Source: Candidatus Limimorpha sp.
GTDB lineage: Bacteria > Bacteroidota > Bacteroidia > Bacteroidales > F082
Direction: 5' to 3'
NCBI GenBank assembly: GCA_041842465.1
Contig: JBGYXG010000040.1
Location: 1,788-65,787 of the forward strand
Length of the DNA: 64,000 nt
Shown here: in pieces, positions 1 through 64,000 of the stretch
Layout: every line of letters begins with the position of its first letter
Numbering within the stretch: the first letter of the stretch is position 1
Translations under genes and position numbers: made by a program
The notes under the pieces: generated by a model
Databases searched by the model: none
Told to the model about the DNA's origin: nothing
Seen by the model: only the letters and a program-made list of their open reading frames with translations

Positions 1-984
1 GACCCGAAAGAACCTTATGGCTATCGGGTTGAGGATGTAAGGTTTGCCAATGAAAGAGATCAAGTCGAGTTGGCGGGTACGCTGACGGTCCCAAATGGCG
101 AAGGGCCGTTTCCGGCCGTGGTATTGGTGTCGGGTAGCGGGGTGCAAGACCGCAACGAGGAAGTATTCAACCATCGTCCGTTTTGGGTCATTGCCGACCA
201 TTTTTCGCGGAATGGCATTGCAGTGTTGCGCTACGACGATCGAGGCGTGGGAGGTTCGGGTGGCGACCCCGCTTCGGCCACAACGCTCGATTTGTCATAC
301 GATGCCGAAGCTGCCTTTGATTTTTTAAGCCATCGGGCGGAGGTGGATGCTTCAAAAATCGGCATTCTCGGTCATAGCGAGGGCGGATTGATTAATTTCA
401 TGATAGCGGCACGCCGTCCCGAAGTCGCCTTCCTGATCAGCATGGCAGGTCCGGCGGTGCGTGGTACAGCGGTGCTAAAGGCGCAACAGCAGGCCATCGG
501 CGAAGTTTCAGGTATGCCTGACAGCCTCATGGCAGCCAATATGAAATTCAATGAAAGCCTGTATGCCGTCATTGATAGCTGTGAGCATTCAGAAATGGCG
601 GCACCCCTGTTGAAGCAGCATTTTTTGGATGCCGGTATGGCGGAAAAAGAAGCCGACAAGCAGGTGGAAGCCCTTTCGTCACCTTGGATGTGGTATTTCC
701 TGAAATATGACCCAGAGGAAGCCATTGTCAAGACGAGCTGTCCGGCCTTGTTGCTGAATGGATCAAAGGATTTGCAAGTGCTTGTAAACCAAAATTTCAC
801 TGCATACGAAAAAAGCATGGCGAAGTATGGAAAGACCAATCTGAACTTGAAGAAAATGTCCGGCTTGAACCATCTTTTTCAACATTGTCAGACGGGGTCT
901 CCAACAGAGTATTACACGATTGATGAGACTGTTGCGCCGGAAGTGTTGAATGCGATGGTCGAATTTGTTCGCCTGTTGAAGTGA
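1..984 (+). CDS. alpha/beta-fold hydrolase (5' end lies outside the window)
   Basis: Frame 1 is open from base 1 (DPKEPYGYRVEDVRF...) into the listed ORF 70..984. It has a GHSEGG nucleophile elbow and a VLVSGSG segment. Confidence 0.8.
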   Translation, partial: DPKEPYGYRVEDVRFANERDQVELAGTLTVPNGEGPFPAVVLVSGSGVQDRNEEVFNHRPFWVIADHFSRNGIAVLRYDDRGVGGSGGDPASATTLDLSYDAEAAFDFLSHRAEVDASKIGILGHSEGGLINFMIAARRPEVAFLISMAGPAVRGTAVLKAQQQAIGEVSGMPDSLMAANMKFNESLYAVIDSCEHSEMAAPLLKQHFLDAGMAEKEADKQVEALSSPWMWYFLKYDPEEAIVKTSCPALLLNGSKDLQVLVNQNFTAYEKSMAKYGKTNLNLKKMSGLNHLFQHCQTGSPTEYYTIDETVAPEVLNAMVEFVRLLK

Positions 985-1148
985 TGGGTGCTTTTGCGGG
1001 ATTGCAAAAAAGAAGGGCAGCTTGTAATCCGGCATTTGTTGCCTACGAGTAGGGGCTTATTGGAATGTTTGAGAGCTGGTGTTTGGTGAAAATGTAAAAA
1101 AAAGGAAAAATAATTCCCTGAAAAAGCACGACTTACGAAAAATATTGC

Positions 1149-1156
1149 TAATTTTG
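1149..1156 (+). promoter_or_regulatory. Bacteroidota -7 box TAATTTTG upstream of rpsA (about 130-nt leader)
   Basis: Exact TAnnTTTG match in the intergenic region upstream of 1290. Confidence 0.4.
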
Positions 1157-1289
1157 CGCCCTCGTTTTGAGGTCATTTTCCGGATGGGTATCGCTGATGC
1201 CGTTGCTTCAAAATGAGTAGATTAAAGTTAAACCTCCTCGGCTGAGGCTGTCCGGAATCTCGGTTGGGTACAATTTTATTGCATTAATA

Positions 1290-3281
1290 ATGGCAGAAAA
1301 CGAAAACATCATCAACGAGGCCATGCCATCAGAAGAAAAGCCAGTTGAAGAAACCAAAACCGCTCAGAATCCTGTTGCCGAAACCGAGACAGCTGAAGCT
1401 CCCAAAGCCCCTAAAGCTCCTAAACAGAAGCCCGTTCCGGACGCTGATTTCGATTGGAGTTCCTCACACAAAAAGTTCGACAACTATTCGTCAGAAGAAC
1501 GTTCCAAGCTGGAAGAGAAGTATGTCAACACCATGAGCCAGATTGCCGACCATGAGGTTGTCAACGGAACCATTGTTGCAATCACTTCACGTGAAGTGGT
1601 GGTGAACATCGGCTTTAAGTCGGACGGTGTCATTCCCGTTTCGGAATTCCGCACCAGCCCGGGTTTGAAAGCTGGTGATCAGATTGAGGTTTATGTTGAG
1701 AATCAAGAAGGTCCTAACGGACAACTGATACTTTCCTACAAGAAAGCACGTATTCTGAAATCATGGGATCGCGTCAATGAGGCATTCGAAAAGGGTGAAA
1801 TCATCAATGGTTATGTCAAGAGCCGTACAAAGGGTGGTCTTATTATCGATGTGTTCGGCATTGAGGCCTTCTTGCCTGGTTCGCAGATTGATGTCAAACC
1901 CATTCGCGACTATGATGTCTATGTTGATAGCGTGATGGAGTTCAAGGTGGTGAAGATCAACCAGGAATACAAGAACGTGGTGGTCTCTCACAAGGCGCTT
2001 ATCGAAGACGAGCTTGAACAGCAGAAGGCTGAAATCATGAGCAAACTCGAAAAGGGACAAGTCCTCGAAGGCGTGGTTAAGAATATCACTTCCTACGGTG
2101 TGTTCGTCGATCTCGGCGGTGTTGACGGTCTGATCCACATCACCGACCTGTCGTGGGGACGCATCAATCATCCGGAAGAAATCGTCCAGTTGGATGAGAA
2201 GATCAAGGTTGTCATCCTCGACTTTGACGATAACAAGAAACGCATTGCCCTTGGCTTGAAGCAGCTTACTCCTCATCCTTGGGATGCACTCGACAATGAA
2301 CTTAAGGCTGGCGACGTGGTCAAAGGTAAGGTTGTTGTCATTGCCGATTACGGCGCATTCGTTGAAATCGCTCCCGGCGTGGAGGGCTTGATCCATGTCT
2401 CCGAAATGTCATGGTCACAGCATCTGCGCACCGCTCAGGACTTCCTGAAGGTGGGTGACGAGGTTGAAGCAAAGGTCTTGACACTCGACCGCGAAGAACG
2501 CAAGATGTCTCTCGGCATGAAGCAGTTGATTCCCGACCCGTGGGCCAACATCTCCGATCGTTATCCTGTCGGTTCGAAACACACCGCCATTGTCCGCAAC
2601 TTCACCAATTTCGGCATCTTTGTCGAGCTTGAAGAAGGTGTTGACGGTCTGATCCATATCAGCGACTTGAGCTGGTCGAAGAAAATCAAGCATCCGGCAG
2701 AGTTTACCAAAGTCGGTGAAAATATCGAAGTCGTCGTCCTCGACGTTGACGAAGAAAGCCGCCGCTTGAGCCTCGGCCACAAACAGCTTGAAGAGAATCC
2801 TTGGGATGTGTTCGAAAGCATTTTTATGGTGGGTTCTGTACATCAGGGCACCATCATCAATGCCAACGATAAGGGCGGAGTCGTTTCGCTTCCTTACGGC
2901 GTTGAAGGCTTCTGCCCGAACCGTCACATGAAGAAAGAAGACGGATCGCAGGCCAAGGTGGACGACACCCTTGATTTCAAGGTGATCGAATTCTCGAAAG
3001 AAAGCAAGAAAATCATCCTTTCGCATTCCAGAACCTTCGAAGAAGGCAATGAAAGCCGTTTCTCCGAAACCGCCAATGCTGAAAGAGCCGCCAAGTCAAC
3101 CAAAAATGCCGTGCAGCAGATCAACGAAAGCATCGAGCACAGCACACTCGGCGACCTTGACGTCCTTGCTGGTCTGAAGGAAAACCTTGAGAAACAGGAA
3201 AAGAAAAAAGCTGAAAAAAAGAAGGCTGCCAAGACCGAGGATAATGCGGAAGAGGAAAAGCCCGAAACGGAAAAGGAATAA
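1290..3281 (+). CDS. rpsA: 30S ribosomal protein S1
   Basis: 663-aa ORF with six repeated S1 OB-fold modules (G.V..I...G.FV.L..GV.GLIH.S..SW). It has an acidic/Pro-Lys N-terminal extension and a K/E-rich C-terminal tail. Confidence 0.95.
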   Translation: MAENENIINEAMPSEEKPVEETKTAQNPVAETETAEAPKAPKAPKQKPVPDADFDWSSSHKKFDNYSSEERSKLEEKYVNTMSQIADHEVVNGTIVAITSREVVVNIGFKSDGVIPVSEFRTSPGLKAGDQIEVYVENQEGPNGQLILSYKKARILKSWDRVNEAFEKGEIINGYVKSRTKGGLIIDVFGIEAFLPGSQIDVKPIRDYDVYVDSVMEFKVVKINQEYKNVVVSHKALIEDELEQQKAEIMSKLEKGQVLEGVVKNITSYGVFVDLGGVDGLIHITDLSWGRINHPEEIVQLDEKIKVVILDFDDNKKRIALGLKQLTPHPWDALDNELKAGDVVKGKVVVIADYGAFVEIAPGVEGLIHVSEMSWSQHLRTAQDFLKVGDEVEAKVLTLDREERKMSLGMKQLIPDPWANISDRYPVGSKHTAIVRNFTNFGIFVELEEGVDGLIHISDLSWSKKIKHPAEFTKVGENIEVVVLDVDEESRRLSLGHKQLEENPWDVFESIFMVGSVHQGTIINANDKGGVVSLPYGVEGFCPNRHMKKEDGSQAKVDDTLDFKVIEFSKESKKIILSHSRTFEEGNESRFSETANAERAAKSTKNAVQQINESIEHSTLGDLDVLAGLKENLEKQEKKKAEKKKAAKTEDNAEEEKPETEKE

Positions 3282-3305
3282 CCCGATTCCAGCCATTCAA
3301 AAACG

Positions 3306-3336
3306 ACCGCTCTCGATTTCTCGGGAGCGGTTTTTT
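3306..3336 (+). terminator. rho-independent terminator after rpsA
   Basis: Stem ACCGCTC/GAGCGGT followed by TTTTTT. Confidence 0.6.
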
Positions 3337-3338
3337 CA

Positions 3339-3346
3339 TATCTTTG
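3339..3346 (+). promoter_or_regulatory. -7 box TATCTTTG for the S4-domain gene
   Basis: Exact TAnnTTTG match. It overlaps the first ATG of the listed ORF (3344), which argues for the ATG at 3368. Confidence 0.4.
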
Positions 3347-3367
3347 CCGCCACTCAATCACAACATC

Positions 3368-3610
3368 ATGGTGAAAAAACAAGAAACGATCCTTTTTGCC
3401 CTTCGTGCTGGCGAAAGCTATATTCCCCTTATTCAACTGCTGAAAGCTACCGGAGTCGTTGATTCGGGCAGTGAAGCGCAGGAAGCGGTGGCGGCAGGCA
3501 TCGTGCTTCGTAATGGCAAGGTGGAGCTTCGTAAAAGAGCTAAAATCACTGCGGGGGAGACCGTCACTTTTCAGGGATTCCGGATTGTGGTGCAAAAAGC
3601 CGAGGAATAA
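3368..3610 (+). CDS. small RNA-binding S4-domain protein (YbcJ-like)
   Basis: About 80 aa, MVKKQETILFALRAGESYIPLIQLLK...NGKVELRKRAKI..G. The size and pattern fit stand-alone S4 proteins. Confidence 0.7.
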   Translation: MVKKQETILFALRAGESYIPLIQLLKATGVVDSGSEAQEAVAAGIVLRNGKVELRKRAKITAGETVTFQGFRIVVQKAEE

Positions 3611-3709
3611 CGCCATTCGCTTCAATAAAGTGTTGGCGCTTTTGTTGCCATGATTCCGCCAATCTGTCTCCATGCAGTATTATTTGTTGATACGCAGCGA
3701 CTAAATGAC

Positions 3710-3717
3710 TATTTTTG
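3710..3717 (+). promoter_or_regulatory. -7 box TATTTTTG for the transporter gene
   Basis: Exact TAnnTTTG match. It lies downstream of the listed ORF start (3705), so the ATG at 3738 is favoured. Confidence 0.4.
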
Positions 3718-3737
3718 CTGCGCTTAATTTTACATCC

Positions 3738-5090
3738 ATGTTTCAAAAGATGATCAGAGCCAGCGTGAAAATGGTACAACGCTGGTTGCCCGAACCTTTT
3801 ATTTTTGCTATTTTATTGACTTTCATTGCTTTTGTGGTAGCAATGCCGGTATGTCGTCAAACACCTTTAGAGGTGCTTGAACATTGGGGCAACGGGCTGT
3901 GGGGGCTGCTTGAGTTCGCCATGCAGATGGCTTTGGTATTGGTGTGCGGCACCACTTTGGCTGATGCTCCATCCGTCAGGAGAGGGCTGAACTTCATGGC
4001 AGGGCTGCCTCAAAAACCTGCTGGAGTCATTGCATTAGTGTCGTTGGTGTCGGCCATCGCCTGTTGGATCAATTGGGGCTTTGGACTGATCGTGGGAGTG
4101 GTGTCCGCTAAGGAAATCGCCCGCAAAATGAGTGGAGTCGATTACCGTTTGCTCATTGCGGCAGCCTATAGCGGTTTTGTGGTTTGGCATGGCGGACTGT
4201 CAGGATCCATACCGTTGGCATTGGCCACATCAGGGGCTTCGCTTGAACGGACCACGATGGATGTAGTAACGGAAGGCATCTCCATTTCGCAGACTATTTT
4301 TGCACTTCCCAACCTGTTGATTTCTGTTTTAGTCATCTTGTCGTTAGTAGTGGTCAATGCACTGATGCATCCCAAGCGTGACAGGGTGGTGGAGATTGAT
4401 AGGAAGCTGCTGACCGAAGAAGATGTTTTGGAGCATGTTGTTCCCGTAACGCCGGCCGAAAAGATGGAGCACAGCGCTTTGCTGGGCTATCTGGTAGCCA
4501 TCATGGGGTTGGGCTATCTGTTTTTGAGGCTCTTTGTGCGAGGTGGACATCTCGATTTGAATGGCGTCATTATGCTCTTTCTATTTTTGGGCATTATCTT
4601 GCACAAAACTCCCATCAATTATGTGAAGTCACTCACCAAAGCCGCCGTGGGAAGTGCGGGCATCATACTGCAATTTCCTTTCTATGCGGGCATTATGGGC
4701 ATCATGGTGGGCAAATCGGCCGATGGGCTTTCGCTGGCAGGTGCAATCAGCAATTTGTGCATTTCCATTTCCAATCAATATACTTTTCCTCTGTTGACTT
4801 TTCTGAGCGCAGGCATTGTCAATGTCTTTGTTCCGTCAGGAGGAGGTCAATGGGCGGTGCAGGCACCGATCATGATGCCTGCGGGTCAGGCATTGGGCGT
4901 TTCTCCTGCCATTACGGGAATGGCCATCGCCTGGGGCGATGCGTGGACCAACCTGATACAGCCTTTCTGGGCGATACCCGCATTGGCTATCGCCAAGTTA
5001 GGCGCCAAGGACATCATGGGCTATTGTCTTGTCAACCTGATTGCTACCGGATTGATTATCTGTGCAGGACTGTTGATTTGGGTGATGTAG
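3738..5090 (+). CDS. short-chain fatty acid transporter (AtoE family)
   Basis: Polytopic membrane ORF. The N-terminus MFQKMIRASVKMVQRWLPEPFIFAILLT resembles AtoE-type proteins. Confidence 0.75.
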   Translation: MFQKMIRASVKMVQRWLPEPFIFAILLTFIAFVVAMPVCRQTPLEVLEHWGNGLWGLLEFAMQMALVLVCGTTLADAPSVRRGLNFMAGLPQKPAGVIALVSLVSAIACWINWGFGLIVGVVSAKEIARKMSGVDYRLLIAAAYSGFVVWHGGLSGSIPLALATSGASLERTTMDVVTEGISISQTIFALPNLLISVLVILSLVVVNALMHPKRDRVVEIDRKLLTEEDVLEHVVPVTPAEKMEHSALLGYLVAIMGLGYLFLRLFVRGGHLDLNGVIMLFLFLGIILHKTPINYVKSLTKAAVGSAGIILQFPFYAGIMGIMVGKSADGLSLAGAISNLCISISNQYTFPLLTFLSAGIVNVFVPSGGGQWAVQAPIMMPAGQALGVSPAITGMAIAWGDAWTNLIQPFWAIPALAIAKLGAKDIMGYCLVNLIATGLIICAGLLIWVM

Positions 5091-5263
5091 AAGGAAGGGG
5101 AATTTCATATAATGTGTTGTGTTACTTGCTGTTGCGATCTTAGCAACAGGCGTTTACATTAAACGTTATTGGCGGCTCCCGCATTTTGACATGCACTTTC
5201 CATTCTCAAAAGTTTTGTCGTTCGCTAAGGAAGATTAGAAGGGTATATTTGTGGAAAAAAGTC

Positions 5264-5271
5264 TATCTTTG
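5264..5271 (+). promoter_or_regulatory. -7 box TATCTTTG for the exonuclease gene
   Basis: Exact TAnnTTTG match 20 nt upstream of the ATG at 5291. A second match, TATATTTG, lies at 5244..5251. Confidence 0.4.
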
Positions 5272-5290
5272 TATTTCAATTTATTTGAAT

Positions 5291-5875
5291 ATGTCCGAGG
5301 AACCACTAAATGGACTTGCCGTTAAACATGTGCGAAAACCGGCGCACCCGAAGCAGCCGGTCAGCTATATCCCTGACCGTCATCTTGTCGATTTTGCCGC
5401 TATCGATTTCGAGGCAGCAAACGGTAAAATTACGAGTGCTTGCAGTGTGGGTGTTGTCATTGTGCATGAAATGGAAATCGTGGATCGTTTTTATAGTTTG
5501 ATAAAACCTGTTCCCAACTATTACGACTTTTACAATAGCAAGGTGAACGGTTTGCACAAGGCTGATACCGACAAAGCTCCTGATTTTGCGCAGGTGTGGA
5601 GTCAGGTGGCGGATAGGGTGGAGGGGCTTCCTTTTGTGGCACACGGCATGTTGTTCGACCAGCGTTGCCTGAAAGCACTTCACGCCTACTACCACATCAA
5701 GTACCCCAATTATCCCTTTTATTGCACCCATGTCGGCGCCACAACACTTGTTCCCGGACTGGATAACTACAAACTCAAAACCGTCGCCCTGCATTTTGGC
5801 TACGACTTGACCCATAAGCACCATGCCCTTGCCGATGCCGAAGCCTGTGCAGTGATTGCGATGCACATATTTTAA
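5291..5875 (+). CDS. 3'-5' exonuclease, DEDDh / DnaQ-epsilon-like
   Basis: Exo I-like motif FAAIDFEAAN and a terminal HHALADAEACA (the H-x4-D motif of the DEDDh family). Confidence 0.8.
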   Translation: MSEEPLNGLAVKHVRKPAHPKQPVSYIPDRHLVDFAAIDFEAANGKITSACSVGVVIVHEMEIVDRFYSLIKPVPNYYDFYNSKVNGLHKADTDKAPDFAQVWSQVADRVEGLPFVAHGMLFDQRCLKALHAYYHIKYPNYPFYCTHVGATTLVPGLDNYKLKTVALHFGYDLTHKHHALADAEACAVIAMHIF

Positions 5876-6022
5876 TTTTAAAGCCTGCTCGTTATGGACT
5901 TTTATGAACGAAATCGATTTGTTTTTGTCGAAGTATCGCGTTGAAAATCAATTATATGCGATTATTGTCTAAAAAATAGATAAAAACATATCGATTATGT
6001 GTTGTGGTTCATAAAAAAGACG

Positions 6023-6030
6023 TATTTTTG
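6023..6030 (+). promoter_or_regulatory. -7 box TATTTTTG for rex
   Basis: Exact TAnnTTTG match 37 nt upstream of the ATG at 6067. Confidence 0.4.
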
Positions 6031-6066
6031 CAGCGTGGATGGGATCAAACCAAAACGAAAAAATAA

Positions 6067-6735
6067 ATGAAAAATGATGAACAAGCATCTTTGGTTATGT
6101 TGAAATCGACTATGAGCCGTTTGCCGATGTATTATCATTATCTTGAAGAGAGGCACGCAGAAGGTGCGGTTTCAGTTTCGGCATCTGAAATTGCTGAGCG
6201 ATTGAATCTCAATCCGGTACTCGTTCGGAAAGATATTGAATTGGTAAGTTCTGTGATGGGGAAACCCCGTGTTGGATTTAACCTTGAGCAGTTGCTGACT
6301 GACTTTCGCGATTATTTGGGTTATGACAATGTGAACGAATCGGTGCTTGTCGGAGTAGGAGGGCTGGGGCGCACCCTGCTTTCTTACGAAGGTTTTGGCG
6401 CATTCAGTTTGAATATTGTGGCCGGCTTCGATGTCAACAAGGATCTTTACGGCATACGCATCAATGAAAAACCGGTGCTCCCGATGGAAAAACTTCCCGA
6501 CATCATCCACCGTCTCAACATCCATATTGGCATTATCACAGTGCCGAAAGCAGAAGCACAAAAAGTTTGTGATACCCTTGTAGGATGCGGCATTAAGGCG
6601 ATTTGGAATTTCGCGCCGGTATCTCTCAACGTGTCAAGTGGCATATTGCTGAAAAATGAAAATCTCGCCGCATCGCTGGCGTCATTGTCCCAGAGGTTGT
6701 ATCAAAAAATGGACTCCGAAGGTTTTAAAGAATAA
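6067..6735 (+). CDS. rex: redox-sensing transcriptional repressor Rex
   Basis: Winged-helix N-terminus (SRLPMYYHYLE...GAVSVSASEIAERL) followed by a Rossmann segment VLVGVGGLGRTLL, as in Rex proteins. Confidence 0.9.
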   Translation: MKNDEQASLVMLKSTMSRLPMYYHYLEERHAEGAVSVSASEIAERLNLNPVLVRKDIELVSSVMGKPRVGFNLEQLLTDFRDYLGYDNVNESVLVGVGGLGRTLLSYEGFGAFSLNIVAGFDVNKDLYGIRINEKPVLPMEKLPDIIHRLNIHIGIITVPKAEAQKVCDTLVGCGIKAIWNFAPVSLNVSSGILLKNENLAASLASLSQRLYQKMDSEGFKE

Positions 6736-6904
6736 ATCAATCGCATTTTTTAGAAAAAAAAGAGTTAATGGTTTCATTGTCAGGTAGAAAAGCGACATTA
6801 AATCGATAAAAATATATTGTATAAACGTCTAATTAATTCAGTATTAGGTAAAAGGTCCAAGATCATATTATAGTTAACCATATTCAAATAAAAATTCAAC
6901 TATC

Positions 6905-8122
6905 ATGAAAAGATTCACGTTACCGCGTGATTTGTATCACGGAGAAAATGCACTGGAAGCATTAAAGACATTTACTGGAAAACGCGCTGTTATTTGCGTC
7001 GGTGGTGGAAGCATGAAACGTTTCGGTTTTCTTGACAAAGCCATTGCTTATCTCAATGAAGCCGGAATGGAAGTCAAAGTCATTGACGGTATCGAACCCG
7101 ATCCGTCTGTCGATACAGTGATGAAAGGTGCTGTCGTCATGCAGCAGTTCCAGCCCGACTGGATCGTAGCCATTGGAGGAGGATCGCCCATTGACGCAGC
7201 CAAGGCCATGTGGATTAAATACGAATACCCGAATGTCACATTTGAAGACATGTGCAAGGTGTTCGGATTGCCCAAACTGAGGACAAAAGCCAAGTTCTGT
7301 GCGGTGTCTTCTACTTCTGGAACTGCTACCGAAGTGACGGCTTTCTCCATCATTACGGATTATCAGAAAGGCATCAAGTTCCCGATTGCCGACTTTGAAA
7401 TCACTCCTGATGTGGCTATCGTTGACCCTGCTTTGGCGCAGACTATGCCTAAGAAATTGGTTGCCCACACGGGTATGGATGCCATGACACACGCCATAGA
7501 AGCGTATGTTTCTACAGCAAATTGCGATTATTCAGATCCTTTAGCTATCTTTGCAATTAATATGATACAACGAGACTTGGTGAAATCGTATAACGGCGAT
7601 GTTGAAGCTCGTAATGCCATGCACAATGCCCAATGTTTGGCGGGCATGGCGTTCTCGAATGCATTGCTGGGCATCGTTCACTCCATGGCTCATAAGACGG
7701 GTGCCATTTTTGCGGACCACGGCGCACATATCATTCACGGTGCTGCCAACGCCATGTATTTGCCCAAGGTCATTGCCTTCAACGCTAAAGACCCTGTGGC
7801 GAAAAAGCGTTACGGCGTCATTGCCGACTATATGAGATTAGGCGGTAACAACGATGACGAAAAGGTGGCGTTGCTTATTCGCGAACTGCGAAAGATGAAC
7901 GACGACCTGAATATTCCGCATTGCATCAAGAATTATGGGGCGGATTCTTTCCCCTGCGAACAAGGTTTCGTGCCGGAGAACGTTTTCTTGGAAAGACTGC
8001 CTGAGATTGCCAAAAATGCAATCGGCGATGCTTGCACGGGTTCCAATCCCAGAATCCCGACGCAGCATGAGATGGAAGAACTGCTGAAGTGCTGTTATTA
8101 CGACACGGAAGTCGATTTCTGA
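6905..8122 (+). CDS. iron-containing (group III) alcohol dehydrogenase
   Basis: GGGSPIDAAK and TGMDAMTHAIEAY...HSMAHK metal/NAD motifs of Fe-ADHs (butanol or propanediol dehydrogenase-like). Confidence 0.9.
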   Translation: MKRFTLPRDLYHGENALEALKTFTGKRAVICVGGGSMKRFGFLDKAIAYLNEAGMEVKVIDGIEPDPSVDTVMKGAVVMQQFQPDWIVAIGGGSPIDAAKAMWIKYEYPNVTFEDMCKVFGLPKLRTKAKFCAVSSTSGTATEVTAFSIITDYQKGIKFPIADFEITPDVAIVDPALAQTMPKKLVAHTGMDAMTHAIEAYVSTANCDYSDPLAIFAINMIQRDLVKSYNGDVEARNAMHNAQCLAGMAFSNALLGIVHSMAHKTGAIFADHGAHIIHGAANAMYLPKVIAFNAKDPVAKKRYGVIADYMRLGGNNDDEKVALLIRELRKMNDDLNIPHCIKNYGADSFPCEQGFVPENVFLERLPEIAKNAIGDACTGSNPRIPTQHEMEELLKCCYYDTEVDF

Positions 8123-8332
8123 CGCGGTAGGATGAAATAATCCATTAGCGTTCCCGAATCAGGGAGCGGAAGTCAGTGGGGATCTGTTACCGTAGTATGG
8201 GAATGGGAGTTCTCTCCTGACTTCTGCTTTCTGATCCGTTTGCATTTGACGGGGTAGGCACGGCTCAAGAATCGGAGTGTTGACAAGACAAACTCGAAAA
8301 TAAACATTGGTACAAAACATTGAATTGACAAA

Positions 8333-8623
8333 ATGAATATTAAAGTCTGCGTGGGCAGTTCCTGCCATCTGAAAGGTTCCTACGATGTGATCGAGGCCTT
8401 CAAGGAAATCCTGAAAAAGTATGACGTGGAAGATCTCGTCGAGTTACAGGCGAGCTTTTGTCTTGGTTATTGTGCGCAAGGAGTGACCGTCAAATTGGAC
8501 GGCATGGCGCAGCCTTTTGTTGAAAAGTTAGGAAAGGACGAAGTGTTTCTGCACAATTTCAACAAGGACAATGTCGAGGAGTTTTTTGTCAAGGACATCT
8601 ATCCGTTGATCAATTTGAACTGA
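8333..8623 (+). CDS. small 4-Cys thioredoxin-like [2Fe-2S]-ferredoxin-type protein
   Basis: 96 aa. Motif C.GSSCHLKG ... FC...C. It is a paralogue of 17876..18133. Confidence 0.7.
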   Translation: MNIKVCVGSSCHLKGSYDVIEAFKEILKKYDVEDLVELQASFCLGYCAQGVTVKLDGMAQPFVEKLGKDEVFLHNFNKDNVEEFFVKDIYPLINLN

Positions 8624-8636
8624 AAAAGAAAACACA

Positions 8637-10343
8637 ATGTCGGATTTTTTAGAGTTCCGGGATGCACAATGCAGAGATTGCTACAAATGCTTGCGCGAGT
8701 GTCCGGTAAAAGCAATTGATGTGAAAAACCATCAGGCGAAGATTATTGAAGATCGCTGTATTTTGTGCGGTCACTGCACTTTGGCATGTCCGCAGAACGC
8801 CAAAGTCGTCCATAGCGAATTGGACGATGTGAAACGTCTGTTGGATAGCGGTCAAAAAGTGATCGCAAGTGTAGCACCTTCTTTCATTTCAAGTTTTGGT
8901 CTGAAGGATTTCACCATTTTCAAGATCGCGCTGGCAAAGCTGGGTTTCGCCGATGCTGAAGAGACAGCGGTCGGCGCTCAGGCCGTTGTGAAGGAATACA
9001 AGCGCTTGCTGGAAACGGGTGAGTTTGAGAATTTCATCACTTCGTCATGTCCGGCAGCTTGTCGCATGATCCAGGAATACTATCCGAAAGCGTTGAAATA
9101 TCTTGCTCCCGTCGATTCGCCCATGGTGGCTCATGCCAAGCTCATCCGCAAACGTGATCCGGAAGCGAAAATCGTATTCATTGGACCATGTATTGCAAAA
9201 AAACGCGAGGCAGTTGAGTGTACGCTCATCGAAAATGTGCTGACATTTGAAGATTTGCAGCTTTTCTTTAAAGAACGCGGTATCAAGCTCGAAGAGATTT
9301 CCGAATTGCACCTTGACCAAAAAGGTGGAGCTGCCAATCTGGCAAAATCGTTCCCCATCAACCACGGTATTATCAATTCGTTCGACATCTTGCCCAAAGG
9401 TTACGAATACATTTCAGTAGATGGTCCGGAACGTTGTAGCGAAGCCCTTGAAAACATCGAGTTTTTGTCGCATGTGTTCTTGGAAATCAATATTTGCGAA
9501 AATGCCTGTGTGGCAGGTCCGTGTTCGCTTCAAGTGAAAGGCGGCAGCGTCAAGGCCATGTCCGAAATTCGGAAATATGTGCGCCGTGAAAGAGAGCTGT
9601 TCCCCTCGTTAGATGACACCCCGTTGGAAGTGAATCTGTTTGCTTCCTATCCACGTATCCGCAGCCATAGCATTGTTGCCCCCGAACGCGACATTGAGGC
9701 GATATTGCACCGGACGGGCAAGATGACCCGTTCCGATGAACTCAACTGTGGCGCCTGCGGCTACAGCACTTGTCGCGACAAGGCATGGGCGGTGTACAAT
9801 GGATATGCCGACGTGGAGATTTGCCTGCCCTATATGCGGCAGCGTGCGGAATCGCTTTCGTATGAAATCATCCAGAAAAGCCAGGAAGGCGTCATCGTTC
9901 TCGATGCCGACATGAACATCGTGGAAGTCAACAACAAGGCCAAAGAGCTGCTCGCCATCGATGCGGTGGATGTGAAAGGTCGTCCGGCCCTCGACTATTT
10001 CAAGCCTATCGATTTTATGAACGCATACAGCCAGAAACGTCATGTTATGGTCAAGGATATGTTCATTCCTTCCACGATGAAGCATGTGGACATTTCCATC
10101 AATTATCTTGAAGGACAGGACATGCTGTTTGGCGTTCTCAAGGATGTCACCGACATCATCCATTATGACAAGGAAATCATGAAGGTCAAGATGGAAACGC
10201 TGGCAACCACAGATGAAGTGATTAAGAAACAGATGCGCGTGGCTCAGGAAATCGCATCGCTTTTGGGCGAAACGACGGCCGAGACAAAAGTGGCGCTGCT
10301 GAAACTGAAGAAAACCTTGACATCGGATCAAAATGGACAATAA
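8637..10343 (+). CDS. hydS: sensory-type [FeFe]-hydrogenase-like protein with C-terminal PAS domain (HydS-like)
   Basis: Two CxxCxxCxxxCP motifs. The H-domain motifs are divergent: TSSCPAA, GPCIAKKRE, ICENACVAGP. There is an extra CGACGYSTC..C cluster motif, followed by a PAS-like segment (QEGVIVLDADMNIVEVNNKAKELL). Confidence 0.85.
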   Translation: MSDFLEFRDAQCRDCYKCLRECPVKAIDVKNHQAKIIEDRCILCGHCTLACPQNAKVVHSELDDVKRLLDSGQKVIASVAPSFISSFGLKDFTIFKIALAKLGFADAEETAVGAQAVVKEYKRLLETGEFENFITSSCPAACRMIQEYYPKALKYLAPVDSPMVAHAKLIRKRDPEAKIVFIGPCIAKKREAVECTLIENVLTFEDLQLFFKERGIKLEEISELHLDQKGGAANLAKSFPINHGIINSFDILPKGYEYISVDGPERCSEALENIEFLSHVFLEINICENACVAGPCSLQVKGGSVKAMSEIRKYVRRERELFPSLDDTPLEVNLFASYPRIRSHSIVAPERDIEAILHRTGKMTRSDELNCGACGYSTCRDKAWAVYNGYADVEICLPYMRQRAESLSYEIIQKSQEGVIVLDADMNIVEVNNKAKELLAIDAVDVKGRPALDYFKPIDFMNAYSQKRHVMVKDMFIPSTMKHVDISINYLEGQDMLFGVLKDVTDIIHYDKEIMKVKMETLATTDEVIKKQMRVAQEIASLLGETTAETKVALLKLKKTLTSDQNGQ

Positions 10344-11505
10344 GCTGGAGCAGTGCATCGAGTTTGGCTATACCGCGCTGAATCATGTCGGTGAGGAGCT
10401 CTGCGGCGACAATGTCGCTTGCAGTGTCAATGGCGATTGCACCACCTTGGTGCTCGCCGATGGCTTGGGAAGCGGCGTGAAAGCCAATATCCTTTCCATG
10501 CTGACATCCAAGATCCTTTGCACCATGGCGTCCAACGACATTGACGTGCACGAATGTGTGGAGACCGTCATCCAGACTTTGCCCGTGTGTAAAGAAAGAG
10601 GCGTGGCCTATTCCACGTTTTCATTGATCCATATTAATAATGCGGGAGAGGGTTATCTTTTCGAGTTCGACAATCCTCGGGCTATACTGTATCATCACGG
10701 GAAATGCTGCGACATGGAGCGCGAACTGTTGCATGTGTATGATAAAAAGGTGTTCAAGACAGACCTCCATCTCGACGAGGATGATATTTTGTTAGTGATG
10801 TCGGATGGTACCATACATGCCGGTATCGGTCAAATATTGAATTTCGGTTGGGACAGACTGCAAATCATGCAGCATCTCGACGAAAATATCCGTCCGGGCA
10901 TGTCGGCACGCGCCGTGGCCTGTCTGCTCGATACCGCCTGCAACGACTTGTATCTTGACAAACCCGGCGACGACACCACGGTGGCTGCCATCAAGCTGCG
11001 CCGACGCATTGATGTCAACATCATGGTGGGGCCACCCGTTGATAAGGAAAAGGATGATTACTACGTGGAGCGATTCTTGGAAGGCGACTCGAAGAAAATC
11101 GTGTGCGGCGGCACCAGTTCCATCATCGTGGCACGTTATCTCGGTACCGAGGTGAAAACCAGCTTTGATTTTCCCGACCGTGATGTGCCGCCCATCGGTT
11201 TCATCAAGGGAATCGACTTGGCTACTGAGGGCGTGCTTACTTTGAGGCGTCTGTTGGAAATGTCGGATAAATACCTGTCTATCACTGATTTGACACCGAA
11301 GGTGTTTACGAAAAAGGATGGAGCTTCCTTGCTTGCCGATTTTCTGTTTGAAAGAGCTACGCATATCCGGTTTTTCGTTGGGCAGAGTGTCAATGCGGCG
11401 CACCAAGGGCTGCCCATCGACACTACGATGAAATTAAAGCTGATAGAAACGCTTTCTAAGAATTTAATAAAAATGGGGAAAAAAGTGGAAATAAATTACA
11501 ATTGA
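10333..11505 (+). CDS. PP2C/SpoIIE-family protein phosphatase with an unassigned C-terminal domain
   Basis: Motifs CGDN, LADGLGSGVKANI, MSDG and GDDTTVAAIKL. The start overlaps the hydS stop by 11 nt. Confidence 0.85.
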   Translation: MDNKLEQCIEFGYTALNHVGEELCGDNVACSVNGDCTTLVLADGLGSGVKANILSMLTSKILCTMASNDIDVHECVETVIQTLPVCKERGVAYSTFSLIHINNAGEGYLFEFDNPRAILYHHGKCCDMERELLHVYDKKVFKTDLHLDEDDILLVMSDGTIHAGIGQILNFGWDRLQIMQHLDENIRPGMSARAVACLLDTACNDLYLDKPGDDTTVAAIKLRRRIDVNIMVGPPVDKEKDDYYVERFLEGDSKKIVCGGTSSIIVARYLGTEVKTSFDFPDRDVPPIGFIKGIDLATEGVLTLRRLLEMSDKYLSITDLTPKVFTKKDGASLLADFLFERATHIRFFVGQSVNAAHQGLPIDTTMKLKLIETLSKNLIKMGKKVEINYN

Positions 11506-11530
11506 ATATAACAACTTAATAATTGACATT

Positions 11531-12364
11531 ATGTACAAAATCGTTAAAAAAGAAGAGTTAAATGCAAATGTTACGCTAATGGACATTGAAGCTCCATTAA
11601 TTGCAAAAAAAGCAGAACCCGGTCAGTTTATCATGCTTAGGGTTGATGAAGAAGGAGAACGCATTCCGCTGACAATAGCTGATTTTGACAGGCAAAAGGG
11701 GACTGTTACGATTATTTTCCAAATAGTAGGTGCCACTACGGAAAAGCTGAATCATTTGAAAACAGGTGATTATATTGCTGACTTTGTGGGTCCTTTGGGA
11801 AGAAAAACCGAAACAGACGGAATTAAAAAGGTGGCAATAGTTGGCGGAGGGGTAGGCTGTGCCATTGCATATCCTGTTGCGAAGAAATTTCATGAATTAG
11901 GCGTTGAAGTACATTCAATTATTGGTTTTAGAAGTAAAGACATCATCATCTTGGAAGACGAGTTCAGAGCTGTTAGCGATAAAATCATCATTACAACCGA
12001 TGACGGCAGTAATGGCAATAAGGGATTTGTTACCGATGCCCTGAAAAGCTTGTTAGACAGTGGTGAGAAATACGACGAGGTCATCACCATCGGACCTCTT
12101 ATCATGATGAAGTTTATCAGCAAGCTTACAAAGCAGTACAATGTAAAAACCAGAGCGAGCATGAACCCCATCATGGTTGATGGTACGGGCATGTGCGGAG
12201 GATGCAGATTGACGGTAAATGGCGAAACCAAGTTTGCCTGTGTTGACGGGCCGGAATTTGATGCTCATGCTGTGGATTTTGATGAAGCGATTGCCAGAAC
12301 GCAGATGTATAAAACGTTTGAGCAAGGTGCAAGAGAAAAAACATGTAACTTATATAAAAAATAA
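11531..12364 (+). CDS. nfnA: NfnA-type FAD/[2Fe-2S] subunit (sulfide/dihydroorotate dehydrogenase-like)
   Basis: FNR-like fold with a C-terminal GTGMCGGCRL...C cluster motif. It directly abuts the next gene. Confidence 0.85.
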   Translation: MYKIVKKEELNANVTLMDIEAPLIAKKAEPGQFIMLRVDEEGERIPLTIADFDRQKGTVTIIFQIVGATTEKLNHLKTGDYIADFVGPLGRKTETDGIKKVAIVGGGVGCAIAYPVAKKFHELGVEVHSIIGFRSKDIIILEDEFRAVSDKIIITTDDGSNGNKGFVTDALKSLLDSGEKYDEVITIGPLIMMKFISKLTKQYNVKTRASMNPIMVDGTGMCGGCRLTVNGETKFACVDGPEFDAHAVDFDEAIARTQMYKTFEQGAREKTCNLYKK

Positions 12365-13774
12365 ATGAAAGGGATTAGCATGATTAATAATTCATTGAAA
12401 AAAAACGAAATGCCAACGCAACCGGCAGATGTAAGAAATAAGAATTTTTCGGAAGTTGCATTAGGATATACAGAGGAGCAGGCCATAAACGAAGCGCAAA
12501 GATGCTTGAATTGTAAAAAAAGACCTTGTGTTTCGGGTTGCCCGGTAAATGTATTTATTCCTGATTTTATTAGCGAAGTGGCAAAAGGTGATTTCGAGGC
12601 GGCTTATCAGATAATCAGCAAAACAAATTCTCTGCCTGCCGTGTGCGGCAGGGTTTGTCCCCAGGAAAGCCAGTGCGAATCCAAATGTGTCAGAGGTGTT
12701 AAAGGTGAGCCGGTAGCTATTGGACGACTTGAACGTTTTGTCGCTGATTGGCATAATAAGAATGCGAATAACGAAATTGAAGCTCCTCAGTCAAACGGAC
12801 ATAAAATTGCTATTATCGGCTCCGGTCCTTCCGGTTTGACCTGTGCGAGCGACCTCGCTAAACTCGGTTACGATGTGACTGTTTTCGAGGCTTTCCACGT
12901 TGCAGGAGGTGTGTTGGTATATGGAATACCTGAATTCAGACTTCCAAAGGAAATCGTGAAGAAGGAAATCGAAGGGTTGAAGAAACTTAACGTGAAAGTG
13001 CAAACCAATATGGTGGTGGGCAAAATATTGTCAATCGATGAACTGTTTGACGAATACGGATACAAAGCCGTTTATATTGGTAGTGGTGCCGGATTGCCGA
13101 AGTTTATGAATATTCCCGGCGAAAACCTTAAGGGCGTGTATTCTGCCAACGAGTTTTTGACCCGTATCAACTTGATGAAAGCTTATAAGCCTGATAGCGA
13201 TACTCCTATCATTCACAGTCAAAGGGTTGCCGTTGTAGGAGGAGGAAACGTAGCTATGGACGCAGCCCGCTGCGCAAAACGTTTAGGTGCTGATGTGCAT
13301 ATTGTTTATAGAAGATCAGAGGCCGAATTGCCGGCAAGAGCCGAAGAAGTTGAACATGCAAAAGAAGAAGGCATCGTTTTCAATTTGCTGACCAATCCCA
13401 TCGAAATATTAGGCGATGAAAATGGAATGGTAAACGGAATGGTTTGCCAGAAAATGAAACTTTCCGAACCCGATGCTTCGGGACGTGCAAAACCGGTCCC
13501 GATGGAGAATAGCAATTTTAACATTGATGTTGACTGTGTGATTATGGCTCTTGGAACTTCACCTAATCCGTTGATTAAGAGTACGACCAAAGGCTTGGAT
13601 ACCCAAAAGTGGGGTGGAATCATTACCGATGAAAACGGTTTGACATCTCGAGAGGGCGTTTACGCTGGTGGTGATGCCGTAACAGGTGCAGCAACGGTTA
13701 TCCTTGCAATGGGGGCCGGAAAAAAAGCTGCTGAGGCAATAGATAAATATGTGACAGAAAAATACAATAAATAA
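12365..13774 (+). CDS. nfnB: NfnB-type NADPH-dependent glutamate-synthase-small-chain-like subunit
   Basis: Cluster motifs CLNCKKRPCVSGCP and CGRVCPQESQCESKC, then IAIIGSGPSGLTCA and VAVVGGGNVAMD dinucleotide folds. Confidence 0.9.
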   Translation: MKGISMINNSLKKNEMPTQPADVRNKNFSEVALGYTEEQAINEAQRCLNCKKRPCVSGCPVNVFIPDFISEVAKGDFEAAYQIISKTNSLPAVCGRVCPQESQCESKCVRGVKGEPVAIGRLERFVADWHNKNANNEIEAPQSNGHKIAIIGSGPSGLTCASDLAKLGYDVTVFEAFHVAGGVLVYGIPEFRLPKEIVKKEIEGLKKLNVKVQTNMVVGKILSIDELFDEYGYKAVYIGSGAGLPKFMNIPGENLKGVYSANEFLTRINLMKAYKPDSDTPIIHSQRVAVVGGGNVAMDAARCAKRLGADVHIVYRRSEAELPARAEEVEHAKEEGIVFNLLTNPIEILGDENGMVNGMVCQKMKLSEPDASGRAKPVPMENSNFNIDVDCVIMALGTSPNPLIKSTTKGLDTQKWGGIITDENGLTSREGVYAGGDAVTGAATVILAMGAGKKAAEAIDKYVTEKYNK

Positions 13775-13818
13775 AACATTTCAGATAGCAGTTTTTAATA
13801 ACAAAAATTCAAGAAATC

Positions 13819-14298
13819 ATGTCGGAAAATTTTGATTTTACGATTGTAAACAAAATAGTGGACGATTTGGGAGCTTCCGAAAGTTCAACTATTGCGATAT
13901 TACAATCCATACAGGAACATTACAGGTATTTGCCGAAGGAAATATTTCCGCATCTATCGGAAAGATTGAACATCAGTGAGGCTAAGATTTTTGGTGTCGC
14001 TACGTTTTATGAAAACTTTTCGTTAGAGGCAAAAGGAAAATATTTGATTAAAGTTTGCGATGGAACCGCATGTCATGTTAGAAAGTCGGTCCCGATTCTC
14101 AACGCGCTGCGTAACCATTTGGGACTTAGCGAAACCAAAAAAACAACGGACGACATGCTGTTTACTTTAGAAACGGTTTCTTGCTTAGGTGCTTGTGGAT
14201 TAGCCCCGGTCATGACGATTAACGATGAAGTGTTTCCAAGCATGACCCCCGAAACAGCGACTCAGATTATTAAGGATTTAAAGGCTAAGGAGGAATAA
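13819..14298 (+). CDS. hydC: NuoE-like [2Fe-2S] subunit of an NADH-linked [FeFe]-hydrogenase
   Basis: CDGTACHV ... SCLGACGLAP motif. Confidence 0.9.
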   Translation: MSENFDFTIVNKIVDDLGASESSTIAILQSIQEHYRYLPKEIFPHLSERLNISEAKIFGVATFYENFSLEAKGKYLIKVCDGTACHVRKSVPILNALRNHLGLSETKKTTDDMLFTLETVSCLGACGLAPVMTINDEVFPSMTPETATQIIKDLKAKEE

Positions 14299-14300
14299 GT

Positions 14301-16178
14301 ATGTTTTTAAAGAACAGAGAAGATTTACAAAAGCAAAGAGCTGTTTACGAACATTCTGTCAAATTGTGTAAAAAAAGCATCATCGTTTGTTGCGGAACAG
14401 GTTGCTTGTCGGGTGGCGCTTTGAAAATATACGATAAGCTCAAAAGTCTATTGGAGGAAAAGAATATTCCGTGTTCAATTGAACTCAAAGAGGACCCTCA
14501 TGGCGATGAAATCGGAATCAAAAAGAGCGGTTGCCACGGTTTTTGCGAAATGGGTCCGCTCATTAGAATTGAGCCGAGCGGATGGCTGTATGTGAAGGTT
14601 AAGCCCGAAGATTGCGAAGAGATTATCGAGAAAACAATACTGAACGGTGAACACATAGAGCGTCTGGCATACAAAAAAAATGGTGTTGTTTATAAAGAAC
14701 AAGAAGAAATTCCGTTCTATAAAAAGCAAACCAGATTAGTTCTCGAACATTGCGGGCACATCGACGCAACTTCAATCAAGGAATATTTGGCGATAGCCGG
14801 ATACAAAGCGCTTGAAAAAGCCTTGTTTGAGATGACTGCTGATGAGATTATCAACGAAATCTCGGAGTCTAAATTGAGAGGTCGCGGCGGCGGCGGTTTC
14901 CCTGCCGGTAAAAAGTGGACTCAGGTGAAATCCCAAAAGTCTTTCCCGAAATACGTCGTTTGTAACGGCGATGAGGGAGACCCGGGGGCTTTTATGGATA
15001 GAAGCATTATGGAAGGCGACCCGCACAGACTTATCGAAGGCATGATGATTGCCGGAATCGCTACAGGTGCAGAGCATGGATATATCTATGTCCGTGCCGA
15101 ATACCCGACAGCGGTTTCCCGCCTTAGATTGGCTATCGAAGAGCTAGAAGCTGTGGGATTGCTTGGCAAAAACATTCTTAACACAGGCTTTAATTTCGAT
15201 TTGCACATCAATAGAGGTGCCGGAGCTTTTGTGTGTGGCGAAGGTAGCGCCCTGACGGCTTCTATCGAAGGAAAAAGAGGAATGCCGAGGGTGAAACCGC
15301 CAAGAACGGTTGAACAAGGCTTGTTCGAAAAACCGACGATTTTGAATAATGTTGAGACGTTTGCCAACGTGCCTATTATTATTACCAAAGGTTCAAAATA
15401 CTATCAATCAATAGGAACGGAAAACAGTCCGGGCACGAAGTGTTTTGCGCTTACGGGAAATATTAGCAACACCGGCTTGATTGAAGTGCCCATGGGAACT
15501 TCGTTGAGAGATGTTATATTTGAAGTAGGTGGCGGAATGCGTGGCGATGTCGGATTTAAGGCGGTGCAAATTGGCGGCCCTTCGGGCGGTTGCCTCACCG
15601 AGAAACATCTCGACCTGCCTTTGGATTTCGACTCTTTAAAGAAAGCCGGAGCCATGATCGGATCGGGTGGACTTGTGGTGATGAACAAAGAGACTTGTAT
15701 GGTGGAAGTGGCGAGATTCTTTATGAACTTCACTCAAAACGAGTCGTGCGGAAAATGCGTGCCTTGTAGAGAGGGTACAAAAAGGATGTTGGAAGTTCTC
15801 GAAAGAATTGTTGCAGGAAATGGTGCAGAAGGCGATATCGAACTTTTGCTTGAACTTGCAGATACAATTTCAAATACGGCATTGTGCGGTTTGGGAAAAA
15901 CAGCACCTTCGCCCGTAGTAAGTACGATTAATAGCTTTAGAGACGAATATGAGGCGCACATATTTGATAAGAAGTGCCCGACCCATACTTGTCAAAAACT
16001 TAAGAAGATACACATCAATCCCGACCTTTGCAAGGGTTGTTCCAAGTGCTCAAGACTGTGCCCTGTTTCGGCAATTTCCGGAAAAGTCAAAGAACCGTTT
16101 GTGATCGATCAGGATAAGTGTATAAAATGTGGTGCTTGTTTAAGTAATTGTCCATTTAAAGCCATAGAGGAGATTTAA
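14301..16178 (+). CDS. hydB: NuoF-like flavoprotein subunit of an NADH-linked [FeFe]-hydrogenase
   Basis: GRGGGGFPAGKKW (FMN/NADH site), ESCGKCVPCREG, and two C-terminal CxxCxxCxxxCP motifs. Confidence 0.95.
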   Translation: MFLKNREDLQKQRAVYEHSVKLCKKSIIVCCGTGCLSGGALKIYDKLKSLLEEKNIPCSIELKEDPHGDEIGIKKSGCHGFCEMGPLIRIEPSGWLYVKVKPEDCEEIIEKTILNGEHIERLAYKKNGVVYKEQEEIPFYKKQTRLVLEHCGHIDATSIKEYLAIAGYKALEKALFEMTADEIINEISESKLRGRGGGGFPAGKKWTQVKSQKSFPKYVVCNGDEGDPGAFMDRSIMEGDPHRLIEGMMIAGIATGAEHGYIYVRAEYPTAVSRLRLAIEELEAVGLLGKNILNTGFNFDLHINRGAGAFVCGEGSALTASIEGKRGMPRVKPPRTVEQGLFEKPTILNNVETFANVPIIITKGSKYYQSIGTENSPGTKCFALTGNISNTGLIEVPMGTSLRDVIFEVGGGMRGDVGFKAVQIGGPSGGCLTEKHLDLPLDFDSLKKAGAMIGSGGLVVMNKETCMVEVARFFMNFTQNESCGKCVPCREGTKRMLEVLERIVAGNGAEGDIELLLELADTISNTALCGLGKTAPSPVVSTINSFRDEYEAHIFDKKCPTHTCQKLKKIHINPDLCKGCSKCSRLCPVSAISGKVKEPFVIDQDKCIKCGACLSNCPFKAIEEI

Positions 16179-16181
16179 GCC

Positions 16182-17873
16182 ATGACACAGAACAATAATT
16201 ATGTAATCATCGATGATATTCCGGTCGAAATCAACGGAGAAAAAAACTTGCTCGAACTCATTCGCAAGATCAACATCCAGCTTCCTACTTTCTGTTACCA
16301 TTCCGAGCTCTCGATATATGGTGCTTGCAGAATGTGTATGGTCGAAACTGACAAAGGAGGATTGGAAGCTGCTTGTTCAACCCCGCCCAAACCGGGAATG
16401 GTAATCAAAACGAACACCGAAAGACTTCGGAAGTACAGGAAAAACATTTTGGAACTGCTGCTTGCAAACCATTGCAGGGATTGTACCATTTGTAGCAACA
16501 ACGGAAAGTGTAAATTGCAGGATTTGGCCATGCGGTTTAATATCAAGTTGGTTCGATATAAAAACACCGCCGAGTTCCCCGACATTGACGCTTCTTCGTT
16601 TAGCATCATGAAAGATGCAAACAAGTGCATCCTTTGCGGTGACTGTGTGCGCATGTGCAACGAAATACAAAACGTCGGTGCTATCGATTTTACGCGAAGA
16701 GGTTCTAAAATGACGGTGAGTACGGCATTTGATATTCCGATTGTGAAGTCAAATTGCGTGTCGTGCGGACAGTGTGCGGCGGTGTGTCCGACGGGTGCCA
16801 TCGTTGTGAAAGACGACACCGAACAAGTGTGGTCGGCCATATCGAATCCGAATTGCAAAGTGACGGTGCAAATTGCCCCGGCAGTTAGAGTCGCTGTCGG
16901 AAAGGAGTTCGGTTTAGGTTCCGGCGTGAATGGAATCGGAAAAATCGTTGCCGCTCTGAAACTAATGGGATTCAACGAAGTTTATGATACTTCGACCGGT
17001 GCCGACTTGACCGTTTTGGAAGAAGCCAACGAGTTTATCAGCAGGGTGGAAAAAGGTGAAAAACTGCCTTTGTTCACTTCTTGCTGCCCGGCATGGGTGA
17101 AGTTCCTGGAAAACAAATATCCTGAGTTTGTTTCCAACGTTTCCACGTGCCGTTCGCCGATGCAAATGTTTGCTTCAATCATCAAGCAACAGGCCGTATC
17201 GGGCGGAAAACGCCATGTCCATGTGGCCATCATGCCCTGTACCGCAAAAAAATCGGAAGCGAAACGCGACGAATTTAAAGTGGATGGAGTTTCGAATGTT
17301 GACTACGTTTTGACGACACAGGAAATCATTCAAATGATCAAAGAGTCGGGAATCGTTTTCGAAGACTTGGAGCCTGAAGCCGTGGATATGGCCTACGGCT
17401 GGATGTCGGGTGCTGCGGTTATTTTCGGCGTGACCGGCGGCGTGACCGAAGCGGTATTGCGCAGGGTCTCAAACAACAAGAGCAACGTCGGACTACGACA
17501 GATTGCATACACCGGCATCAGGGGATTAAATGGCGTGAAAGAAACGACCATTCCTTTCGGCGACAAGCAATTGAGAATCGCCGTAGTGAGCGGTTTGAAA
17601 AACACAACGGACTTGATAGAACGAATAAAAGGCGGCGAGCATTTCGACCTTGTTGAAGTCATGGCCTGCCCCGACGGTTGTATCAACGGAGGTGGACAGC
17701 CTTATGCTACTGCCGAAGAACGTTCGGAGAGAAGCGAAGGACTGTACGCTGCCGATAAGTTGTGCAGCATACGCCGATCGGAAGAAAATCCGCTTATGAT
17801 GTCTTTGTACAACGGAGTACTCAAAGGACGTGTTCACGAATTGTTACATGTGGATTATACAAAAAAGAAATAA
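16182..17873 (+). CDS. hydA: [FeFe]-hydrogenase catalytic subunit (bifurcating-type, trimeric HydABC architecture)
   Basis: Canonical H-cluster motifs TSCCPAW, MPCTAKKSE and EVMACPDGCINGGGQP, with N-terminal 2Fe-2S and 4Fe-4S domains. Confidence 0.95.
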   Translation: MTQNNNYVIIDDIPVEINGEKNLLELIRKINIQLPTFCYHSELSIYGACRMCMVETDKGGLEAACSTPPKPGMVIKTNTERLRKYRKNILELLLANHCRDCTICSNNGKCKLQDLAMRFNIKLVRYKNTAEFPDIDASSFSIMKDANKCILCGDCVRMCNEIQNVGAIDFTRRGSKMTVSTAFDIPIVKSNCVSCGQCAAVCPTGAIVVKDDTEQVWSAISNPNCKVTVQIAPAVRVAVGKEFGLGSGVNGIGKIVAALKLMGFNEVYDTSTGADLTVLEEANEFISRVEKGEKLPLFTSCCPAWVKFLENKYPEFVSNVSTCRSPMQMFASIIKQQAVSGGKRHVHVAIMPCTAKKSEAKRDEFKVDGVSNVDYVLTTQEIIQMIKESGIVFEDLEPEAVDMAYGWMSGAAVIFGVTGGVTEAVLRRVSNNKSNVGLRQIAYTGIRGLNGVKETTIPFGDKQLRIAVVSGLKNTTDLIERIKGGEHFDLVEVMACPDGCINGGGQPYATAEERSERSEGLYAADKLCSIRRSEENPLMMSLYNGVLKGRVHELLHVDYTKKK

Positions 17874-17875
17874 AA

Positions 17876-18133
17876 ATGGTTATAGAAATTTGTATCGGAA
17901 GTTCGTGCCATCTGAAAGGCACCTACAACATCATCCAGACTTTGCAGCACATTTTGGAAGAACGTAAACTGTATGACAGGGTGAATATGAGATCTGCATT
18001 TTGCATGAGAAATTGCGGAGGCGAAGGGGTGTCTGTCTCAGTGAACGGAGAAGTGTACAGTGTTACTCCTGAAAAAGTCGTTGATTTTTTCGACAATACC
18101 ATTGTGCCGATATTAAACGAAGAAGAAGTTTAA
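17876..18133 (+). CDS. small 4-Cys thioredoxin-like [2Fe-2S]-ferredoxin-type protein (second paralogue)
   Basis: The ATG lies 2 nt after the hydA stop. Motif MVIEICIGSSCHLKG...FCMRNC. The listed ORF start at 17762 overlaps hydA and is rejected. Confidence 0.75.
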   Translation: MVIEICIGSSCHLKGTYNIIQTLQHILEERKLYDRVNMRSAFCMRNCGGEGVSVSVNGEVYSVTPEKVVDFFDNTIVPILNEEEV

Positions 18134-18223
18134 ATAACGGACTTGACGTTTTTTATGGGTAATTGTTTGAAGAGGCTGTGTCGAAAAAAAGACCCGGCCT
18201 CTTTTTGATTCCCGTATTTAGGC

Positions 18224-18268
18224 CCTCCGCTCCTGCGCGATGGCATTGCGTGGGAGCGGAGGTTTTTT
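18224..18268 (+). terminator. rho-independent terminator closing the hydrogenase operon
   Basis: 10-bp stem CCTCCGCTCC/GGAGCGGAGG followed by TTTTTT. Confidence 0.7.
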
Positions 18269-18311
18269 ACTATGCGAAGCAAGCGCGGCAGCAAAGGGCT
18301 CGGCTTCTTTT

Positions 18312-18611
18312 TCATTCCTTAATCTCTACATAGAACACCGTCGGGTCGTCGTCTTCGCAAAACGACTCGTCGGTGTAGTATTGTCCGGGCTTGTCGTCAT
18401 CCTGAAAGAGTATCAGCGTCACCTTGTTGAAAGGAATGGGCTGGCCTTTGTCGCTGTATTGCTGGATGTCGGATTCGGTAAGTCCTTCCATCTTCATCAT
18501 TTTCAACATCATGGCTAAATCGAGGTTGACATTGAGCAAATCTTGCTTCCATTCGATGCTGATGACCGCCGTGGTGTACAACTTGAACTTTTTGACTTCT
18601 ATTTTCTTCAT
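18312..18611 (-). CDS. hypothetical small acidic protein
   Basis: 99-aa ORF with no signal peptide and an acidic C-terminus (DDDKPGQYYTDESFCEDDDP). No family recognised. Confidence 0.5.
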   Translation of the reverse strand: MKKIEVKKFKLYTTAVISIEWKQDLLNVNLDLAMMLKMMKMEGLTESDIQQYSDKGQPIPFNKVTLILFQDDDKPGQYYTDESFCEDDDPTVFYVEIKE

Positions 18612-18734
18612 TTTTCGGATGTGTTTTATCCCTGACGGGCATTTTACGGTTCAAAGATGCGAAAAAAAAGGTTTTGTAGGGATTTTATCGTCCAATGTCG
18701 TTCATATTTCCTAATTTTGTCCAACTAAATCAAA

Positions 18735-19475
18735 ATGATCATGCGTAAATTCTTGTTTGTTGCGGCTGCTTTCATGGTATTGTCCGTATCGGGTGCAGCT
18801 CAAACCATTGAGTCGGTGAATGTGTCGAATAGTCCCGACGGTCCTTTTTCGATGACGAAGAACAACGGCAGCCGCCCAATTATTGTAGGAACGGTGGCGA
18901 ATGGCAAGAAAGAGGGCCAGTGGATTGAGTATTTTGAAAGCGATAACTATTTGCCAAACAGAATGATGAGCTATGTGAATGGGAGAAAGAACGGCCTTTA
19001 TGTCGAAATCGACAAGACCGGTGCTTTGGTGCGTAAAGCCGAGTATAAGGATGGCCTCCTTCATGGTGAGTCGTGCACTTGGTATCGCGGCGGTCGTCTG
19101 GCGAAGATGAACACGTATAAGGACGGTCAGATGGATGGCAGTCAGATTATTTGTTATGAAAGGGGCGGCAACCAGGAAGTGGCGAATTACAAGGAGGGGC
19201 AGCGCGACGGCGTGACGACTTGGTATGACGAGAACGGCAAGAAATTGATGACCATTGATTACAAGGCGGGCAGGTTTGAAGGCAAACAGGAAACGTTTTA
19301 TCCGAATGGCAATCTGAAAACCTCAAAGGAATATCATGACAATGTGCAGACTGGCGAGATGCGCGAGTATTATGAAAGCGGTGCGTTGAGGTTGGTTGCC
19401 AGCTTTAAGAACGGTGTGCCGCAGGGTAAGGCCGAAAACTTTGAGGACACGAAGCCGGCCACACCGAAGCCCTAA
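18735..19475 (+). CDS. secreted MORN-variant repeat protein (YwqK-family-like)
   Basis: Signal peptide, then about 7 repeats of the form Y.(D/N)G...G....WY..G. Confidence 0.7.
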   Translation: MIMRKFLFVAAAFMVLSVSGAAQTIESVNVSNSPDGPFSMTKNNGSRPIIVGTVANGKKEGQWIEYFESDNYLPNRMMSYVNGRKNGLYVEIDKTGALVRKAEYKDGLLHGESCTWYRGGRLAKMNTYKDGQMDGSQIICYERGGNQEVANYKEGQRDGVTTWYDENGKKLMTIDYKAGRFEGKQETFYPNGNLKTSKEYHDNVQTGEMREYYESGALRLVASFKNGVPQGKAENFEDTKPATPKP

Positions 19476-19526
19476 TGGGGAGCACAAATGACTAAAAAAG
19501 CGAGGTTCACAGCCCCGCTTTTTGTT

Positions 19527-20000
19527 TTATACCCCGAAGGCAGCCTTGCCGGGATAGTGAAACTTGTATTCGGCCACTGCCTGAGAATAGACGAAATAGG
19601 TCACATCGCCCTCAACGCATAAAGTGCCGGCACCGTCGAACAGTTGTGTCTTGAACTTGTACTCATGCGGTCCGCATTGTTCTTTTAATTTCGCCGTTAC
19701 GGTGATTTCTCCTTTGGGGATGAGTACGGGTTTCAAGAACTTCAAATCGATTTGCGAAGTGACGCCGCTGCTGCCGAGCAATGTCGCTACTGCCCAAAAC
19801 GCAACTTCGTCGAGCAAGGTGGTGCTGATGCCGCCGTGCAGCACGTTGTGAAAGCCCATGTAGTCGTCGTGTGGCATCCAGCGAGCGATGACCGTGTCGT
19901 CCTCCAATTCAAAATCGAGTTTCAGGCCGATGGGATTGCGTGCCGAACAGCCGAAACAGTGGTGTCCTTCCAAATTGTTATAGGGATTGAGAATCTTCAT
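19527..20000 (-). CDS. PaaI-family hotdog-fold thioesterase
   Basis: N-terminal HHCFGCS...NP.GL and HGG....LLDE motifs. Confidence 0.8.
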   Translation of the reverse strand: MKILNPYNNLEGHHCFGCSARNPIGLKLDFELEDDTVIARWMPHDDYMGFHNVLHGGISTTLLDEVAFWAVATLLGSSGVTSQIDLKFLKPVLIPKGEITVTAKLKEQCGPHEYKFKTQLFDGAGTLCVEGDVTYFVYSQAVAEYKFHYPGKAAFGV

Positions 20001-20011
20001 GTCGCTGTCGT

Positions 20012-20332
20012 TTAATCAGTTACAACGGCTGTTCCCGATGCTGAAATCATCAACATGCTGCCGCTTTCACCCAACACTTCGTAATCGACGTCCACGCCAA
20101 CAATAGCATTGGCACCAAGCTGGCGTGCGCGCTGTTGCATTTCTTCCAAGGCTTGTTTGCGCACTTTGATGACTTCTCCCTCGTAAGTGGAGGAACGTCC
20201 GCCCACAAAGTCACGGATGTCGGCCATAAAGTCCTTTACAAAGTTCACGCCGGCAATCACTTCGCCAAAAACGATGCCTTTGTATTCTAAAATCTGTTTG
20301 CCCTCGATACGGGACGTGGTCGTGATCATCAT
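20012..20332 (-). CDS. YbjQ/UPF0145-family protein
   Basis: [14 protein letters not shown]...GEVI.G.N...D....I...VGGRS..YE pattern. Confidence 0.8.
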
Positions 20333-20437
20333 AAGAATCCTGTTTTGATGTTGCAAAGTAACGGTTTTTTCGTGAATCAGAACATGACGGTGTCAAACCC
20401 AATGGGAATAATCGTTTTCCATCACAGGGAAATGCAT

Positions 20438-20445
20438 TATCTTTG
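20438..20445 (+). promoter_or_regulatory. -7 box TATCTTTG upstream of the riboswitch
   Basis: Exact TAnnTTTG match. Confidence 0.4.
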
Positions 20446-20451
20446 TCCCCG

Positions 20452-20612
20452 ACAATAGGTGCTCGCAAGGGCTTGAAAGGGAATCGGGTGCAAGTCCCGA
20501 ACAGTTCCCGCTGCTGTGAGTTATCAAGGTTTCCGTCAGGTGTCACTGTGCCTTTTTTCGGCATGGGAAGACGGCGTAAATAGGAAACAAGTCAGAAGAC
20601 CTGCCTATTGCC
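20452..20612 (+). promoter_or_regulatory. cobalamin (B12) riboswitch
   Basis: Conserved core GAAAGGGAATCGGGTGCAAGTCCCGAAC..CCCGCTGCTGT, a B12-box-like GTCACTG, GGGAAG, and a 3' AGTCAGAAGACCTGCC. It sits directly upstream of a TonB-dependent receptor. Confidence 0.8.
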
Positions 20613-22550
20613 ATGATCAATCTCGGGAAGAAGATGAAGAAACTTATTTTTCTGCTGTTATTCCTATCCATGCTGTGTCCTTTGTCGGCACAGGATACTG
20701 TCATGCTCCAGACTGTGGACGTGAAGGCGTCGCGTGTGATTCCTGATTTCGTCAAGCCGTTGCTGGCGCGCAAGTTCGACTCTTTGGTGCTGAGCACTAA
20801 CAGCACTTCCAACCTGTCGGATTTGCTCATACAGCATAGTCCGGTGTTTATCAAGACCTTTGGCCCCGGAGGCCTTTCTACGGCATCTTTCAGAGGCACC
20901 ACGGCCAGCCATACGCTGGTGCTTTGGAACGGCTTCAAACTCAACACGCCCAACCTCGGGCAGGTCGATTTCAGTACCATCCCCGTTTTTTTGGCAGACG
21001 ACATCGGCTTGAAATGGGGGAGTGGCACCTCGAATCATAGCGGAGGGTTGGGTGGAACGGTCGATATCGACAACAGCTTGAAGTTCGGTAAAGGATTGTT
21101 GCTCGATCTGAAACAGACCTACGGCAGCTTCAATACTTGGGGCAGCTTTGTCACGGTGGGGTATTCGGGAAAGAAGTACGCCCTGCGGGTGCGGGGCTAC
21201 CGCAATTCATCGGACAACGATTTTGAATATGAAAACCATGCCACCATTCCCACCATGCGCATGAAACAGCAGAATGCCGACTTTTTCGATTACGGGATAA
21301 TGCCGGAACTGACTTTCATGTTGAAAAACAGTATTTTATCCATTTCTTCATGGAATCAGGTCAATGACCGCAACTTGCCGCCTATCATGTCCAACGTTAA
21401 TGTCATGATGAAAGAATGGACCAAGGATGGCTTTTCGCGCAATTTCATATCGTTGAAAACATATTGGAACTCTGGCAGTTTGCAACTCAAGTCGGGTGCG
21501 TTTATGGAACGGCAGCAGTATTTCCTTTTGGTGCCCAATCCAATAACCAACGATACGGTTACCTATTATAATTCCCGAAACAATTCCATCGTGTTGCATC
21601 AGATTGCAGAACTGGAGCAAAACCTGTGGCGTTCGTGGAAACTCAACGCCAAGCTTCAGTGGGACAATGAGCAGGTGAAGTCGAACAACTACGTAGGCGT
21701 GAAGCATCGCAGTTTGTTGTCGCTGTATGCCGCTGTCGGGGGGCAGCCTTTCAGTGGTGCTAACTTACGCCTGACCTTGCGCTACGATAGGGTCGATAAA
21801 AAGTCGATGGGCGTGTTTCCCACGGCCACTCTTTCGTATGAGTTGCCTTTTGCCAAATGCATTAATCTGACATTAGGCTATAGCCATAACTATCGCAATC
21901 CGACCTTGAACGATTTGTATTGGTTTCCCGGAGGCAATCCCGATTTGCTCCCCGAAAACGGACGTACCGGCGATCTGGCGCTCAAATACACTTTCAAAAA
22001 CGATCGGTTTTCTATGGACTTTCGTACTGGCGGCTATCTTTCGAAGGTGGAAAACTGGATTCAGTGGGTGCCGACTTCCTATCGTTTCTGGGAACCTGAA
22101 AATGTGGCTTTGGTCTTTGCCCGCGGCATAGAAAGCCATGTCGAGACCTCGCTGCAATGGAACGGATGGAAATGGTCGTTATCGGGAAATTATGTGTTCA
22201 CCCTTACCACTGACGAAAGCGACAAAGCCGAGCAGCAAGAAACGAAGGGAAAACAGTTGATTTATATCCCCAAACATCATGGCAATGCCTTTCTGTTTGC
22301 GCAATGGCGCACCTGGGATGCCGGCTACACCCTTGAAGTGACAGGCAGCCGAAGCACTTCGTTCAGTAAGACACACTTTACACGGGCACTCAAACCTTAT
22401 TGTGTTCATCATCTGAGCGTAGGCAAGAAGTTCGGCAGGTTCCATGTCGAGCTGCGATGCAACAATCTCACCGACAAAGCGTATCAGAATGTGATTTGGC
22501 GCGCCATGCCGGGACGTAGCTTTGAAATCAAGGTGCATTATCGGTATTAA
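20613..22550 (+). CDS. btuB: TonB-dependent outer-membrane receptor, BtuB-like
   Basis: Signal peptide (the alternative start is the ATG at 20634), a plug domain (DTVMLQTVDVKASR), and a C-terminal beta-barrel ending in an aromatic residue. It lies under a B12 riboswitch. Confidence 0.8.
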   Translation: MINLGKKMKKLIFLLLFLSMLCPLSAQDTVMLQTVDVKASRVIPDFVKPLLARKFDSLVLSTNSTSNLSDLLIQHSPVFIKTFGPGGLSTASFRGTTASHTLVLWNGFKLNTPNLGQVDFSTIPVFLADDIGLKWGSGTSNHSGGLGGTVDIDNSLKFGKGLLLDLKQTYGSFNTWGSFVTVGYSGKKYALRVRGYRNSSDNDFEYENHATIPTMRMKQQNADFFDYGIMPELTFMLKNSILSISSWNQVNDRNLPPIMSNVNVMMKEWTKDGFSRNFISLKTYWNSGSLQLKSGAFMERQQYFLLVPNPITNDTVTYYNSRNNSIVLHQIAELEQNLWRSWKLNAKLQWDNEQVKSNNYVGVKHRSLLSLYAAVGGQPFSGANLRLTLRYDRVDKKSMGVFPTATLSYELPFAKCINLTLGYSHNYRNPTLNDLYWFPGGNPDLLPENGRTGDLALKYTFKNDRFSMDFRTGGYLSKVENWIQWVPTSYRFWEPENVALVFARGIESHVETSLQWNGWKWSLSGNYVFTLTTDESDKAEQQETKGKQLIYIPKHHGNAFLFAQWRTWDAGYTLEVTGSRSTSFSKTHFTRALKPYCVHHLSVGKKFGRFHVELRCNNLTDKAYQNVIWRAMPGRSFEIKVHYRY

Positions 22551-22680
22551 TAGAGGTTCAGGAGAAATGCAAGATGCAAAGATGGATTGCATCCTATCCA
22601 ACAATAACAATAAGGATATATGACATGGCGCTATTTGAATCTGCGCTGGAGTCTTTGTTTTTTGTTTTGGAAAATTGTCG

Positions 22681-22688
22681 TATTTTTG
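22681..22688 (+). promoter_or_regulatory. -7 box TATTTTTG for the second Fe-ADH
   Basis: Exact TAnnTTTG match 56 nt upstream of the ATG at 22744. Confidence 0.4.
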
Positions 22689-22743
22689 CCCGTACTGCCT
22701 GAAGCGGTACAATGAATTGCACACAAACTAAAACTTCATAACT

Positions 22744-23910
22744 ATGCTTGGTAACATCAAATTCCATAACCCTACGAAACTGTATTTCGGAAAGGACGCC
22801 ATGCGCTATTTGGCAAAAGAGCTTCAAAACTATGGTCCTACGGTAATGCTGTCTTATGGCGGCGGTTCCATAAAACGCAACGGCATCTACGACCAGGTGA
22901 TGCAGGTGCTCCGTGAAGCGGGAAAGACCGTTGTTGAGGACAGCGGTGTCACGCCCAATCCCACGGTAGAGAAACTGCGCGAAGGCGCCCAAAGGGCGCG
23001 TCAGCACGCTGTCGATCTCATTCTTGCTGTGGGTGGAGGCTCCACCATTGACTACGCCAAGGGTGTTTCGGCTTCGGCTTATTGCGATGAAGATCCTTGG
23101 GAAAAGTACTACATCCGTCAGGAAAACCCGACCTGCAAAATCATTCCGGTTGGTAATATCCTGACAATGGTGGGTACGGGCAGCGAGATGAATGGTGGCT
23201 CGGTCATCACCAACCATGGTGCATATCTGAAGATTGGAAAAGTGTTCGGCTCTCAACTCATGCCGCGTTTTGCCATCCTGAATCCGGAGTTTACCTATTC
23301 TGTTCCCCAATACCAGATGGTGGCAGGCTTTTTCGACATCATGTCGCATATTCTGGAACAGTATTGCAGCGGAACAGATGACAATACCAGCGATTATATT
23401 GCCGAAGGTCTGATGCGCAGCCTTATTTCCAGTACGCGCGTTGCAGCGAAATATCCCAACGACTACGAAGCCCGTTCGAATATCATGTGGACGGCGACAT
23501 GGGCGCTCAATACCTTGCTGAAGTGTGGGAAAACGCAAGACTGGATGGTTCACATGATAGGGCAATCGGTGGGAGCCTACACGGATGCCACGCATGGCAT
23601 GACGCTGTCTGCAGTGTCGTTACCTTATTACCGTCATATCATGGAGGCTGGGATGGCCAAGTTCCGTCGTCTCGCCATTAATGTTTGGGATGTCGATGCG
23701 GCAGGGAAAACCGACCGTCAAATTGCAGAGGAAGGTCTGAAAGCCATGGAAGGCTGGATGAAGGAAATCGGAGTGGTGCTGCACTTGTCCGAATTGGGCG
23801 TTAAGCCTGAGATGTTCGATGGAATCGCCCGAGGAGCTTTCATTTGCGAGGGCGGTTATAAAAAACTTGACCACGCCGAAATCGTGCAGATACTGAAAGA
23901 AAGCATGTAA
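22744..23910 (+). CDS. iron-containing alcohol dehydrogenase (YqhD/BdhA-like)
   Basis: Motifs GGGSIKRNG, AVGGGSTIDYAKG and HG.T. Confidence 0.9.
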   Translation: MLGNIKFHNPTKLYFGKDAMRYLAKELQNYGPTVMLSYGGGSIKRNGIYDQVMQVLREAGKTVVEDSGVTPNPTVEKLREGAQRARQHAVDLILAVGGGSTIDYAKGVSASAYCDEDPWEKYYIRQENPTCKIIPVGNILTMVGTGSEMNGGSVITNHGAYLKIGKVFGSQLMPRFAILNPEFTYSVPQYQMVAGFFDIMSHILEQYCSGTDDNTSDYIAEGLMRSLISSTRVAAKYPNDYEARSNIMWTATWALNTLLKCGKTQDWMVHMIGQSVGAYTDATHGMTLSAVSLPYYRHIMEAGMAKFRRLAINVWDVDAAGKTDRQIAEEGLKAMEGWMKEIGVVLHLSELGVKPEMFDGIARGAFICEGGYKKLDHAEIVQILKESM

Positions 23911-23920
23911 GCGGCTGGAT

Positions 23921-23955
23921 AAAAAAACGTGCGGCCTTATGCCGCACGTTTTTTA
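23921..23955. terminator. bidirectional hairpin terminator between convergent genes
   Basis: A-run, 9-bp stem ACGTGCGGC/GCCGCACGT, then a T-run. Confidence 0.65.
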
Positions 23956-23976
23956 TTCGGATGGGGTTGTAAAGGA

Positions 23977-24498
23977 TTACTCAGCGGTTTTGATGCCAAG
24001 ATTCCTACGGGCGGATTCAGTGGCGATACGGAGCTTCTTGTTCGTAGGGATTTTCTTATCCGACATGATTTTAATGGCTTCTTCTTTCGAATAGACGCCT
24101 TCCTTCACTTGCTTGTCGGAAGAAAAGACGGTTTGCAGGGCGCGTTCTGAAGTGTTGTCGGCATTGGCTTTGGCAGATTCAAATTTCAGTTGTTTATCCA
24201 CATCGGAGGCATTACGCCTGACTTCTTTTTCGACAGCCTTTTCCTTTACTTCGGCCTGTTTTGCGGCATTTTCAGCTTGTTTGCCAGCGACTCTCGTCTT
24301 GACTTCAGCTTGCTTTTCGGCGCTTTGTGCTTGTTTCTCCGAACTGATGGCGGCGGCTTTTGCGGCATTGCTTTGCGTTGTCTTTACGGTTTGTTCGGTC
24401 TTTGCTTTTTCTTTACTCTCTTTTTCTACGGCGACTTGTGCATGGGCAGATGCAATGAAAGCAATCATTAGTCCCAAACTTAGAATGAGTTTATTCAT
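23977..24498 (-). CDS. secreted low-complexity K/A/E/Q-rich repeat protein
   Basis: Signal peptide ending ASAHA-QV. Degenerate repeats AEKQAEVK / GKQAENAAKQAEVKEK. Confidence 0.6.
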   Translation of the reverse strand: MNKLILSLGLMIAFIASAHAQVAVEKESKEKAKTEQTVKTTQSNAAKAAAISSEKQAQSAEKQAEVKTRVAGKQAENAAKQAEVKEKAVEKEVRRNASDVDKQLKFESAKANADNTSERALQTVFSSDKQVKEGVYSKEEAIKIMSDKKIPTNKKLRIATESARRNLGIKTAE

Positions 24499-24575
24499 GA
24501 TAAGGTAATTTGTTTGGTTTTGTTTTTCAATGAATACTGATTCTTCAATATTGCAATTATTGTACCGAAATGTAC

Positions 24576-24613
24576 AAAAAGAAAAAGAGAATGGCGTTTT
24601 TCGCCACTCTCTT
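24576..24613 (-). terminator. rho-independent terminator after 24641..24979
   Basis: On the minus-strand RNA: stem AGAGAGUGGCG/CGCCAUUCUCU followed by a U-run. Confidence 0.55.
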
Positions 24614-24640
24614 ATGGGAATACTTTGAAAAGGCTATTAC

Positions 24641-24979
24641 TCAGTCTTTTTTGCCTGCTGTTGTGGCTTTGTTTTCTTTGGTGACGGTTGCCTTGGGTTC
24701 ATTTTGCAACCCTTTTTCGGCGCAGCACGATTTGTCTTCCTCTTTCTTTTGGCAACAAGGCTTGTTGCCTTCTTTTTTCCGGCAGCAGGATTGGGCAGGT
24801 TTAGCCTTTTCCTTTACAGCCTGAACGGCAGGTTCTTGTGCTTGGGTTGCAGTAGTAACCTCTACTTTGGCTTTCTCTGTTTCTTTCACGACTTTCTTTT
24901 CAACGTCTTGTGCGCTGACGTTCTGGATGCTGATGGCGAAAAACGCCATGAAACCGATTGCAAAAATGCTTTTTCTCAT
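24641..24979 (-). CDS. small secreted K/E-rich protein with three Cys-Cys doublets
   Basis: Signal peptide ending NVSA-QD, then SCCRKKEGNKPCCQKKEEDKSCCAEKG. Confidence 0.6.
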   Translation of the reverse strand: MRKSIFAIGFMAFFAISIQNVSAQDVEKKVVKETEKAKVEVTTATQAQEPAVQAVKEKAKPAQSCCRKKEGNKPCCQKKEEDKSCCAEKGLQNEPKATVTKENKATTAGKKD

Positions 24980-25004
24980 GTGTTGATAAATTAAGTTGGT
25001 TCAG

Positions 25005-25012
25005 CAAAAATA
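25005..25012 (-). promoter_or_regulatory. -7 box TATTTTTG (minus strand) for 24641..24979
   Basis: The plus strand reads CAAAAATA, 26 nt from the ATG. Confidence 0.4.
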
Positions 25013-25248
25013 TACATTTTTTCCAATCTGTAACCATTTGGGGGAAAAGTGATTTTTTCTGTCTTTATCAAAAAAGTGCTTTTTTTAATCAGTGTTTTTT
25101 GAGCATCTTTTTGCCATTTGTTTTGTCTGTACCTGTTATTCTCACCCATGCCTTGTGGTAGCAAAGAACGAGACCGATTTGAAGTTTAATTTTGAAGAAA
25201 AAAATAAAAAAATAATAGAAAAAAATGTATCGATATAACTTTTTTGTT

Positions 25249-25256
25249 TAACTTTG
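25249..25256 (+). promoter_or_regulatory. -7 box TAACTTTG for aspA (about 210-nt leader)
   Basis: Exact TAnnTTTG match in a 496-bp AT-rich intergenic region. Confidence 0.35.
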
Positions 25257-25475
25257 CAGCCGAATAATGAGAAAGAAATATTGTATGAGTCTGCTTGTTA
25301 TTGAACTGTCACAAAGGAATGATAATAATGCTAAAGCGTTGTGTATCATTAAAAGAGAGCAGTTATTAAACGGCGTTGCTCCTAATACCCCATAATCAAG
25401 TGTTCAAAAAACCCAATCCGTTGTTCAATTTGCTAACTAATCAAATCGATATATTTTTATCTAATAATAGAAATT

Positions 25476-26903
25476 ATGGACTATCAATTCAAAGTATCGG
25501 GGAAAACCCGCAAAGAACACGACCTGTTAGGCGATAAAGAAGTGCCTGTAGAGGCATTGTTTGGCATACAAACCTTGCGCTGCATTGAGAACTTTCAGAT
25601 CAGCGGTCACCTTATGTATGAAGTTAGCGCATTAATAAAGGCATTTGGTCTCGTGAAGATGGGAGCTATTCTCGCCAATCACAAAGAGGGATTGGTCAGC
25701 GACCAGATTAAGGATGCCGTAGTGCAAGCCTGTCAGGAATTGATAGACGGCAAACACCACGAACACTTTCCGATAGATCTGATCCAAGGCGGTGCGGGAA
25801 CCAGCGCCAACATGAACGCCAATGAGGTGATTGCCAACCGTGCCCTCGAAATCATGGGTCACGAACATGGAGAATACCAATACTGTCACCCGAACGACCA
25901 TGTGAATATGGCGCAAAGCACCAACGATGCCTATCCAAGCGCCATGCACCTTGGTATGTATATGATCCATCAGGATTTGAAAGTCGCTTTGAAAAAATTG
26001 CAGCAGTCATTCCAAGTCAAAGCCGACGAATACGCAAATATCATCAAGATGGGACGTACCCAGTTGCAGGATGCCGTTCCCATGACATTGGGTCAGACGT
26101 TCCAAGAGTTTGCCGACGCCATGAAGCATGAATGCCAGCGTATGGATTTTGCCGCCAAGGAATTTTTGGTCATCAACATGGGTGCTACGGCTATTGGTAC
26201 GGGAATTACTGCCACTCCGGGATATGCGGAAGCCTGTGTGGAGTTCATCCGTAATATCAGCGGGTTGAATGTGACTCTGGCCGAAAATCTGGTTGAAGCC
26301 ACTAACGATACGTCTGCGCTTATCACCTACAGTTCTGCCATGAAGGGCTTGGCACTTCGTCTTTCCAAGATCTGCAACGACTTGCGTCTGCTTTCTTCGG
26401 GACCTCGTACCGGTTTGGCCGAAATCAATCTGCCTGCCCGTCAGCCCGGATCGTCCATCATGCCGGGAAAGGTGAACCCCGTTATTCCTGAGGTGGTGAA
26501 TCAGGTTTGCTTTAAGGTGATCGGCAACGATGTTTGTCTGACTTTGGCTTCCGAAGCCGCTCAGTTGGAGCTTAACGTGATGGAGCCTGTGATGATGGAA
26601 AGTTTGGTGGAGAGCGCCTTCTGGTTGGAGCGTGCCATGAACACCCTGCGTACACTTTGCATCGACGGCATCACCGCCAATGCCGACCACTGCCGTGAAA
26701 TGACCATTCACAGTATCGGCATTGTTACCGCATTGAAACCCTATATCGGCTATGCGAACTGTACTACCGTAGCGAAGGAAGCCTTGGAAACGGGAGGAAG
26801 TGTTTATGACTTGGTCTTGAAAAAAGGAATGCTTACCAAGGAACAGTTGGATCGCATCTTGGATCCTGCCAACATGGTAAAACCTGTCAAAATTGAACTT
26901 TGA
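25476..26903 (+). CDS. aspA: aspartate ammonia-lyase
   Basis: QGGAGTSANMNANEV, HPNDHVNMAQSTNDAYP, and the GSSIMPGKVNP signature. The N-terminus is closer to AspA than to FumC. Confidence 0.9.
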   Translation: MDYQFKVSGKTRKEHDLLGDKEVPVEALFGIQTLRCIENFQISGHLMYEVSALIKAFGLVKMGAILANHKEGLVSDQIKDAVVQACQELIDGKHHEHFPIDLIQGGAGTSANMNANEVIANRALEIMGHEHGEYQYCHPNDHVNMAQSTNDAYPSAMHLGMYMIHQDLKVALKKLQQSFQVKADEYANIIKMGRTQLQDAVPMTLGQTFQEFADAMKHECQRMDFAAKEFLVINMGATAIGTGITATPGYAEACVEFIRNISGLNVTLAENLVEATNDTSALITYSSAMKGLALRLSKICNDLRLLSSGPRTGLAEINLPARQPGSSIMPGKVNPVIPEVVNQVCFKVIGNDVCLTLASEAAQLELNVMEPVMMESLVESAFWLERAMNTLRTLCIDGITANADHCREMTIHSIGIVTALKPYIGYANCTTVAKEALETGGSVYDLVLKKGMLTKEQLDRILDPANMVKPVKIEL

Positions 26904-26941
26904 GTGTTAGAGTGCTAAATAATTAAGTTGGTTAATGTGTT

Positions 26942-26979
26942 GGCCTGTCCTTGGTTTTTTGGGGACGGGCCTTTTTTTT
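26942..26979 (+). terminator. rho-independent terminator after aspA
   Basis: Stem GGCCTGTCC/GGACGGGCC followed by T8. Confidence 0.7.
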
Positions 26980-27103
26980 GCATCGACTGACATGATGATT
27001 TTTTGATTTCATCCTTGCTTGCATCATTCCGAAAAGAAACCCTATCACCGGATGATGGCAAAGGCTTTTTGTTTTTTCATGGCAAACTATCAATGTTTTT
27101 GCC

Positions 27104-27111
27104 TATTTTTG
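27104..27111 (+). promoter_or_regulatory. -7 box TATTTTTG inside the listed ORF 27019..
   Basis: Exact TAnnTTTG match. If it is functional, the in-frame ATGs at 27019-27079 are not translated. Confidence 0.3.
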
Positions 27112-27156
27112 CCCATACAACACTTTTCGATTAAGGAAAATATCAATAATAATAAA

Positions 27157-28221
27157 TTGAAATACAACAGATTACAATCATTATTAGGGCTGATCATTGC
27201 CTTTTTGCTAATCGCTTCCGTTTCCATCCGGCGCGATGGCAGGTTATTGGGACGCAGTCTGACCGCCAACACGAAAGAGAAAACCCAAGTGGAGTCGAAA
27301 ACGGGAGACACTCTTATTATCAACACCACTGAAATAGGAAAAGACATCATCGGGTATAATGGGCCGGTGCCGTTGGAAATTTTCATTTGCCGTGGTCGTG
27401 TCGTGAAAGTGGTGGCTTTGCCCAATGCGGAAACACCCGGTTTTTTTGCGCGGGTAAAGGGGCTGCTCAATCGATGGAACGGCTTAACAGTGGAAGAAGC
27501 ATTGGCATTGGATGTTGATGCGGTGGCGGGTGCCACGTTTTCGTCGAATGCGGTCATCGGCAATATGAGAAGGGGATTGCAACAGGCACAGCAACAGTCG
27601 GTTACAAAATCCGTTTGGAATACTATCAATATCACCCCTCAGTTTGTCATTGGATTAGTGGTGGTGCTGATGGCGGCGATACTGCCATTATTGGTGCGCA
27701 ATAAAGCGGTACGTATCATTCAAATGGTGCTGAATGTCATCGTTTTGGGATTTTGGTGCGGTGCATTCATATCGTATGCATCCTTGGTGAATTACATGTC
27801 CAACGGTATGAATGTCATCGTGTTGGCCGTCCCTTTTGTGATGCTTGTCACGGCTTTCGTCTATCCGTTGTTTGGCAGGAAAGCGCATTATTGTTCTTAC
27901 GTATGCCCATTCGGTTCCTTGCAGCAATTGGTGGGAATGTGCGTAAAATACAAATTGCCGATAAAGCCTTCTGTCGTTAAAATCTTGGGCAGGCTGAGGC
28001 AGGGACTATGGGCGGTGCTGATGCTGTGCATGTGGTGCGGCGTGTTGTTCAAGTGGATGGACTATGAGTTGTTTTCCGCCTTTTTGTTTGGCTCGGCATC
28101 GTGGGTTGTGATAGCCGTTGCTGTGGTTTTTGTGCTGTTGTCAGCCATTGTCAATAGGCCTTATTGCCGTTTTGTTTGCCCGACGGGAACCTTGCTGCGG
28201 ATTAGTGAATTGAGAAAATAA
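27157..28221 (+). CDS. membrane FMN-binding-domain / NapH-NosR-like iron-sulfur protein (start uncertain: TTG 27157, or an ATG at 27019-27079)
   Basis: N-terminal TM helix. FMN_bind-type motif DAVAGATFSSNAV. Then 4-5 TM helices with CSYVCPFGSLQ and CRFVCPTGTLL (CxxxCP) motifs. Confidence 0.75.
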   Translation: MKYNRLQSLLGLIIAFLLIASVSIRRDGRLLGRSLTANTKEKTQVESKTGDTLIINTTEIGKDIIGYNGPVPLEIFICRGRVVKVVALPNAETPGFFARVKGLLNRWNGLTVEEALALDVDAVAGATFSSNAVIGNMRRGLQQAQQQSVTKSVWNTINITPQFVIGLVVVLMAAILPLLVRNKAVRIIQMVLNVIVLGFWCGAFISYASLVNYMSNGMNVIVLAVPFVMLVTAFVYPLFGRKAHYCSYVCPFGSLQQLVGMCVKYKLPIKPSVVKILGRLRQGLWAVLMLCMWCGVLFKWMDYELFSAFLFGSASWVVIAVAVVFVLLSAIVNRPYCRFVCPTGTLLRISELRK

Positions 28222-28230
28222 TGTAATAAT

Positions 28231-29418
28231 ATGAAAATCAATATTTTAAGTATTATTTTGGCATTGGCAGTCGTGCTGCTTTGCATACAGCTTATCCGTC
28301 TGAGAAGCATGGGTGATATGGCGCAGCCAACCGAGGATCAGGATGCAGAGAGGGTTGTGCTTGATAATATCGCCACAAGGGTATCGGTTCGGTCTTATCA
28401 GGACAAAGCGGTGGAGCAGGAGAAAATCGAAAAAATGCTTCGTGCCGGCATGGCGGCACCTACTGCTGTCAACAGGCAGCCTTGGCATTTTGTCGCGGTC
28501 ACGGAAAAAACTTTGTTGCAACAAATTGCTGCGATTACACCGAATGCCGGCATGGTAGCTCAGGCGCCATTGGCCATTGTGGTGTGTGGCGATATGAGCA
28601 AGACCTTGCAAGGTGCCGCAAAAGACTTTTGGATACAAGATGCTTCGGCAGCCACTGAAAACATTTTGCTGGCAGCCCATGCCATGGGGCTTGGAGCCGT
28701 TTGGACCGGGACTTATCCCGACACGGTGCGATGCCGGGCTGTTAAAGATTTGCTGGGGTTGCCCAGTCGGATGGTTCCGTTGTGTACCGTTGTGGCAGGC
28801 TATCCTGCCGAAAAACCGCAGCCCAAGGATAAATGGAAACCGGAGAATGTTTCCTATAACGTTTACGGAGGAGGTCGAGGCGGTGCCATTGTTGCACAGC
28901 AGTCTCAAAAAAAGAACTTCAAGGCTTTTGATGTGCGGGAGTCGTTCCGTGTCAATCCCTTTATCTATGCCGATGGCGACGGATTGCTGCTTGCCTCTGG
29001 CGACAGCGTGTTGAGCAATGCCATGACCATAGGTTGGTTCAATATGGGCACCTTGTGGGACCATAAGCCGACGGTCACGGTTTATGTGAGGGAAAGCCGT
29101 CATACATTCTCCCTGATGGAGCAGCATCCGTATTTTTCGGTGATGTACTTCAACGACAAAAAGGTATTGCAGTACATGGGCAGCCACAGTGGACGTGACG
29201 GCGATAAGGCCGCTGCACTTGGATTGCACGTGGCATATACCGAAAACGGTACCCCTTATTATGAAGAAGCCGAATTGGTGTTGGAGTGCCGTATGCTCTA
29301 CAAAGCACCGTTTGAACAGGAGAGTTTCATGACCGATCTGCCCCCAAAGTACTATGCCAAAGGCGAGGCCAACCATCATCTGTATATCGGAGAAGTGGTG
29401 AATGCCCTAAGAAAATAA
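28231..29418 (+). CDS. membrane-anchored nitroreductase-family domain fused to a flavin-reductase-like domain
   Basis: N-terminal TM helix. Nitroreductase motifs RVSVRSY, AP.A.N.QPWHF and LAAHAMGLG. The C-terminal half, about 170 aa, resembles small flavin reductase-like proteins. Confidence 0.7.
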   Translation: MKINILSIILALAVVLLCIQLIRLRSMGDMAQPTEDQDAERVVLDNIATRVSVRSYQDKAVEQEKIEKMLRAGMAAPTAVNRQPWHFVAVTEKTLLQQIAAITPNAGMVAQAPLAIVVCGDMSKTLQGAAKDFWIQDASAATENILLAAHAMGLGAVWTGTYPDTVRCRAVKDLLGLPSRMVPLCTVVAGYPAEKPQPKDKWKPENVSYNVYGGGRGGAIVAQQSQKKNFKAFDVRESFRVNPFIYADGDGLLLASGDSVLSNAMTIGWFNMGTLWDHKPTVTVYVRESRHTFSLMEQHPYFSVMYFNDKKVLQYMGSHSGRDGDKAAALGLHVAYTENGTPYYEEAELVLECRMLYKAPFEQESFMTDLPPKYYAKGEANHHLYIGEVVNALRK

Positions 29419-29502
29419 ATATAACTATTTGATTATATGAATATTGTAAGTTGAATCAATGAGGGTTGATTCGTTATTAATGACAATTCAATACTACCGA
29501 CA

Positions 29503-30720
29503 ATGGAAAAGATATTAGACAAGTTTTTGAGGTATGTCTCTGTGGAGACGACATCTGACGAAAATTCCGAAAGCCAGCCGAGCACGGCCATTCAGCTCAA
29601 CCTGTTGAAGTTGTTGCGCGATGAGTTGCGTGCTATGGGCATTCAGGCTGATTTGGACGAGTATGGCTATGTGATGGCGGGTATTCCATCGAATATGAAA
29701 AAAGAGGTACCCGCCATTGGGTTTATCGCGCATGTCGATACCTCGCCCGACGCATCGGGTAAGGATATCCGTCCGCAGATTGTGGAGAACTACGACGGCA
29801 GAGACATCGTTCTGGATGCCAAGCGGAACATTGCTTTGCGCGTAGAGGAGTTCCCCGAGCTACAGCAGTATAAGGGACAAACCATCATCACAACGGACGG
29901 CAGTACCTTGCTGGGTGCCGACGACAAGGCGGGCGTGGCTGAGATAATGTGTGCTGCGGAATACCTGATGGAACATCCCGAAATCAAGCATGGCGAGATT
30001 AAAATCGCCTTTACCCCTGATGAGGAAATCGGGCGGGGCGTGGCAAAGTTCGATGTGAAGAAATTCGGCGCCCAATATGCCTACACCATGGATGGCGGAG
30101 AGATCGGCGAGTTGGAGTACGAGAACTTTAATGCCGCTGCTGCCAAGATTCGTGTGCAGGGAAGCAACATCCATCCCGGCTATGGAAAAGACAAGATGGT
30201 GAATTCCATGCTTATCGCCATGGAACTCAACGATATGCTTCCTGTAGAGCAGCGCCCCCGCTATACGCAGGGTTACGAAGGCTTTTTCCACCTTACCGAA
30301 ATCAATGGCACGGTGGAAGCGACAACCTTGTCCTACATCATCCGTGACCACGACCGTGCCAAATTCGAAGAGAAGAAAGCGCTTATCACTGCTGTGGCGG
30401 ACTTTCTCAACAAGAAGTACGGCGAGGTGGTGCATCTCGAATTGAAACATCAGTACTGCAATATGCGTCAGGAGGTGGAACCTCATTTCTTCATTGTGGA
30501 AAAAGCCGTCAAGGCCATTGAGATGGCAGGGATAAAGCCCAAGGTGCAGCCCATTCGCGGCGGAACCGACGGCGCCAACCTTTCCTTCATGGGACTGCCA
30601 TGTCCCAATATTTTTGCCGGCGGACATAACTTCCACGGTAAGCTGGAGTATGTGCCGTTGGAAAGCATGGAAAAGGCTATGGAAGTGGTACTGAACATTG
30701 TGAAACTGTTTGCCCAATAG
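29503..30720 (+). CDS. pepT: peptidase T (tripeptide aminopeptidase, M20B)
   Basis: Motifs FLRYVSVETTSDE, HVDT, GADDKAG, TPDEE.G and GGTDG. Confidence 0.9.
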   Translation: MEKILDKFLRYVSVETTSDENSESQPSTAIQLNLLKLLRDELRAMGIQADLDEYGYVMAGIPSNMKKEVPAIGFIAHVDTSPDASGKDIRPQIVENYDGRDIVLDAKRNIALRVEEFPELQQYKGQTIITTDGSTLLGADDKAGVAEIMCAAEYLMEHPEIKHGEIKIAFTPDEEIGRGVAKFDVKKFGAQYAYTMDGGEIGELEYENFNAAAAKIRVQGSNIHPGYGKDKMVNSMLIAMELNDMLPVEQRPRYTQGYEGFFHLTEINGTVEATTLSYIIRDHDRAKFEEKKALITAVADFLNKKYGEVVHLELKHQYCNMRQEVEPHFFIVEKAVKAIEMAGIKPKVQPIRGGTDGANLSFMGLPCPNIFAGGHNFHGKLEYVPLESMEKAMEVVLNIVKLFAQ

Positions 30721-30773
30721 TTGCTGGGTAATCGGATGTAAGATAGTGTCAGGTTGAATGCCAATTTGTTGTG

Positions 30774-32384
30774 ATGTCGGGTAAAAAGTCGGAAACCATA
30801 GCCCAAGGCGAAACGCTTCGTCTCGTTGATGTGGCGGCACGTTTTTCCGTTTCGGTGGCGACGGTGCGAAACTGGATACATACCGGATGTATTGAAGCGG
30901 CAGGAAAAGGTTGGGTGGCGAAAGAAAGTGTCGATCGTTTTGAAGCGGAGGAAGTTGGGTCGAAAAGACTTGTCGTTCGAGCCAACAAATTGCAGAAAGG
31001 CAATCGTGAAGCAAAACCCGTTTTCAATCTCGACAACCGGCCGACGGCGCAATTGGTCAGCGATTATGAATTGTCGCTGAGCGAATCCTATCGCAACCGC
31101 GAGGGTTTATTCTATACGCCTGAAGGCATTGCCGCCGATATGCTTTCCGACCTTTCCGATGTCGAAAACAAGACTTTCTTAGAGCCGTGCTGTGGCTGTG
31201 GCAGTTTTGTCATGGCGGCTATCGCAAAAGGTTTTCGTCCCGATAATATCTATGCCTACGATGTGGATGAAACCGCCGTTGCCATCACCCGTCGGCGGGT
31301 TTATGAGGCGACGGGTTATTGGAGCGACCGCATCGTTTGCGGCGACTTTTTGGATTACAGCTTGCAAACCGACAGGCAGTTTGACTGCATCTACACCAAT
31401 CCGCCGTGGGGAAAGAAACTGACCCGGAGTGAAAAGGCTCGTTATGCCGAGGCTTTTGCCATGTCGGTTGGGACGGATACCAGCGCGTTTTTCTTTTTGG
31501 CGGGACTTAAATTGTTACGTAAAGGAGGACGGTTAGGACTGCTGCTTCCCGATGCGTTTTTCAATATCGCCCGGTTTGAGCCGGTGCGCCGTGTTGCCTT
31601 GACCCACACGATTGAACGTCTGGTGGATTACGGACGGGTGTTCAAAACCTTGATGACCAAGGCGCAGGCAATGGTGTTGACCCAAGCAGAGCCTCGGCCT
31701 GACCATGTAGTGGTATGCCAGAATGATGCACAACGGTTTGAGAGGCGGCAAAGCGGATTTCAAAAACTGCCCAAGCATATCATTAATTTGGGAGTGGATG
31801 AGAATGCTGCTGCTGTGGTGAATCGGGTTTTTTCACATCCTCACGTCATTTTGAAAGGCAATGCCCGGTGGGCGATGGGTATTGTTACTGGCGATAACAA
31901 GGGCCGCTGCCGAAAATCGCCGTGCAAAGGCTATGTGCCGGTCTTTCGGGGCAGGGATATTAGTCCGCAAGGCTTTGCCCCACCTTGCCTTTATATCCGA
32001 GCCGACCTCTCTGGATGCCAGCAGGCGGCGCCTCTTGCCTGCTATCAAGCCAAGGAGAAATTGGTTTATCGTTTCATTTCGAACCGCCTTGTGTTTTATT
32101 GCGACCGTAGCGGAAACTATATACTCAACAGTGCCAATTTGTTAGTGCTGAATGACGACTTTCCGCTTTCGGGGCGGCAGCTTGCCGATTTGCTGAATAG
32201 TGATTGGATGAATTGGCTGTATCGTACGGTTTTTCATACTCATAAGGTGCTGAGGGGCGATTTGGAAAGTCTGCCGGTACCTGTCGGCTATTTTGAGCGG
32301 TTTCATGATTTTGATGAAAAGACCTTTTTGCGGTTTATGGGAATTGAAAAGGTCGGTTCAAACTACAGGATTTCAGAGGAATGA
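30774..32384 (+). CDS. N6-adenine DNA methyltransferase (gamma class, TaqI/Eco57I-like) with an N-terminal excisionase/MerR-type HTH
   Basis: HTH segment LRLVDVAARFSVSVATVRNWIHTG. Motif I is LEPCCGCGSF and motif IV is YTNPPWG. A long C-terminal region is the presumed target-recognition domain. Confidence 0.8.
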   Translation: MSGKKSETIAQGETLRLVDVAARFSVSVATVRNWIHTGCIEAAGKGWVAKESVDRFEAEEVGSKRLVVRANKLQKGNREAKPVFNLDNRPTAQLVSDYELSLSESYRNREGLFYTPEGIAADMLSDLSDVENKTFLEPCCGCGSFVMAAIAKGFRPDNIYAYDVDETAVAITRRRVYEATGYWSDRIVCGDFLDYSLQTDRQFDCIYTNPPWGKKLTRSEKARYAEAFAMSVGTDTSAFFFLAGLKLLRKGGRLGLLLPDAFFNIARFEPVRRVALTHTIERLVDYGRVFKTLMTKAQAMVLTQAEPRPDHVVVCQNDAQRFERRQSGFQKLPKHIINLGVDENAAAVVNRVFSHPHVILKGNARWAMGIVTGDNKGRCRKSPCKGYVPVFRGRDISPQGFAPPCLYIRADLSGCQQAAPLACYQAKEKLVYRFISNRLVFYCDRSGNYILNSANLLVLNDDFPLSGRQLADLLNSDWMNWLYRTVFHTHKVLRGDLESLPVPVGYFERFHDFDEKTFLRFMGIEKVGSNYRISEE

Positions 32385-32389
32385 TTTGA

Positions 32390-33382
32390 ATGATGGATAA
32401 GATCACAGCACTTTCCGGCTTGCAAAGGTACAAATGGATGGACATGGCGAAGTTTCTTTTTGCCAGCCTGATTCCGTTTTTACATGTGGAGTTTGGCGAA
32501 AATGCAGCCATTGAGTTTGTGGGGCAGTATGCGTCGCGTCTCGGTGTGCCGTTCTTTTTCGCCTTTTCAGGCATGATGCTGTCATTTTCCATCGAACACC
32601 GAGGTGGCGGCGTGGCGCTGAAGCGTTTTTTGAAGCGCATTGCCAAGTTGCTCATCGTATGGCTGCTTATCGACACTTATTATCTGTGGATCAATTACAG
32701 CGGATGGGACGGGTTGCATCTTATGCAACTGTTTCTGTTCAAGACGCCTGCATTCCTTTGGTTCCTGACCTCGTTGCTTGTAGCGGCAATTCCCTTTTGT
32801 CTGATAAAAAAGGAAAAATACCTTTATCTGCCTGCATTGTTGTTTTTTGCCATCGGCATGGTGCTGAGTGAAAGCTATAGCTGGCTTTTTGGTGAATTTG
32901 CAGGATACAAGCGCATATTTCTGACTTCGCGCAACGGACTGTTGTTTGCTTTTCCGATGATGTGCGTGGGGAGATGGGCTGGGAAGCAGTGTTTTTCGCG
33001 TTCTGTTGGGATAGGATTGTTGGTTGCATCTGTCCTGCTGTTTGCCGAAATTACGCTTATCGGGCATAAGGCGACACCCGATGCCGACCGCAGCATGTAT
33101 TTTATGCTGCCTTTTGCCATGTGTTTCCTGCTCGTTGCCTTGAAACGGCTGGATCGTATTCTTGAAATTCGTTTCGACACCCGTTTTTTCAGCGAAGCCA
33201 GTTTGGCCATCTATTTGTCGCAAATTCTTTTTATCGATACCATGAACATCTACCTGATTCATACCGGAATTGACCGGCAAATTCTTGCATGGCTGACGTA
33301 TCTTGCTATTCTTATCGTGCCTTCTGTCGTCGTTGGGATGATATTCAGGATTCGGAAATGGAAAAGCAAGATTCAACAATAG
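32390..33382 (+). CDS. membrane acyltransferase (acyltransferase-3 family)
   Basis: About 10 TM helices. The size and pattern fit O-acyltransferases. It starts 5 nt after the methyltransferase stop. Confidence 0.7.
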   Translation: MMDKITALSGLQRYKWMDMAKFLFASLIPFLHVEFGENAAIEFVGQYASRLGVPFFFAFSGMMLSFSIEHRGGGVALKRFLKRIAKLLIVWLLIDTYYLWINYSGWDGLHLMQLFLFKTPAFLWFLTSLLVAAIPFCLIKKEKYLYLPALLFFAIGMVLSESYSWLFGEFAGYKRIFLTSRNGLLFAFPMMCVGRWAGKQCFSRSVGIGLLVASVLLFAEITLIGHKATPDADRSMYFMLPFAMCFLLVALKRLDRILEIRFDTRFFSEASLAIYLSQILFIDTMNIYLIHTGIDRQILAWLTYLAILIVPSVVVGMIFRIRKWKSKIQQ

Positions 33383-33488
33383 ATGAAGATGATTTCTGAG
33401 TGTTGAAAATCACACTGACCGTGAGAATGGTTTTGCGGTTCGTCTTCAAAAATATGCTACCTTTGCCGACTTAAAAAATGATTTGGAT

Positions 33489-34358
33489 ATGAACGTTGAG
33501 GAATATGTCATTGCAAGAGTCAATTATTTGATGCGCGTTGAGGATGCTCGCATTGTGAAACGATTAGAGGGTGGCATGAGCAACTACACTTATGTGGTTG
33601 AGTCGCAAGGCAAGAAATACACCTACCGCGTGCCCGGAAAATATGCCGAGAAGTTTGTCGATAGGGAGGATGAACAGGCTGTCATTCAACAGGTGGATGC
33701 ACTTGGGCTGAATAACGAAACTGTTTATTTAGAGTTGCGTTCAGGCGAGAAGCTGGCGGTTTATGTGGAAGGTACGGTCATGTCGGACACCGATGTGGTA
33801 TCTTACAATGAAAAATCGGTCGAGGCATTGAAAAAATTGCACGGTAGCAGTTTGAAATTCAAGGATTACAATGCTTTTGGACGTTTGGCGGATTATGAAC
33901 GCTATTGCCATGAAACGGGATTTGCGCACAATCAGCCTTATCTCGACTTGAAAAAGCACATGGAGGGGCTGGGCGAGCAGGTGCGCAAAATCAAGATGGT
34001 GCCCTGTCATTGCGATTATCAGCCTACCAATCTGGTGATTGACGGCGATAGGCTTTATGTCCTCGACTGGGAATTTGCAGGTATGAACGACCCGTTTTAT
34101 GATATTGCCTGCTATGGCAACGCCGGTTTCGACAAGGCGCTTTCATTGTTGGAGGCTTATGTCGGTCACAAACCCACACGCGATGAATTAAAGCGTTTGT
34201 ACTTTCACCGAGCGTTCCAATGTCTGCAATGGTATAATGTCGCCATTTACAAGGACCGCATTGGCTTGAGCAAGGATTTGAATTTGGATTTCAATCAAAT
34301 CGCCGACATGTTTTTTGGCATGGCCACCGACTTGATTGGGGAGCACGACAAAATCTAA
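33489..34358 (+). CDS. choline/ethanolamine-kinase-family phosphotransferase (LicA-like)
   Basis: Brenner motif HCDYQPTNLV and the choline-kinase motif LDWEFAGMNDPFYDIA. Confidence 0.8.
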   Translation: MNVEEYVIARVNYLMRVEDARIVKRLEGGMSNYTYVVESQGKKYTYRVPGKYAEKFVDREDEQAVIQQVDALGLNNETVYLELRSGEKLAVYVEGTVMSDTDVVSYNEKSVEALKKLHGSSLKFKDYNAFGRLADYERYCHETGFAHNQPYLDLKKHMEGLGEQVRKIKMVPCHCDYQPTNLVIDGDRLYVLDWEFAGMNDPFYDIACYGNAGFDKALSLLEAYVGHKPTRDELKRLYFHRAFQCLQWYNVAIYKDRIGLSKDLNLDFNQIADMFFGMATDLIGEHDKI

Positions 34359-34363
34359 AGCAT

Positions 34364-34398
34364 GAAAAAAATGCCGCTCCACCAGCGGCGTTTTTTTT
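34364..34398. terminator. bidirectional hairpin terminator
   Basis: A7, stem GCCGCT/AGCGGC, T8, between convergent genes. Confidence 0.65.
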
Positions 34399-34757
34399 CA
34401 ATAAAGAAAATCCATAGCATTGTATTCGCCCCAGTCGCCGTCAAGACCCAGTTCGGCCTTGGCTTCTTCTGAAAGCATGTCGGGCGACCATGGTGGTTCG
34501 AAGGTCAATTCCACTTTCACTTCCTTTACGCCCATAATGGCTTGCACCTTTTCTTTGACCTGTGCAGGCAGCACATCGGCCACCGGACAGTTGGGAGCCG
34601 TGACGGTCATCAGGATGCTCACGATGCCGTCGTCATCGATGTCTAATTCATAAATCAGATGAAGCGTCCAGATATCTACTGGAATTTCCGGATCGTGGAT
34701 GGTCTTCAATACTGCGATGACGGTGTCTTTCAGTTGGTCTTTTTCTGCTTGTGTCAT
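34398..34757 (-). CDS. DUF59/SufT-like Fe-S assembly protein
   Basis: DPEIPVDIW.L.LIY ... VTAPNCP motif. Confidence 0.8.
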   Translation of the reverse strand: MTQAEKDQLKDTVIAVLKTIHDPEIPVDIWTLHLIYELDIDDDGIVSILMTVTAPNCPVADVLPAQVKEKVQAIMGVKEVKVELTFEPPWSPDMLSEEAKAELGLDGDWGEYNAMDFLY

Positions 34758-35182
34758 TTCTTATCCTCCTGAAGTTTGAAAGCCTCGGCGTAGAGCATCA
34801 TTTGTTTCAACATCGACAGCAAACCGTTTGAACGTGTGGGCGACAGGTGTTCTTTGAGACCGATTTTATCTAAAAAACTCAGGTCGGAAGCCAGAATGTC
34901 GCTGGGGGTCTGTCCGGAAAATACTTTGATTAATAGGTAGATGATGCCTTTGGTAATGACGGCGTCACTGTCTGCTGCAAAAAGCACTTTTCCGTCTTTC
35001 AACTCGGCGCTGAGCCATACGCGCGACTGGCATCCGTTGATTAGGTGTTTGTCGTCGCGGTACTTGTTGTCGATGAGCGGGCATTCCTTACCCATTTCAA
35101 TCAGCATGGCGTAACGGTCCATCCAGTCGTCAAACATGGAAAAGTCTTCTACGATGGAGTCTTGTATTTCTTTGATGGTCAT
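34754..35182 (-). CDS. sufE: SufE-family sulfur acceptor
   Basis: INGCQSRVWL active-site Cys motif. It overlaps the next gene by 4 nt. Confidence 0.85.
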   Translation of the reverse strand: MTIKEIQDSIVEDFSMFDDWMDRYAMLIEMGKECPLIDNKYRDDKHLINGCQSRVWLSAELKDGKVLFAADSDAVITKGIIYLLIKVFSGQTPSDILASDLSFLDKIGLKEHLSPTRSNGLLSMLKQMMLYAEAFKLQEDKK

Positions 35183-35226
35183 TTTGTTGTACTTAATGCA
35201 AATGGATTGGCATTGTTTGTTTGCGG

Positions 35227-35234
35227 CAAAATTA
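35227..35234 (-). promoter_or_regulatory. -7 box TAATTTTG (minus strand) upstream of sufE
   Basis: The plus strand reads CAAAATTA, 45 nt from the sufE ATG. Confidence 0.3.
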
Positions 35235-35291
35235 CGCTTTTTTAAGTAACCGAGGTTCGAGTAGGAAGTCCAAATTTCCTTTTACCACCAC

Positions 35292-36521
35292 TCATCTCAA
35301 CATTGCCGTGGCTTTTTTGACAGCTTTTACAAATACATCCACTTCTTCCATCGTATTATAGAGGGCGAAAGAGGCTCTTACCGTTCCAGGGATGCCGAAT
35401 CGTGTCATGACAGGTTCGGCGCAATGGTGCCCCGTGCGCACGGCAACGCCCATTTTGTCGATGATGGTGCCTAAGTCGTAAGGGTGTATGCCGTCAACGA
35501 CAAACGATACGAGACTGTTACGTTGAGGAGCCTTTCCGATGAAACGCAGTCCTTCAATTTCGCCAAGTTGTTCGGTGGCGTGTTGCAGCAAAGTGCTTTC
35601 GTAGGCTTCAATTTGATGGCGGTCAAGGCTTTCGATGAAACGGATGGCAGCTTCCAAACCGAGGGCGGCACCTACGTTTGGCGTTCCGGCTTCGAATTTG
35701 AAAGGCAGTTTGTTGAAGGTGGTTGTTTCAAAACTGACTTGATCCACCATCTCGCCCCCAAACTGATAGGGCGGCATTTTTTCCAACCATTCTGTTTTTC
35801 CATACAACCCGCCGATGCCCATTGGGGCGTACATCTTGTGTCCGGAGAACACAAAGAAGTCGCAATCGAGAGATTGCACATCAATGTGGTGATGCGCAAT
35901 GGACTGTGCGCCGTCAATGACGACAGGGATGCCTCTTTGATGGGCGCTGTCAATCATTTTCTTGATGGGATTTATTGTGCCTAATGTATTGGAAATGTGT
36001 GTGATGGCAACGATGCGCGGCTTTTCGTCAAGCAAGGTCTCGAAGCGCTGTAGGTCGAGAACGCCATTGTCGTCCATGGGGCAGACCAGCAGTTGTCCTT
36101 TTTTCTGATGAAGCATTTGTTGCCAGGGGACGATGTTGGAATGGTGTTCCATGGCGCTGATAAGCACTTTGTCGTGTTCTTCGACGAGTAGCTGCCCCAA
36201 AGAGGAAGCCAGCAGGTTCAGCGATTCCGTAGTGCCTCGTGTGAAGACGATTTCATGCGGCGATCCGGCATGAATGAAATCCGCCACCGTGCGACGGGCG
36301 TTTTCGTAGGCCTCGGTCGCCATCTGGCTCAGATAATGCACCCCGCGGTGGATGTTGCAGTTTTCGTGCAGGTAATAGTCGCGCTCGCGATCGATGACAC
36401 AGAGCGGCTTCTGCGTGGTAGCGGCATTGTCAAGATAAACCAAAGGCTTGCCGTAAACCTGTTGGTCTAAGACGGGAAACTGCCGTCGAATTTCGTTGAG
36501 ATAGGTCGAATCCAAAGTCAT
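35292..36521 (-). CDS. sufS: cysteine desulfurase, SufS type
   Basis: FSGHKMYAPMGIGGLYGK (PLP lysine) and RTGHHCAEP (catalytic Cys). Confidence 0.92.
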   Translation of the reverse strand: MTLDSTYLNEIRRQFPVLDQQVYGKPLVYLDNAATTQKPLCVIDRERDYYLHENCNIHRGVHYLSQMATEAYENARRTVADFIHAGSPHEIVFTRGTTESLNLLASSLGQLLVEEHDKVLISAMEHHSNIVPWQQMLHQKKGQLLVCPMDDNGVLDLQRFETLLDEKPRIVAITHISNTLGTINPIKKMIDSAHQRGIPVVIDGAQSIAHHHIDVQSLDCDFFVFSGHKMYAPMGIGGLYGKTEWLEKMPPYQFGGEMVDQVSFETTTFNKLPFKFEAGTPNVGAALGLEAAIRFIESLDRHQIEAYESTLLQHATEQLGEIEGLRFIGKAPQRNSLVSFVVDGIHPYDLGTIIDKMGVAVRTGHHCAEPVMTRFGIPGTVRASFALYNTMEEVDVFVKAVKKATAMLR

Positions 36522-36655
36522 TGCAATTGAAAGCGTAAAAGTAGGGTTTTTTCACGACATGCAGCCGAAATAATAACACAAGGTCGGATTTGTTTGAAAG
36601 CATGAAGCAGGTATTCTTCTTGTAATGAAGACGATAGGACGGTTTTCGGGAAGGC

Positions 36656-37069
36656 TTATTCCTGAATGATGCGGCGGGCGCCGAGATAACGCTTTCGGTA
36701 ATACAGCGAGTCGGAATGGGTAACGGTAACACTCGTGCGGCAGGCGTGGATGAACTTGAAACTGTTTCCATCGCTCGCCACGTCGGTGACAATGCCTACA
36801 TGTCCCACGCTTTTCGTTGCTCTTCGTCCGCCGAAAAACACGAGGTCGCCTTTCCGAAGCCTGTTGATGCTATCGATGGGCTGACCTTCGCTAAACTGCA
36901 TTTGCGAAGTGCGTTGGATAGGGATGTCCTCTTTGCCGTAAATGAACCGTGTAAATCCGGAACAGTCGAAGCACTTTGGACCGTTTTGACCTTTGCCGTA
37001 CCTTGCCCCGATATAGCGCATGGCTTTTTCAACAATACGTTCACCTGCCGTCATTACGGGCGATACCAT
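36656..37069 (-). CDS. NlpC/P60 (C40) peptidoglycan hydrolase domain. The upstream signal peptide is separated from it by an in-frame TAG.
   Basis: CFDCSGFTRFIY (catalytic Cys) and GHVGIV (His). See the finding at 36656..37195. Confidence 0.75.
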   Translation of the reverse strand: MVSPVMTAGERIVEKAMRYIGARYGKGQNGPKCFDCSGFTRFIYGKEDIPIQRTSQMQFSEGQPIDSINRLRKGDLVFFGGRRATKSVGHVGIVTDVASDGNSFKFIHACRTSVTVTHSDSLYYRKRYLGARRIIQE

Positions 37070-37344
37070 GCTGTCGGAGCGGCGTAGGGTAGTGTCGGCG
37101 GCAATGCTGTCGCATACGGGAATGGCGCACTAGAGTGGCGATGCCACAAAGAACAGCGCAAAAAGCAATGTCGGTATTTTGATTTTCAATAGCATTTTAT
37201 CACAATGCAGCTAAAACAATTCTAATAATGCAAAACTAAACATCTTTGTTGTGTCACAAGCTGTTTTTTTGAAATATCTGTTTTCAAAGATTACCGTAAT
37301 CGTCATTTGATGGGGAGGGCGGCTTATGGTTCGCTATTTATTTT

Positions 37345-37352
37345 TACTTTTG
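37345..37352 (+). promoter_or_regulatory. -7 box TACTTTTG for tgt
   Basis: Exact TAnnTTTG match 17 nt upstream of the ATG at 37369. Confidence 0.4.
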
Positions 37353-37368
37353 CCGAAATTATTTCATC

Positions 37369-38499
37369 ATGCAATTCTCACTGACGGCAAACGATTCCAA
37401 GAGTGCGGCGCGCGCCGGTCTATTAGAGACCGATCATGGCAGCATTGAGACCCCTATTTTCATGCCGGTGGGCACGGTCGGGTCGGTCAAGGCATGCCAT
37501 ATTCGAGACGTTCACGACGAGGTGAAGGCGCAAATCATCTTGGGTAACACCTATCATTTGTATCTTCGTCCGGGACTTGAGGTGCTGGAGGCAGCGGGAG
37601 GGTTGCATCGTTTCAATGGATGGGATCGCGCCATCCTTACCGACAGTGGCGGTTTTCAGGTGTTTTCGCTTACCGGCATCCGGAAGATGAAAGAGGAAGG
37701 GGTGGAGTTTCAGTCGCACATCGATGGCTCGAGGCATTTGTTTACCCCGGAACGTGTGATGGATATTGAACGCAGCATTGGTGCCGACATCATGATGGCT
37801 TTCGATGAATGTACGCCAGGAACTTCCGATTACCACTATGCCAAGCAGTCGATGGAGCGGACACACCGCTGGCTTGACCGCTGTGTGAAACGCTTTTCGG
37901 AGACGGAGCCGAAATACGGCTACCGGCAGGCTTTGTTTCCCATTGTGCAAGGCTGTGTGTATCGAGACTTAAGGATGCAGTCGGCGGAATACATCGCCTC
38001 GAAAGGCGCTGACGGAAATGCCATCGGCGGTTTGGCGGTGGGCGAGCCGACGGAAACGATGTACGAGATGATAGAGTTGGTCAACACCATACTGCCGAAG
38101 GACAAGCCGCGTTATCTCATGGGAGTGGGTACGCCGGCCAATTTGTTAGAAGGCATCTCGCGCGGTGTCGATATGTTCGATTGTGTCATGCCGACACGCA
38201 ACGGACGTAACGGCATGATTTTCACATCCGAAGGCATTATTAATTTGCGAAACGAGAAATGGAAGGACGATTTTTCACCTGTCGATCCCGATGGCGGAAC
38301 TTTCGTCGATGTGCAATATTCCAAGGCCTATTTACGTCATCTTTTCATAGCGGGTGAAATCCTTGGCCCAATGATTGCCAGCTTGCACAATCTCGGCTTC
38401 TATCTTTGGCTGGTCAGAGAAGCACGCCGACACATTATTGCCGGCGATTTCGCCATCTGGCGCGATGCCATGCTGCCCAAGGTCTCGCGACGCTTGTAA
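37369..38499 (+). CDS. tgt: queuine tRNA-ribosyltransferase
   Basis: Motifs TPIFMPVGT, LTDSGGFQV, GLAVGE and MFDCV.PTR. Confidence 0.95.
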   Translation: MQFSLTANDSKSAARAGLLETDHGSIETPIFMPVGTVGSVKACHIRDVHDEVKAQIILGNTYHLYLRPGLEVLEAAGGLHRFNGWDRAILTDSGGFQVFSLTGIRKMKEEGVEFQSHIDGSRHLFTPERVMDIERSIGADIMMAFDECTPGTSDYHYAKQSMERTHRWLDRCVKRFSETEPKYGYRQALFPIVQGCVYRDLRMQSAEYIASKGADGNAIGGLAVGEPTETMYEMIELVNTILPKDKPRYLMGVGTPANLLEGISRGVDMFDCVMPTRNGRNGMIFTSEGIINLRNEKWKDDFSPVDPDGGTFVDVQYSKAYLRHLFIAGEILGPMIASLHNLGFYLWLVREARRHIIAGDFAIWRDAMLPKVSRRL

Positions 38500-38512
38500 A
38501 AACGACATTGCC

Positions 38513-39592
38513 ATGAAGATCCTCGACAGGTACATATTCAAGAAATATATCGGCACGTTTTTTCTGGCCATCTCATTGCTGATTGTCATCATCATCATTT
38601 TCGACCTGTCGGAAAACATCGATAGCTTTCTGCAGAATCATGCCAGTTGGAAGGAAGTGGTGTTCCACCATTATTTGCCCTTTATTCCGTATTTCATCAA
38701 CTTGTTCATTTATCTGTTTACCTTCATTTCGGTGGTGTTGTTCACGTCGAAGATGGCGGCGAAAACGGAGATTGTCGCCATTTTGAGCAGCGGCGTGAGT
38801 TTTTGGCGTTTTCTGTATCCTTATTTGCTGGCTTCGCTTTTGCTGGCATTCATGTCGTTGTATCTCAGCAACATGCTGATACCGCAGACCAATGTGGTCA
38901 GGCGTGTGTTCAAGAATGAATACATGGAGCGGCTGACCTCCAGCTCGGGACGCAACATCCATGTGCAGACCGGGAAAGATGAGTTTGTCTATTTGGAGAC
39001 CTACAATTTCAACCGGAATGTCGGGTATAAGTTTTCATGGGAAAAATACAATGGCAATGCGCTGACCTACAAAATGCTGGCCGACGTAATCAGTCACGAT
39101 ACCACGAAAACCGATCAATGGAGGATCGAAAATTACACGGCTCGTTATATTAATGGTGATAATGAGCGTATTGTTCAAGGCAGCGTGCTTGATACGGTAA
39201 TGAACCTGTTGCCTTCCGACCTGTACAAGTTCAAGGAAGACTTTGAGGAGATGGATTTCTTTGAGCTGCGGGCGCATATCGCTGCCATGAAACGGAAAAG
39301 CGCCGATGGCATCATTGAATATGAATTCGAGATGCATCAACGCATCGCTTCGCCGATCGCCATTCTGATTCTGACTTTTATCGGCGCGGCCTTGTCGAGC
39401 CGAAAAGTGCGCGGAGGCATGGGCGTTCATCTCGGCTTGGGCATTGCCATTGCGTTTTCCTATATTTTGTTCATGTCCATATCCAAGGCTTTTGCAATGG
39501 CAGGAACGGCATCGCCCATGTTGGCGGCATGGATTCCCAACATCCTGTATTGCGCTTTGGCGGTTTATTTCCTGATCAAAGCACCGAAATAA
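38513..39592 (+). CDS. LptF/LptG-family LPS export permease
   Basis: MKILDRYIFKKYIGTFF N-terminus, 6 TM helices, and a central periplasmic domain. Confidence 0.85.
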   Translation: MKILDRYIFKKYIGTFFLAISLLIVIIIIFDLSENIDSFLQNHASWKEVVFHHYLPFIPYFINLFIYLFTFISVVLFTSKMAAKTEIVAILSSGVSFWRFLYPYLLASLLLAFMSLYLSNMLIPQTNVVRRVFKNEYMERLTSSSGRNIHVQTGKDEFVYLETYNFNRNVGYKFSWEKYNGNALTYKMLADVISHDTTKTDQWRIENYTARYINGDNERIVQGSVLDTVMNLLPSDLYKFKEDFEEMDFFELRAHIAAMKRKSADGIIEYEFEMHQRIASPIAILILTFIGAALSSRKVRGGMGVHLGLGIAIAFSYILFMSISKAFAMAGTASPMLAAWIPNILYCALAVYFLIKAPK

Positions 39593-39794
39593 AACATTGG
39601 ACAATTCGTTTGAGGCGTTTTGTAAACATCTGATATTTATATTGTTGTATTATGTAAACGCCTTCTTTTCAAAAAAGAGACCTACGTTTCTTGTTTTTCC
39701 TTATTTTAGCAGATTGAAACCAAACCATTGCCCTTGTTGTTTCGGTGAGATGTAATCCATTGGAAATGAGGGCGATGATAAAAATATTTTTCGT

Positions 39795-40406
39795 ATGCAC
39801 ATTGCCGTAGCCGGAAATATCGGTTCAGGGAAAACAACCTTGACACGTTTGCTTGCCAAGCATTTTGGCTGGACCCCTCATTATGAGGAAGTGGATCATA
39901 ATCCTTATCTGGATAGTTTTTACGAAGACATGCAACGATGGTCTTTCAATATCCAGATATTCTTTCTCAACAGCCGTTTTCGGCAGGTGATCGACATTCG
40001 CGACAGCGGCAAGGATGTGATTCAGGACCGTACGATTTATGAAGACGCCATGATTTTTGCGCCCAACCTGTACACCATGGGACTGATGGAGTCGCGTGAT
40101 TTTGAGAACTATCGTTCACTGTTCGACCTGATGGTCAAGTTTCTCAAAGCACCCGACTTGTTGATTTATCTGCGGGCTTCCGTGCCTACGCTGATGCGCC
40201 AGATTGCCAAACGCAACCGCGACTATGAGCAGTCCATCCGCCTTGACTATCTGAGTAACCTGAACGACCGCTACGAAGAATGGATCGGCAGCTACAAGGA
40301 AGGCAAACTGTTGATCATCGATATCGATGACATTGAATTGGAAAAACCGGAAGATCTGGGGTCGGTGGTCGAAAAGATCGGGGCCTCGTTAAATGGATTG
40401 TTCTGA
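39795..40406 (+). CDS. deoxynucleoside kinase
   Basis: P-loop GNIGSGKTT and DRTIYED motifs. Confidence 0.85.
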   Translation: MHIAVAGNIGSGKTTLTRLLAKHFGWTPHYEEVDHNPYLDSFYEDMQRWSFNIQIFFLNSRFRQVIDIRDSGKDVIQDRTIYEDAMIFAPNLYTMGLMESRDFENYRSLFDLMVKFLKAPDLLIYLRASVPTLMRQIAKRNRDYEQSIRLDYLSNLNDRYEEWIGSYKEGKLLIIDIDDIELEKPEDLGSVVEKIGASLNGLF

Positions 40407-40407
40407 T

Positions 40408-41169
40408 ATGAAGATTGTAGGTATCATACCGGCCCGTTATGCATCGATCCGTTTCCCCGGAAAGCCTCTGGCGGTGATCAAGGGGAAGACAATGATTCGT
40501 AGGGTGTATGAACAGGCTTCGCTGTCGCAGCTTGACGCTGTTGTGGTAGCCACGGACGATAGCCGTATTGCAGCAGAGGTGGCCGCTTTCGGCGGCTGTT
40601 ACGTGATGACCGACCCGAACCATCGTAGTGGCACCGACCGGTGCCACGAAGCGCTTGATTTGTTGAATGATTCTTTTGATGCCGTGGTGAACATTCAAGG
40701 CGACGAGCCTTTTATCGACCCTGAACAGATTGATCTGTTGGTGCGTCAGATTTCTTGCGACGGAACGGTATTGGCTTCGTTGGCCAAACGCATTACCGAC
40801 GAGGAAGAACTGTTCAGCCCCAATACGGTGAAAGTGGTGATGGCGTCCAATGGCAATGCTTTGTATTTCAGCCGACATCCGATTCCGTTTCAGCGCAATG
40901 TGGAGCGTAGCACATGGTTGAGCAAAGGTGCCTTCTACAAGCATATCGGCATTTACGCCTATCGTTCCGACACGTTAAGGCAAGTGGCGGCCATGCCTGT
41001 TTCGCAGCTTGAGTCCGCCGAGTCGCTCGAACAGTTGCGCTGGCTTGAGAACGGACTGCCCATCCGCATGGCGGTGACGACATCCGACAACCTTTCTATC
41101 GACATGCCCGACGACCTTGTCCGCGCTGAACGTTTTCTGGAAACCCGAAACAAAAACGACAAGCCATGA
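40408..41169 (+). CDS. kdsB: 3-deoxy-manno-octulosonate cytidylyltransferase
   Basis: Motifs IIPARYASIRFPGKPL, NIQGDEPFI and LEQLRWLENG. Confidence 0.92.
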   Translation: MKIVGIIPARYASIRFPGKPLAVIKGKTMIRRVYEQASLSQLDAVVVATDDSRIAAEVAAFGGCYVMTDPNHRSGTDRCHEALDLLNDSFDAVVNIQGDEPFIDPEQIDLLVRQISCDGTVLASLAKRITDEEELFSPNTVKVVMASNGNALYFSRHPIPFQRNVERSTWLSKGAFYKHIGIYAYRSDTLRQVAAMPVSQLESAESLEQLRWLENGLPIRMAVTTSDNLSIDMPDDLVRAERFLETRNKNDKP

Positions 41170-42320
41170 TTACAATAGCCGATGCCATATCAGAATTGTT
41201 GTTCGACCATGATGTTGTCGTAGTGCCGGGTTTTGGTGCTTTTGTCGTCAAGCAAACACCTGCTAAGGTCAATGTTATTACCAATCATTTCTCCAGTCCG
41301 GGGGCTGAGGTCGTTTTTGATGCCAAGATGTGCGAAGAAAATGATATGATGGCCCAATTCATAGCCGAAAAGAATAATATTCCATTGGAGGAAGCACGCA
41401 AACTGCTGCTGATGTTTGTCTCGGATTCCGTCAGCAGCATGAAAGCAGGAAGGCCTGTCGTGTTGAAGAACATCGGGACGTTGTCTTATGACTGGGCACA
41501 AAATATTGTTCTCGATCAGGAGCATACGGTGAACTTCAATGAGAATGCTTTTGGATTGGGCGATTTTGTGGCGGAATCGGTGTTCCGTGGCGAGTTGCGT
41601 GAAGCCGTCAGGGAGCGGATTGCCAAGGAGCAGGAATACAAAAACACGGCCATGAGTGTCGATGACGAGGAGATGAAAAATGCGAGAGAAGAAGACCGTG
41701 TTGGGTCCGGTCGTCGTCGTTTGTGGCTTTGGATACCTCTTGCGGCGTTGCTTTTGGCAGTCATCGTCTTTTTGCTGGGATATTTCAATATCATTGACGG
41801 ACTTTGGAACAAGCCACAACAGCCTTCACAGAAGCTGACACCCCGAACAGAGCGGCAAGAGTCGTTCAAGTTGAATTCCGGCTATTGGATGAAAGAAGAA
41901 GAAAATAAAACTATTGTTCCTTGTGATTCAATGGCTTACCATATTGTTGAATATCAAGAGTATTTACGTATCCAAGCCGATTCGCTGCGTCAGGCATTTG
42001 TTGCGGATTCTTTGCGCAATGCCGCTAAGATGGAACAGCTTGGCAACGATGCTTCACAACCTTTGACAACCGCCGTCTCAAACGAAACGGAGTACCTGAT
42101 CATCGGAGGTTGCTACGGCAATGCCGAGAATGCCGAAAGCTATGTCAACAGCCTTCGTGAGATGGGTTATGAAAAGGCATTTGTCAATAAGCGTGGCAGC
42201 TATTGGGATGCCGTTATTGGCCGTTATGCCACGATGGGCGAGGCAAAGGAGGCATTGGTGATCATACATGCCAATACTGATGACAAGGCTTGGATATTAA
42301 CCCTGAAACAAGGACGCTGA
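41166..42320 (+). CDS. HU-like (CCDC81-type) N-terminal domain plus C-terminal SPOR-domain protein
   Basis: N-terminal VVVPGFGAFV, a central TM helix, and a C-terminal SPOR-like segment YLIIGGCYGNAENAESYV...GEAKEAL. Confidence 0.7.
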   Translation: MITIADAISELLFDHDVVVVPGFGAFVVKQTPAKVNVITNHFSSPGAEVVFDAKMCEENDMMAQFIAEKNNIPLEEARKLLLMFVSDSVSSMKAGRPVVLKNIGTLSYDWAQNIVLDQEHTVNFNENAFGLGDFVAESVFRGELREAVRERIAKEQEYKNTAMSVDDEEMKNAREEDRVGSGRRRLWLWIPLAALLLAVIVFLLGYFNIIDGLWNKPQQPSQKLTPRTERQESFKLNSGYWMKEEENKTIVPCDSMAYHIVEYQEYLRIQADSLRQAFVADSLRNAAKMEQLGNDASQPLTTAVSNETEYLIIGGCYGNAENAESYVNSLREMGYEKAFVNKRGSYWDAVIGRYATMGEAKEALVIIHANTDDKAWILTLKQGR

Positions 42321-42322
42321 TT

Positions 42323-43006
42323 ATGTCGAAGAAAAACAAACTGCAACGTTTTGCCGAAAACAAGACTTTTGACAACCTGTTCGAATATTCCTACGAACGC
42401 ATCATGTCGGAAGGCTTTCCTTTGCAGGGGAAGTGGGGGAGTGATTTCTTTCATAACGACAACCCCATTGTGCTCGAATTGGGCTGCGGCAAGGGCGAAT
42501 ACACCGTCGGTCTGGCAAGGGTGCATGCCGACATCAACTATATCGGTGTTGACATTAAAGGAGCGCGCATCTGGCGTGGGCTGAAGCAATCCAATGAGGA
42601 ACATCTGCCGAATGTGGCGTTTGTGCGTGCCCGCATCGACCAGATCGAACATTTTTTTGGACCTGACGAGGTGTCGGAGATCTGGGTCACTTTTCCCGAC
42701 CCGCACCCCGGCGAAGGCTTGCGCAACGCACGTCACAGACTGACATCACCGGAGTTTTTGCAGCGTTACCGTAAAATTGTGAAACCCGACGGCATCCTCA
42801 ATCTGAAAACCGACAGCTCCATCATGTATGATTTTACGCTGCATGAAGTGGTTGAAAAAGAAGGACTTGAACTGCTGTATGCTTCCGATGACCTTTATGG
42901 TAATAACGATGCGTTGGAGGTGAAGTCCGTACGGACATTCTACGAACAGATGTGGCTTGACAAAGGATTGACAATTAAGTTTATACGATTTAGGATCAAT
43001 CCATAG
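42323..43006 (+). CDS. trmB: tRNA (guanine46-N7)-methyltransferase
   Basis: LELGCGKGEYT and FPDPH motifs. The ATG at 42323 lies just after the upstream stop. Confidence 0.9.
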   Translation: MSKKNKLQRFAENKTFDNLFEYSYERIMSEGFPLQGKWGSDFFHNDNPIVLELGCGKGEYTVGLARVHADINYIGVDIKGARIWRGLKQSNEEHLPNVAFVRARIDQIEHFFGPDEVSEIWVTFPDPHPGEGLRNARHRLTSPEFLQRYRKIVKPDGILNLKTDSSIMYDFTLHEVVEKEGLELLYASDDLYGNNDALEVKSVRTFYEQMWLDKGLTIKFIRFRINP

Positions 43007-43075
43007 TCCGACCTGGAAAAGGAATGGCTTTGACATGGAATATTGAATTGAAACATTGACCAAAATAATACTGAC

Positions 43076-44578
43076 ATGCTCACAGACGACAAACAGCTTT
43101 ACATTGCGCATTGCGATAATGGCCCTATCCATTTGTTGGGCAAGATGGCGAACCGTCACGGCCTGATTGCGGGAACCACAGGAACGGGAAAGACCGTTAC
43201 CTTGCAAGTGCTTGCCGAAACTTTCAGCCAGGCAGGTGTGCCTTGCTTCATGGCCGACATGAAAGGCGACCTTTCGGGTATTAGCCAGGCGGGAAAGATG
43301 AATGGTTTCATCGAGAAGCGTTGCCCCGAGTTCGGGATTGCCAATCCACAGTTTCAAGGCAACCCGACACGTTTCTTCGATGTGTTTGGCGAACAGGGGC
43401 ATCCTTTGCGTGCCACTATTTCCGACATGGGACCTCAGTTGCTGTCGCGATTGATGGGGTTGAACGAAACCCAGAACGGGGTGCTCAATATCGTGTTCAA
43501 AATCGCCGATGACAAAGGCTTGCTCCTTATCGACCTGAAAGACTTGAGGCTCATGCTTGACTATGTCGCGAAAAACGCCAAGGAGTTTACGACAAGCTAT
43601 GGCAACGTCAGTTCGCAAAGCGTTGGTGCCATTCAGCGTTCGTTGCTCGCCCTGGAAAGCGCGGGTGCCGATAAGTTTTTCGGAGAGCCTGCTTTCAACG
43701 TGTTTGATTTCATTCAAACCGAAGACGGACGCGGCGTGATGAACGTGTTGGCGGCTGACAAGCTGATGATGAACCCTAAACTGTATTCCACCTTCCTGCT
43801 TTGGCTGCTGAGCGACCTTTATGCGCAGCTCCCCGAAGTGGGCGACATGGATCTGCCCAAGCTCATCTTTTTCTTCGATGAAGCCCACATGCTGTTCAAA
43901 GACACCTCCAAGGCTTTGGTCGAAAAGATTGAGCAGGTGGTGCGTCTAGTGCGCTCGAAGGGCGTAGGCGTTTATTTTATTACGCAATGTCCCGACGACA
44001 TTCCCGAAAGCGTTCTTGCGCAGCTCGGCAACCGCGTGCAACATGCTTTGCGTGCCTTCACGCCCAAAGACCAGAAGACCGTCAGGGCGGCAGCCGACAC
44101 TTTCCGCACGAACCCGAACTTCAATACCGAGCAGGTGCTGTTAGAGCTTGGAACGGGAGAGGCTTTGGTGTCGTTCCTCGATGCCAAGGGAGCTCCTTCC
44201 GTGGTGGAGCGCGCCAAAATACTGTTCCCTTTGAGCCAGATAGGTCCCATCACCGATGAACAACGTGAGCAGTTGATTCGCAGCTCGCGTATCTTCGGGA
44301 TTTATGACCGCAGTTTTGACCGAGAAAGCGCCTACGAGGTTTTGGTGAAGCAGCAACAGCAGGAACAAAAGCGTGAAGAAGAGCAAAAGGCCATCGAGGA
44401 AAGACGCAAAGCGGAGGAAAAAGCGCAGAAAGAAATCGAGAAGTCAAGAAAGGAATCAAGCCGAAGGACTATACGGGGAAAGTCCATTCTGGAACGTGCT
44501 TTAGGTTCGGCAGCATCTTCTATTGGACGGCAATTGGGGAATAAAATCCTTCGTTCCATCTTGGGGACAAAACTATAA
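43076..44578 (+). CDS. HerA-like ATPase (DUF853/YjgR family)
   Basis: Walker A GTTGTGKT, Walker B IFFFDEAH, and a K/E/Q-rich C-terminal tail. Confidence 0.8.
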
Positions 44579-44636
44579 GGAGATATAGTAATGTTCTGTT
44601 AATTAAATAGTTAAATCAGTGAAGAACGTTGTCGGC

Positions 44637-45308
44637 TCAATCGTCGGCAACGTTTTTTAGTAAGGGAACGAAACTGAAATCACCGAAAGCTTCACGGTTC
44701 AGTTTTCCGTCAGGTTCCAGGGTGAGCCGCATCATCTTTTGGCAGATGCCTTCGTCATCATTCAAGGGGACGACCATGATGCCGTCCGCGGCCATTTGTT
44801 CAACCAAATGGCGGGGAATGACGGGCGCGGCGGCGGTAATGATCACACGGTCGAAAGGCGCATAGGTGGGCAGCCCTTCGTAGCCGTCGCCCAGAAAGGT
44901 TTTTACCCTGACGTAATGAAGATGCTCAAGTGCCGTTTTTGTCTTGAAAAACAGATTGCGTTGCCGTTCCACCGTGAACACCTTGGCTCCCATAGCCGCC
45001 AGTACACAGGCCTGATAGCCGGAACCGGTGCCGATTTCAAGTACTTTCATGCCGCTTTCCACTTTCAACAGTTCGGTCTGAAAAGCTACGGTATAGGGTT
45101 GGGAGATGGTTTGCCCCGAACCGATGGGGAAAGCCTTGTCCTGGTATGCCAGTTCGACAAATGAAGAGTCGAGGAAGACATGGCGTGGCACCTCGCCGAT
45201 GGCCTTAAGGACATTCTCATCGGTGATGCCCTTAGTGCGCAGTAGCTCGACAAGTTGCTTGCGGAGTCCTTTGTGCCTGTAGTTGTCTTCGAAATTGCCG
45301 TTCATCAT
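44637..45308 (-). CDS. pcm: protein-L-isoaspartate O-methyltransferase
   Basis: TISQPY and VLEIGTGSGYQ motifs. The start is set at MMNGNF. Confidence 0.9.
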   Translation of the reverse strand: MMNGNFEDNYRHKGLRKQLVELLRTKGITDENVLKAIGEVPRHVFLDSSFVELAYQDKAFPIGSGQTISQPYTVAFQTELLKVESGMKVLEIGTGSGYQACVLAAMGAKVFTVERQRNLFFKTKTALEHLHYVRVKTFLGDGYEGLPTYAPFDRVIITAAAPVIPRHLVEQMAADGIMVVPLNDDEGICQKMMRLTLEPDGKLNREAFGDFSFVPLLKNVADD

Positions 45309-45502
45309 TGCCGTTTTGCGCAGCGAAAGTACGGAAAAATGCCGTTGTCCAAGCAGTGCCGGCAAAATAATTCTGATGGACTGACAACCACCCTGATATG
45401 AAATACGGGCTGTTTTTGGAGTGGCGAAAAAACCGCGTTCAATGGCGTTTCGCACAGTGTTTTACATTGGAAAAATCACTACCTTTGCCAAAATTTTACG
45501 CG

Positions 45503-46489
45503 ATGTTGAAAATTGGCGTTTTGGGCGCAGGCCATCTGGGGAAGATACATCTGAAATGTATCGAGCAGATACCTAGTTATGAGCTGGTTGGTTTTTTTGA
45601 TCCTGATGAACATACGGTGAAGTCGGTGATGGAGGAGCTTCATGTGCAAGCTTTTCATTCTATTGACGCGTTGGTCGATGTGGTTGATGTGGTCGATATT
45701 GTCACCCCTACCGTGCAGCATTTCAATTGTGCTGCCACTGCCTTGCGTAAACGCAAGCATGTGTTTATTGAGAAGCCCATCGTCGCTACCCCTGATGAGG
45801 CACAGGTGTTGAAGCAACTGGCCGATGAGGCGGGTGTGAAAGTGCAGGTAGGGCATGTGGAGCGTTTTAATCCGGCCTTTATCGCCGCAGAGCCGCATAT
45901 CACGGCTCCGCTTTTCATTGAAGCGCACCGGTTGTCGTTGTTCAATATGCGTGGTCTTGATGTGCCCGTTGTGCTCGACCTCATGGTGCACGATCTTGAC
46001 ATTTTGCTCGCCATCGTCAAATCGCCTGTGGCGCATGTCAGCGCCAGTGGCGTTTCGATTGTCAGCCCGACACCAGATATCGCCAATACCCGTATCGAAT
46101 TTGAAAACGGCACGGTGGCCAATCTTACCGCCAGCCGCATTTCCTTGAAAAACATGCGTAAGACCCGCATCTTTCAGCGCGATGCCTATATCACCGTTGA
46201 TTTTCTCGACAAGGTGACCGAAATCGTTCGGATTCACGACAAGGTGGATGCCGGCAACCCGTTTGCCTTGACATTGGACTTGGGGCAAGGAAATGAGCGG
46301 CAGATCACCATCGACAAACCGAAAATCGGAGAGCTGAACGCCATTCAAACGGAATTGGAGAGCTTTGGTGATGCCATTATCCATAACAGTACACCTGCCG
46401 TGACCATTGACGATGGCGTTCAGGTGCTGCATTTGGCCTACCGGATACTTGAATCGGTGGAGGCGTCTTCAAGAAGAATTAAAGGGTGA
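45503..46489 (+). CDS. Gfo/Idh/MocA-family NAD(P)-dependent oxidoreductase
   Basis: MLKIGVLGAGHLGKIH Rossmann N-terminus and an EKP motif. Confidence 0.85.
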   Translation: MLKIGVLGAGHLGKIHLKCIEQIPSYELVGFFDPDEHTVKSVMEELHVQAFHSIDALVDVVDVVDIVTPTVQHFNCAATALRKRKHVFIEKPIVATPDEAQVLKQLADEAGVKVQVGHVERFNPAFIAAEPHITAPLFIEAHRLSLFNMRGLDVPVVLDLMVHDLDILLAIVKSPVAHVSASGVSIVSPTPDIANTRIEFENGTVANLTASRISLKNMRKTRIFQRDAYITVDFLDKVTEIVRIHDKVDAGNPFALTLDLGQGNERQITIDKPKIGELNAIQTELESFGDAIIHNSTPAVTIDDGVQVLHLAYRILESVEASSRRIKG

Positions 46490-46664
46490 TGATATATAAG
46501 GTATTGAAAATCAATGATTTTTATATTTTAGATTTTGAAAACTTGAAAGTCGGGATGCTTTGTTTTTCTACTCAATTGAAAATCTGCATCATTATTCAAA
46601 ATAAACCATGGTGATGTGCAATATTAGCGGATGGGTTTCGTTCAAACAATACAATGAATCATTC

Positions 46665-47594
46665 ATGAAAAGAAACTTTACTTTTTTTGCGACATGTATG
46701 GCTTTCCTGCTGCTGTCGTTTGCTTCGTGTAACAACTTTGACGGTGAACAAAAGGTGCCTGCTTATCTTCGTATTGATTCTGTCGGGTTGAAGACGGATC
46801 CTAATGTTTTTGGTGTCAATACGCACAATATCACCGATGTGTGGGTTTATGTGGACGATAAGACCATTGGCACTTTTGAGATTCCTGCTACGTTTCCGGT
46901 GCTCAAGGAGGGCAAGCACAAGCTGTCGATTTACGGCGGCATCAAATTAAACGGCATTTCAGAGTCGAGAATCCCTTATCCGTTTTTCAAACCCTTGATC
47001 ATCGAGGATTTTGGACTCTATCCTGACAGCGTGGTCTCTTTGGCAGTCCCTCAATTTGAATATTATGAGCTTAATACCACCACCCATGTGGCGTGGATTG
47101 AAGATTTTGAAGTGGCATCGGTCACTTTAGAACCCGGTGCTTTCAATGACTCAACTGTGTTGATGGAGCGCGTTTCGCAAGAGGAGGGGGCGATGCAATG
47201 GGAACATTCGTATTATTCCGGGAAAATCACACTTCCTGCCGATACCAACAAGTATTTCTTTTTCCAGTCTTACAAGTCGTTTGACGAGTTGCCGACCAAT
47301 GGCGCCGCTTGCATGTTGGAATTGGATTTCAATACGAATGATACTGTGGTTGTGGGTGTTATCAGTTATAAGCACAACAAAGCCACCCTGCACGATTTGG
47401 TCAAGTTAATGCCAACGGATCCTGATCACGATACGCCTAATAAGTGGAAAAAGATTTATGTGAATATCGGCCCGATCGTGATTGACAACAAGGATGCTGA
47501 CAAATACAAGATTTACATTCAATCGGTACAACGAGACCCGAGGATCAGCAAGTACTATTTCGACAACTTTAAACTTCTTTACAGAGAGAGATGA
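46665..47594 (+). CDS. hypothetical lipoprotein
   Basis: Lipobox LLSFASC. No family recognised. Its stop overlaps the next start (ATGA). Confidence 0.6.
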   Translation: MKRNFTFFATCMAFLLLSFASCNNFDGEQKVPAYLRIDSVGLKTDPNVFGVNTHNITDVWVYVDDKTIGTFEIPATFPVLKEGKHKLSIYGGIKLNGISESRIPYPFFKPLIIEDFGLYPDSVVSLAVPQFEYYELNTTTHVAWIEDFEVASVTLEPGAFNDSTVLMERVSQEEGAMQWEHSYYSGKITLPADTNKYFFFQSYKSFDELPTNGAACMLELDFNTNDTVVVGVISYKHNKATLHDLVKLMPTDPDHDTPNKWKKIYVNIGPIVIDNKDADKYKIYIQSVQRDPRISKYYFDNFKLLYRER

Positions 47595-49015
47595 AAAAGA
47601 AACGCTTGGCATTTGTCTATATCCTGCTTGACTGGATCGCTTCCGTCTTGGCTTGGGCTTTGTTTTACTTTTTCAGAAAGTCCAACGAATATCCTTATTT
47701 TCCGTTTGATGAAACCTTTGCCGATGCCACCGACGATCTGAATTTCTGGTTGGGATTGATAGGTATTCCCATTGGCTGGATTGTTCTTCACTGCATCACC
47801 GGAGCTTATCAGAAAGTATATTTCAAATCGCGTCTCAAGGAGTTTGAACAGACCTTTTTTATCACACTGCTGGGAGTGACCATCCTGTTTTTTGCGGCCA
47901 TTCTCGATGATAAGATTGTTACCTATAAATCCTACTATCAGTCGTTTTTAGTGCTTTTTGGCTTGCAGTTCGGCTTGACCTACCTCACAAGGTTGGTGGT
48001 TACTTCCATAATGATTCACCGTATTCGCACAAAACGCATAGGCTACAACACGCTGATTGTCGGCAGCAACGGCAAGGCGACCGGTATTTATAACGAGATT
48101 GAAAATCAAGTAAAGCCTTCAGGACAGAAGTTCATCGGCTTTGTCAACGTATATGATAAGAAAGAGTACAAGTTAGCGGAGTTTCTGCCGCATCTGGGTA
48201 CTTATCGTGACATCGAGCGTATTGTCAAGGAGTACGATGTAGAGGAAATCATCATTGCCATTGAACGCACCGAAACCGATTCGATGGACGTGATTCTTTC
48301 CGTCATCGACAACACGAATGCCGTTGTCAAGATTACGCCCGACATGCAAGACTTGGTGTTTGGCAGCATTCGGCAGTCCGCCATTTGGAACGCGCCTTTG
48401 GTGCAAGTTACACCCGACCTTATGCCTATCTGGCACCGGGTCATCAAGCGTGTGTGCGACATAGTGCTGTCGGTGTTTGCTCTTATTGTGCTGTCGCCGG
48501 TGTTCTTGCTATGCTCTATTATCGTGGCAACCACGTCTAAAGGTCCCGTGTTCTATAAGCAGGAGCGCATCGGGAAAGGCGGAAAGCCATTCAAAATGGC
48601 CAAGTTCCGCAGTATGTACATCGATGCCGAATCAAGCGGCACCCCACAGCTTTCGAGTGACGATGATCCACGCATCACCAGGTTCGGACGTTTCATGCGT
48701 AAGGTGCGCCTCGATGAGATTCCACAGTTTTATACCGTGCTCATCGGAAAGATGTCGCTCGTAGGCTATCGTCCCGAGCGGCAGTATTTCATCGATAAGA
48801 TTATGGAGAAAGCGCCTTATTACCGCTTGCTTTTCAAGGTGAAACCGGGCATTACCAGTTGGGGCGAGGTGAAATACGGCTATGCGGAGAATGTGGAGGA
48901 AATGATTGAACGTTTGAAATACGACATTCTCTATATCGAAAACGTCAGTCTTGGGCTTGATTTGAAGATTCTGATATACACGGTTTTAATCGTCATCCAA
49001 GGACGTGGAAAGTGA
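47591..49015 (+). CDS. polyprenyl-phosphate sugar phosphotransferase (WbaP/bacterial sugar transferase family)
   Basis: N-terminal TM helices and a C-terminal DPRIT..GRFMRK..LDEIPQF.....G.MSLVG.RP motif. Confidence 0.9.
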   Translation: MKKKRLAFVYILLDWIASVLAWALFYFFRKSNEYPYFPFDETFADATDDLNFWLGLIGIPIGWIVLHCITGAYQKVYFKSRLKEFEQTFFITLLGVTILFFAAILDDKIVTYKSYYQSFLVLFGLQFGLTYLTRLVVTSIMIHRIRTKRIGYNTLIVGSNGKATGIYNEIENQVKPSGQKFIGFVNVYDKKEYKLAEFLPHLGTYRDIERIVKEYDVEEIIIAIERTETDSMDVILSVIDNTNAVVKITPDMQDLVFGSIRQSAIWNAPLVQVTPDLMPIWHRVIKRVCDIVLSVFALIVLSPVFLLCSIIVATTSKGPVFYKQERIGKGGKPFKMAKFRSMYIDAESSGTPQLSSDDDPRITRFGRFMRKVRLDEIPQFYTVLIGKMSLVGYRPERQYFIDKIMEKAPYYRLLFKVKPGITSWGEVKYGYAENVEEMIERLKYDILYIENVSLGLDLKILIYTVLIVIQGRGK

Positions 49016-49019
49016 GCCG

Positions 49020-49661
49020 TCAGATGCATCCTTTTTCCATTAAGGTGATGATGGTTTCGATTTTATCGTCCTCTTCGTTGGTTTTCGGGTCGTATTCCGT
49101 TTTCAGATTATAGCCCCACAACTGTGCAAATCCCTGATAGAAAAATGCCCTGAACTTGCCGCGCAGTTCCTGTACGAGTTTATAGGACGTGTTTCCTGTT
49201 TCGCGGTCGATAAGGCGGATGAGGATGGCACCCTGTGTAAAGGTGAGCTTCTTGAGGTCTTCGGAGTATTGCGCAGTGATTTCTTCTTCCGCTTTTTTCA
49301 TCAGTTTTCTGCGCTCTTGTTTGCTTTTGGTTATAACTAACAGACTGTCATACTGTTGCAGTTTTTCGCCGGCAAGTTTAGCATAGGGATACACTTTTTT
49401 CACATTCCTCACCAAACGGCGGCCTTGGCGTGTGTCCGCGAAGTCGTAGAAATGTTGCAACATGCGGATATCCACTTCCGGAAGCTGGACAATGAGCAAA
49501 GTGTCGCCGTTTTCAATCCTTCCGTAAACGACATTCTGTTTGTTTTCCGTGAGTTCAGGCGTGGGTTTTGTGGGGCGTTGGGCTTGTATCTTGAAGACCC
49601 TTTGGCTGTATCCCGCAATGACGGACAGAACAATCAATAGGGTGATGATGCACTTTTTCAT
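49020..49661 (-). CDS. hypothetical secreted protein (Bacteroidota-type, possibly DUF4294-like)
   Basis: Signal peptide. The family assignment is from memory only. Confidence 0.5.
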   Translation of the reverse strand: MKKCIITLLIVLSVIAGYSQRVFKIQAQRPTKPTPELTENKQNVVYGRIENGDTLLIVQLPEVDIRMLQHFYDFADTRQGRRLVRNVKKVYPYAKLAGEKLQQYDSLLVITKSKQERRKLMKKAEEEITAQYSEDLKKLTFTQGAILIRLIDRETGNTSYKLVQELRGKFRAFFYQGFAQLWGYNLKTEYDPKTNEEDDKIETIITLMEKGCI

Positions 49662-49751
49662 GGTCGAAGTTATGGTTTTCCTTTATGTTTTACAATTTTT
49701 GTGCCAAATCGAAATGGATAAAGCGTATTGAGGGAAAGTCCGTTGCGGTGC

Positions 49752-49789
49752 AAAAAAAGAACCGACAGAAAGACTGCCGGTTCTTTTTC
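49752..49789 (-). terminator. hairpin terminator after clpX
   Basis: Stem GAACCG.CAG/CTG.CGGTTC flanked by an A-run and a T-run. Confidence 0.6.
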
Positions 49790-49805
49790 GAAATAGGTTT
49801 TCAAA

Positions 49806-51038
49806 TCATTCGCCGATGCTCGATTTTGCCAGTCTCGACTTGTTGAGTTGCTGCTCGGCATAGTCGCGGTCAACGGTAAATTTTTTGATTTTCTTGTTGG
49901 AGGGCAGTTCAAACATGGCGTCGTTCAGGATGGCTTCCATGATGGAGCGCAGTCCGCGTGCACCGAGTTTGAACTCGATGGCTTTTTCAACGACAAAGTC
50001 AAGCATCTCGTCCTTGATGTCAAGTTGGATGCTGTCCATGGCAAACAGCTTGGTGAACTGTTTCACAATGGCATTCTTGGGTTCGGTAAGGATGCGTTTC
50101 AAAGCATCGTTGTCAAGCGGATCGAGGTGTGACAGTATGGGCAAACGTCCTACGATTTCGGGAATCAAGCCGAATTTCTTCAGGTCGGCGGGCGCGATGT
50201 ATTTCAACATGTTACCTTTGTCGAGCACTTTTTCCGTATTGGTGCCGTATCCGATGACGTTGGCGCGTTTTCGGGCGGCAATGATGCGGTCGATGCCGTC
50301 GAAGGCACCGCCGGCGATGAAGAGGATATTCTTCGTGTTGACGGCGATCATTTTCTGTTCGGGATGTTTGCGTCCGCCTTGTGGAGGCACGTTGGAAACC
50401 GAGCCTTCTAACAGCTTCAGCAAAGCCTGTTGCACGCCTTCGCCCGATACGTCGCGCGTGATGCTGGGGTTGTCGCTCTTACGGGCGATTTTGTCGATTT
50501 CATCGATGAAGACAATGCCGCGTTCGGCAGCGGCCACATCGTAGTCGGCGGCCTGTAGCAGCCTGACGAGGATATTCTCAACGTCTTCGCCCACATAACC
50601 GGCTTCGGTCAGCACGGTGGCGTCGGCAATGGCAAACGGCACGTTCAGCATCTTGGCGATGGTCTGTGCTAAAAGCGTTTTACCAGTGCCGGTCTCACCA
50701 ACTAAGATCATGTTCGACTTCTCGATTTCCACGTCGTCGTCGGCCACTTTCTGCATGATGCGCTTGTAGTGGTTGTAAACAGCCACGGCGAGCACGCGCT
50801 TGGCTTCATCTTGCCCGATGACATACTGATCGAGGAAAGCCTTGATTTCCGCCGGTTTTTTCAGATCCGGCTTCGGCTTTGTCTTATTGCTTTCTACTAT
50901 GATGTTGTCTCTGACGATTTCATGCGCTTGTTCCACGCAGTTGTCGCAGATGTTGACACCAATGCCTTTGATGAGCAGCCTCACGTCGGAGGCTTTTCTG
51001 CCGCAGAAAGAGCAAAATCCGGTTTTCTTCGTCGTCAT
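49806..51038 (-). CDS. clpX: ATP-dependent Clp protease ATP-binding subunit ClpX
   Basis: Zinc ribbon CSFCGR...C..C, Walker A GETGTGKT and Walker [10 protein letters not shown]. Confidence 0.97.
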
Positions 51039-51040
51039 GG

Positions 51041-51709
51041 CTACTTCTTGACCAGCACTTCGTCAATCATTCCGTATTCCTTGGCTTCGATGGCAGTCAT
51101 CCAGTAGTCGCGGTCCGAGTCGGCCCAAACCTTGTCGTAGGGTTGACCCGAGTGTTGGGCGATGATTTCGTACAGTTCTTTCTTGAGTTTCTGAATTTCA
51201 CGTGCTGTGATTTCGATTTCGGTGGCTTGGCCTTCCACGCCGCCCATGGGCTGGTGGATCATCACTCTGGAATGGGCAAGCGCCGTGCGTTTTCCGGCGG
51301 CACCGGCGCAAAGCAGCACGGCAGCCATTGATGCCGCCATGCCTGTGCAGATGGTAGCCACATCGGGCGAGATGTACTGAATGGTGTCGTAGATGCCTAA
51401 TCCTGCATAAACGCTGCCACCGGGCGAGTTCAGGTAAATCTGAATGTCTTTCTTCGGGTCGGCGGACTCTAAGAAAAGCAACTGCGCCTGAATGATGTTG
51501 GCCACATAGTCGTCGATGGCAGTGCCAAGAAAGATGATGCGGTCCATCATCAGACGTGAAAACACGTCCATCTGAGCAACGTTAAGCTGGCGCTCCTCGA
51601 TGATGGTGGGGGAGATGTAGCCGGCATTGTTGATTTGCGAGATGTACTTTTCCATCCCTAAGGTGTTGATGCCGAGATGTCTCGTAGCATATTTCTTGAA
51701 CTCGTTCAT
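51041..51709 (-). CDS. clpP: ATP-dependent Clp protease proteolytic subunit
   Basis: GMAASMAA (catalytic Ser) and IHQP (His) motifs. Confidence 0.97.
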
Positions 51710-51727
51710 GATGAAGTGTTTGGTGTG

Positions 51728-53137
51728 TTATTTTTCTGCGTTATCTTCCGTTTCCTTGGCTTTTGCCGCTTTCGTTTCTTTGGCCTTGGCCTCTTTCTTG
51801 TCGGCTTTCTCAAGCTCTTTCTCGAAGTCCTTGAAAGCAACATTCCTATAGGAGACTTTCATGTTTTCTTTCAGGAAAGCGGTCATCTTCAGGTCGGCAA
51901 CTTGTCTTTTGATACTGTCGATCTGTTTGTCGTTCTTCAGGTAGCTTTCGGCAATGGAGTCGAGACGGGCTTTCATGTCGTCTTCGAGTGTGCCGTAGTC
52001 GATGCCGGGGAAAATCTGTTTCTTGATGAAGTCTTTCACCTCTTCATTGGTGATGACAAGCTGGGTGTTTTCCTTCACGATGCTGTCTTCGATGAGCTGC
52101 CAGCGGATGCCTTTGCTATAGTGGGCGTCGTAGTCCTTTTCAACATCTTCGGCCTTGACGTTGCCTTGACCGTTTTCAACGATCCAGCGTTTCAGGAAAT
52201 TGTCGGGCATGTCGAACTTGACCGTATCGACGAGCTTGTCAATCATTTTCTGAAGGAGGATACGGTCGCTTTCAACCGTATATTGCTTTTCCATTTCTTC
52301 CTTGACGGCAGCCTTGAAAGCGTCTTGGTCTTTGATGTCTTTGCCGGGGAAAATGCGGTTGAAGAAAGCCTCGTTGAATTCGGGCTTGACTTCGCGGGTG
52401 ATGTCGTCGATGATGATGTTGAAGTCGCTATCTATCGGAGCGTCCTCACCTAGCAGTTTTGCAGCGGCTTCTTCGCCCATGGCCTTGGTGAAGTTGAAGA
52501 TGAACTCGGCGCCGGTTTCCTTGCCGGTCAGTGTTGCCTTCGATTTCTTGTCCGTCACCTGATTCATGCGCAAGTAAACGCCCTTCTTGAAGCCGTTTTC
52601 CACTTCTTTTTCGTTTTCGGCTTCGCAAACCTTCAGTTCAAGACGGTCGTCAGCTTCAACGGTTTCGGGGTGGATGATGTCGGGGTTGTGCTCGGTAATG
52701 TTGTCGATGGTCTTCTGCACTTCTTCATCATCGGCGATGATATGGAAGAAATCGACTTTGGTCTTGGCGAGATCCACCTTGATTTCGGGGCGCAGGGCAG
52801 CCTCAAAACTAAATTCGAGTGTTTCGTCTTTCTCGAAATCGATGGGCTTCTGGTCGGGATCGTTAAGCGGATACCCGAAGAGGTCGAGCTTGTTATCGAC
52901 AATATGCTTGTTGAGCTGTTCGGAGACGATATTGTTCAGTTGTTCCAATTTGATACTGGTTCCGTACATCTTCTTCATCAGGCTCAACGGGGCTTTTCCC
53001 TGACGGAAACCCGGAATGTTGGCGTTGCGTTGCGCCTTTTTCAGGGCTTCGTTCACTTTCGGCTCGTAGTCGTCTTTCGTAATGCTGATTGAAATGGAGA
53101 TCAGATGCTCTCCTTTTGAGGTTTGCGTTGTGTTCAT
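51728..53137 (-). CDS. tig: trigger factor
   Basis: N-terminal GFRQGKAP ribosome-binding motif. The length and position upstream of clpP-clpX fit trigger factor. Confidence 0.9.
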   Translation of the reverse strand: MNTTQTSKGEHLISISISITKDDYEPKVNEALKKAQRNANIPGFRQGKAPLSLMKKMYGTSIKLEQLNNIVSEQLNKHIVDNKLDLFGYPLNDPDQKPIDFEKDETLEFSFEAALRPEIKVDLAKTKVDFFHIIADDEEVQKTIDNITEHNPDIIHPETVEADDRLELKVCEAENEKEVENGFKKGVYLRMNQVTDKKSKATLTGKETGAEFIFNFTKAMGEEAAAKLLGEDAPIDSDFNIIIDDITREVKPEFNEAFFNRIFPGKDIKDQDAFKAAVKEEMEKQYTVESDRILLQKMIDKLVDTVKFDMPDNFLKRWIVENGQGNVKAEDVEKDYDAHYSKGIRWQLIEDSIVKENTQLVITNEEVKDFIKKQIFPGIDYGTLEDDMKARLDSIAESYLKNDKQIDSIKRQVADLKMTAFLKENMKVSYRNVAFKDFEKELEKADKKEAKAKETKAAKAKETEDNAEK

Positions 53138-53167
53138 CTCTAATAATTGATTCTCTAGTGATATTCG

Positions 53168-53249
53168 TGCGGATGAAGGGACTCGAACCCTTACTTCTCT
53201 CGAAACCAGATCCTAAGTCTGGCGCGTCTACCAATTCCGCCACACCCGC
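53168..53249 (-). tRNA. tRNA-Leu (anticodon TAG)
   Basis: I folded the 82-nt sequence by hand: GCGGGTG acceptor stem, anticodon arm CCAGA-CTTAGGA-TCTGG, long variable arm, and T-arm AAGGG-TTCGAGT-CCCTT. Confidence 0.9.
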
Positions 53250-53269
53250 AAAGTGCGTTTTTGAGGGCG

Positions 53270-53277
53270 CAAAGATA
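53270..53277 (-). promoter_or_regulatory. -7 box TATCTTTG (minus strand) for tRNA-Leu
   Basis: The plus strand reads CAAAGATA, 21 nt from the tRNA 5' end. Confidence 0.4.
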
Positions 53278-53495
53278 CGGATTATTTATTTATTCACAGG
53301 CGCTTTTGCCGCCAATGTGTGAAAAATAGGTCTTTGCTTACAAGGGTGCTTCGCCATCAATAAAGAGGCTGTCGCAAAAACAAATATGCTGTTAAGAAAG
53401 GATGGAGGCGACCCGTTGCCAAGTTTATGCCGGAAGAAATCAAAGTTTTTCCATCTTTTTATTGTAATCGATAAAAACGGAATGATTTTTTTCTA

Positions 53496-53503
53496 TACAT
53501 TTG
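53496..53503 (+). promoter_or_regulatory. -7 box TACATTTG for 53583..55037
   Basis: Exact TAnnTTTG match. It predicts a leader of about 70 nt. Confidence 0.35.
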
Positions 53504-53582
53504 TCGCCTTGTCGTGCTGTGCGATAAAAAAACAGCAGTTCTTTTATTAACTACTAGTTGAACGGATAAAACTTCATCGAAG

Positions 53583-55037
53583 ATGAAACGAATCTATGGG
53601 GCGGAACAGCCCTTTACGCCATTAGGCCCTTTTAAATTGCGTATCCCGTTCGTCCATTATAAGTTTGAATGGGCGGATTATGTGCAAGGTTTGTTGGTTT
53701 GCGCTGTGTGTCTGAGTGCGGTGCCCATGCTGCAAGAATATTTGGGAATGCCTTTCGACATTGCCATCACCATTGTCATCCTAAACGGTATTCTTTATTG
53801 TACCCACGTGCTGTTGGGCGACCCTGTGGTGCCGGGCTGGGTGACGCCCGCCATTCCCATTCTGATTCTGTATGTGAATCAGTTCGACCCGGGTCCCGAC
53901 AGAATGCATGCACTGATTGCGTTCGAGTTCCTGTTGGGGCTGCTGGCTTTTGTGCTGGGAGTCACTGGACTTGGGAAAAAGATGATTAAAATAGTGCCTG
54001 CCGCCATGCAGTCGGGCATCATCGTAGGTGCGGGTATTGCCGCCGTTATCGTGGTGTTCAAGACAGGCAGTCATTTCGACAAAACGCCGTGGACCATCGC
54101 CATTTGCATGGGCATCGGATTTTTCCTGCTGTTTTCCAACACTTTCAGGGTGATGGCTGAACGCAATAAAATAGCCAAGTTCATTGCCAACATGGGTATT
54201 CTGCCCATCATGGTGCTGGCGGTTATTCTGGGTCCCTTGGTGTTCGAAACGCCTTGGCCTACGGTAGAATGGGGATTGGTGAAGCCGAATTTCATAGGTG
54301 TATGGCGCGACTGGACCATCTTCGGGCTGGGACTGCCTCCTGCACGGATGTTTATTTCCGCCATTCCCGTGGTGGTTTCCACCTATATAGTATTGTTCGG
54401 CGACATGATACAGGCGCAGGCTCTGATAGAAGACTGTGCCGAAAAACGACCCGATGAAAAGGTGGATTACAACCCCGACCGCTCGCACATTATTTTTGGT
54501 ATGCGTAATATGACCATGTCTATCATCGGTCCCGACCTCACCATGTGCGGACCCTTGTGGGCGGCCATGCAGGTAGTCATCTGCGACCGGTACAAGAAAG
54601 GTCCGAAAGCGATGGAGTCCATACATTCCGGAGCCGGATCGTTCCGTTTCGGTACGCTGACGGGCTATTTCCTGCTTCCCATTGTCACGCTCGTGAAGCC
54701 TATTCTGGGTGTGGCGCTGGCTTCAACTTTGCTCATTCAGGGCTTTGTCTCTTTCCGAGTGGGTGTTAGCAAGGCGCGGACATCCATCGACCTTGGCATT
54801 GCCGGGGTTATGGCGGCCATACTGGCTTCCCGCGGTGCGGCATGGGGATTAGGCGGCGGTATCGTTATGAGTCTGCTGCTGTTAATGCCCATGCGGAAAC
54901 ACAAGAATGCTGACGATTTGTCCGAAGCCGAACACGGCAAGGAGCGCGAAGGTAGCATTGCAACCATTGGGAAGACAACTATCGAAGCGCAATCCGAACA
55001 TCAGATGGCACGGGAAACTGTGGAAGTGGAGCAATAG
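53583..55037 (+). CDS. polytopic membrane protein, putative permease (family not assigned)
   Basis: 484 aa with at least 10 hydrophobic segments and a hydrophilic C-terminal tail. Confidence 0.6.
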   Translation: MKRIYGAEQPFTPLGPFKLRIPFVHYKFEWADYVQGLLVCAVCLSAVPMLQEYLGMPFDIAITIVILNGILYCTHVLLGDPVVPGWVTPAIPILILYVNQFDPGPDRMHALIAFEFLLGLLAFVLGVTGLGKKMIKIVPAAMQSGIIVGAGIAAVIVVFKTGSHFDKTPWTIAICMGIGFFLLFSNTFRVMAERNKIAKFIANMGILPIMVLAVILGPLVFETPWPTVEWGLVKPNFIGVWRDWTIFGLGLPPARMFISAIPVVVSTYIVLFGDMIQAQALIEDCAEKRPDEKVDYNPDRSHIIFGMRNMTMSIIGPDLTMCGPLWAAMQVVICDRYKKGPKAMESIHSGAGSFRFGTLTGYFLLPIVTLVKPILGVALASTLLIQGFVSFRVGVSKARTSIDLGIAGVMAAILASRGAAWGLGGGIVMSLLLLMPMRKHKNADDLSEAEHGKEREGSIATIGKTTIEAQSEHQMARETVEVEQ

Positions 55038-55043
55038 TCTTTT

Positions 55044-56186
55044 TTACTGCTTTACATCCAAAGCCTCTCTTAATGCATTGCCTACCAGCATAAAGGCAAG
55101 TACCAACAGCATGATGGCGACGCCGGGCAGTATGGCTAAGTAGGCGGCATCGAGGATGATGAAAGCATAGTTTTCCTTGATTATGCTGCCCCACGACGGC
55201 ATGGGAGGCTGCACGCCGATGCCGAGGAAGCTGAGACCGGCCTCCAATAGAATGGCGGAAGCAAAGTTGGCAGCCGACACCACGATGATGGGGTTGATGA
55301 TGTTGGGCAGGATGTGGCGGAAGATGATGCGTGCATTCTTGAAGCCTAAGGCACGTCCCGCCTCGACAAAAGTTGTCTCGCGTATCGAAAGAATCTGTCC
55401 GCGGACAATGCGGGCTACTTCCACCCACATGGTCAGTCCCACGGCAATGAACACTTGAGCAATGCCCTTGCCCAAAGCGAAGGTGATGGCGATGACCAGC
55501 AGCAGGGTGGGGATGGACCATACCACATTGATGAACCATACCACGGCATCATCGATACGTCCCCTGAAAAAACCGCCCACGCTGCCTACGCTGATGCCGA
55601 TGATGAGGCTGAGAAACACGGCAATGAAGCCGACTGTCAGGCTGATGCGGCAGCCCAGCACCAGGCGGCTGAAAAAGTCGCGCCCGAACTGGTCGGTGCC
55701 CAACAGAAACTTTTGGTGTATGGTGCAATGTTGCCTGATGTAGGTGTCGGCGGCTTCGGCACTGTTGAAAACGGTACCGGCGATTTCGCTGTTGGCGATA
55801 TGCCGCGTTTCCGCTTGACCGTCTTTCTCTGCATCAAATAAAAAAACAAGGGTGTGGCTTTGTTCGACATGCAGACTGTCGTAAGGCAGATAGGTGCAGC
55901 TGTCGGGTGTTCCGCTGAGTAGTGTTCTGAGCCACCCTTGTTTCGGAGTGGGGTTCTCCTTGGGAAGTATCAGCATGTCCACCTCGAAACCGGGCTTTTG
56001 CGTGCTAAGCTCTAACAGCTGCCGGTTGGCGTTGGGAGTGGGGTCGGGGATGATGTGATAGGCAAAGACCGCCAGCATAGCGATGGCGAAGATGAAGACC
56101 GATGCCGTCATTCCCAGAATGTTCTTCCGGAAACGCCGCCACGCCACTGTCGCGGGAGAGGTCGCTCTGTTGTTTTTCTTTGCCAT
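55044..56186 (-). CDS. ABC transporter permease, DppC/OppC-like
   Basis: EAA-loop region FVEAGRALGFKNARIIFRHILPN and C-terminal GLSFLGIGVQPP. The start is set at MAKKNNRA. Confidence 0.85.
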   Translation of the reverse strand: MAKKNNRATSPATVAWRRFRKNILGMTASVFIFAIAMLAVFAYHIIPDPTPNANRQLLELSTQKPGFEVDMLILPKENPTPKQGWLRTLLSGTPDSCTYLPYDSLHVEQSHTLVFLFDAEKDGQAETRHIANSEIAGTVFNSAEAADTYIRQHCTIHQKFLLGTDQFGRDFFSRLVLGCRISLTVGFIAVFLSLIIGISVGSVGGFFRGRIDDAVVWFINVVWSIPTLLLVIAITFALGKGIAQVFIAVGLTMWVEVARIVRGQILSIRETTFVEAGRALGFKNARIIFRHILPNIINPIIVVSAANFASAILLEAGLSFLGIGVQPPMPSWGSIIKENYAFIILDAAYLAILPGVAIMLLVLAFMLVGNALREALDVKQ

Positions 56187-56283
56187 GAGGGGACAAAAGT
56201 AGGGATTTCGCCTGAAATGAAGACGAAATTTCTGTGGGAAGAATTTTTTTTGCCCAAAATGCTGCGGGTTGAATAAAAAGTTG

Positions 56284-56291
56284 TATTTTTG
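56284..56291 (+). promoter_or_regulatory. -7 box TATTTTTG for tRNA-His
   Basis: Exact TAnnTTTG match 17 nt upstream of the tRNA. Confidence 0.45.
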
Positions 56292-56307
56292 CAGTCGCAA
56301 ATCTGAT

Positions 56308-56385
56308 GGTGGATGTAGCTCAGCTGGTTAGAGTACCGGATTGTGGTTCCGAGGGTCGTGGGTTCGAATCCCATCTTCCACCCCA
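56308..56385 (+). tRNA. tRNA-His (anticodon GTG), with encoded G-1 and CCA
   Basis: I folded it by hand: G-1 opposite C73, anticodon loop TTGTGGT, T-arm GTGGG-TTCGAAT-CCCAT, and a 3' CCA. Confidence 0.9.
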
Positions 56386-56387
56386 AC

Positions 56388-56417
56388 AAAAAAAGAGGTT
56401 ATAAACCTCTTTTTTTG
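56388..56417. terminator. bidirectional hairpin terminator (tRNA-His / dapD)
   Basis: A-run, stem AGAGGTT/AACCTCT, then T7. Confidence 0.65.
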
Positions 56418-56441
56418 TTTCAATTTCATTCAAAACTGTTT

Positions 56442-57263
56442 CTAAACAGGTACGTTGAAATCGCGCAAGGCCTCGTTGAGCGATGTTTTCAGGTCGGTTG
56501 AGGCTTTCCGTTTTCCGATGATCAGTGCGCAAGGCACTTGAAAATCACCGGCGGGGAAATGCTTGGTATAGCTACCGGGAATCACGACGGAACGTGCAGG
56601 TACTACGCCTTCGTAGCAGGCGAGTTCCTTTGAGCTGACATCGATGATCTTGGTAGAACCCGTGATGACCGTATTGGCGCCCAATACCACTTCCTCTTCA
56701 AGATGCACGCCTTCCACCACCACGCAGCGCGAGCCGATGAAGCAGTGGTCCTCGATGATGACAGGCTGTGCCTGAACGGGTTCCAGCACGCCGCCGATGC
56801 CCACGCCGCCGCTAAGGTGCACATTCTTACCGATTTGGGCGCATGAGCCTACCGTCGCCCAAGTGTCAACCATGGTGCCGCTGCCGATATAAGCGCCGAT
56901 GTTCACGTAAGAAGGCATGAGCACGCAGCCGCGGCCGATGAAACTGCCGTAACGCGCAGTAGCGGGAGGAACCACGCGAATGCCCAGGCCTTCAAAGCCT
57001 TTTTTCAAGGGAATTTTGTCGTAATATTCGAAAATGCCGACTTCCGACGGCTGCATCCGGCTGATTTGGAAATAAAGCAGCACGGCTTCTTTGACCCAGT
57101 CGTTCACCCTCCATTTGCCGGTGACCGCATCTCTTTCGGCAACCCGAATGCGACCCGAGTCCAACATGGAAATCACTTCGCGAATAGCATCTTTTGTGTT
57201 GGATTCATTCAATAGGTTGCGGTCGCCCCAAGCGGCCTCTATCGTAGGTACTAAGGTGTCCAT
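56442..57263 (-). CDS. dapD: 2,3,4,5-tetrahydropyridine-2,6-dicarboxylate N-succinyltransferase
   Basis: Near-identical blocks to E. coli DapD as I recall it: MPSYVNIGAY..GTMVDTWATVGSCAQIGKNVHLSGGVGIGGVLEP. Confidence 0.95.
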   Translation of the reverse strand: MDTLVPTIEAAWGDRNLLNESNTKDAIREVISMLDSGRIRVAERDAVTGKWRVNDWVKEAVLLYFQISRMQPSEVGIFEYYDKIPLKKGFEGLGIRVVPPATARYGSFIGRGCVLMPSYVNIGAYIGSGTMVDTWATVGSCAQIGKNVHLSGGVGIGGVLEPVQAQPVIIEDHCFIGSRCVVVEGVHLEEEVVLGANTVITGSTKIIDVSSKELACYEGVVPARSVVIPGSYTKHFPAGDFQVPCALIIGKRKASTDLKTSLNEALRDFNVPV

Positions 57264-57427
57264 GACGAAAATTTTGAGCAAAGATAGTGATTTTTGAAGC
57301 TGACGCTGAATCGAGGCGGCAATATTATTTTTTCATCATACGCCCCGAGTCGACTCACCGCAGCCGTTTTTCACGACAATGTTCTCTTTCGCAATAATCC
57401 AGCAGTCCGTATGTCGCGAATTATTGC

Positions 57428-57435
57428 TATTTTTG
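57428..57435 (+). promoter_or_regulatory. -7 box TATTTTTG for ruvX
   Basis: Exact TAnnTTTG match 21 nt upstream of the ATG at 57456. Confidence 0.4.
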
Positions 57436-57455
57436 CATATCGAAATCATGCTGAT

Positions 57456-57869
57456 ATGGCGAGGATTATGGCTTTGGACTTAGGAAGGAAGCGATGTGGC
57501 GTGGCGGTTACCGATCCGCTGCAAATCATCGCTACGGGACTGGCGACGGTGGAATCGGCAAAACTGCCCGACTTCGTGAAAGACTATGTCGCCAAGGAAG
57601 AGGTAGAACTGGTAGTCATCGGCGAGCCGAAAGACCTGCACAACAAGCCTTCCGACTGTTCGAAATACATCGAGCCGATTGTCAACCGCTTGCGCAAACT
57701 GCTGCCGCAGATGAAAATCGTGCGCTTTGACGAACGCTTTACTTCGGTTCTCGCCCACCAAGCCATGATTGATTCCGGACTGAAGAAGAAACAACGTCAG
57801 GACAAGGATTTGGTCGATACCATCAGCGCCACGCTCATCCTGCAGTCTTTCATGCAATCGCGTTCATAA
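57456..57869 (+). CDS. ruvX: Holliday-junction resolvase-like RuvX (YqgF)
   Basis: MARIMALDLGRKRCGVAVTD N-terminus and a DER.TS motif. Confidence 0.9.
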   Translation: MARIMALDLGRKRCGVAVTDPLQIIATGLATVESAKLPDFVKDYVAKEEVELVVIGEPKDLHNKPSDCSKYIEPIVNRLRKLLPQMKIVRFDERFTSVLAHQAMIDSGLKKKQRQDKDLVDTISATLILQSFMQSRS

Positions 57870-57909
57870 CAGCCTGATAATCTATTCAAACGAAAAAAAA
57901 CTGTCGAAC

Positions 57910-58476
57910 ATGATATTACCTATTGTAGCCTACGGACATCCGGTGTTGAAAGCCATTGCGAGCGACATCACCCCCGACTATCCCGATTTGGAAAAGCTTA
58001 TTGCAGACATGTACGAAACCATGGCGCATTCTTCGGGCGTGGGGCTGGCCGCCCCGCAAATCAACAAGTCGATACGCCTGTTTGTGATCGACACCAACCC
58101 GTTTTACCCCGATTATCCCGACGGCAAAGGGTTTGTGCAGACCTTTATCAATGCGCAGATCGTCGAGATGTTTGGCGATGATGTCCCTTTCACCGAAGGC
58201 TGTCTGAGTCTGCCTCGTCTTTACGAAGAGGTGATTCGCAAGGACAAGATACGCATCCGTTTCCTTGACGAGCATTTTGTGGAGCATGAGGAAGTGTTTG
58301 AAGGCATACGTTCGCGGGTCATCCAGCACGAATATGACCATTTGGAGGGGCATGTCCATGTCGATCGCATTGCACCGGTACGCAAACTGCTGCTTGCAGG
58401 TAAGTTGCGCGATATTTCCGAAGGCAAATGCGATGTGGATTACAAAATGATTTTTCCGAGGAAAAAATGCAGATGA
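57910..58476 (+). CDS. def: peptide deformylase
   Basis: Motifs GVGLAAPQ, EGCLSLP and HEYDHLEG. Confidence 0.95.
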   Translation: MILPIVAYGHPVLKAIASDITPDYPDLEKLIADMYETMAHSSGVGLAAPQINKSIRLFVIDTNPFYPDYPDGKGFVQTFINAQIVEMFGDDVPFTEGCLSLPRLYEEVIRKDKIRIRFLDEHFVEHEEVFEGIRSRVIQHEYDHLEGHVHVDRIAPVRKLLLAGKLRDISEGKCDVDYKMIFPRKKCR

Positions 58477-58520
58477 ATCGTGCTGTAAATCGTTGAAAAT
58501 TATCATATAAACGTTTAAAG

Positions 58521-59054
58521 ATGAATAAATTATTGAATCTTTTGCTTGGAGTTGCCGTTGTGCTTTCCATTGCTGCCTGCGGTCCTAAAAAAGTGAGCGA
58601 AGCCGACTTGAAAAAGGCGGAAGCCTCGTTGTTTAATGCAGAAGCCGCTGTCAATCAGGAATCTGTTCCCGGCGTGATTGAGACGTACCGCCGTTTTGCC
58701 GATGAGAATCCCGACAACGCATTGGCGCCTGAATACCTTTTCAAGGCCTTCGAGGTGGCCGTCAACTTCGGGGAACCGGTGGAAGCGCTTGAAATGGGCA
58801 ACAAATTGGCTGCAGGTTACCCCGAGTACGAAAAAACGTCCGTCGCCCTGTTCATGATGGGGTCGCTGGTTTACGAAGACAAGCTGCACGATTTGGACAA
58901 GGCGCGTGCCATGTACGATAAAATCCTCAGCAATTATCCGGATAGCGATTTCGCACCTTCGGCGGAGCAGGCTATCAAGAATTTGGGAAAGACACCGGAG
59001 GAACTGATTCGGGAGTTCGAACTGATGAACGCCGATACCGCCGTGATCCAATAA
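58521..59054 (+). CDS. TPR-like lipoprotein
   Basis: Lipobox LSIAAC and TPR-like helices (LDKARAMYDKILSNYPDSDFAPSAE). Confidence 0.7.
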   Translation: MNKLLNLLLGVAVVLSIAACGPKKVSEADLKKAEASLFNAEAAVNQESVPGVIETYRRFADENPDNALAPEYLFKAFEVAVNFGEPVEALEMGNKLAAGYPEYEKTSVALFMMGSLVYEDKLHDLDKARAMYDKILSNYPDSDFAPSAEQAIKNLGKTPEELIREFELMNADTAVIQ

Positions 59055-59073
59055 TTTGAAAAGACAAAATTTG

Positions 59074-59100
59074 AAAAACGCCCTTTGCGGCGTTTTTTTT
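59074..59100 (+). terminator. rho-independent terminator
   Basis: Stem AAACGCC/GGCGTTT followed by T8. Confidence 0.65.
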
Positions 59101-59403
59101 GTGCTGCATAGTGAGGGTATTTGGCACGTTTGCATTGCATGGTGTCGATGCTTAGTCAGGCTGTCTCAAGACAAACATGTTACTAAGCAATAGCACGGCG
59201 TTTCTGCTGGTGTCCAAATACAAGACACTGATATTGAGGTGGAATGAACGTACTTGAAGGACATGATAAAGCGCAAATGTCGAAGGTAACGCAGCGGCCG
59301 GGCATTGATGAGAAACAGCCGGCAAGGATGTCGTGTCGGATCAGGCCTGGCCGAATACAAAAGGGGGTATGCCGTATTGAAAATAGTGTTATTTTTTGCT
59401 GTC

Positions 59404-60101
59404 GTGAAACGACATGCTTTCTTCGGATTTGTTTTGTTGCTGGCTCTTGCCGCCTGCCATACGGACACGCGCGAAGCCAAACGCATGTTGGAGCGTGCCG
59501 CCGCCGTGTTGGAAACCCGTCCTGCCAGCACCTTCCTCCTGATTGACAGCCTGATGCGTACGGAGGCTCCCTTCAGTGAGAAGCAGCGCATGAACTTGAC
59601 CATGCTGCAAGGCGAGGCTTTGTTTGGTCATGCTCTTGAACCTGATTTCGACAAACTGACGGACAGCCTCTCCGACGGTCCCGACTTGGAACATGCCGCT
59701 GACTATTTCTCTGCAAAGAAAGCCTATACCAGGCAGCCAAGGCTGCACTCTTCAACGGCTATGTGCAACAGGACGCCCGCGATAAGAATGCCGCCATGCA
59801 GTCGTTCAAGCAGGCCGAGCACTATGCTGTTCTCGCCGCCGACAGCCTTACATTGGCGAAGGCGCAATACCATATCGGGAAGATGCTGTATGATGAGGGC
59901 TTGTATGAAGACGCCCTGACGCTTTTTCAGGCTGCGGACCAAAACTTCGACGGGCACAAGTCCGAAAAAGCAAGGGCTTACAATATGATGGCGCTCTCTC
60001 ACATCCTTATGGGCGAATACGACAGTGCCGAGGTCTGCCTGAAACAAAGCCTTGGCTTTTCCGAACAATGTTGGGATAAAAAACCTAAATTCAACACCTA
60101 A
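59404..60101 (+). pseudogene. TPR-repeat lipoprotein gene, frameshifted near 59727 and ending at the IS relic boundary
   Basis: A GTG start gives MKRHAFFGFVLLLALAAC (lipobox). The reading frame switches from that of ORF 59305..59919 to that of ORF 59763..60101, and the continuation ...KKAY/QAAKAALFNGYVQQDARDKNAAMQSF... makes sense across the switch. Confidence 0.65.
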
Positions 60102-60946
60102 ATGCAACTTTTGCGGAGGCGCGAGGTGATACAAAATTTACTCAAACGAGAGAGAAGCAAAACCCTCCCCCCTAATGCCAATCTTTGCCTCCGTCCAAAA
60201 GTTCAAAAGAGCGGGTCATCCAACCAAGGAGTAAAGGTGCACGGTTTCTGTAATGAAGCAACAGGTTGCAACAACAGTCGGATCGCCCTCACGACAAGCA
60301 GGGACAAATCCGTGGTCATCCGTGGGCTGAAGCACAGCCGCGACCGGCGCAACGGGCGTTACAATGCCGGTTTCGCACAGCGGAAATTCGAGTGTTGGAA
60401 GCGGGAGAAGCCGAGTCGAATCCGTTTCGCCGAAGCCGTGCGCAAGGCGTGTCGAGGCCTTGCTGAAAGAAGACTACAGCCCGGAACAGGAGGCCGGGCG
60501 GTGCAGGCCGGAGGGCGGGGAGTGTGTCGGTCATGAACGTATCCACGGTCATGCATGGGCGGACAAAAGGCGCGGAGGAGACCTGCACCGCCCGCCTGCG
60601 CCGCAAGGGCAGGCGATACCGCAAGCACGCCGCAGCCGCCGGCAACGGGATGGAGTTCGCGGGTCACAAGGAGACCTGCCTGCAAACCTGGAATAGACGT
60701 ATATTTCGCCCGCCCATGCCACTCTTGGGAACACGGCTTCAACGAGAACACGAACGGCCTTGTCAGGCAATACATACCAAAAGGGGGCTTCGTTCGACAG
60801 GCTGAAGAATGAACCTATCAAAATGATACGGAACAAGTTCAATAACAGACCAAGAAAAAAAACTCGGATTCCTGGCGTCAATTGAATATTTTTTCGCTAA
60901 CTTTGCAAAGTCGAACCAAGGTTTGATCAAAAAAAAGTTGCAATTG
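60100..60946 (+). mobile_element. degenerate IS30-family insertion sequence (transposase with frameshifts and an internal deletion)
   Basis: IS30-like peptides are spread over three frames: IALTTSRDKSVVIRGLKHSRDRRNGRYNAGFAQRK, LLKEDYSPEQ..GHERI....WADKRRGGDLH, RLRRKGRRYRK, DVYFARPCHSWEHGFNENTNGLVRQYIPKG, NNRPRKK and LGFLASIEYFFANF. A 10-bp terminal inverted repeat is present: TGCAACTTTT at 60103..60112 and AAAAGTTGCA at 60933..60942. The element is visibly GC-rich compared with its flanks. Confidence 0.75.
60898..60905 (+). promoter_or_regulatory. -7 box TAACTTTG inside the right end of the IS relic, facing the downstream gene
   Basis: Exact TAnnTTTG match about 100 nt upstream of the ATG at 61007. 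Confidence 0.35.
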
Positions 60947-61006
60947 TAACTTGAATTCAGCTCTTTGAACAATATTCTATCCAAGTTTATTATAAAATAA
61001 AAACGT

Positions 61007-64000
61007 ATGAAAAACTTGTGTACAATTGTTTCGGTTTTGGTCTGCATGACCTTTTCTGCTACTGCGCAGCATAAATATGCAGTGCTGATTACGGGCGACT
61101 ATGCTGCCAAAGAACCTGAAATTCCTCTGGCAAACCAATGGAACCAAGGGCAAGGTAGAGGTCCGTTGGGCATGATGGAATTCTGGAACGACACATACCT
61201 GATGTGGGAAATGCTGCAAGCCAAGGGCTATAGCAGAGAAAACATTTTTGTGCTGTTTGCCAACGGCGAAGACTTTGTTTCGGAAAATCCAAGGTACCAA
61301 CCGCCTGCGGGGGTCACAGTGACCGATGCGGCGGCGACAAAAAGAAATGTCACAAATTTGTTCACCGATCTTCGTTATGGCACGAATGGGGTGCCGCGAA
61401 TTACAGAGGACGATTTCTTGTTTGTATGGATCTTTGACCATGGAGGTTCTTCCGGGGAAACTTCTTCTTATTTTTGTCTGATCAATGGTGAAAACATGAC
61501 CGACACAGAGTTCGCAGCATTGGTTAACCCGCTACCTTCCTATCGAAAAGCCTTTTGGATGCAGCAGTGCCATTCTGGAGGTTTTGCTGATGAATTGTCT
61601 GCAACCAACACGGTTTTCATTTCTGCTTGTAAAGCCTATCAACAGGCGTGGCAGGCTGATGACATGACGAAGTATGGTGCCCCCGTCATTGAAAATGAAT
61701 ACTACAATGGCAGCAAATGTACTCATGGCGAGTTTAACTTTCACATGATTTCCGTCACCAACCAAGAGTCTCCCGGCGGATTGAACCATTATGATGACAC
61801 GCTTTACTCGACCGGAGACCTCAATGTCGATGGTTTTATTTCCATGACAGAAGCCCATCAGTGGAACTTAGAGCATAATTCAAGAACGACAGAGGCTGGA
61901 TTATACCCGGCATCTTTTTGCGAAGATCCTGTTTGTGATGATGTAAGTCACATTGGTGGCAAAACTACGTTTGATTATCCGACATTGTTATCCGACGGCT
62001 TGACGGGTAGTGAAACACACCGAGGCATCATTGGTGTTTCAAAGGATTTGCATGTTGCAAACGGACAAAGCCTCACTTTTACGGGGAAAAGTGACGTAAC
62101 GCTCTGCAATGCCGCGAAAATCATTGTCGATGCCGGTGGCTCTTTGGTTATTGACGGTGAGGTGAATTTCCACGGATTGAACGACAATTCATTGGAAATA
62201 CATGGAGATATTGTCCAAAATACGGGCTCGTCCCTGAATTTCTACGACATGCAGGTCTTTGCCGATGCGCCGGTGTTTTCCATAACTGGTGCATCTTTCA
62301 TCAACACGGAGGTGAAATACAAACCACAAAATTCATCGTCCCTGCAAGCGTATTCATCGGTGGGCGATGTGAGCATCCGGAACTGTCAGTTTTATAATCC
62401 GATGAAGAGCAATGCCATTGTTATCGAGAACAGCCGTAATTTTGACGTGTATGGGAATACCGTCAGCGCTTCCGATAGGAATGGAATTTACGTGTATCGT
62501 TGTGGAAATGTAACTTCCGGCAAAGTCATCAACAGAAAAATCCGGAACAACGAGATATTCGGATGCAACGGTGGCGGATTGGTGATGTATGCATCCACAG
62601 GCGATGTGCTGATGAACAGCATCCATGGAAACGGCGTAGGCGTAAAATTGCTCAACAGGTGCAACGTGTTGAACTTCAAAGGAAATTGTTCCGCTTCTGT
62701 TGCAACACAAACGCAACACATTCACGACAACGTTTCCTGCGAAATATACATGACATCGAACTGTAACCCCAATCTGATGCGTTACAATTCAATCCACAAG
62801 GAGAACGCCGGCAATGTTCCTTTCATGTATTACGACAACACCGTCGCATTCGGGGAACCGCAACAAAGTGAAAGGGGAAATATTGATGTCAGATGGAATG
62901 AATGGGGTGACAATTTCAATCCTGATATGCATTTGCACAGCACCTCTACGATGGTGGGTTATGACTACCTTCCTTACTGGAGCTTTAGCGATTGTTCCAA
63001 TGAGACTTCCCCCGACAAAAGGCTCTTGGCAATGGCCGATTCGCTAAGCGATGCGGAAGATTATCCTGCCGCCAAATCGGTTTACATGCAGGTGGTGAAC
63101 GACTATCCGGGTACGGTCAGCGCCGAAACGGCCTTGAAGGCCTTGCTGCCTCTGGAAAGTCTTGCCAATGGCGATTACGAAGCATTGAAACAGTATTACT
63201 CGAACGATAGCACCATAGCTTCGGACGAGGTGCTTGCCGGCTTGTCTTCCTACCTTTCCAACCGCTGCAACGAAAGCACGGGCAACTATGCCGAAGCCAT
63301 AGCTTGGTACGAGGATGTCATCACCAATCCCGAAACATCATATTGCGACAGTGTCTTTGCCATCATTGACCTTGGCGACCTGTATTTGGAAATGGAGGAA
63401 AACGGAATTAGAGCCATCGGGAAATTGTCGCAATTCATACCGGAATCAAGAGGGGAGCACGTGACTCATACGGAAGAGATTCTTTCCATGATCCCTGCAA
63501 ATACCATGCGTGAACCCCAACTGCCTTTTTGGATTGATATTGTCACTTCCCAACCCGAAGGCTATGTGGCGGATGCCGACGGCAATGTGGAGATTTCCAC
63601 AGCCGAGGGTTTGGCCTGGCTGATTTCCACCGTGAACGGGCTGAACGGATGTCAACCGGACAATTTCGACGGCCGCACTGTGAAATTGACAGCCGATATC
63701 ATGCTCAATGCCACAGAGCCAAGACTATTCACGCCTATCGGTCGCCGTGAAACCCCTTTTATGGGTGTCTTTGACGGGAGTAATTACAGCATTGAAGGTT
63801 TGTTTGTTAATTATAACGTTTATGACTTTGACACTACATTCTTGTTCGACATGGGCATGTTCGGTTACATACGCCATGCTACGGTAAGGGATGTAAACGC
63901 GGATCATGGATACATTGCACATAACAGATCCGGTCCCGATGGATGGTACCAGGCTTGCCTGGTCGGATTTTCCGATTCCCTCTCCCTGGTGGAGGACTGC
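61007..64000 (+). CDS. very large secreted multidomain protein: clan-CD cysteine-peptidase-like domain, parallel beta-helix repeats, TPR-like region and a further module (3' end outside the window)
   Basis: I translated the frame by hand. It is open for 998 codons to the window edge and is absent from the ORF track because it has no stop. Signal peptide MKNLCTIVSVLVCMTFSATAQ. The His/Cys dyad candidates are FVWIFDHGG and FWMQQCHSGGF. PbH1-like repeats include IRNNEIFGCNGGGLVMY and NSIHGNGVGVKL. Confidence 0.8.
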   Translation, partial: MKNLCTIVSVLVCMTFSATAQHKYAVLITGDYAAKEPEIPLANQWNQGQGRGPLGMMEFWNDTYLMWEMLQAKGYSRENIFVLFANGEDFVSENPRYQPPAGVTVTDAAATKRNVTNLFTDLRYGTNGVPRITEDDFLFVWIFDHGGSSGETSSYFCLINGENMTDTEFAALVNPLPSYRKAFWMQQCHSGGFADELSATNTVFISACKAYQQAWQADDMTKYGAPVIENEYYNGSKCTHGEFNFHMISVTNQESPGGLNHYDDTLYSTGDLNVDGFISMTEAHQWNLEHNSRTTEAGLYPASFCEDPVCDDVSHIGGKTTFDYPTLLSDGLTGSETHRGIIGVSKDLHVANGQSLTFTGKSDVTLCNAAKIIVDAGGSLVIDGEVNFHGLNDNSLEIHGDIVQNTGSSLNFYDMQVFADAPVFSITGASFINTEVKYKPQNSSSLQAYSSVGDVSIRNCQFYNPMKSNAIVIENSRNFDVYGNTVSASDRNGIYVYRCGNVTSGKVINRKIRNNEIFGCNGGGLVMYASTGDVLMNSIHGNGVGVKLLNRCNVLNFKGNCSASVATQTQHIHDNVSCEIYMTSNCNPNLMRYNSIHKENAGNVPFMYYDNTVAFGEPQQSERGNIDVRWNEWGDNFNPDMHLHSTSTMVGYDYLPYWSFSDCSNETSPDKRLLAMADSLSDAEDYPAAKSVYMQVVNDYPGTVSAETALKALLPLESLANGDYEALKQYYSNDSTIASDEVLAGLSSYLSNRCNESTGNYAEAIAWYEDVITNPETSYCDSVFAIIDLGDLYLEMEENGIRAIGKLSQFIPESRGEHVTHTEEILSMIPANTMREPQLPFWIDIVTSQPEGYVADADGNVEISTAEGLAWLISTVNGLNGCQPDNFDGRTVKLTADIMLNATEPRLFTPIGRRETPFMGVFDGSNYSIEGLFVNYNVYDFDTTFLFDMGMFGYIRHATVRDVNADHGYIAHNRSGPDGWYQACLVGFSDSLSLVEDC

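Follow-up and report, generated by a model that had tools for sequence, protein, structure and literature searches.

The modules that meet in the locus described here have homologues whose functions have been published (PMC6776011, PMC5707799, PMC11837493, PMC12288451, PMC6405883). In Thermoanaerobacterium, the hfs operon is tied functionally to AdhE, Rex, NfnAB and HydABC in the ethanol/H2 balance (PMC5707799, PMC11837493, PMC12288451), and mutations in hfsB affect both the expression of adhE and the yield of ethanol (PMC5707799). An eight-gene cluster of R. albus 7 encodes a ferredoxin-only hydrogenase, AdhE, a group C sensory hydrogenase and a phosphatase, and is 111-fold down when H2 is kept low (PMC6776011). 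H2 sensing by group C enzymes is labelled "putative" in this literature (PMC6776011, PMC12578642). Here we describe a row of genes within a 64,000-nucleotide stretch (the window) from an uncultured oral Bacteroidales bacterium, Candidatus Limimorpha-like. We consider it probable that the row is genuine and conserved, a redox gene cluster that moves laterally, is built from known modules and works through Rex and HydS as proposed below. It reshuffles clusters already familiar from Clostridia and does not represent a new type of system. A sequence-only reading had called the combination unusual, which is overstated in view of the precedents in R. albus (PMC6776011), hfsABCD (PMC5707799, PMC11837493) and C. 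autoethanogenum (PMC6405883).

The row spans positions 6067-18133 and contains 11 ORFs, all on the + strand. The same reading had the direction right but counted twelve genes; no extra + strand ORF of at least 25 aa was found in the spacers. The eight gaps that it listed from 8333 onward (13, -11, 25, 0, 44, 2, 3 and 2 nt) are each exact, and every gene function that it named is upheld by domain searches or PDB matches.

The sensor set begins with trx1 (8333..8623; PF01257), which encodes a small thioredoxin-like [2Fe-2S] protein with four invariant Cys and occupies the HfsA position. HydS (8637..10343; PF02906, PF04060, PF00989) is an [FeFe]-hydrogenase of the sensor type (group C); it also has a PAS domain and, C-terminally, an Fe-S motif. 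In its motifs TSSCP, GPC and ICENAC the proton-relay Cys has become Ser and the two pocket Met have become Gly and Asn, while the four cluster-binding Cys are kept; HydS thereby shows sensor-type active-site changes. The gene for the PP2C/SpoIIE-type Ser/Thr phosphatase (10333..11505; PF07228) overlaps the end of hydS by 11 nt. Its structural model (pLDDT 88.8) gives the PP2C fold a Z of 24, and the conserved C-terminal domain of about 165 aa resembles, in this model, the NuoG/Fdh Rossmann-like domain (Z 7-10). No kinase or partner-switch protein is encoded within the locus.

Downstream lie nfnA (11531..12364; NF004862, 420 bits against a cut-off of 220) and nfnB (12365..13774; TIGR01316, 602 bits against 472), the small and large subunits of NADH-dependent ferredoxin:NADP+ oxidoreductase, with best PDB matches 5jca_S and 4ylf_A for the former and 4ylf_B and 5jca_L for the latter. 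They are followed by hydC (13819..14298; PF01257, 164 bits), a NuoE-like [2Fe-2S] subunit, and by hydB (14301..16178), a NuoF-like FMN/NADH subunit by domain search, with an N-terminal [2Fe-2S] domain and two C-terminal [4Fe-4S] clusters; over its full length its best PDB match is 8a6t_B, "electron bifurcating hydrogenase subunit HydB". The catalytic subunit, hydA (16182..17873; TIGR02512, 444 bits against 406), is a group A [FeFe]-hydrogenase with a canonical H-cluster pocket (motifs TSCCP, MPCxxK and ExMxCxxGCxxGGG), and the HydF maturase is encoded. The last gene, trx2 (17876..18133; PF01257, weak), encodes a second small thioredoxin-like [2Fe-2S] protein, paralogous to trx1; homologues follow hydA in L162, L164 and L165, and as a tail gene it is conserved in this HydABC subtype.

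The Clostridia-like affinity of the NfnAB-HydCBA cassette is patchy. HydA shares 82-86% identity with a few Bacteroidales proteins, 70-76% with Clostridia and 48-53% with other Bacteroidales, and none of 60 genomes of the genus holds an orthologue above 45% identity. In most genus relatives the gene after PP2C is a monomeric group B hydrogenase (TIGR04105), no orthologue of which was found in the focal genome (G000). In our neighbourhood survey of 80 loci across phyla, the closest by PP2C, HydS-PP2C occurs in 74, a monomeric hydrogenase comes next in 58, Rex is present in 20 and a Fe-ADH in 24; a small [2Fe-2S] gene precedes HydS in 74/80. To judge from gene order, the Clostridia-like NfnAB-HydCBA-[2Fe-2S] cassette fills the slot of the monomeric hydrogenase after PP2C. 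The clostridial arrangements are NfnAB-Rex-HydCBA-Trx (L164) and Trx-HydS-PP2C-HydCBA-Trx (L165). Unequal evolutionary rates may account in part for the difference in identity that separates the cassette from the sensor genes; even inside genus g3, HydS identity is only 64%.

At the head of the row, rex (6067..6735; PF06971 and PF02629; NF003994, 251 bits against a cut-off of 130) is single copy in the genome and belongs to a divergent subfamily, whose recognition helix and wing are unlike those of solved Rex proteins in sequence comparison. An 18-bp palindrome of the TCGATAA-N4-TTATCGA type at 5977..5994 (unstranded; PWM score 22.1 bits), immediately 5' of the rex -7 box, is a candidate Rex operator, and the motif also stands before rex in L013, L014, L046, L051, L053, L072 and L162. 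The second candidate (6803..6820, unstranded; 18.3 bits) lies 85 nt 5' of the adh start, with equivalents before adh in L013, L051 and L053. The PWM was built from 11 training sites, two of them from the focal genome. Genome-wide, 8 sites of at least 18 bits were observed against 1.2 expected, and the top ones precede aspA, thiolase, rex, frd, an RnfD/NqrB-family gene, an AbfD-like gene, adh and nqrA. They mark what reads as a typical redox (classic Rex-type) regulon. The site upstream of aspA is kept in 3/3 relatives tested; those of frd and nqrA are not conserved in the relatives tested, the exception being the shared aspA/nqrA spacer in G002.

The Fe-ADH (6905..8122; PF00465 and PF25137) resembles the ADH half of AdhE, and none of the NCBIfam equivalogs reaches its cut-off. 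Identity is about 91% to close relatives and 80-81% to Eubacteriales MAGs. Neither a CoA-acylating aldehyde dehydrogenase nor an aldehyde:ferredoxin oxidoreductase (AOR) was found in the 99% complete genome. The suggested role as an alcohol sink is weakened by this, and since the CoA-acylating enzyme was not found the idea is unproven.

A pattern scan places a Bacteroidota-type -7 box (TAnnTTTG) for rex at 6023..6030 (+ strand). It is the only exact one among the intergenic spacers of the island, with none before adh, trx1, nfnA or hydC. The Rex box is 5' of the -7 box in the focal genome and 3' of it in relatives; in L162 and L046 a double box adjoins the single -7 box at the head of the entire row. 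The proposed link of Rex to the cluster thus holds through the boxes before rex and adh and through the relatives' double box. It is not supported at the spacer 8123-8332, named earlier for Rex-binding assays, which has no operator and no recognisable promoter, and holds a conserved hairpin instead. This long stem-loop (8158..8235, + strand) lacks a T-tract, and all relatives with an ADH carry a hairpin of different sequence at the equivalent place. It may act as a partial terminator, or else stabilise the transcript or serve in its processing. The row is closed by an intrinsic terminator at 18224..18268 on the + strand (hairpin 18224-18262 plus T-run; 18-pair stem, 11 G-C pairs). Described earlier as the only strong terminator, it is indeed the sole long G+C-rich hairpin with a T-tract on that strand, but there is also the strong hairpin after adh. 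That hairpin could end most transcripts. In metatranscriptomes, contigs reach only parts of trx1/hydS and of hydB/hydA/trx2, at a depth of 2-6, and may include DNA.

As the genome is a 129-contig metagenome assembly, the adjacency might be an artefact of assembly or binning, but we give this almost no credence. A 21.9-kb contig of run X1 spans 5000-19500 with zero differences, and contigs from an unrelated study (X5) tile the stretch, with gaps, at 99% identity or more. In the sister Limimorpha MAG (L051) the block is the same, with 87% nucleotide identity across 8333-18219, and three further genomes agree in order. The order Rex-Trx-HydS-PP2C-NfnAB-HydCBA-Trx, lacking ADH, recurs in another Bacteroidales family (G428/L046) and in an NCBI assembly (L162), and the adjacency is therefore conserved beyond this strain. 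Because the same order recurs in independent genomes and independent DNA runs carry the stretch, chance adjacency is unlikely. It is also improbable that HydS is no sensor and instead a low-activity catalytic or electron-transfer partner of HydABC/Nfn, with PP2C acting on an unrelated target. The four H-cluster Cys ligands, the lack of an output protein encoded close by and the "putative" status of group C sensing would fit such a role. On the other hand, the relay Cys and both pocket Met are substituted, HydS has a PAS domain, PP2C is translationally coupled and kept with it in 74/80 loci, and the hfsB mutations alter adhE expression and ethanol yield.

Two further readings concern regulation. 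TCGATAA-N4-TTATCGA could be the site of another transcription factor, since Rex binding to it is predicted from sequence, it is unlike the Rex consensus TTGTGAA-N4-TTCACAA (PMC2883068), which the island spacers lack, and Anaerocolumna has two rex genes and both box types. We think this unlikely, because the palindrome has the 7-4-7 architecture of the consensus and shares its G..AA half-site positions, immediately precedes rex genes both in Bacteroidales and in MAGs labelled as Clostridia, and heads a classic Rex-type regulon. Moreover, the Rex proteins beside it have in common the helix and wing signature NPV(L/Q)VRKD...GKPRxGF, which sets them apart from solved Rex proteins and from the Rex encoded in the Rex-HydCBA loci of other Bacteroidales families. 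A more serious contender, although not the one we favour, is that the row consists of two or three neighbouring transcription units (rex; adh; trx1 to trx2), with Rex governing rex and adh alone, the post-adh hairpin terminating, and the sensor/Nfn/Hyd block depending on an unrecognised promoter and HydS-PP2C signalling alone. The kept position of the hairpin speaks for it, as does the finding that no Rex-type box precedes trx1, where the sensor block starts, nor nfnA or hydC. In ADH-less relatives a separate TAnnTTTG box lies about 110 nt upstream of trx1, and therefore the block can be an independent unit. Yet no ADH-bearing locus has an exact -7 box between hairpin and trx1, the hairpin has no T-tract, and in L162 and L046 the block directly follows rex behind one promoter and double box.

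We prefer a linked row of three modules, for which Rex binding, co-transcription, H2 sensing, a PP2C target and the direction of flux are what we infer. Module 1 is rex and Fe-ADH, each behind the variant palindrome; module 2 is the hfsABC-like hydrogen-sensing set of small [2Fe-2S] protein, HydS and coupled PP2C; and module 3 the Clostridia-like NfnAB-HydCBA with its small [2Fe-2S] protein, in the slot held by a monomeric ferredoxin-type hydrogenase in most genus relatives and in hfsABCD and R. albus. A rise in NADH/NAD+ would release Rex from its boxes so that rex and adh are transcribed, and read-through would carry transcription into the nine-gene sensor/Nfn/Hyd block. HydABC would then discharge NADH and reduced ferredoxin as H2, while NfnAB would pass the same electrons to NADPH. 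Accumulating H2 may act on HydS and, through PP2C, on some phosphoprotein that resets expression or activity.

The candidate operator resembles known Rex operators, both TTGTGAA-N4-TTCACAA (PMC2883068) and the Clostridial TTGTTAA-N4-TTAACAA type. All are 18-bp 7+4+7 palindromes at or next to the promoters of rex and NADH-reoxidising enzymes, sometimes in tandem with a 14 bp offset. The half-site differs (TCGATAA against TTGTGAA or TTGTTAA), and we found no description of this variant in the papers searched.

By published architecture, hfsABCD of Thermoanaerobacterium saccharolyticum and T. thermosaccharolyticum (PMC5707799, PMC11837493, PMC12288451) shares with the row a small Fe-S protein, PAS-bearing HfsB/HydS and the serine phosphatase HfsC, in the same order. 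The ferredoxin-linked hydrogenase hfsD is absent here, with NfnAB-HydCBA and a small [2Fe-2S] gene in its stead, and rex, adh, nfn and hyd are joined to the sensor, whereas hfs and hyd are described as separate clusters in Thermoanaerobacterium. The R. albus 7 cluster likewise unites alcohol dehydrogenase, PAS sensory hydrogenase, phosphatase and hydrogenase, co-regulated in that organism. There the sensor accompanies a ferredoxin-only hydrogenase and bifunctional AdhE, with bifurcating HydABC elsewhere; in our row its partners are Nfn and an enzyme of the HydABC type, and the ADH is without an aldehyde dehydrogenase half. The Rex/HydCBA/HydS/PP2C cassettes (group C "phosphatase-linked" sensory hydrogenases; L023, L048-L050 and the Lutispora-like L165) also carry bifurcating-type HydCBA, small [2Fe-2S], HydS and PP2C genes on one strand, with Rex in the members from other Bacteroidales families (L023, L048-L050) and an upstream LysR-type regulator but no Rex in L165. 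The focal row inverts their order, sensor first, inserts NfnAB between PP2C and hydC, adds Fe-ADH, and has a Rex of another subfamily with another predicted operator. Finally, rex, nfn and a multimeric hydrogenase adjoin in the Rex-nfn-multimeric [FeFe]-hydrogenase cluster of C. autoethanogenum and the rex...nfn operon of C. kluyveri (PMC6405883), and in NfnAB-Rex-HydCBA of Anaerocolumna sp. (L164). These have neither the HydS-PP2C sensor nor ADH, and Nfn is fused in C. autoethanogenum; the HydA of Anaerocolumna shares 76% identity with the focal one and is followed by the same small tail gene.

All genes of the row at 6067-18133 lie on the + strand, as the sequence-only reading had stated, but they number eleven open reading frames rather than twelve. 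The eight intergenic distances it had quoted from 8333 onward were exact in every case. Its claim of a single strong terminator held in part: on the + strand, a simple terminator scan returned a single long hairpin (18224-18262) that is rich in G+C and has a T-run, but a strong stem-loop is also present at 8158-8235. The latter, about 78 nt long and without a T-tract, lies in the spacer between adh and trx1. The contig is not an assembly artefact. Positions 5000-19500 are spanned, with zero differences, by a single contig of one DNA run, and contigs from an unrelated study tile the stretch, with gaps, at at least 99% identity; the runs containing it carry the label oral metagenome. The G+C content is 0.43-0.45 at 12000-16000 (nfnB to hydB) versus 0.47-0.49 in the flanks, and the GC skew is higher there; both features would be compatible with a foreign origin of this cassette.

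Pfam and NCBIfam confirmed the gene names assigned earlier. Rex contains winged-helix DNA-binding and Rossmann NAD(H)-binding domains (PF06971 and PF02629) and scores 251 bits against NF003994 (cut-off 130), and its GxGxxG-type loop (GVGGLG) aligns with that of solved Rex proteins. The iron-containing alcohol dehydrogenase (Fe-ADH) matches PF00465 in its N-terminal part (148 bits) and PF25137 in its C-terminal part (174 bits); it is nearest to the ADH half of AdhE and falls below the cut-off of every NCBIfam equivalog. NfnA (NF004862) and NfnB (TIGR01316) both exceed the curated cut-offs, their best PDB matches being T. maritima NfnAB (4ylf) and P. furiosus NfnI (5jca). The three hydrogenase subunits have the make-up of HydABC: HydC is NuoE-like, HydB is NuoF-like and carries additional [2Fe-2S] and 2x[4Fe-4S] domains, and the catalytic HydA has canonical motifs. 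Among solved structures, HydB is matched best by 8a6t_B ('electron bifurcating hydrogenase subunit HydB'), with 817 bits along the entire protein. HydA passes the general group A model TIGR02512 and scores 677 bits against NF040763 (NADH-dependent group A6 HydA, cut-off 765). HydCBA is predicted to be a HydABC-type (group A3, bifurcating) hydrogenase, with co-dependence on NADH and ferredoxin. The HydF maturase is encoded elsewhere in the focal genome, G000. The product of trx1 (8333-8623) is a thioredoxin-like [2Fe-2S] protein of 96 aa, and that of trx2 (17876-18133) is its paralogue of 85 aa, with four invariant Cys in both. We considered the trx2 protein as HydD of tetrameric hydrogenases and dropped this assignment, since the HydD of A. 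woodii is reported to be cofactor-free (PMC6288185), whereas the trx2 protein has these Cys residues.

HydS is composed of two [4Fe-4S] motifs, an H-domain (PF02906, 145 bits), a C-terminal Fe-S motif (PF04060) and a PAS domain (PF00989, PF08448). Its active-site motifs read TSSCP, GPC and ICENAC, whereas those of HydA read TSCCP, MPC and MACPDGC. The four cluster-binding Cys are retained, the proton-relay Cys is replaced by Ser, and the two pocket Met residues by Gly and Asn, changes as expected for a sensor-type (group C), phosphatase-linked enzyme. The sensory role of group C [FeFe]-hydrogenases is itself described only as 'putative' (PMC6776011, PMC12578642).

The PP2C/SpoIIE phosphatase frame begins with an 11-nt overlap with hydS. 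Residues 226-390 of this protein (11005-11505), with motifs GGTS/T, VPP and TEG, are kept in all 39 aligned homologues. Pfam gives no match to this C-terminal domain and a protein-atlas look-up returned unnamed clusters only; in a confident model its fold resembles that of the Rossmann-like domain in NuoG and formate dehydrogenases, with Z of 7-10, barely above background. No kinase or partner-switch gene is present within the locus.

The adjacency of these genes extends beyond one strain, as the same order occurs in several relatives. In the locus of a sister Limimorpha genome (L051) the block from trx1 to trx2 shows 87% nucleotide identity and adh 78%. Nucleotide similarity ends at adh, with none to its left, and the two Rex proteins are 55% identical (6067-6735 versus L051:5810-6460). 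An exchange of the left flank, rex included, seems to have taken place. Among 400 genomes of the order, the focal Rex has no match better than 60-61%, so no donor can be named. G428, which belongs to another family of the order, and L162, a locus in an NCBI assembly, have the arrangement Rex-Trx-HydS-PP2C-NfnA-NfnB-HydC-HydB-HydA-Trx, without ADH; contigs carrying the L162 HydA are recorded in 65 blocks of the collection.

Within the genus, a close HydS orthologue is present in 11 of 24 sampled genomes. Trx and PP2C flank hydS in all 10 of these whose contigs reach past hydS, and a hydrogenase of about 480 aa follows PP2C in all nine contigs that reach past PP2C. One such hydrogenase, when tested, scored 533 bits against the model for monomeric group B enzymes, TIGR04105 (cut-off 450). 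In the genus relatives rex is located either upstream of the sensor row or immediately downstream. The closest relatives (G002, G021 and L053) have the order Rex-(x)-ADH-Trx-HydS, with ADH 91-92% identical, and in G021 and L053, where the contig continues, PP2C and then the group B hydrogenase follow. Four loci from other Bacteroidales families (L023, L048-L050) show the order Rex-HydC-HydB-HydA-Trx-HydS-PP2C. We also surveyed the 80 loci closest by PP2C among 185,579 species genomes, many of them on contigs that end early. HydS-PP2C was found in 74/80, a monomeric hydrogenase next to it in 58/80, Fe-ADH in 24/80, Rex in 20/80, and HydCBA and NfnAB in 4/80 each; given the kinship among the genomes, these counts are descriptive only.

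In G000 the group B hydrogenase (HfsD / HydA2-like) has no orthologue, the best match being HydS itself at 36%. The fused Nfn of most genus members (757-809 aa as open frames) is likewise missing from G000, where the island's split NfnAB is the only Nfn. Among 60 same-genus genomes, none contains an orthologue of the focal HydA above 45% identity; the matches found there are orthologues of a second, paralogous set, HydB-HydA-HydC, which G000 also carries (C39:19887-23990), which is common to the whole genus and which is 41-51% identical to that of the island. The same contig contains a hydrogenase-like ORF of 430-460 aa (C39:12098-13369) that scores far under the group B model cut-off. Across the 400 genomes of the order only G428 has a near HydA (86%), the others being at 48-53%. 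In a collection of 5.8 billion proteins, the nearest groups are Limimorpha (96-100%), a few Bacteroidales (82-86%) and the Clostridia Lutispora, Anaerocolumna, Mobilitalea and Oscillospiraceae (70-76%). The order is NfnA-NfnB-Rex-HydC-HydB-HydA-small protein in Anaerocolumna and Trx-HydS-PP2C-HydC-HydB-HydA-small protein on a Lutispora-like contig. The island NfnAB is 85% identical to that of G428 versus 63-71% to the genus copies, while HydS and PP2C are nearest to genus relatives, at 73-76% versus 61-69% to G428. Even inside genus g3, HydS and PP2C are only 64% and 69% identical, respectively, indicating fast evolution, and for this reason the case for a swap is built on how patchily the cassette is distributed and on its affinity to Clostridia, rather than on identity differences alone. 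The simplest reading would be that a Clostridia-like NfnAB-HydCBA-Trx cassette took the place of the group B hydrogenase after PP2C in a few Bacteroidales lineages.

The published consensus of the Rex operator is TTGTGAA-N4-TTCACAA (PMC2883068). With up to 3 mismatches, no such box is found in the spacers of the island, and the whole window contains 6 matches versus 5.6 expected. A match with 1 mismatch at 50051-50068 falls within a minus-strand ORF of 410 aa and probably arose by chance. Alignment of the upstream regions of relatives yielded instead an 18-bp palindrome, TCGATAA-N4-TTATCGA, with a 7-4-7 layout like that of the canonical box. Six relatives carry it between the -7 box and the rex start codon, and three carry it ahead of adh. 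The window holds two candidate operators: the one at 5977-5994 shortly precedes the rex -7 box (6023-6030), and the one at 6803-6820 is found 85 nt upstream of the adh start.

A weight matrix was trained on 11 sites and, with a threshold of 18 bits, detected 8 sites in G000 (2.74 Mb) versus 1.2 in Markov controls; two of the eight are training sites. Besides rex and adh, the top sites precede aspA, a thiolase gene (C97:11787), the frd operon (C91:18189), a 4-hydroxybutyryl-CoA dehydratase-like (HpaB-family) gene (C125:2025), nqrA (C119:4191) and a gene of the RnfD/NqrB family (C79:406). The window's two best non-training matches, 25216-25233 and 25446-25463, stand before aspA, an aspartate ammonia-lyase / class II fumarase-family gene (25476-26903). 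One of them abuts a TAnnTTTG box and the other is 13 nt before the ATG, and the aspA site is kept in all three relatives tested (G002, G017, G005). The frd and nqrA sites are not conserved in the relatives checked, except for the shared aspA/nqrA spacer of G002, and the thiolase gene has no orthologue in five relatives tested. As a set, the genome-wide top sites look like the kind of regulon expected of Rex, that is, a draft Rex regulon.

The same box, often paired with a 14-bp offset, precedes rex or trx-hydS in Clostridia-labelled metagenome-assembled genomes, in L162 and in the G428 locus. In L162 it directly follows the sole -7 box heading the ten-gene row, and in G428 it is just upstream of rex. 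The Rex proteins encoded beside such boxes share a recognition-helix/wing signature, NPV(L/Q)VRKD...GKPRxGF, which differs from that of solved Rex proteins and of the Rex of the Rex-HydCBA loci in other Bacteroidales families. We consider it quite probable that TCGATAA-N4-TTATCGA is the operator of a distinct Rex subfamily. We found no description of this variant box in the literature searched.

Two further neighbourhoods were observed around rex. In G003, G017 and G005, rex is the last gene of a Trx-HydS-PP2C-group B hydrogenase row and is followed by a Rex box, aspA and nqrA; in G017 the contig also carries frdA, about 10 kb away. These surroundings amount to a larger redox neighbourhood. 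In Anaerocolumna sp. (CP133190.1) two rex paralogues flank NfnAB, and upstream of nfnA there are a pair of GATAA-type boxes offset by 14 bp and one TTGTTAA-type box, a mix that would fit two Rex proteins of different specificities.

Is the row transcribed as one unit or as several? The only exact intergenic -7 box (TAnnTTTG) in the island is that before rex; none is present before adh, in 8123-8332 or in the 25-nt and 44-nt gaps, and the last three spacers contain no Rex-type box either. In relatives without ADH, trx1 has its own -7 box about 110 nt upstream. In ADH-bearing relatives there is no -7 box before trx1, and a hairpin of differing sequence is found at that spot. This pattern favours read-through from rex/adh, which would be attenuated at the hairpin. 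An Rfam scan of 5000-19500 with E up to 0.1 gave zero matches, which leaves the adh-trx1 spacer without any known riboswitch or leader. Scanning for sigma-70 consensus promoters found 30 versus 22 expected, the consensus being uninformative for a Bacteroidota genome. RNA fragments were detected in only two metatranscriptome runs, where low-depth contigs bridge the trx1/hydS and hydA/trx2 junctions and leave rex, adh, PP2C and nfn uncovered. On balance, substantial co-transcription from adh or rex onward appears rather likely, and a division of the row into separate transcription units seems somewhat improbable.

The role in an alcohol sink proposed by the sequence-only reading is weaker than claimed. 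The genome, which is 99.4% complete, shows no CoA-acylating aldehyde dehydrogenase or aldehyde:ferredoxin oxidoreductase (AOR): its sole PF00171 proteins are a P5C dehydrogenase and an MdlD-like enzyme, and the search for AOR gave no match. An aldehyde-forming partner for the ADH was thus not found in the genome, and no NCBIfam equivalog assigns the enzyme a substrate class. In two Eubacteriales metagenome-assembled genomes (L122 and L129), an Fe-ADH 80-81% identical to the focal enzyme lies directly before NfnA-NfnB, upstream of a Trx-HydS-PP2C-hydrogenase row, with Rex also there in L122. This suggests a possible exchange of ADH between phyla and a recurrent ADH-Nfn-sensor association.

The cluster is real, conserved and correctly annotated, and is a modest new arrangement of known modules. 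We know of no cluster of this kind in Bacteroidota that has been tested experimentally. Combining the swap downstream of PP2C with the variant box, we tentatively propose, with a confidence a little short of even, that Trx-HydS-PP2C is a portable H2-feedback controller with an exchangeable 'cargo slot' after PP2C, and that the cluster travels with a Rex subfamily of shifted operator specificity. If true, the slot swap, from a ferredoxin-only group B hydrogenase to a Clostridia-derived Nfn and bifurcating hydrogenase, would alter which electron sink H2 controls, and in some Bacteroidales and Clostridia the shifted Rex subfamily would mark out a redox regulon of its own, with aspA, adh, butyrate-pathway and respiratory genes.

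The island sensor set matches hfsA-hfsB-hfsC of Thermoanaerobacterium by order and architecture. The fourth gene of hfsABCD encodes a ferredoxin-linked monomeric [FeFe]-hydrogenase, and such a gene is absent from the island but present in relatives. In Thermoanaerobacterium, loss of hfsB raises adhE expression and ethanol yield, a high ethanol yield needs HfsD, HydAB and NfnAB, and suppressor mutations occur in hfsB and rex (PMC5707799, PMC11837493, PMC12288451). The sensor set also corresponds to a cluster of R. albus that is repressed 111-fold at low H2 (PMC6776011), and a neighbourhood of Rex, nfn and a multimeric hydrogenase has been published for C. autoethanogenum (PMC6405883). The island therefore physically unites what in Clostridia is known as a functional network and, beyond the sensor comparison and the variant Rex box, it is an expected recombination of known parts. 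Because the sensor stands directly before Nfn and the HydABC-type enzyme here and in close Bacteroidales copies, these loci offer a natural comparison of the same sensor with different cargo, usable to learn what the sensor controls, and the predicted variant box yields an initial outline of the Rex regulon in this Bacteroidales lineage. Compared with the Clostridia systems, then, the island differs in that the cargo of the sensor is Nfn plus a HydABC-type enzyme and not a ferredoxin-only hydrogenase, in its stand-alone ADH, and in its variant Rex box.
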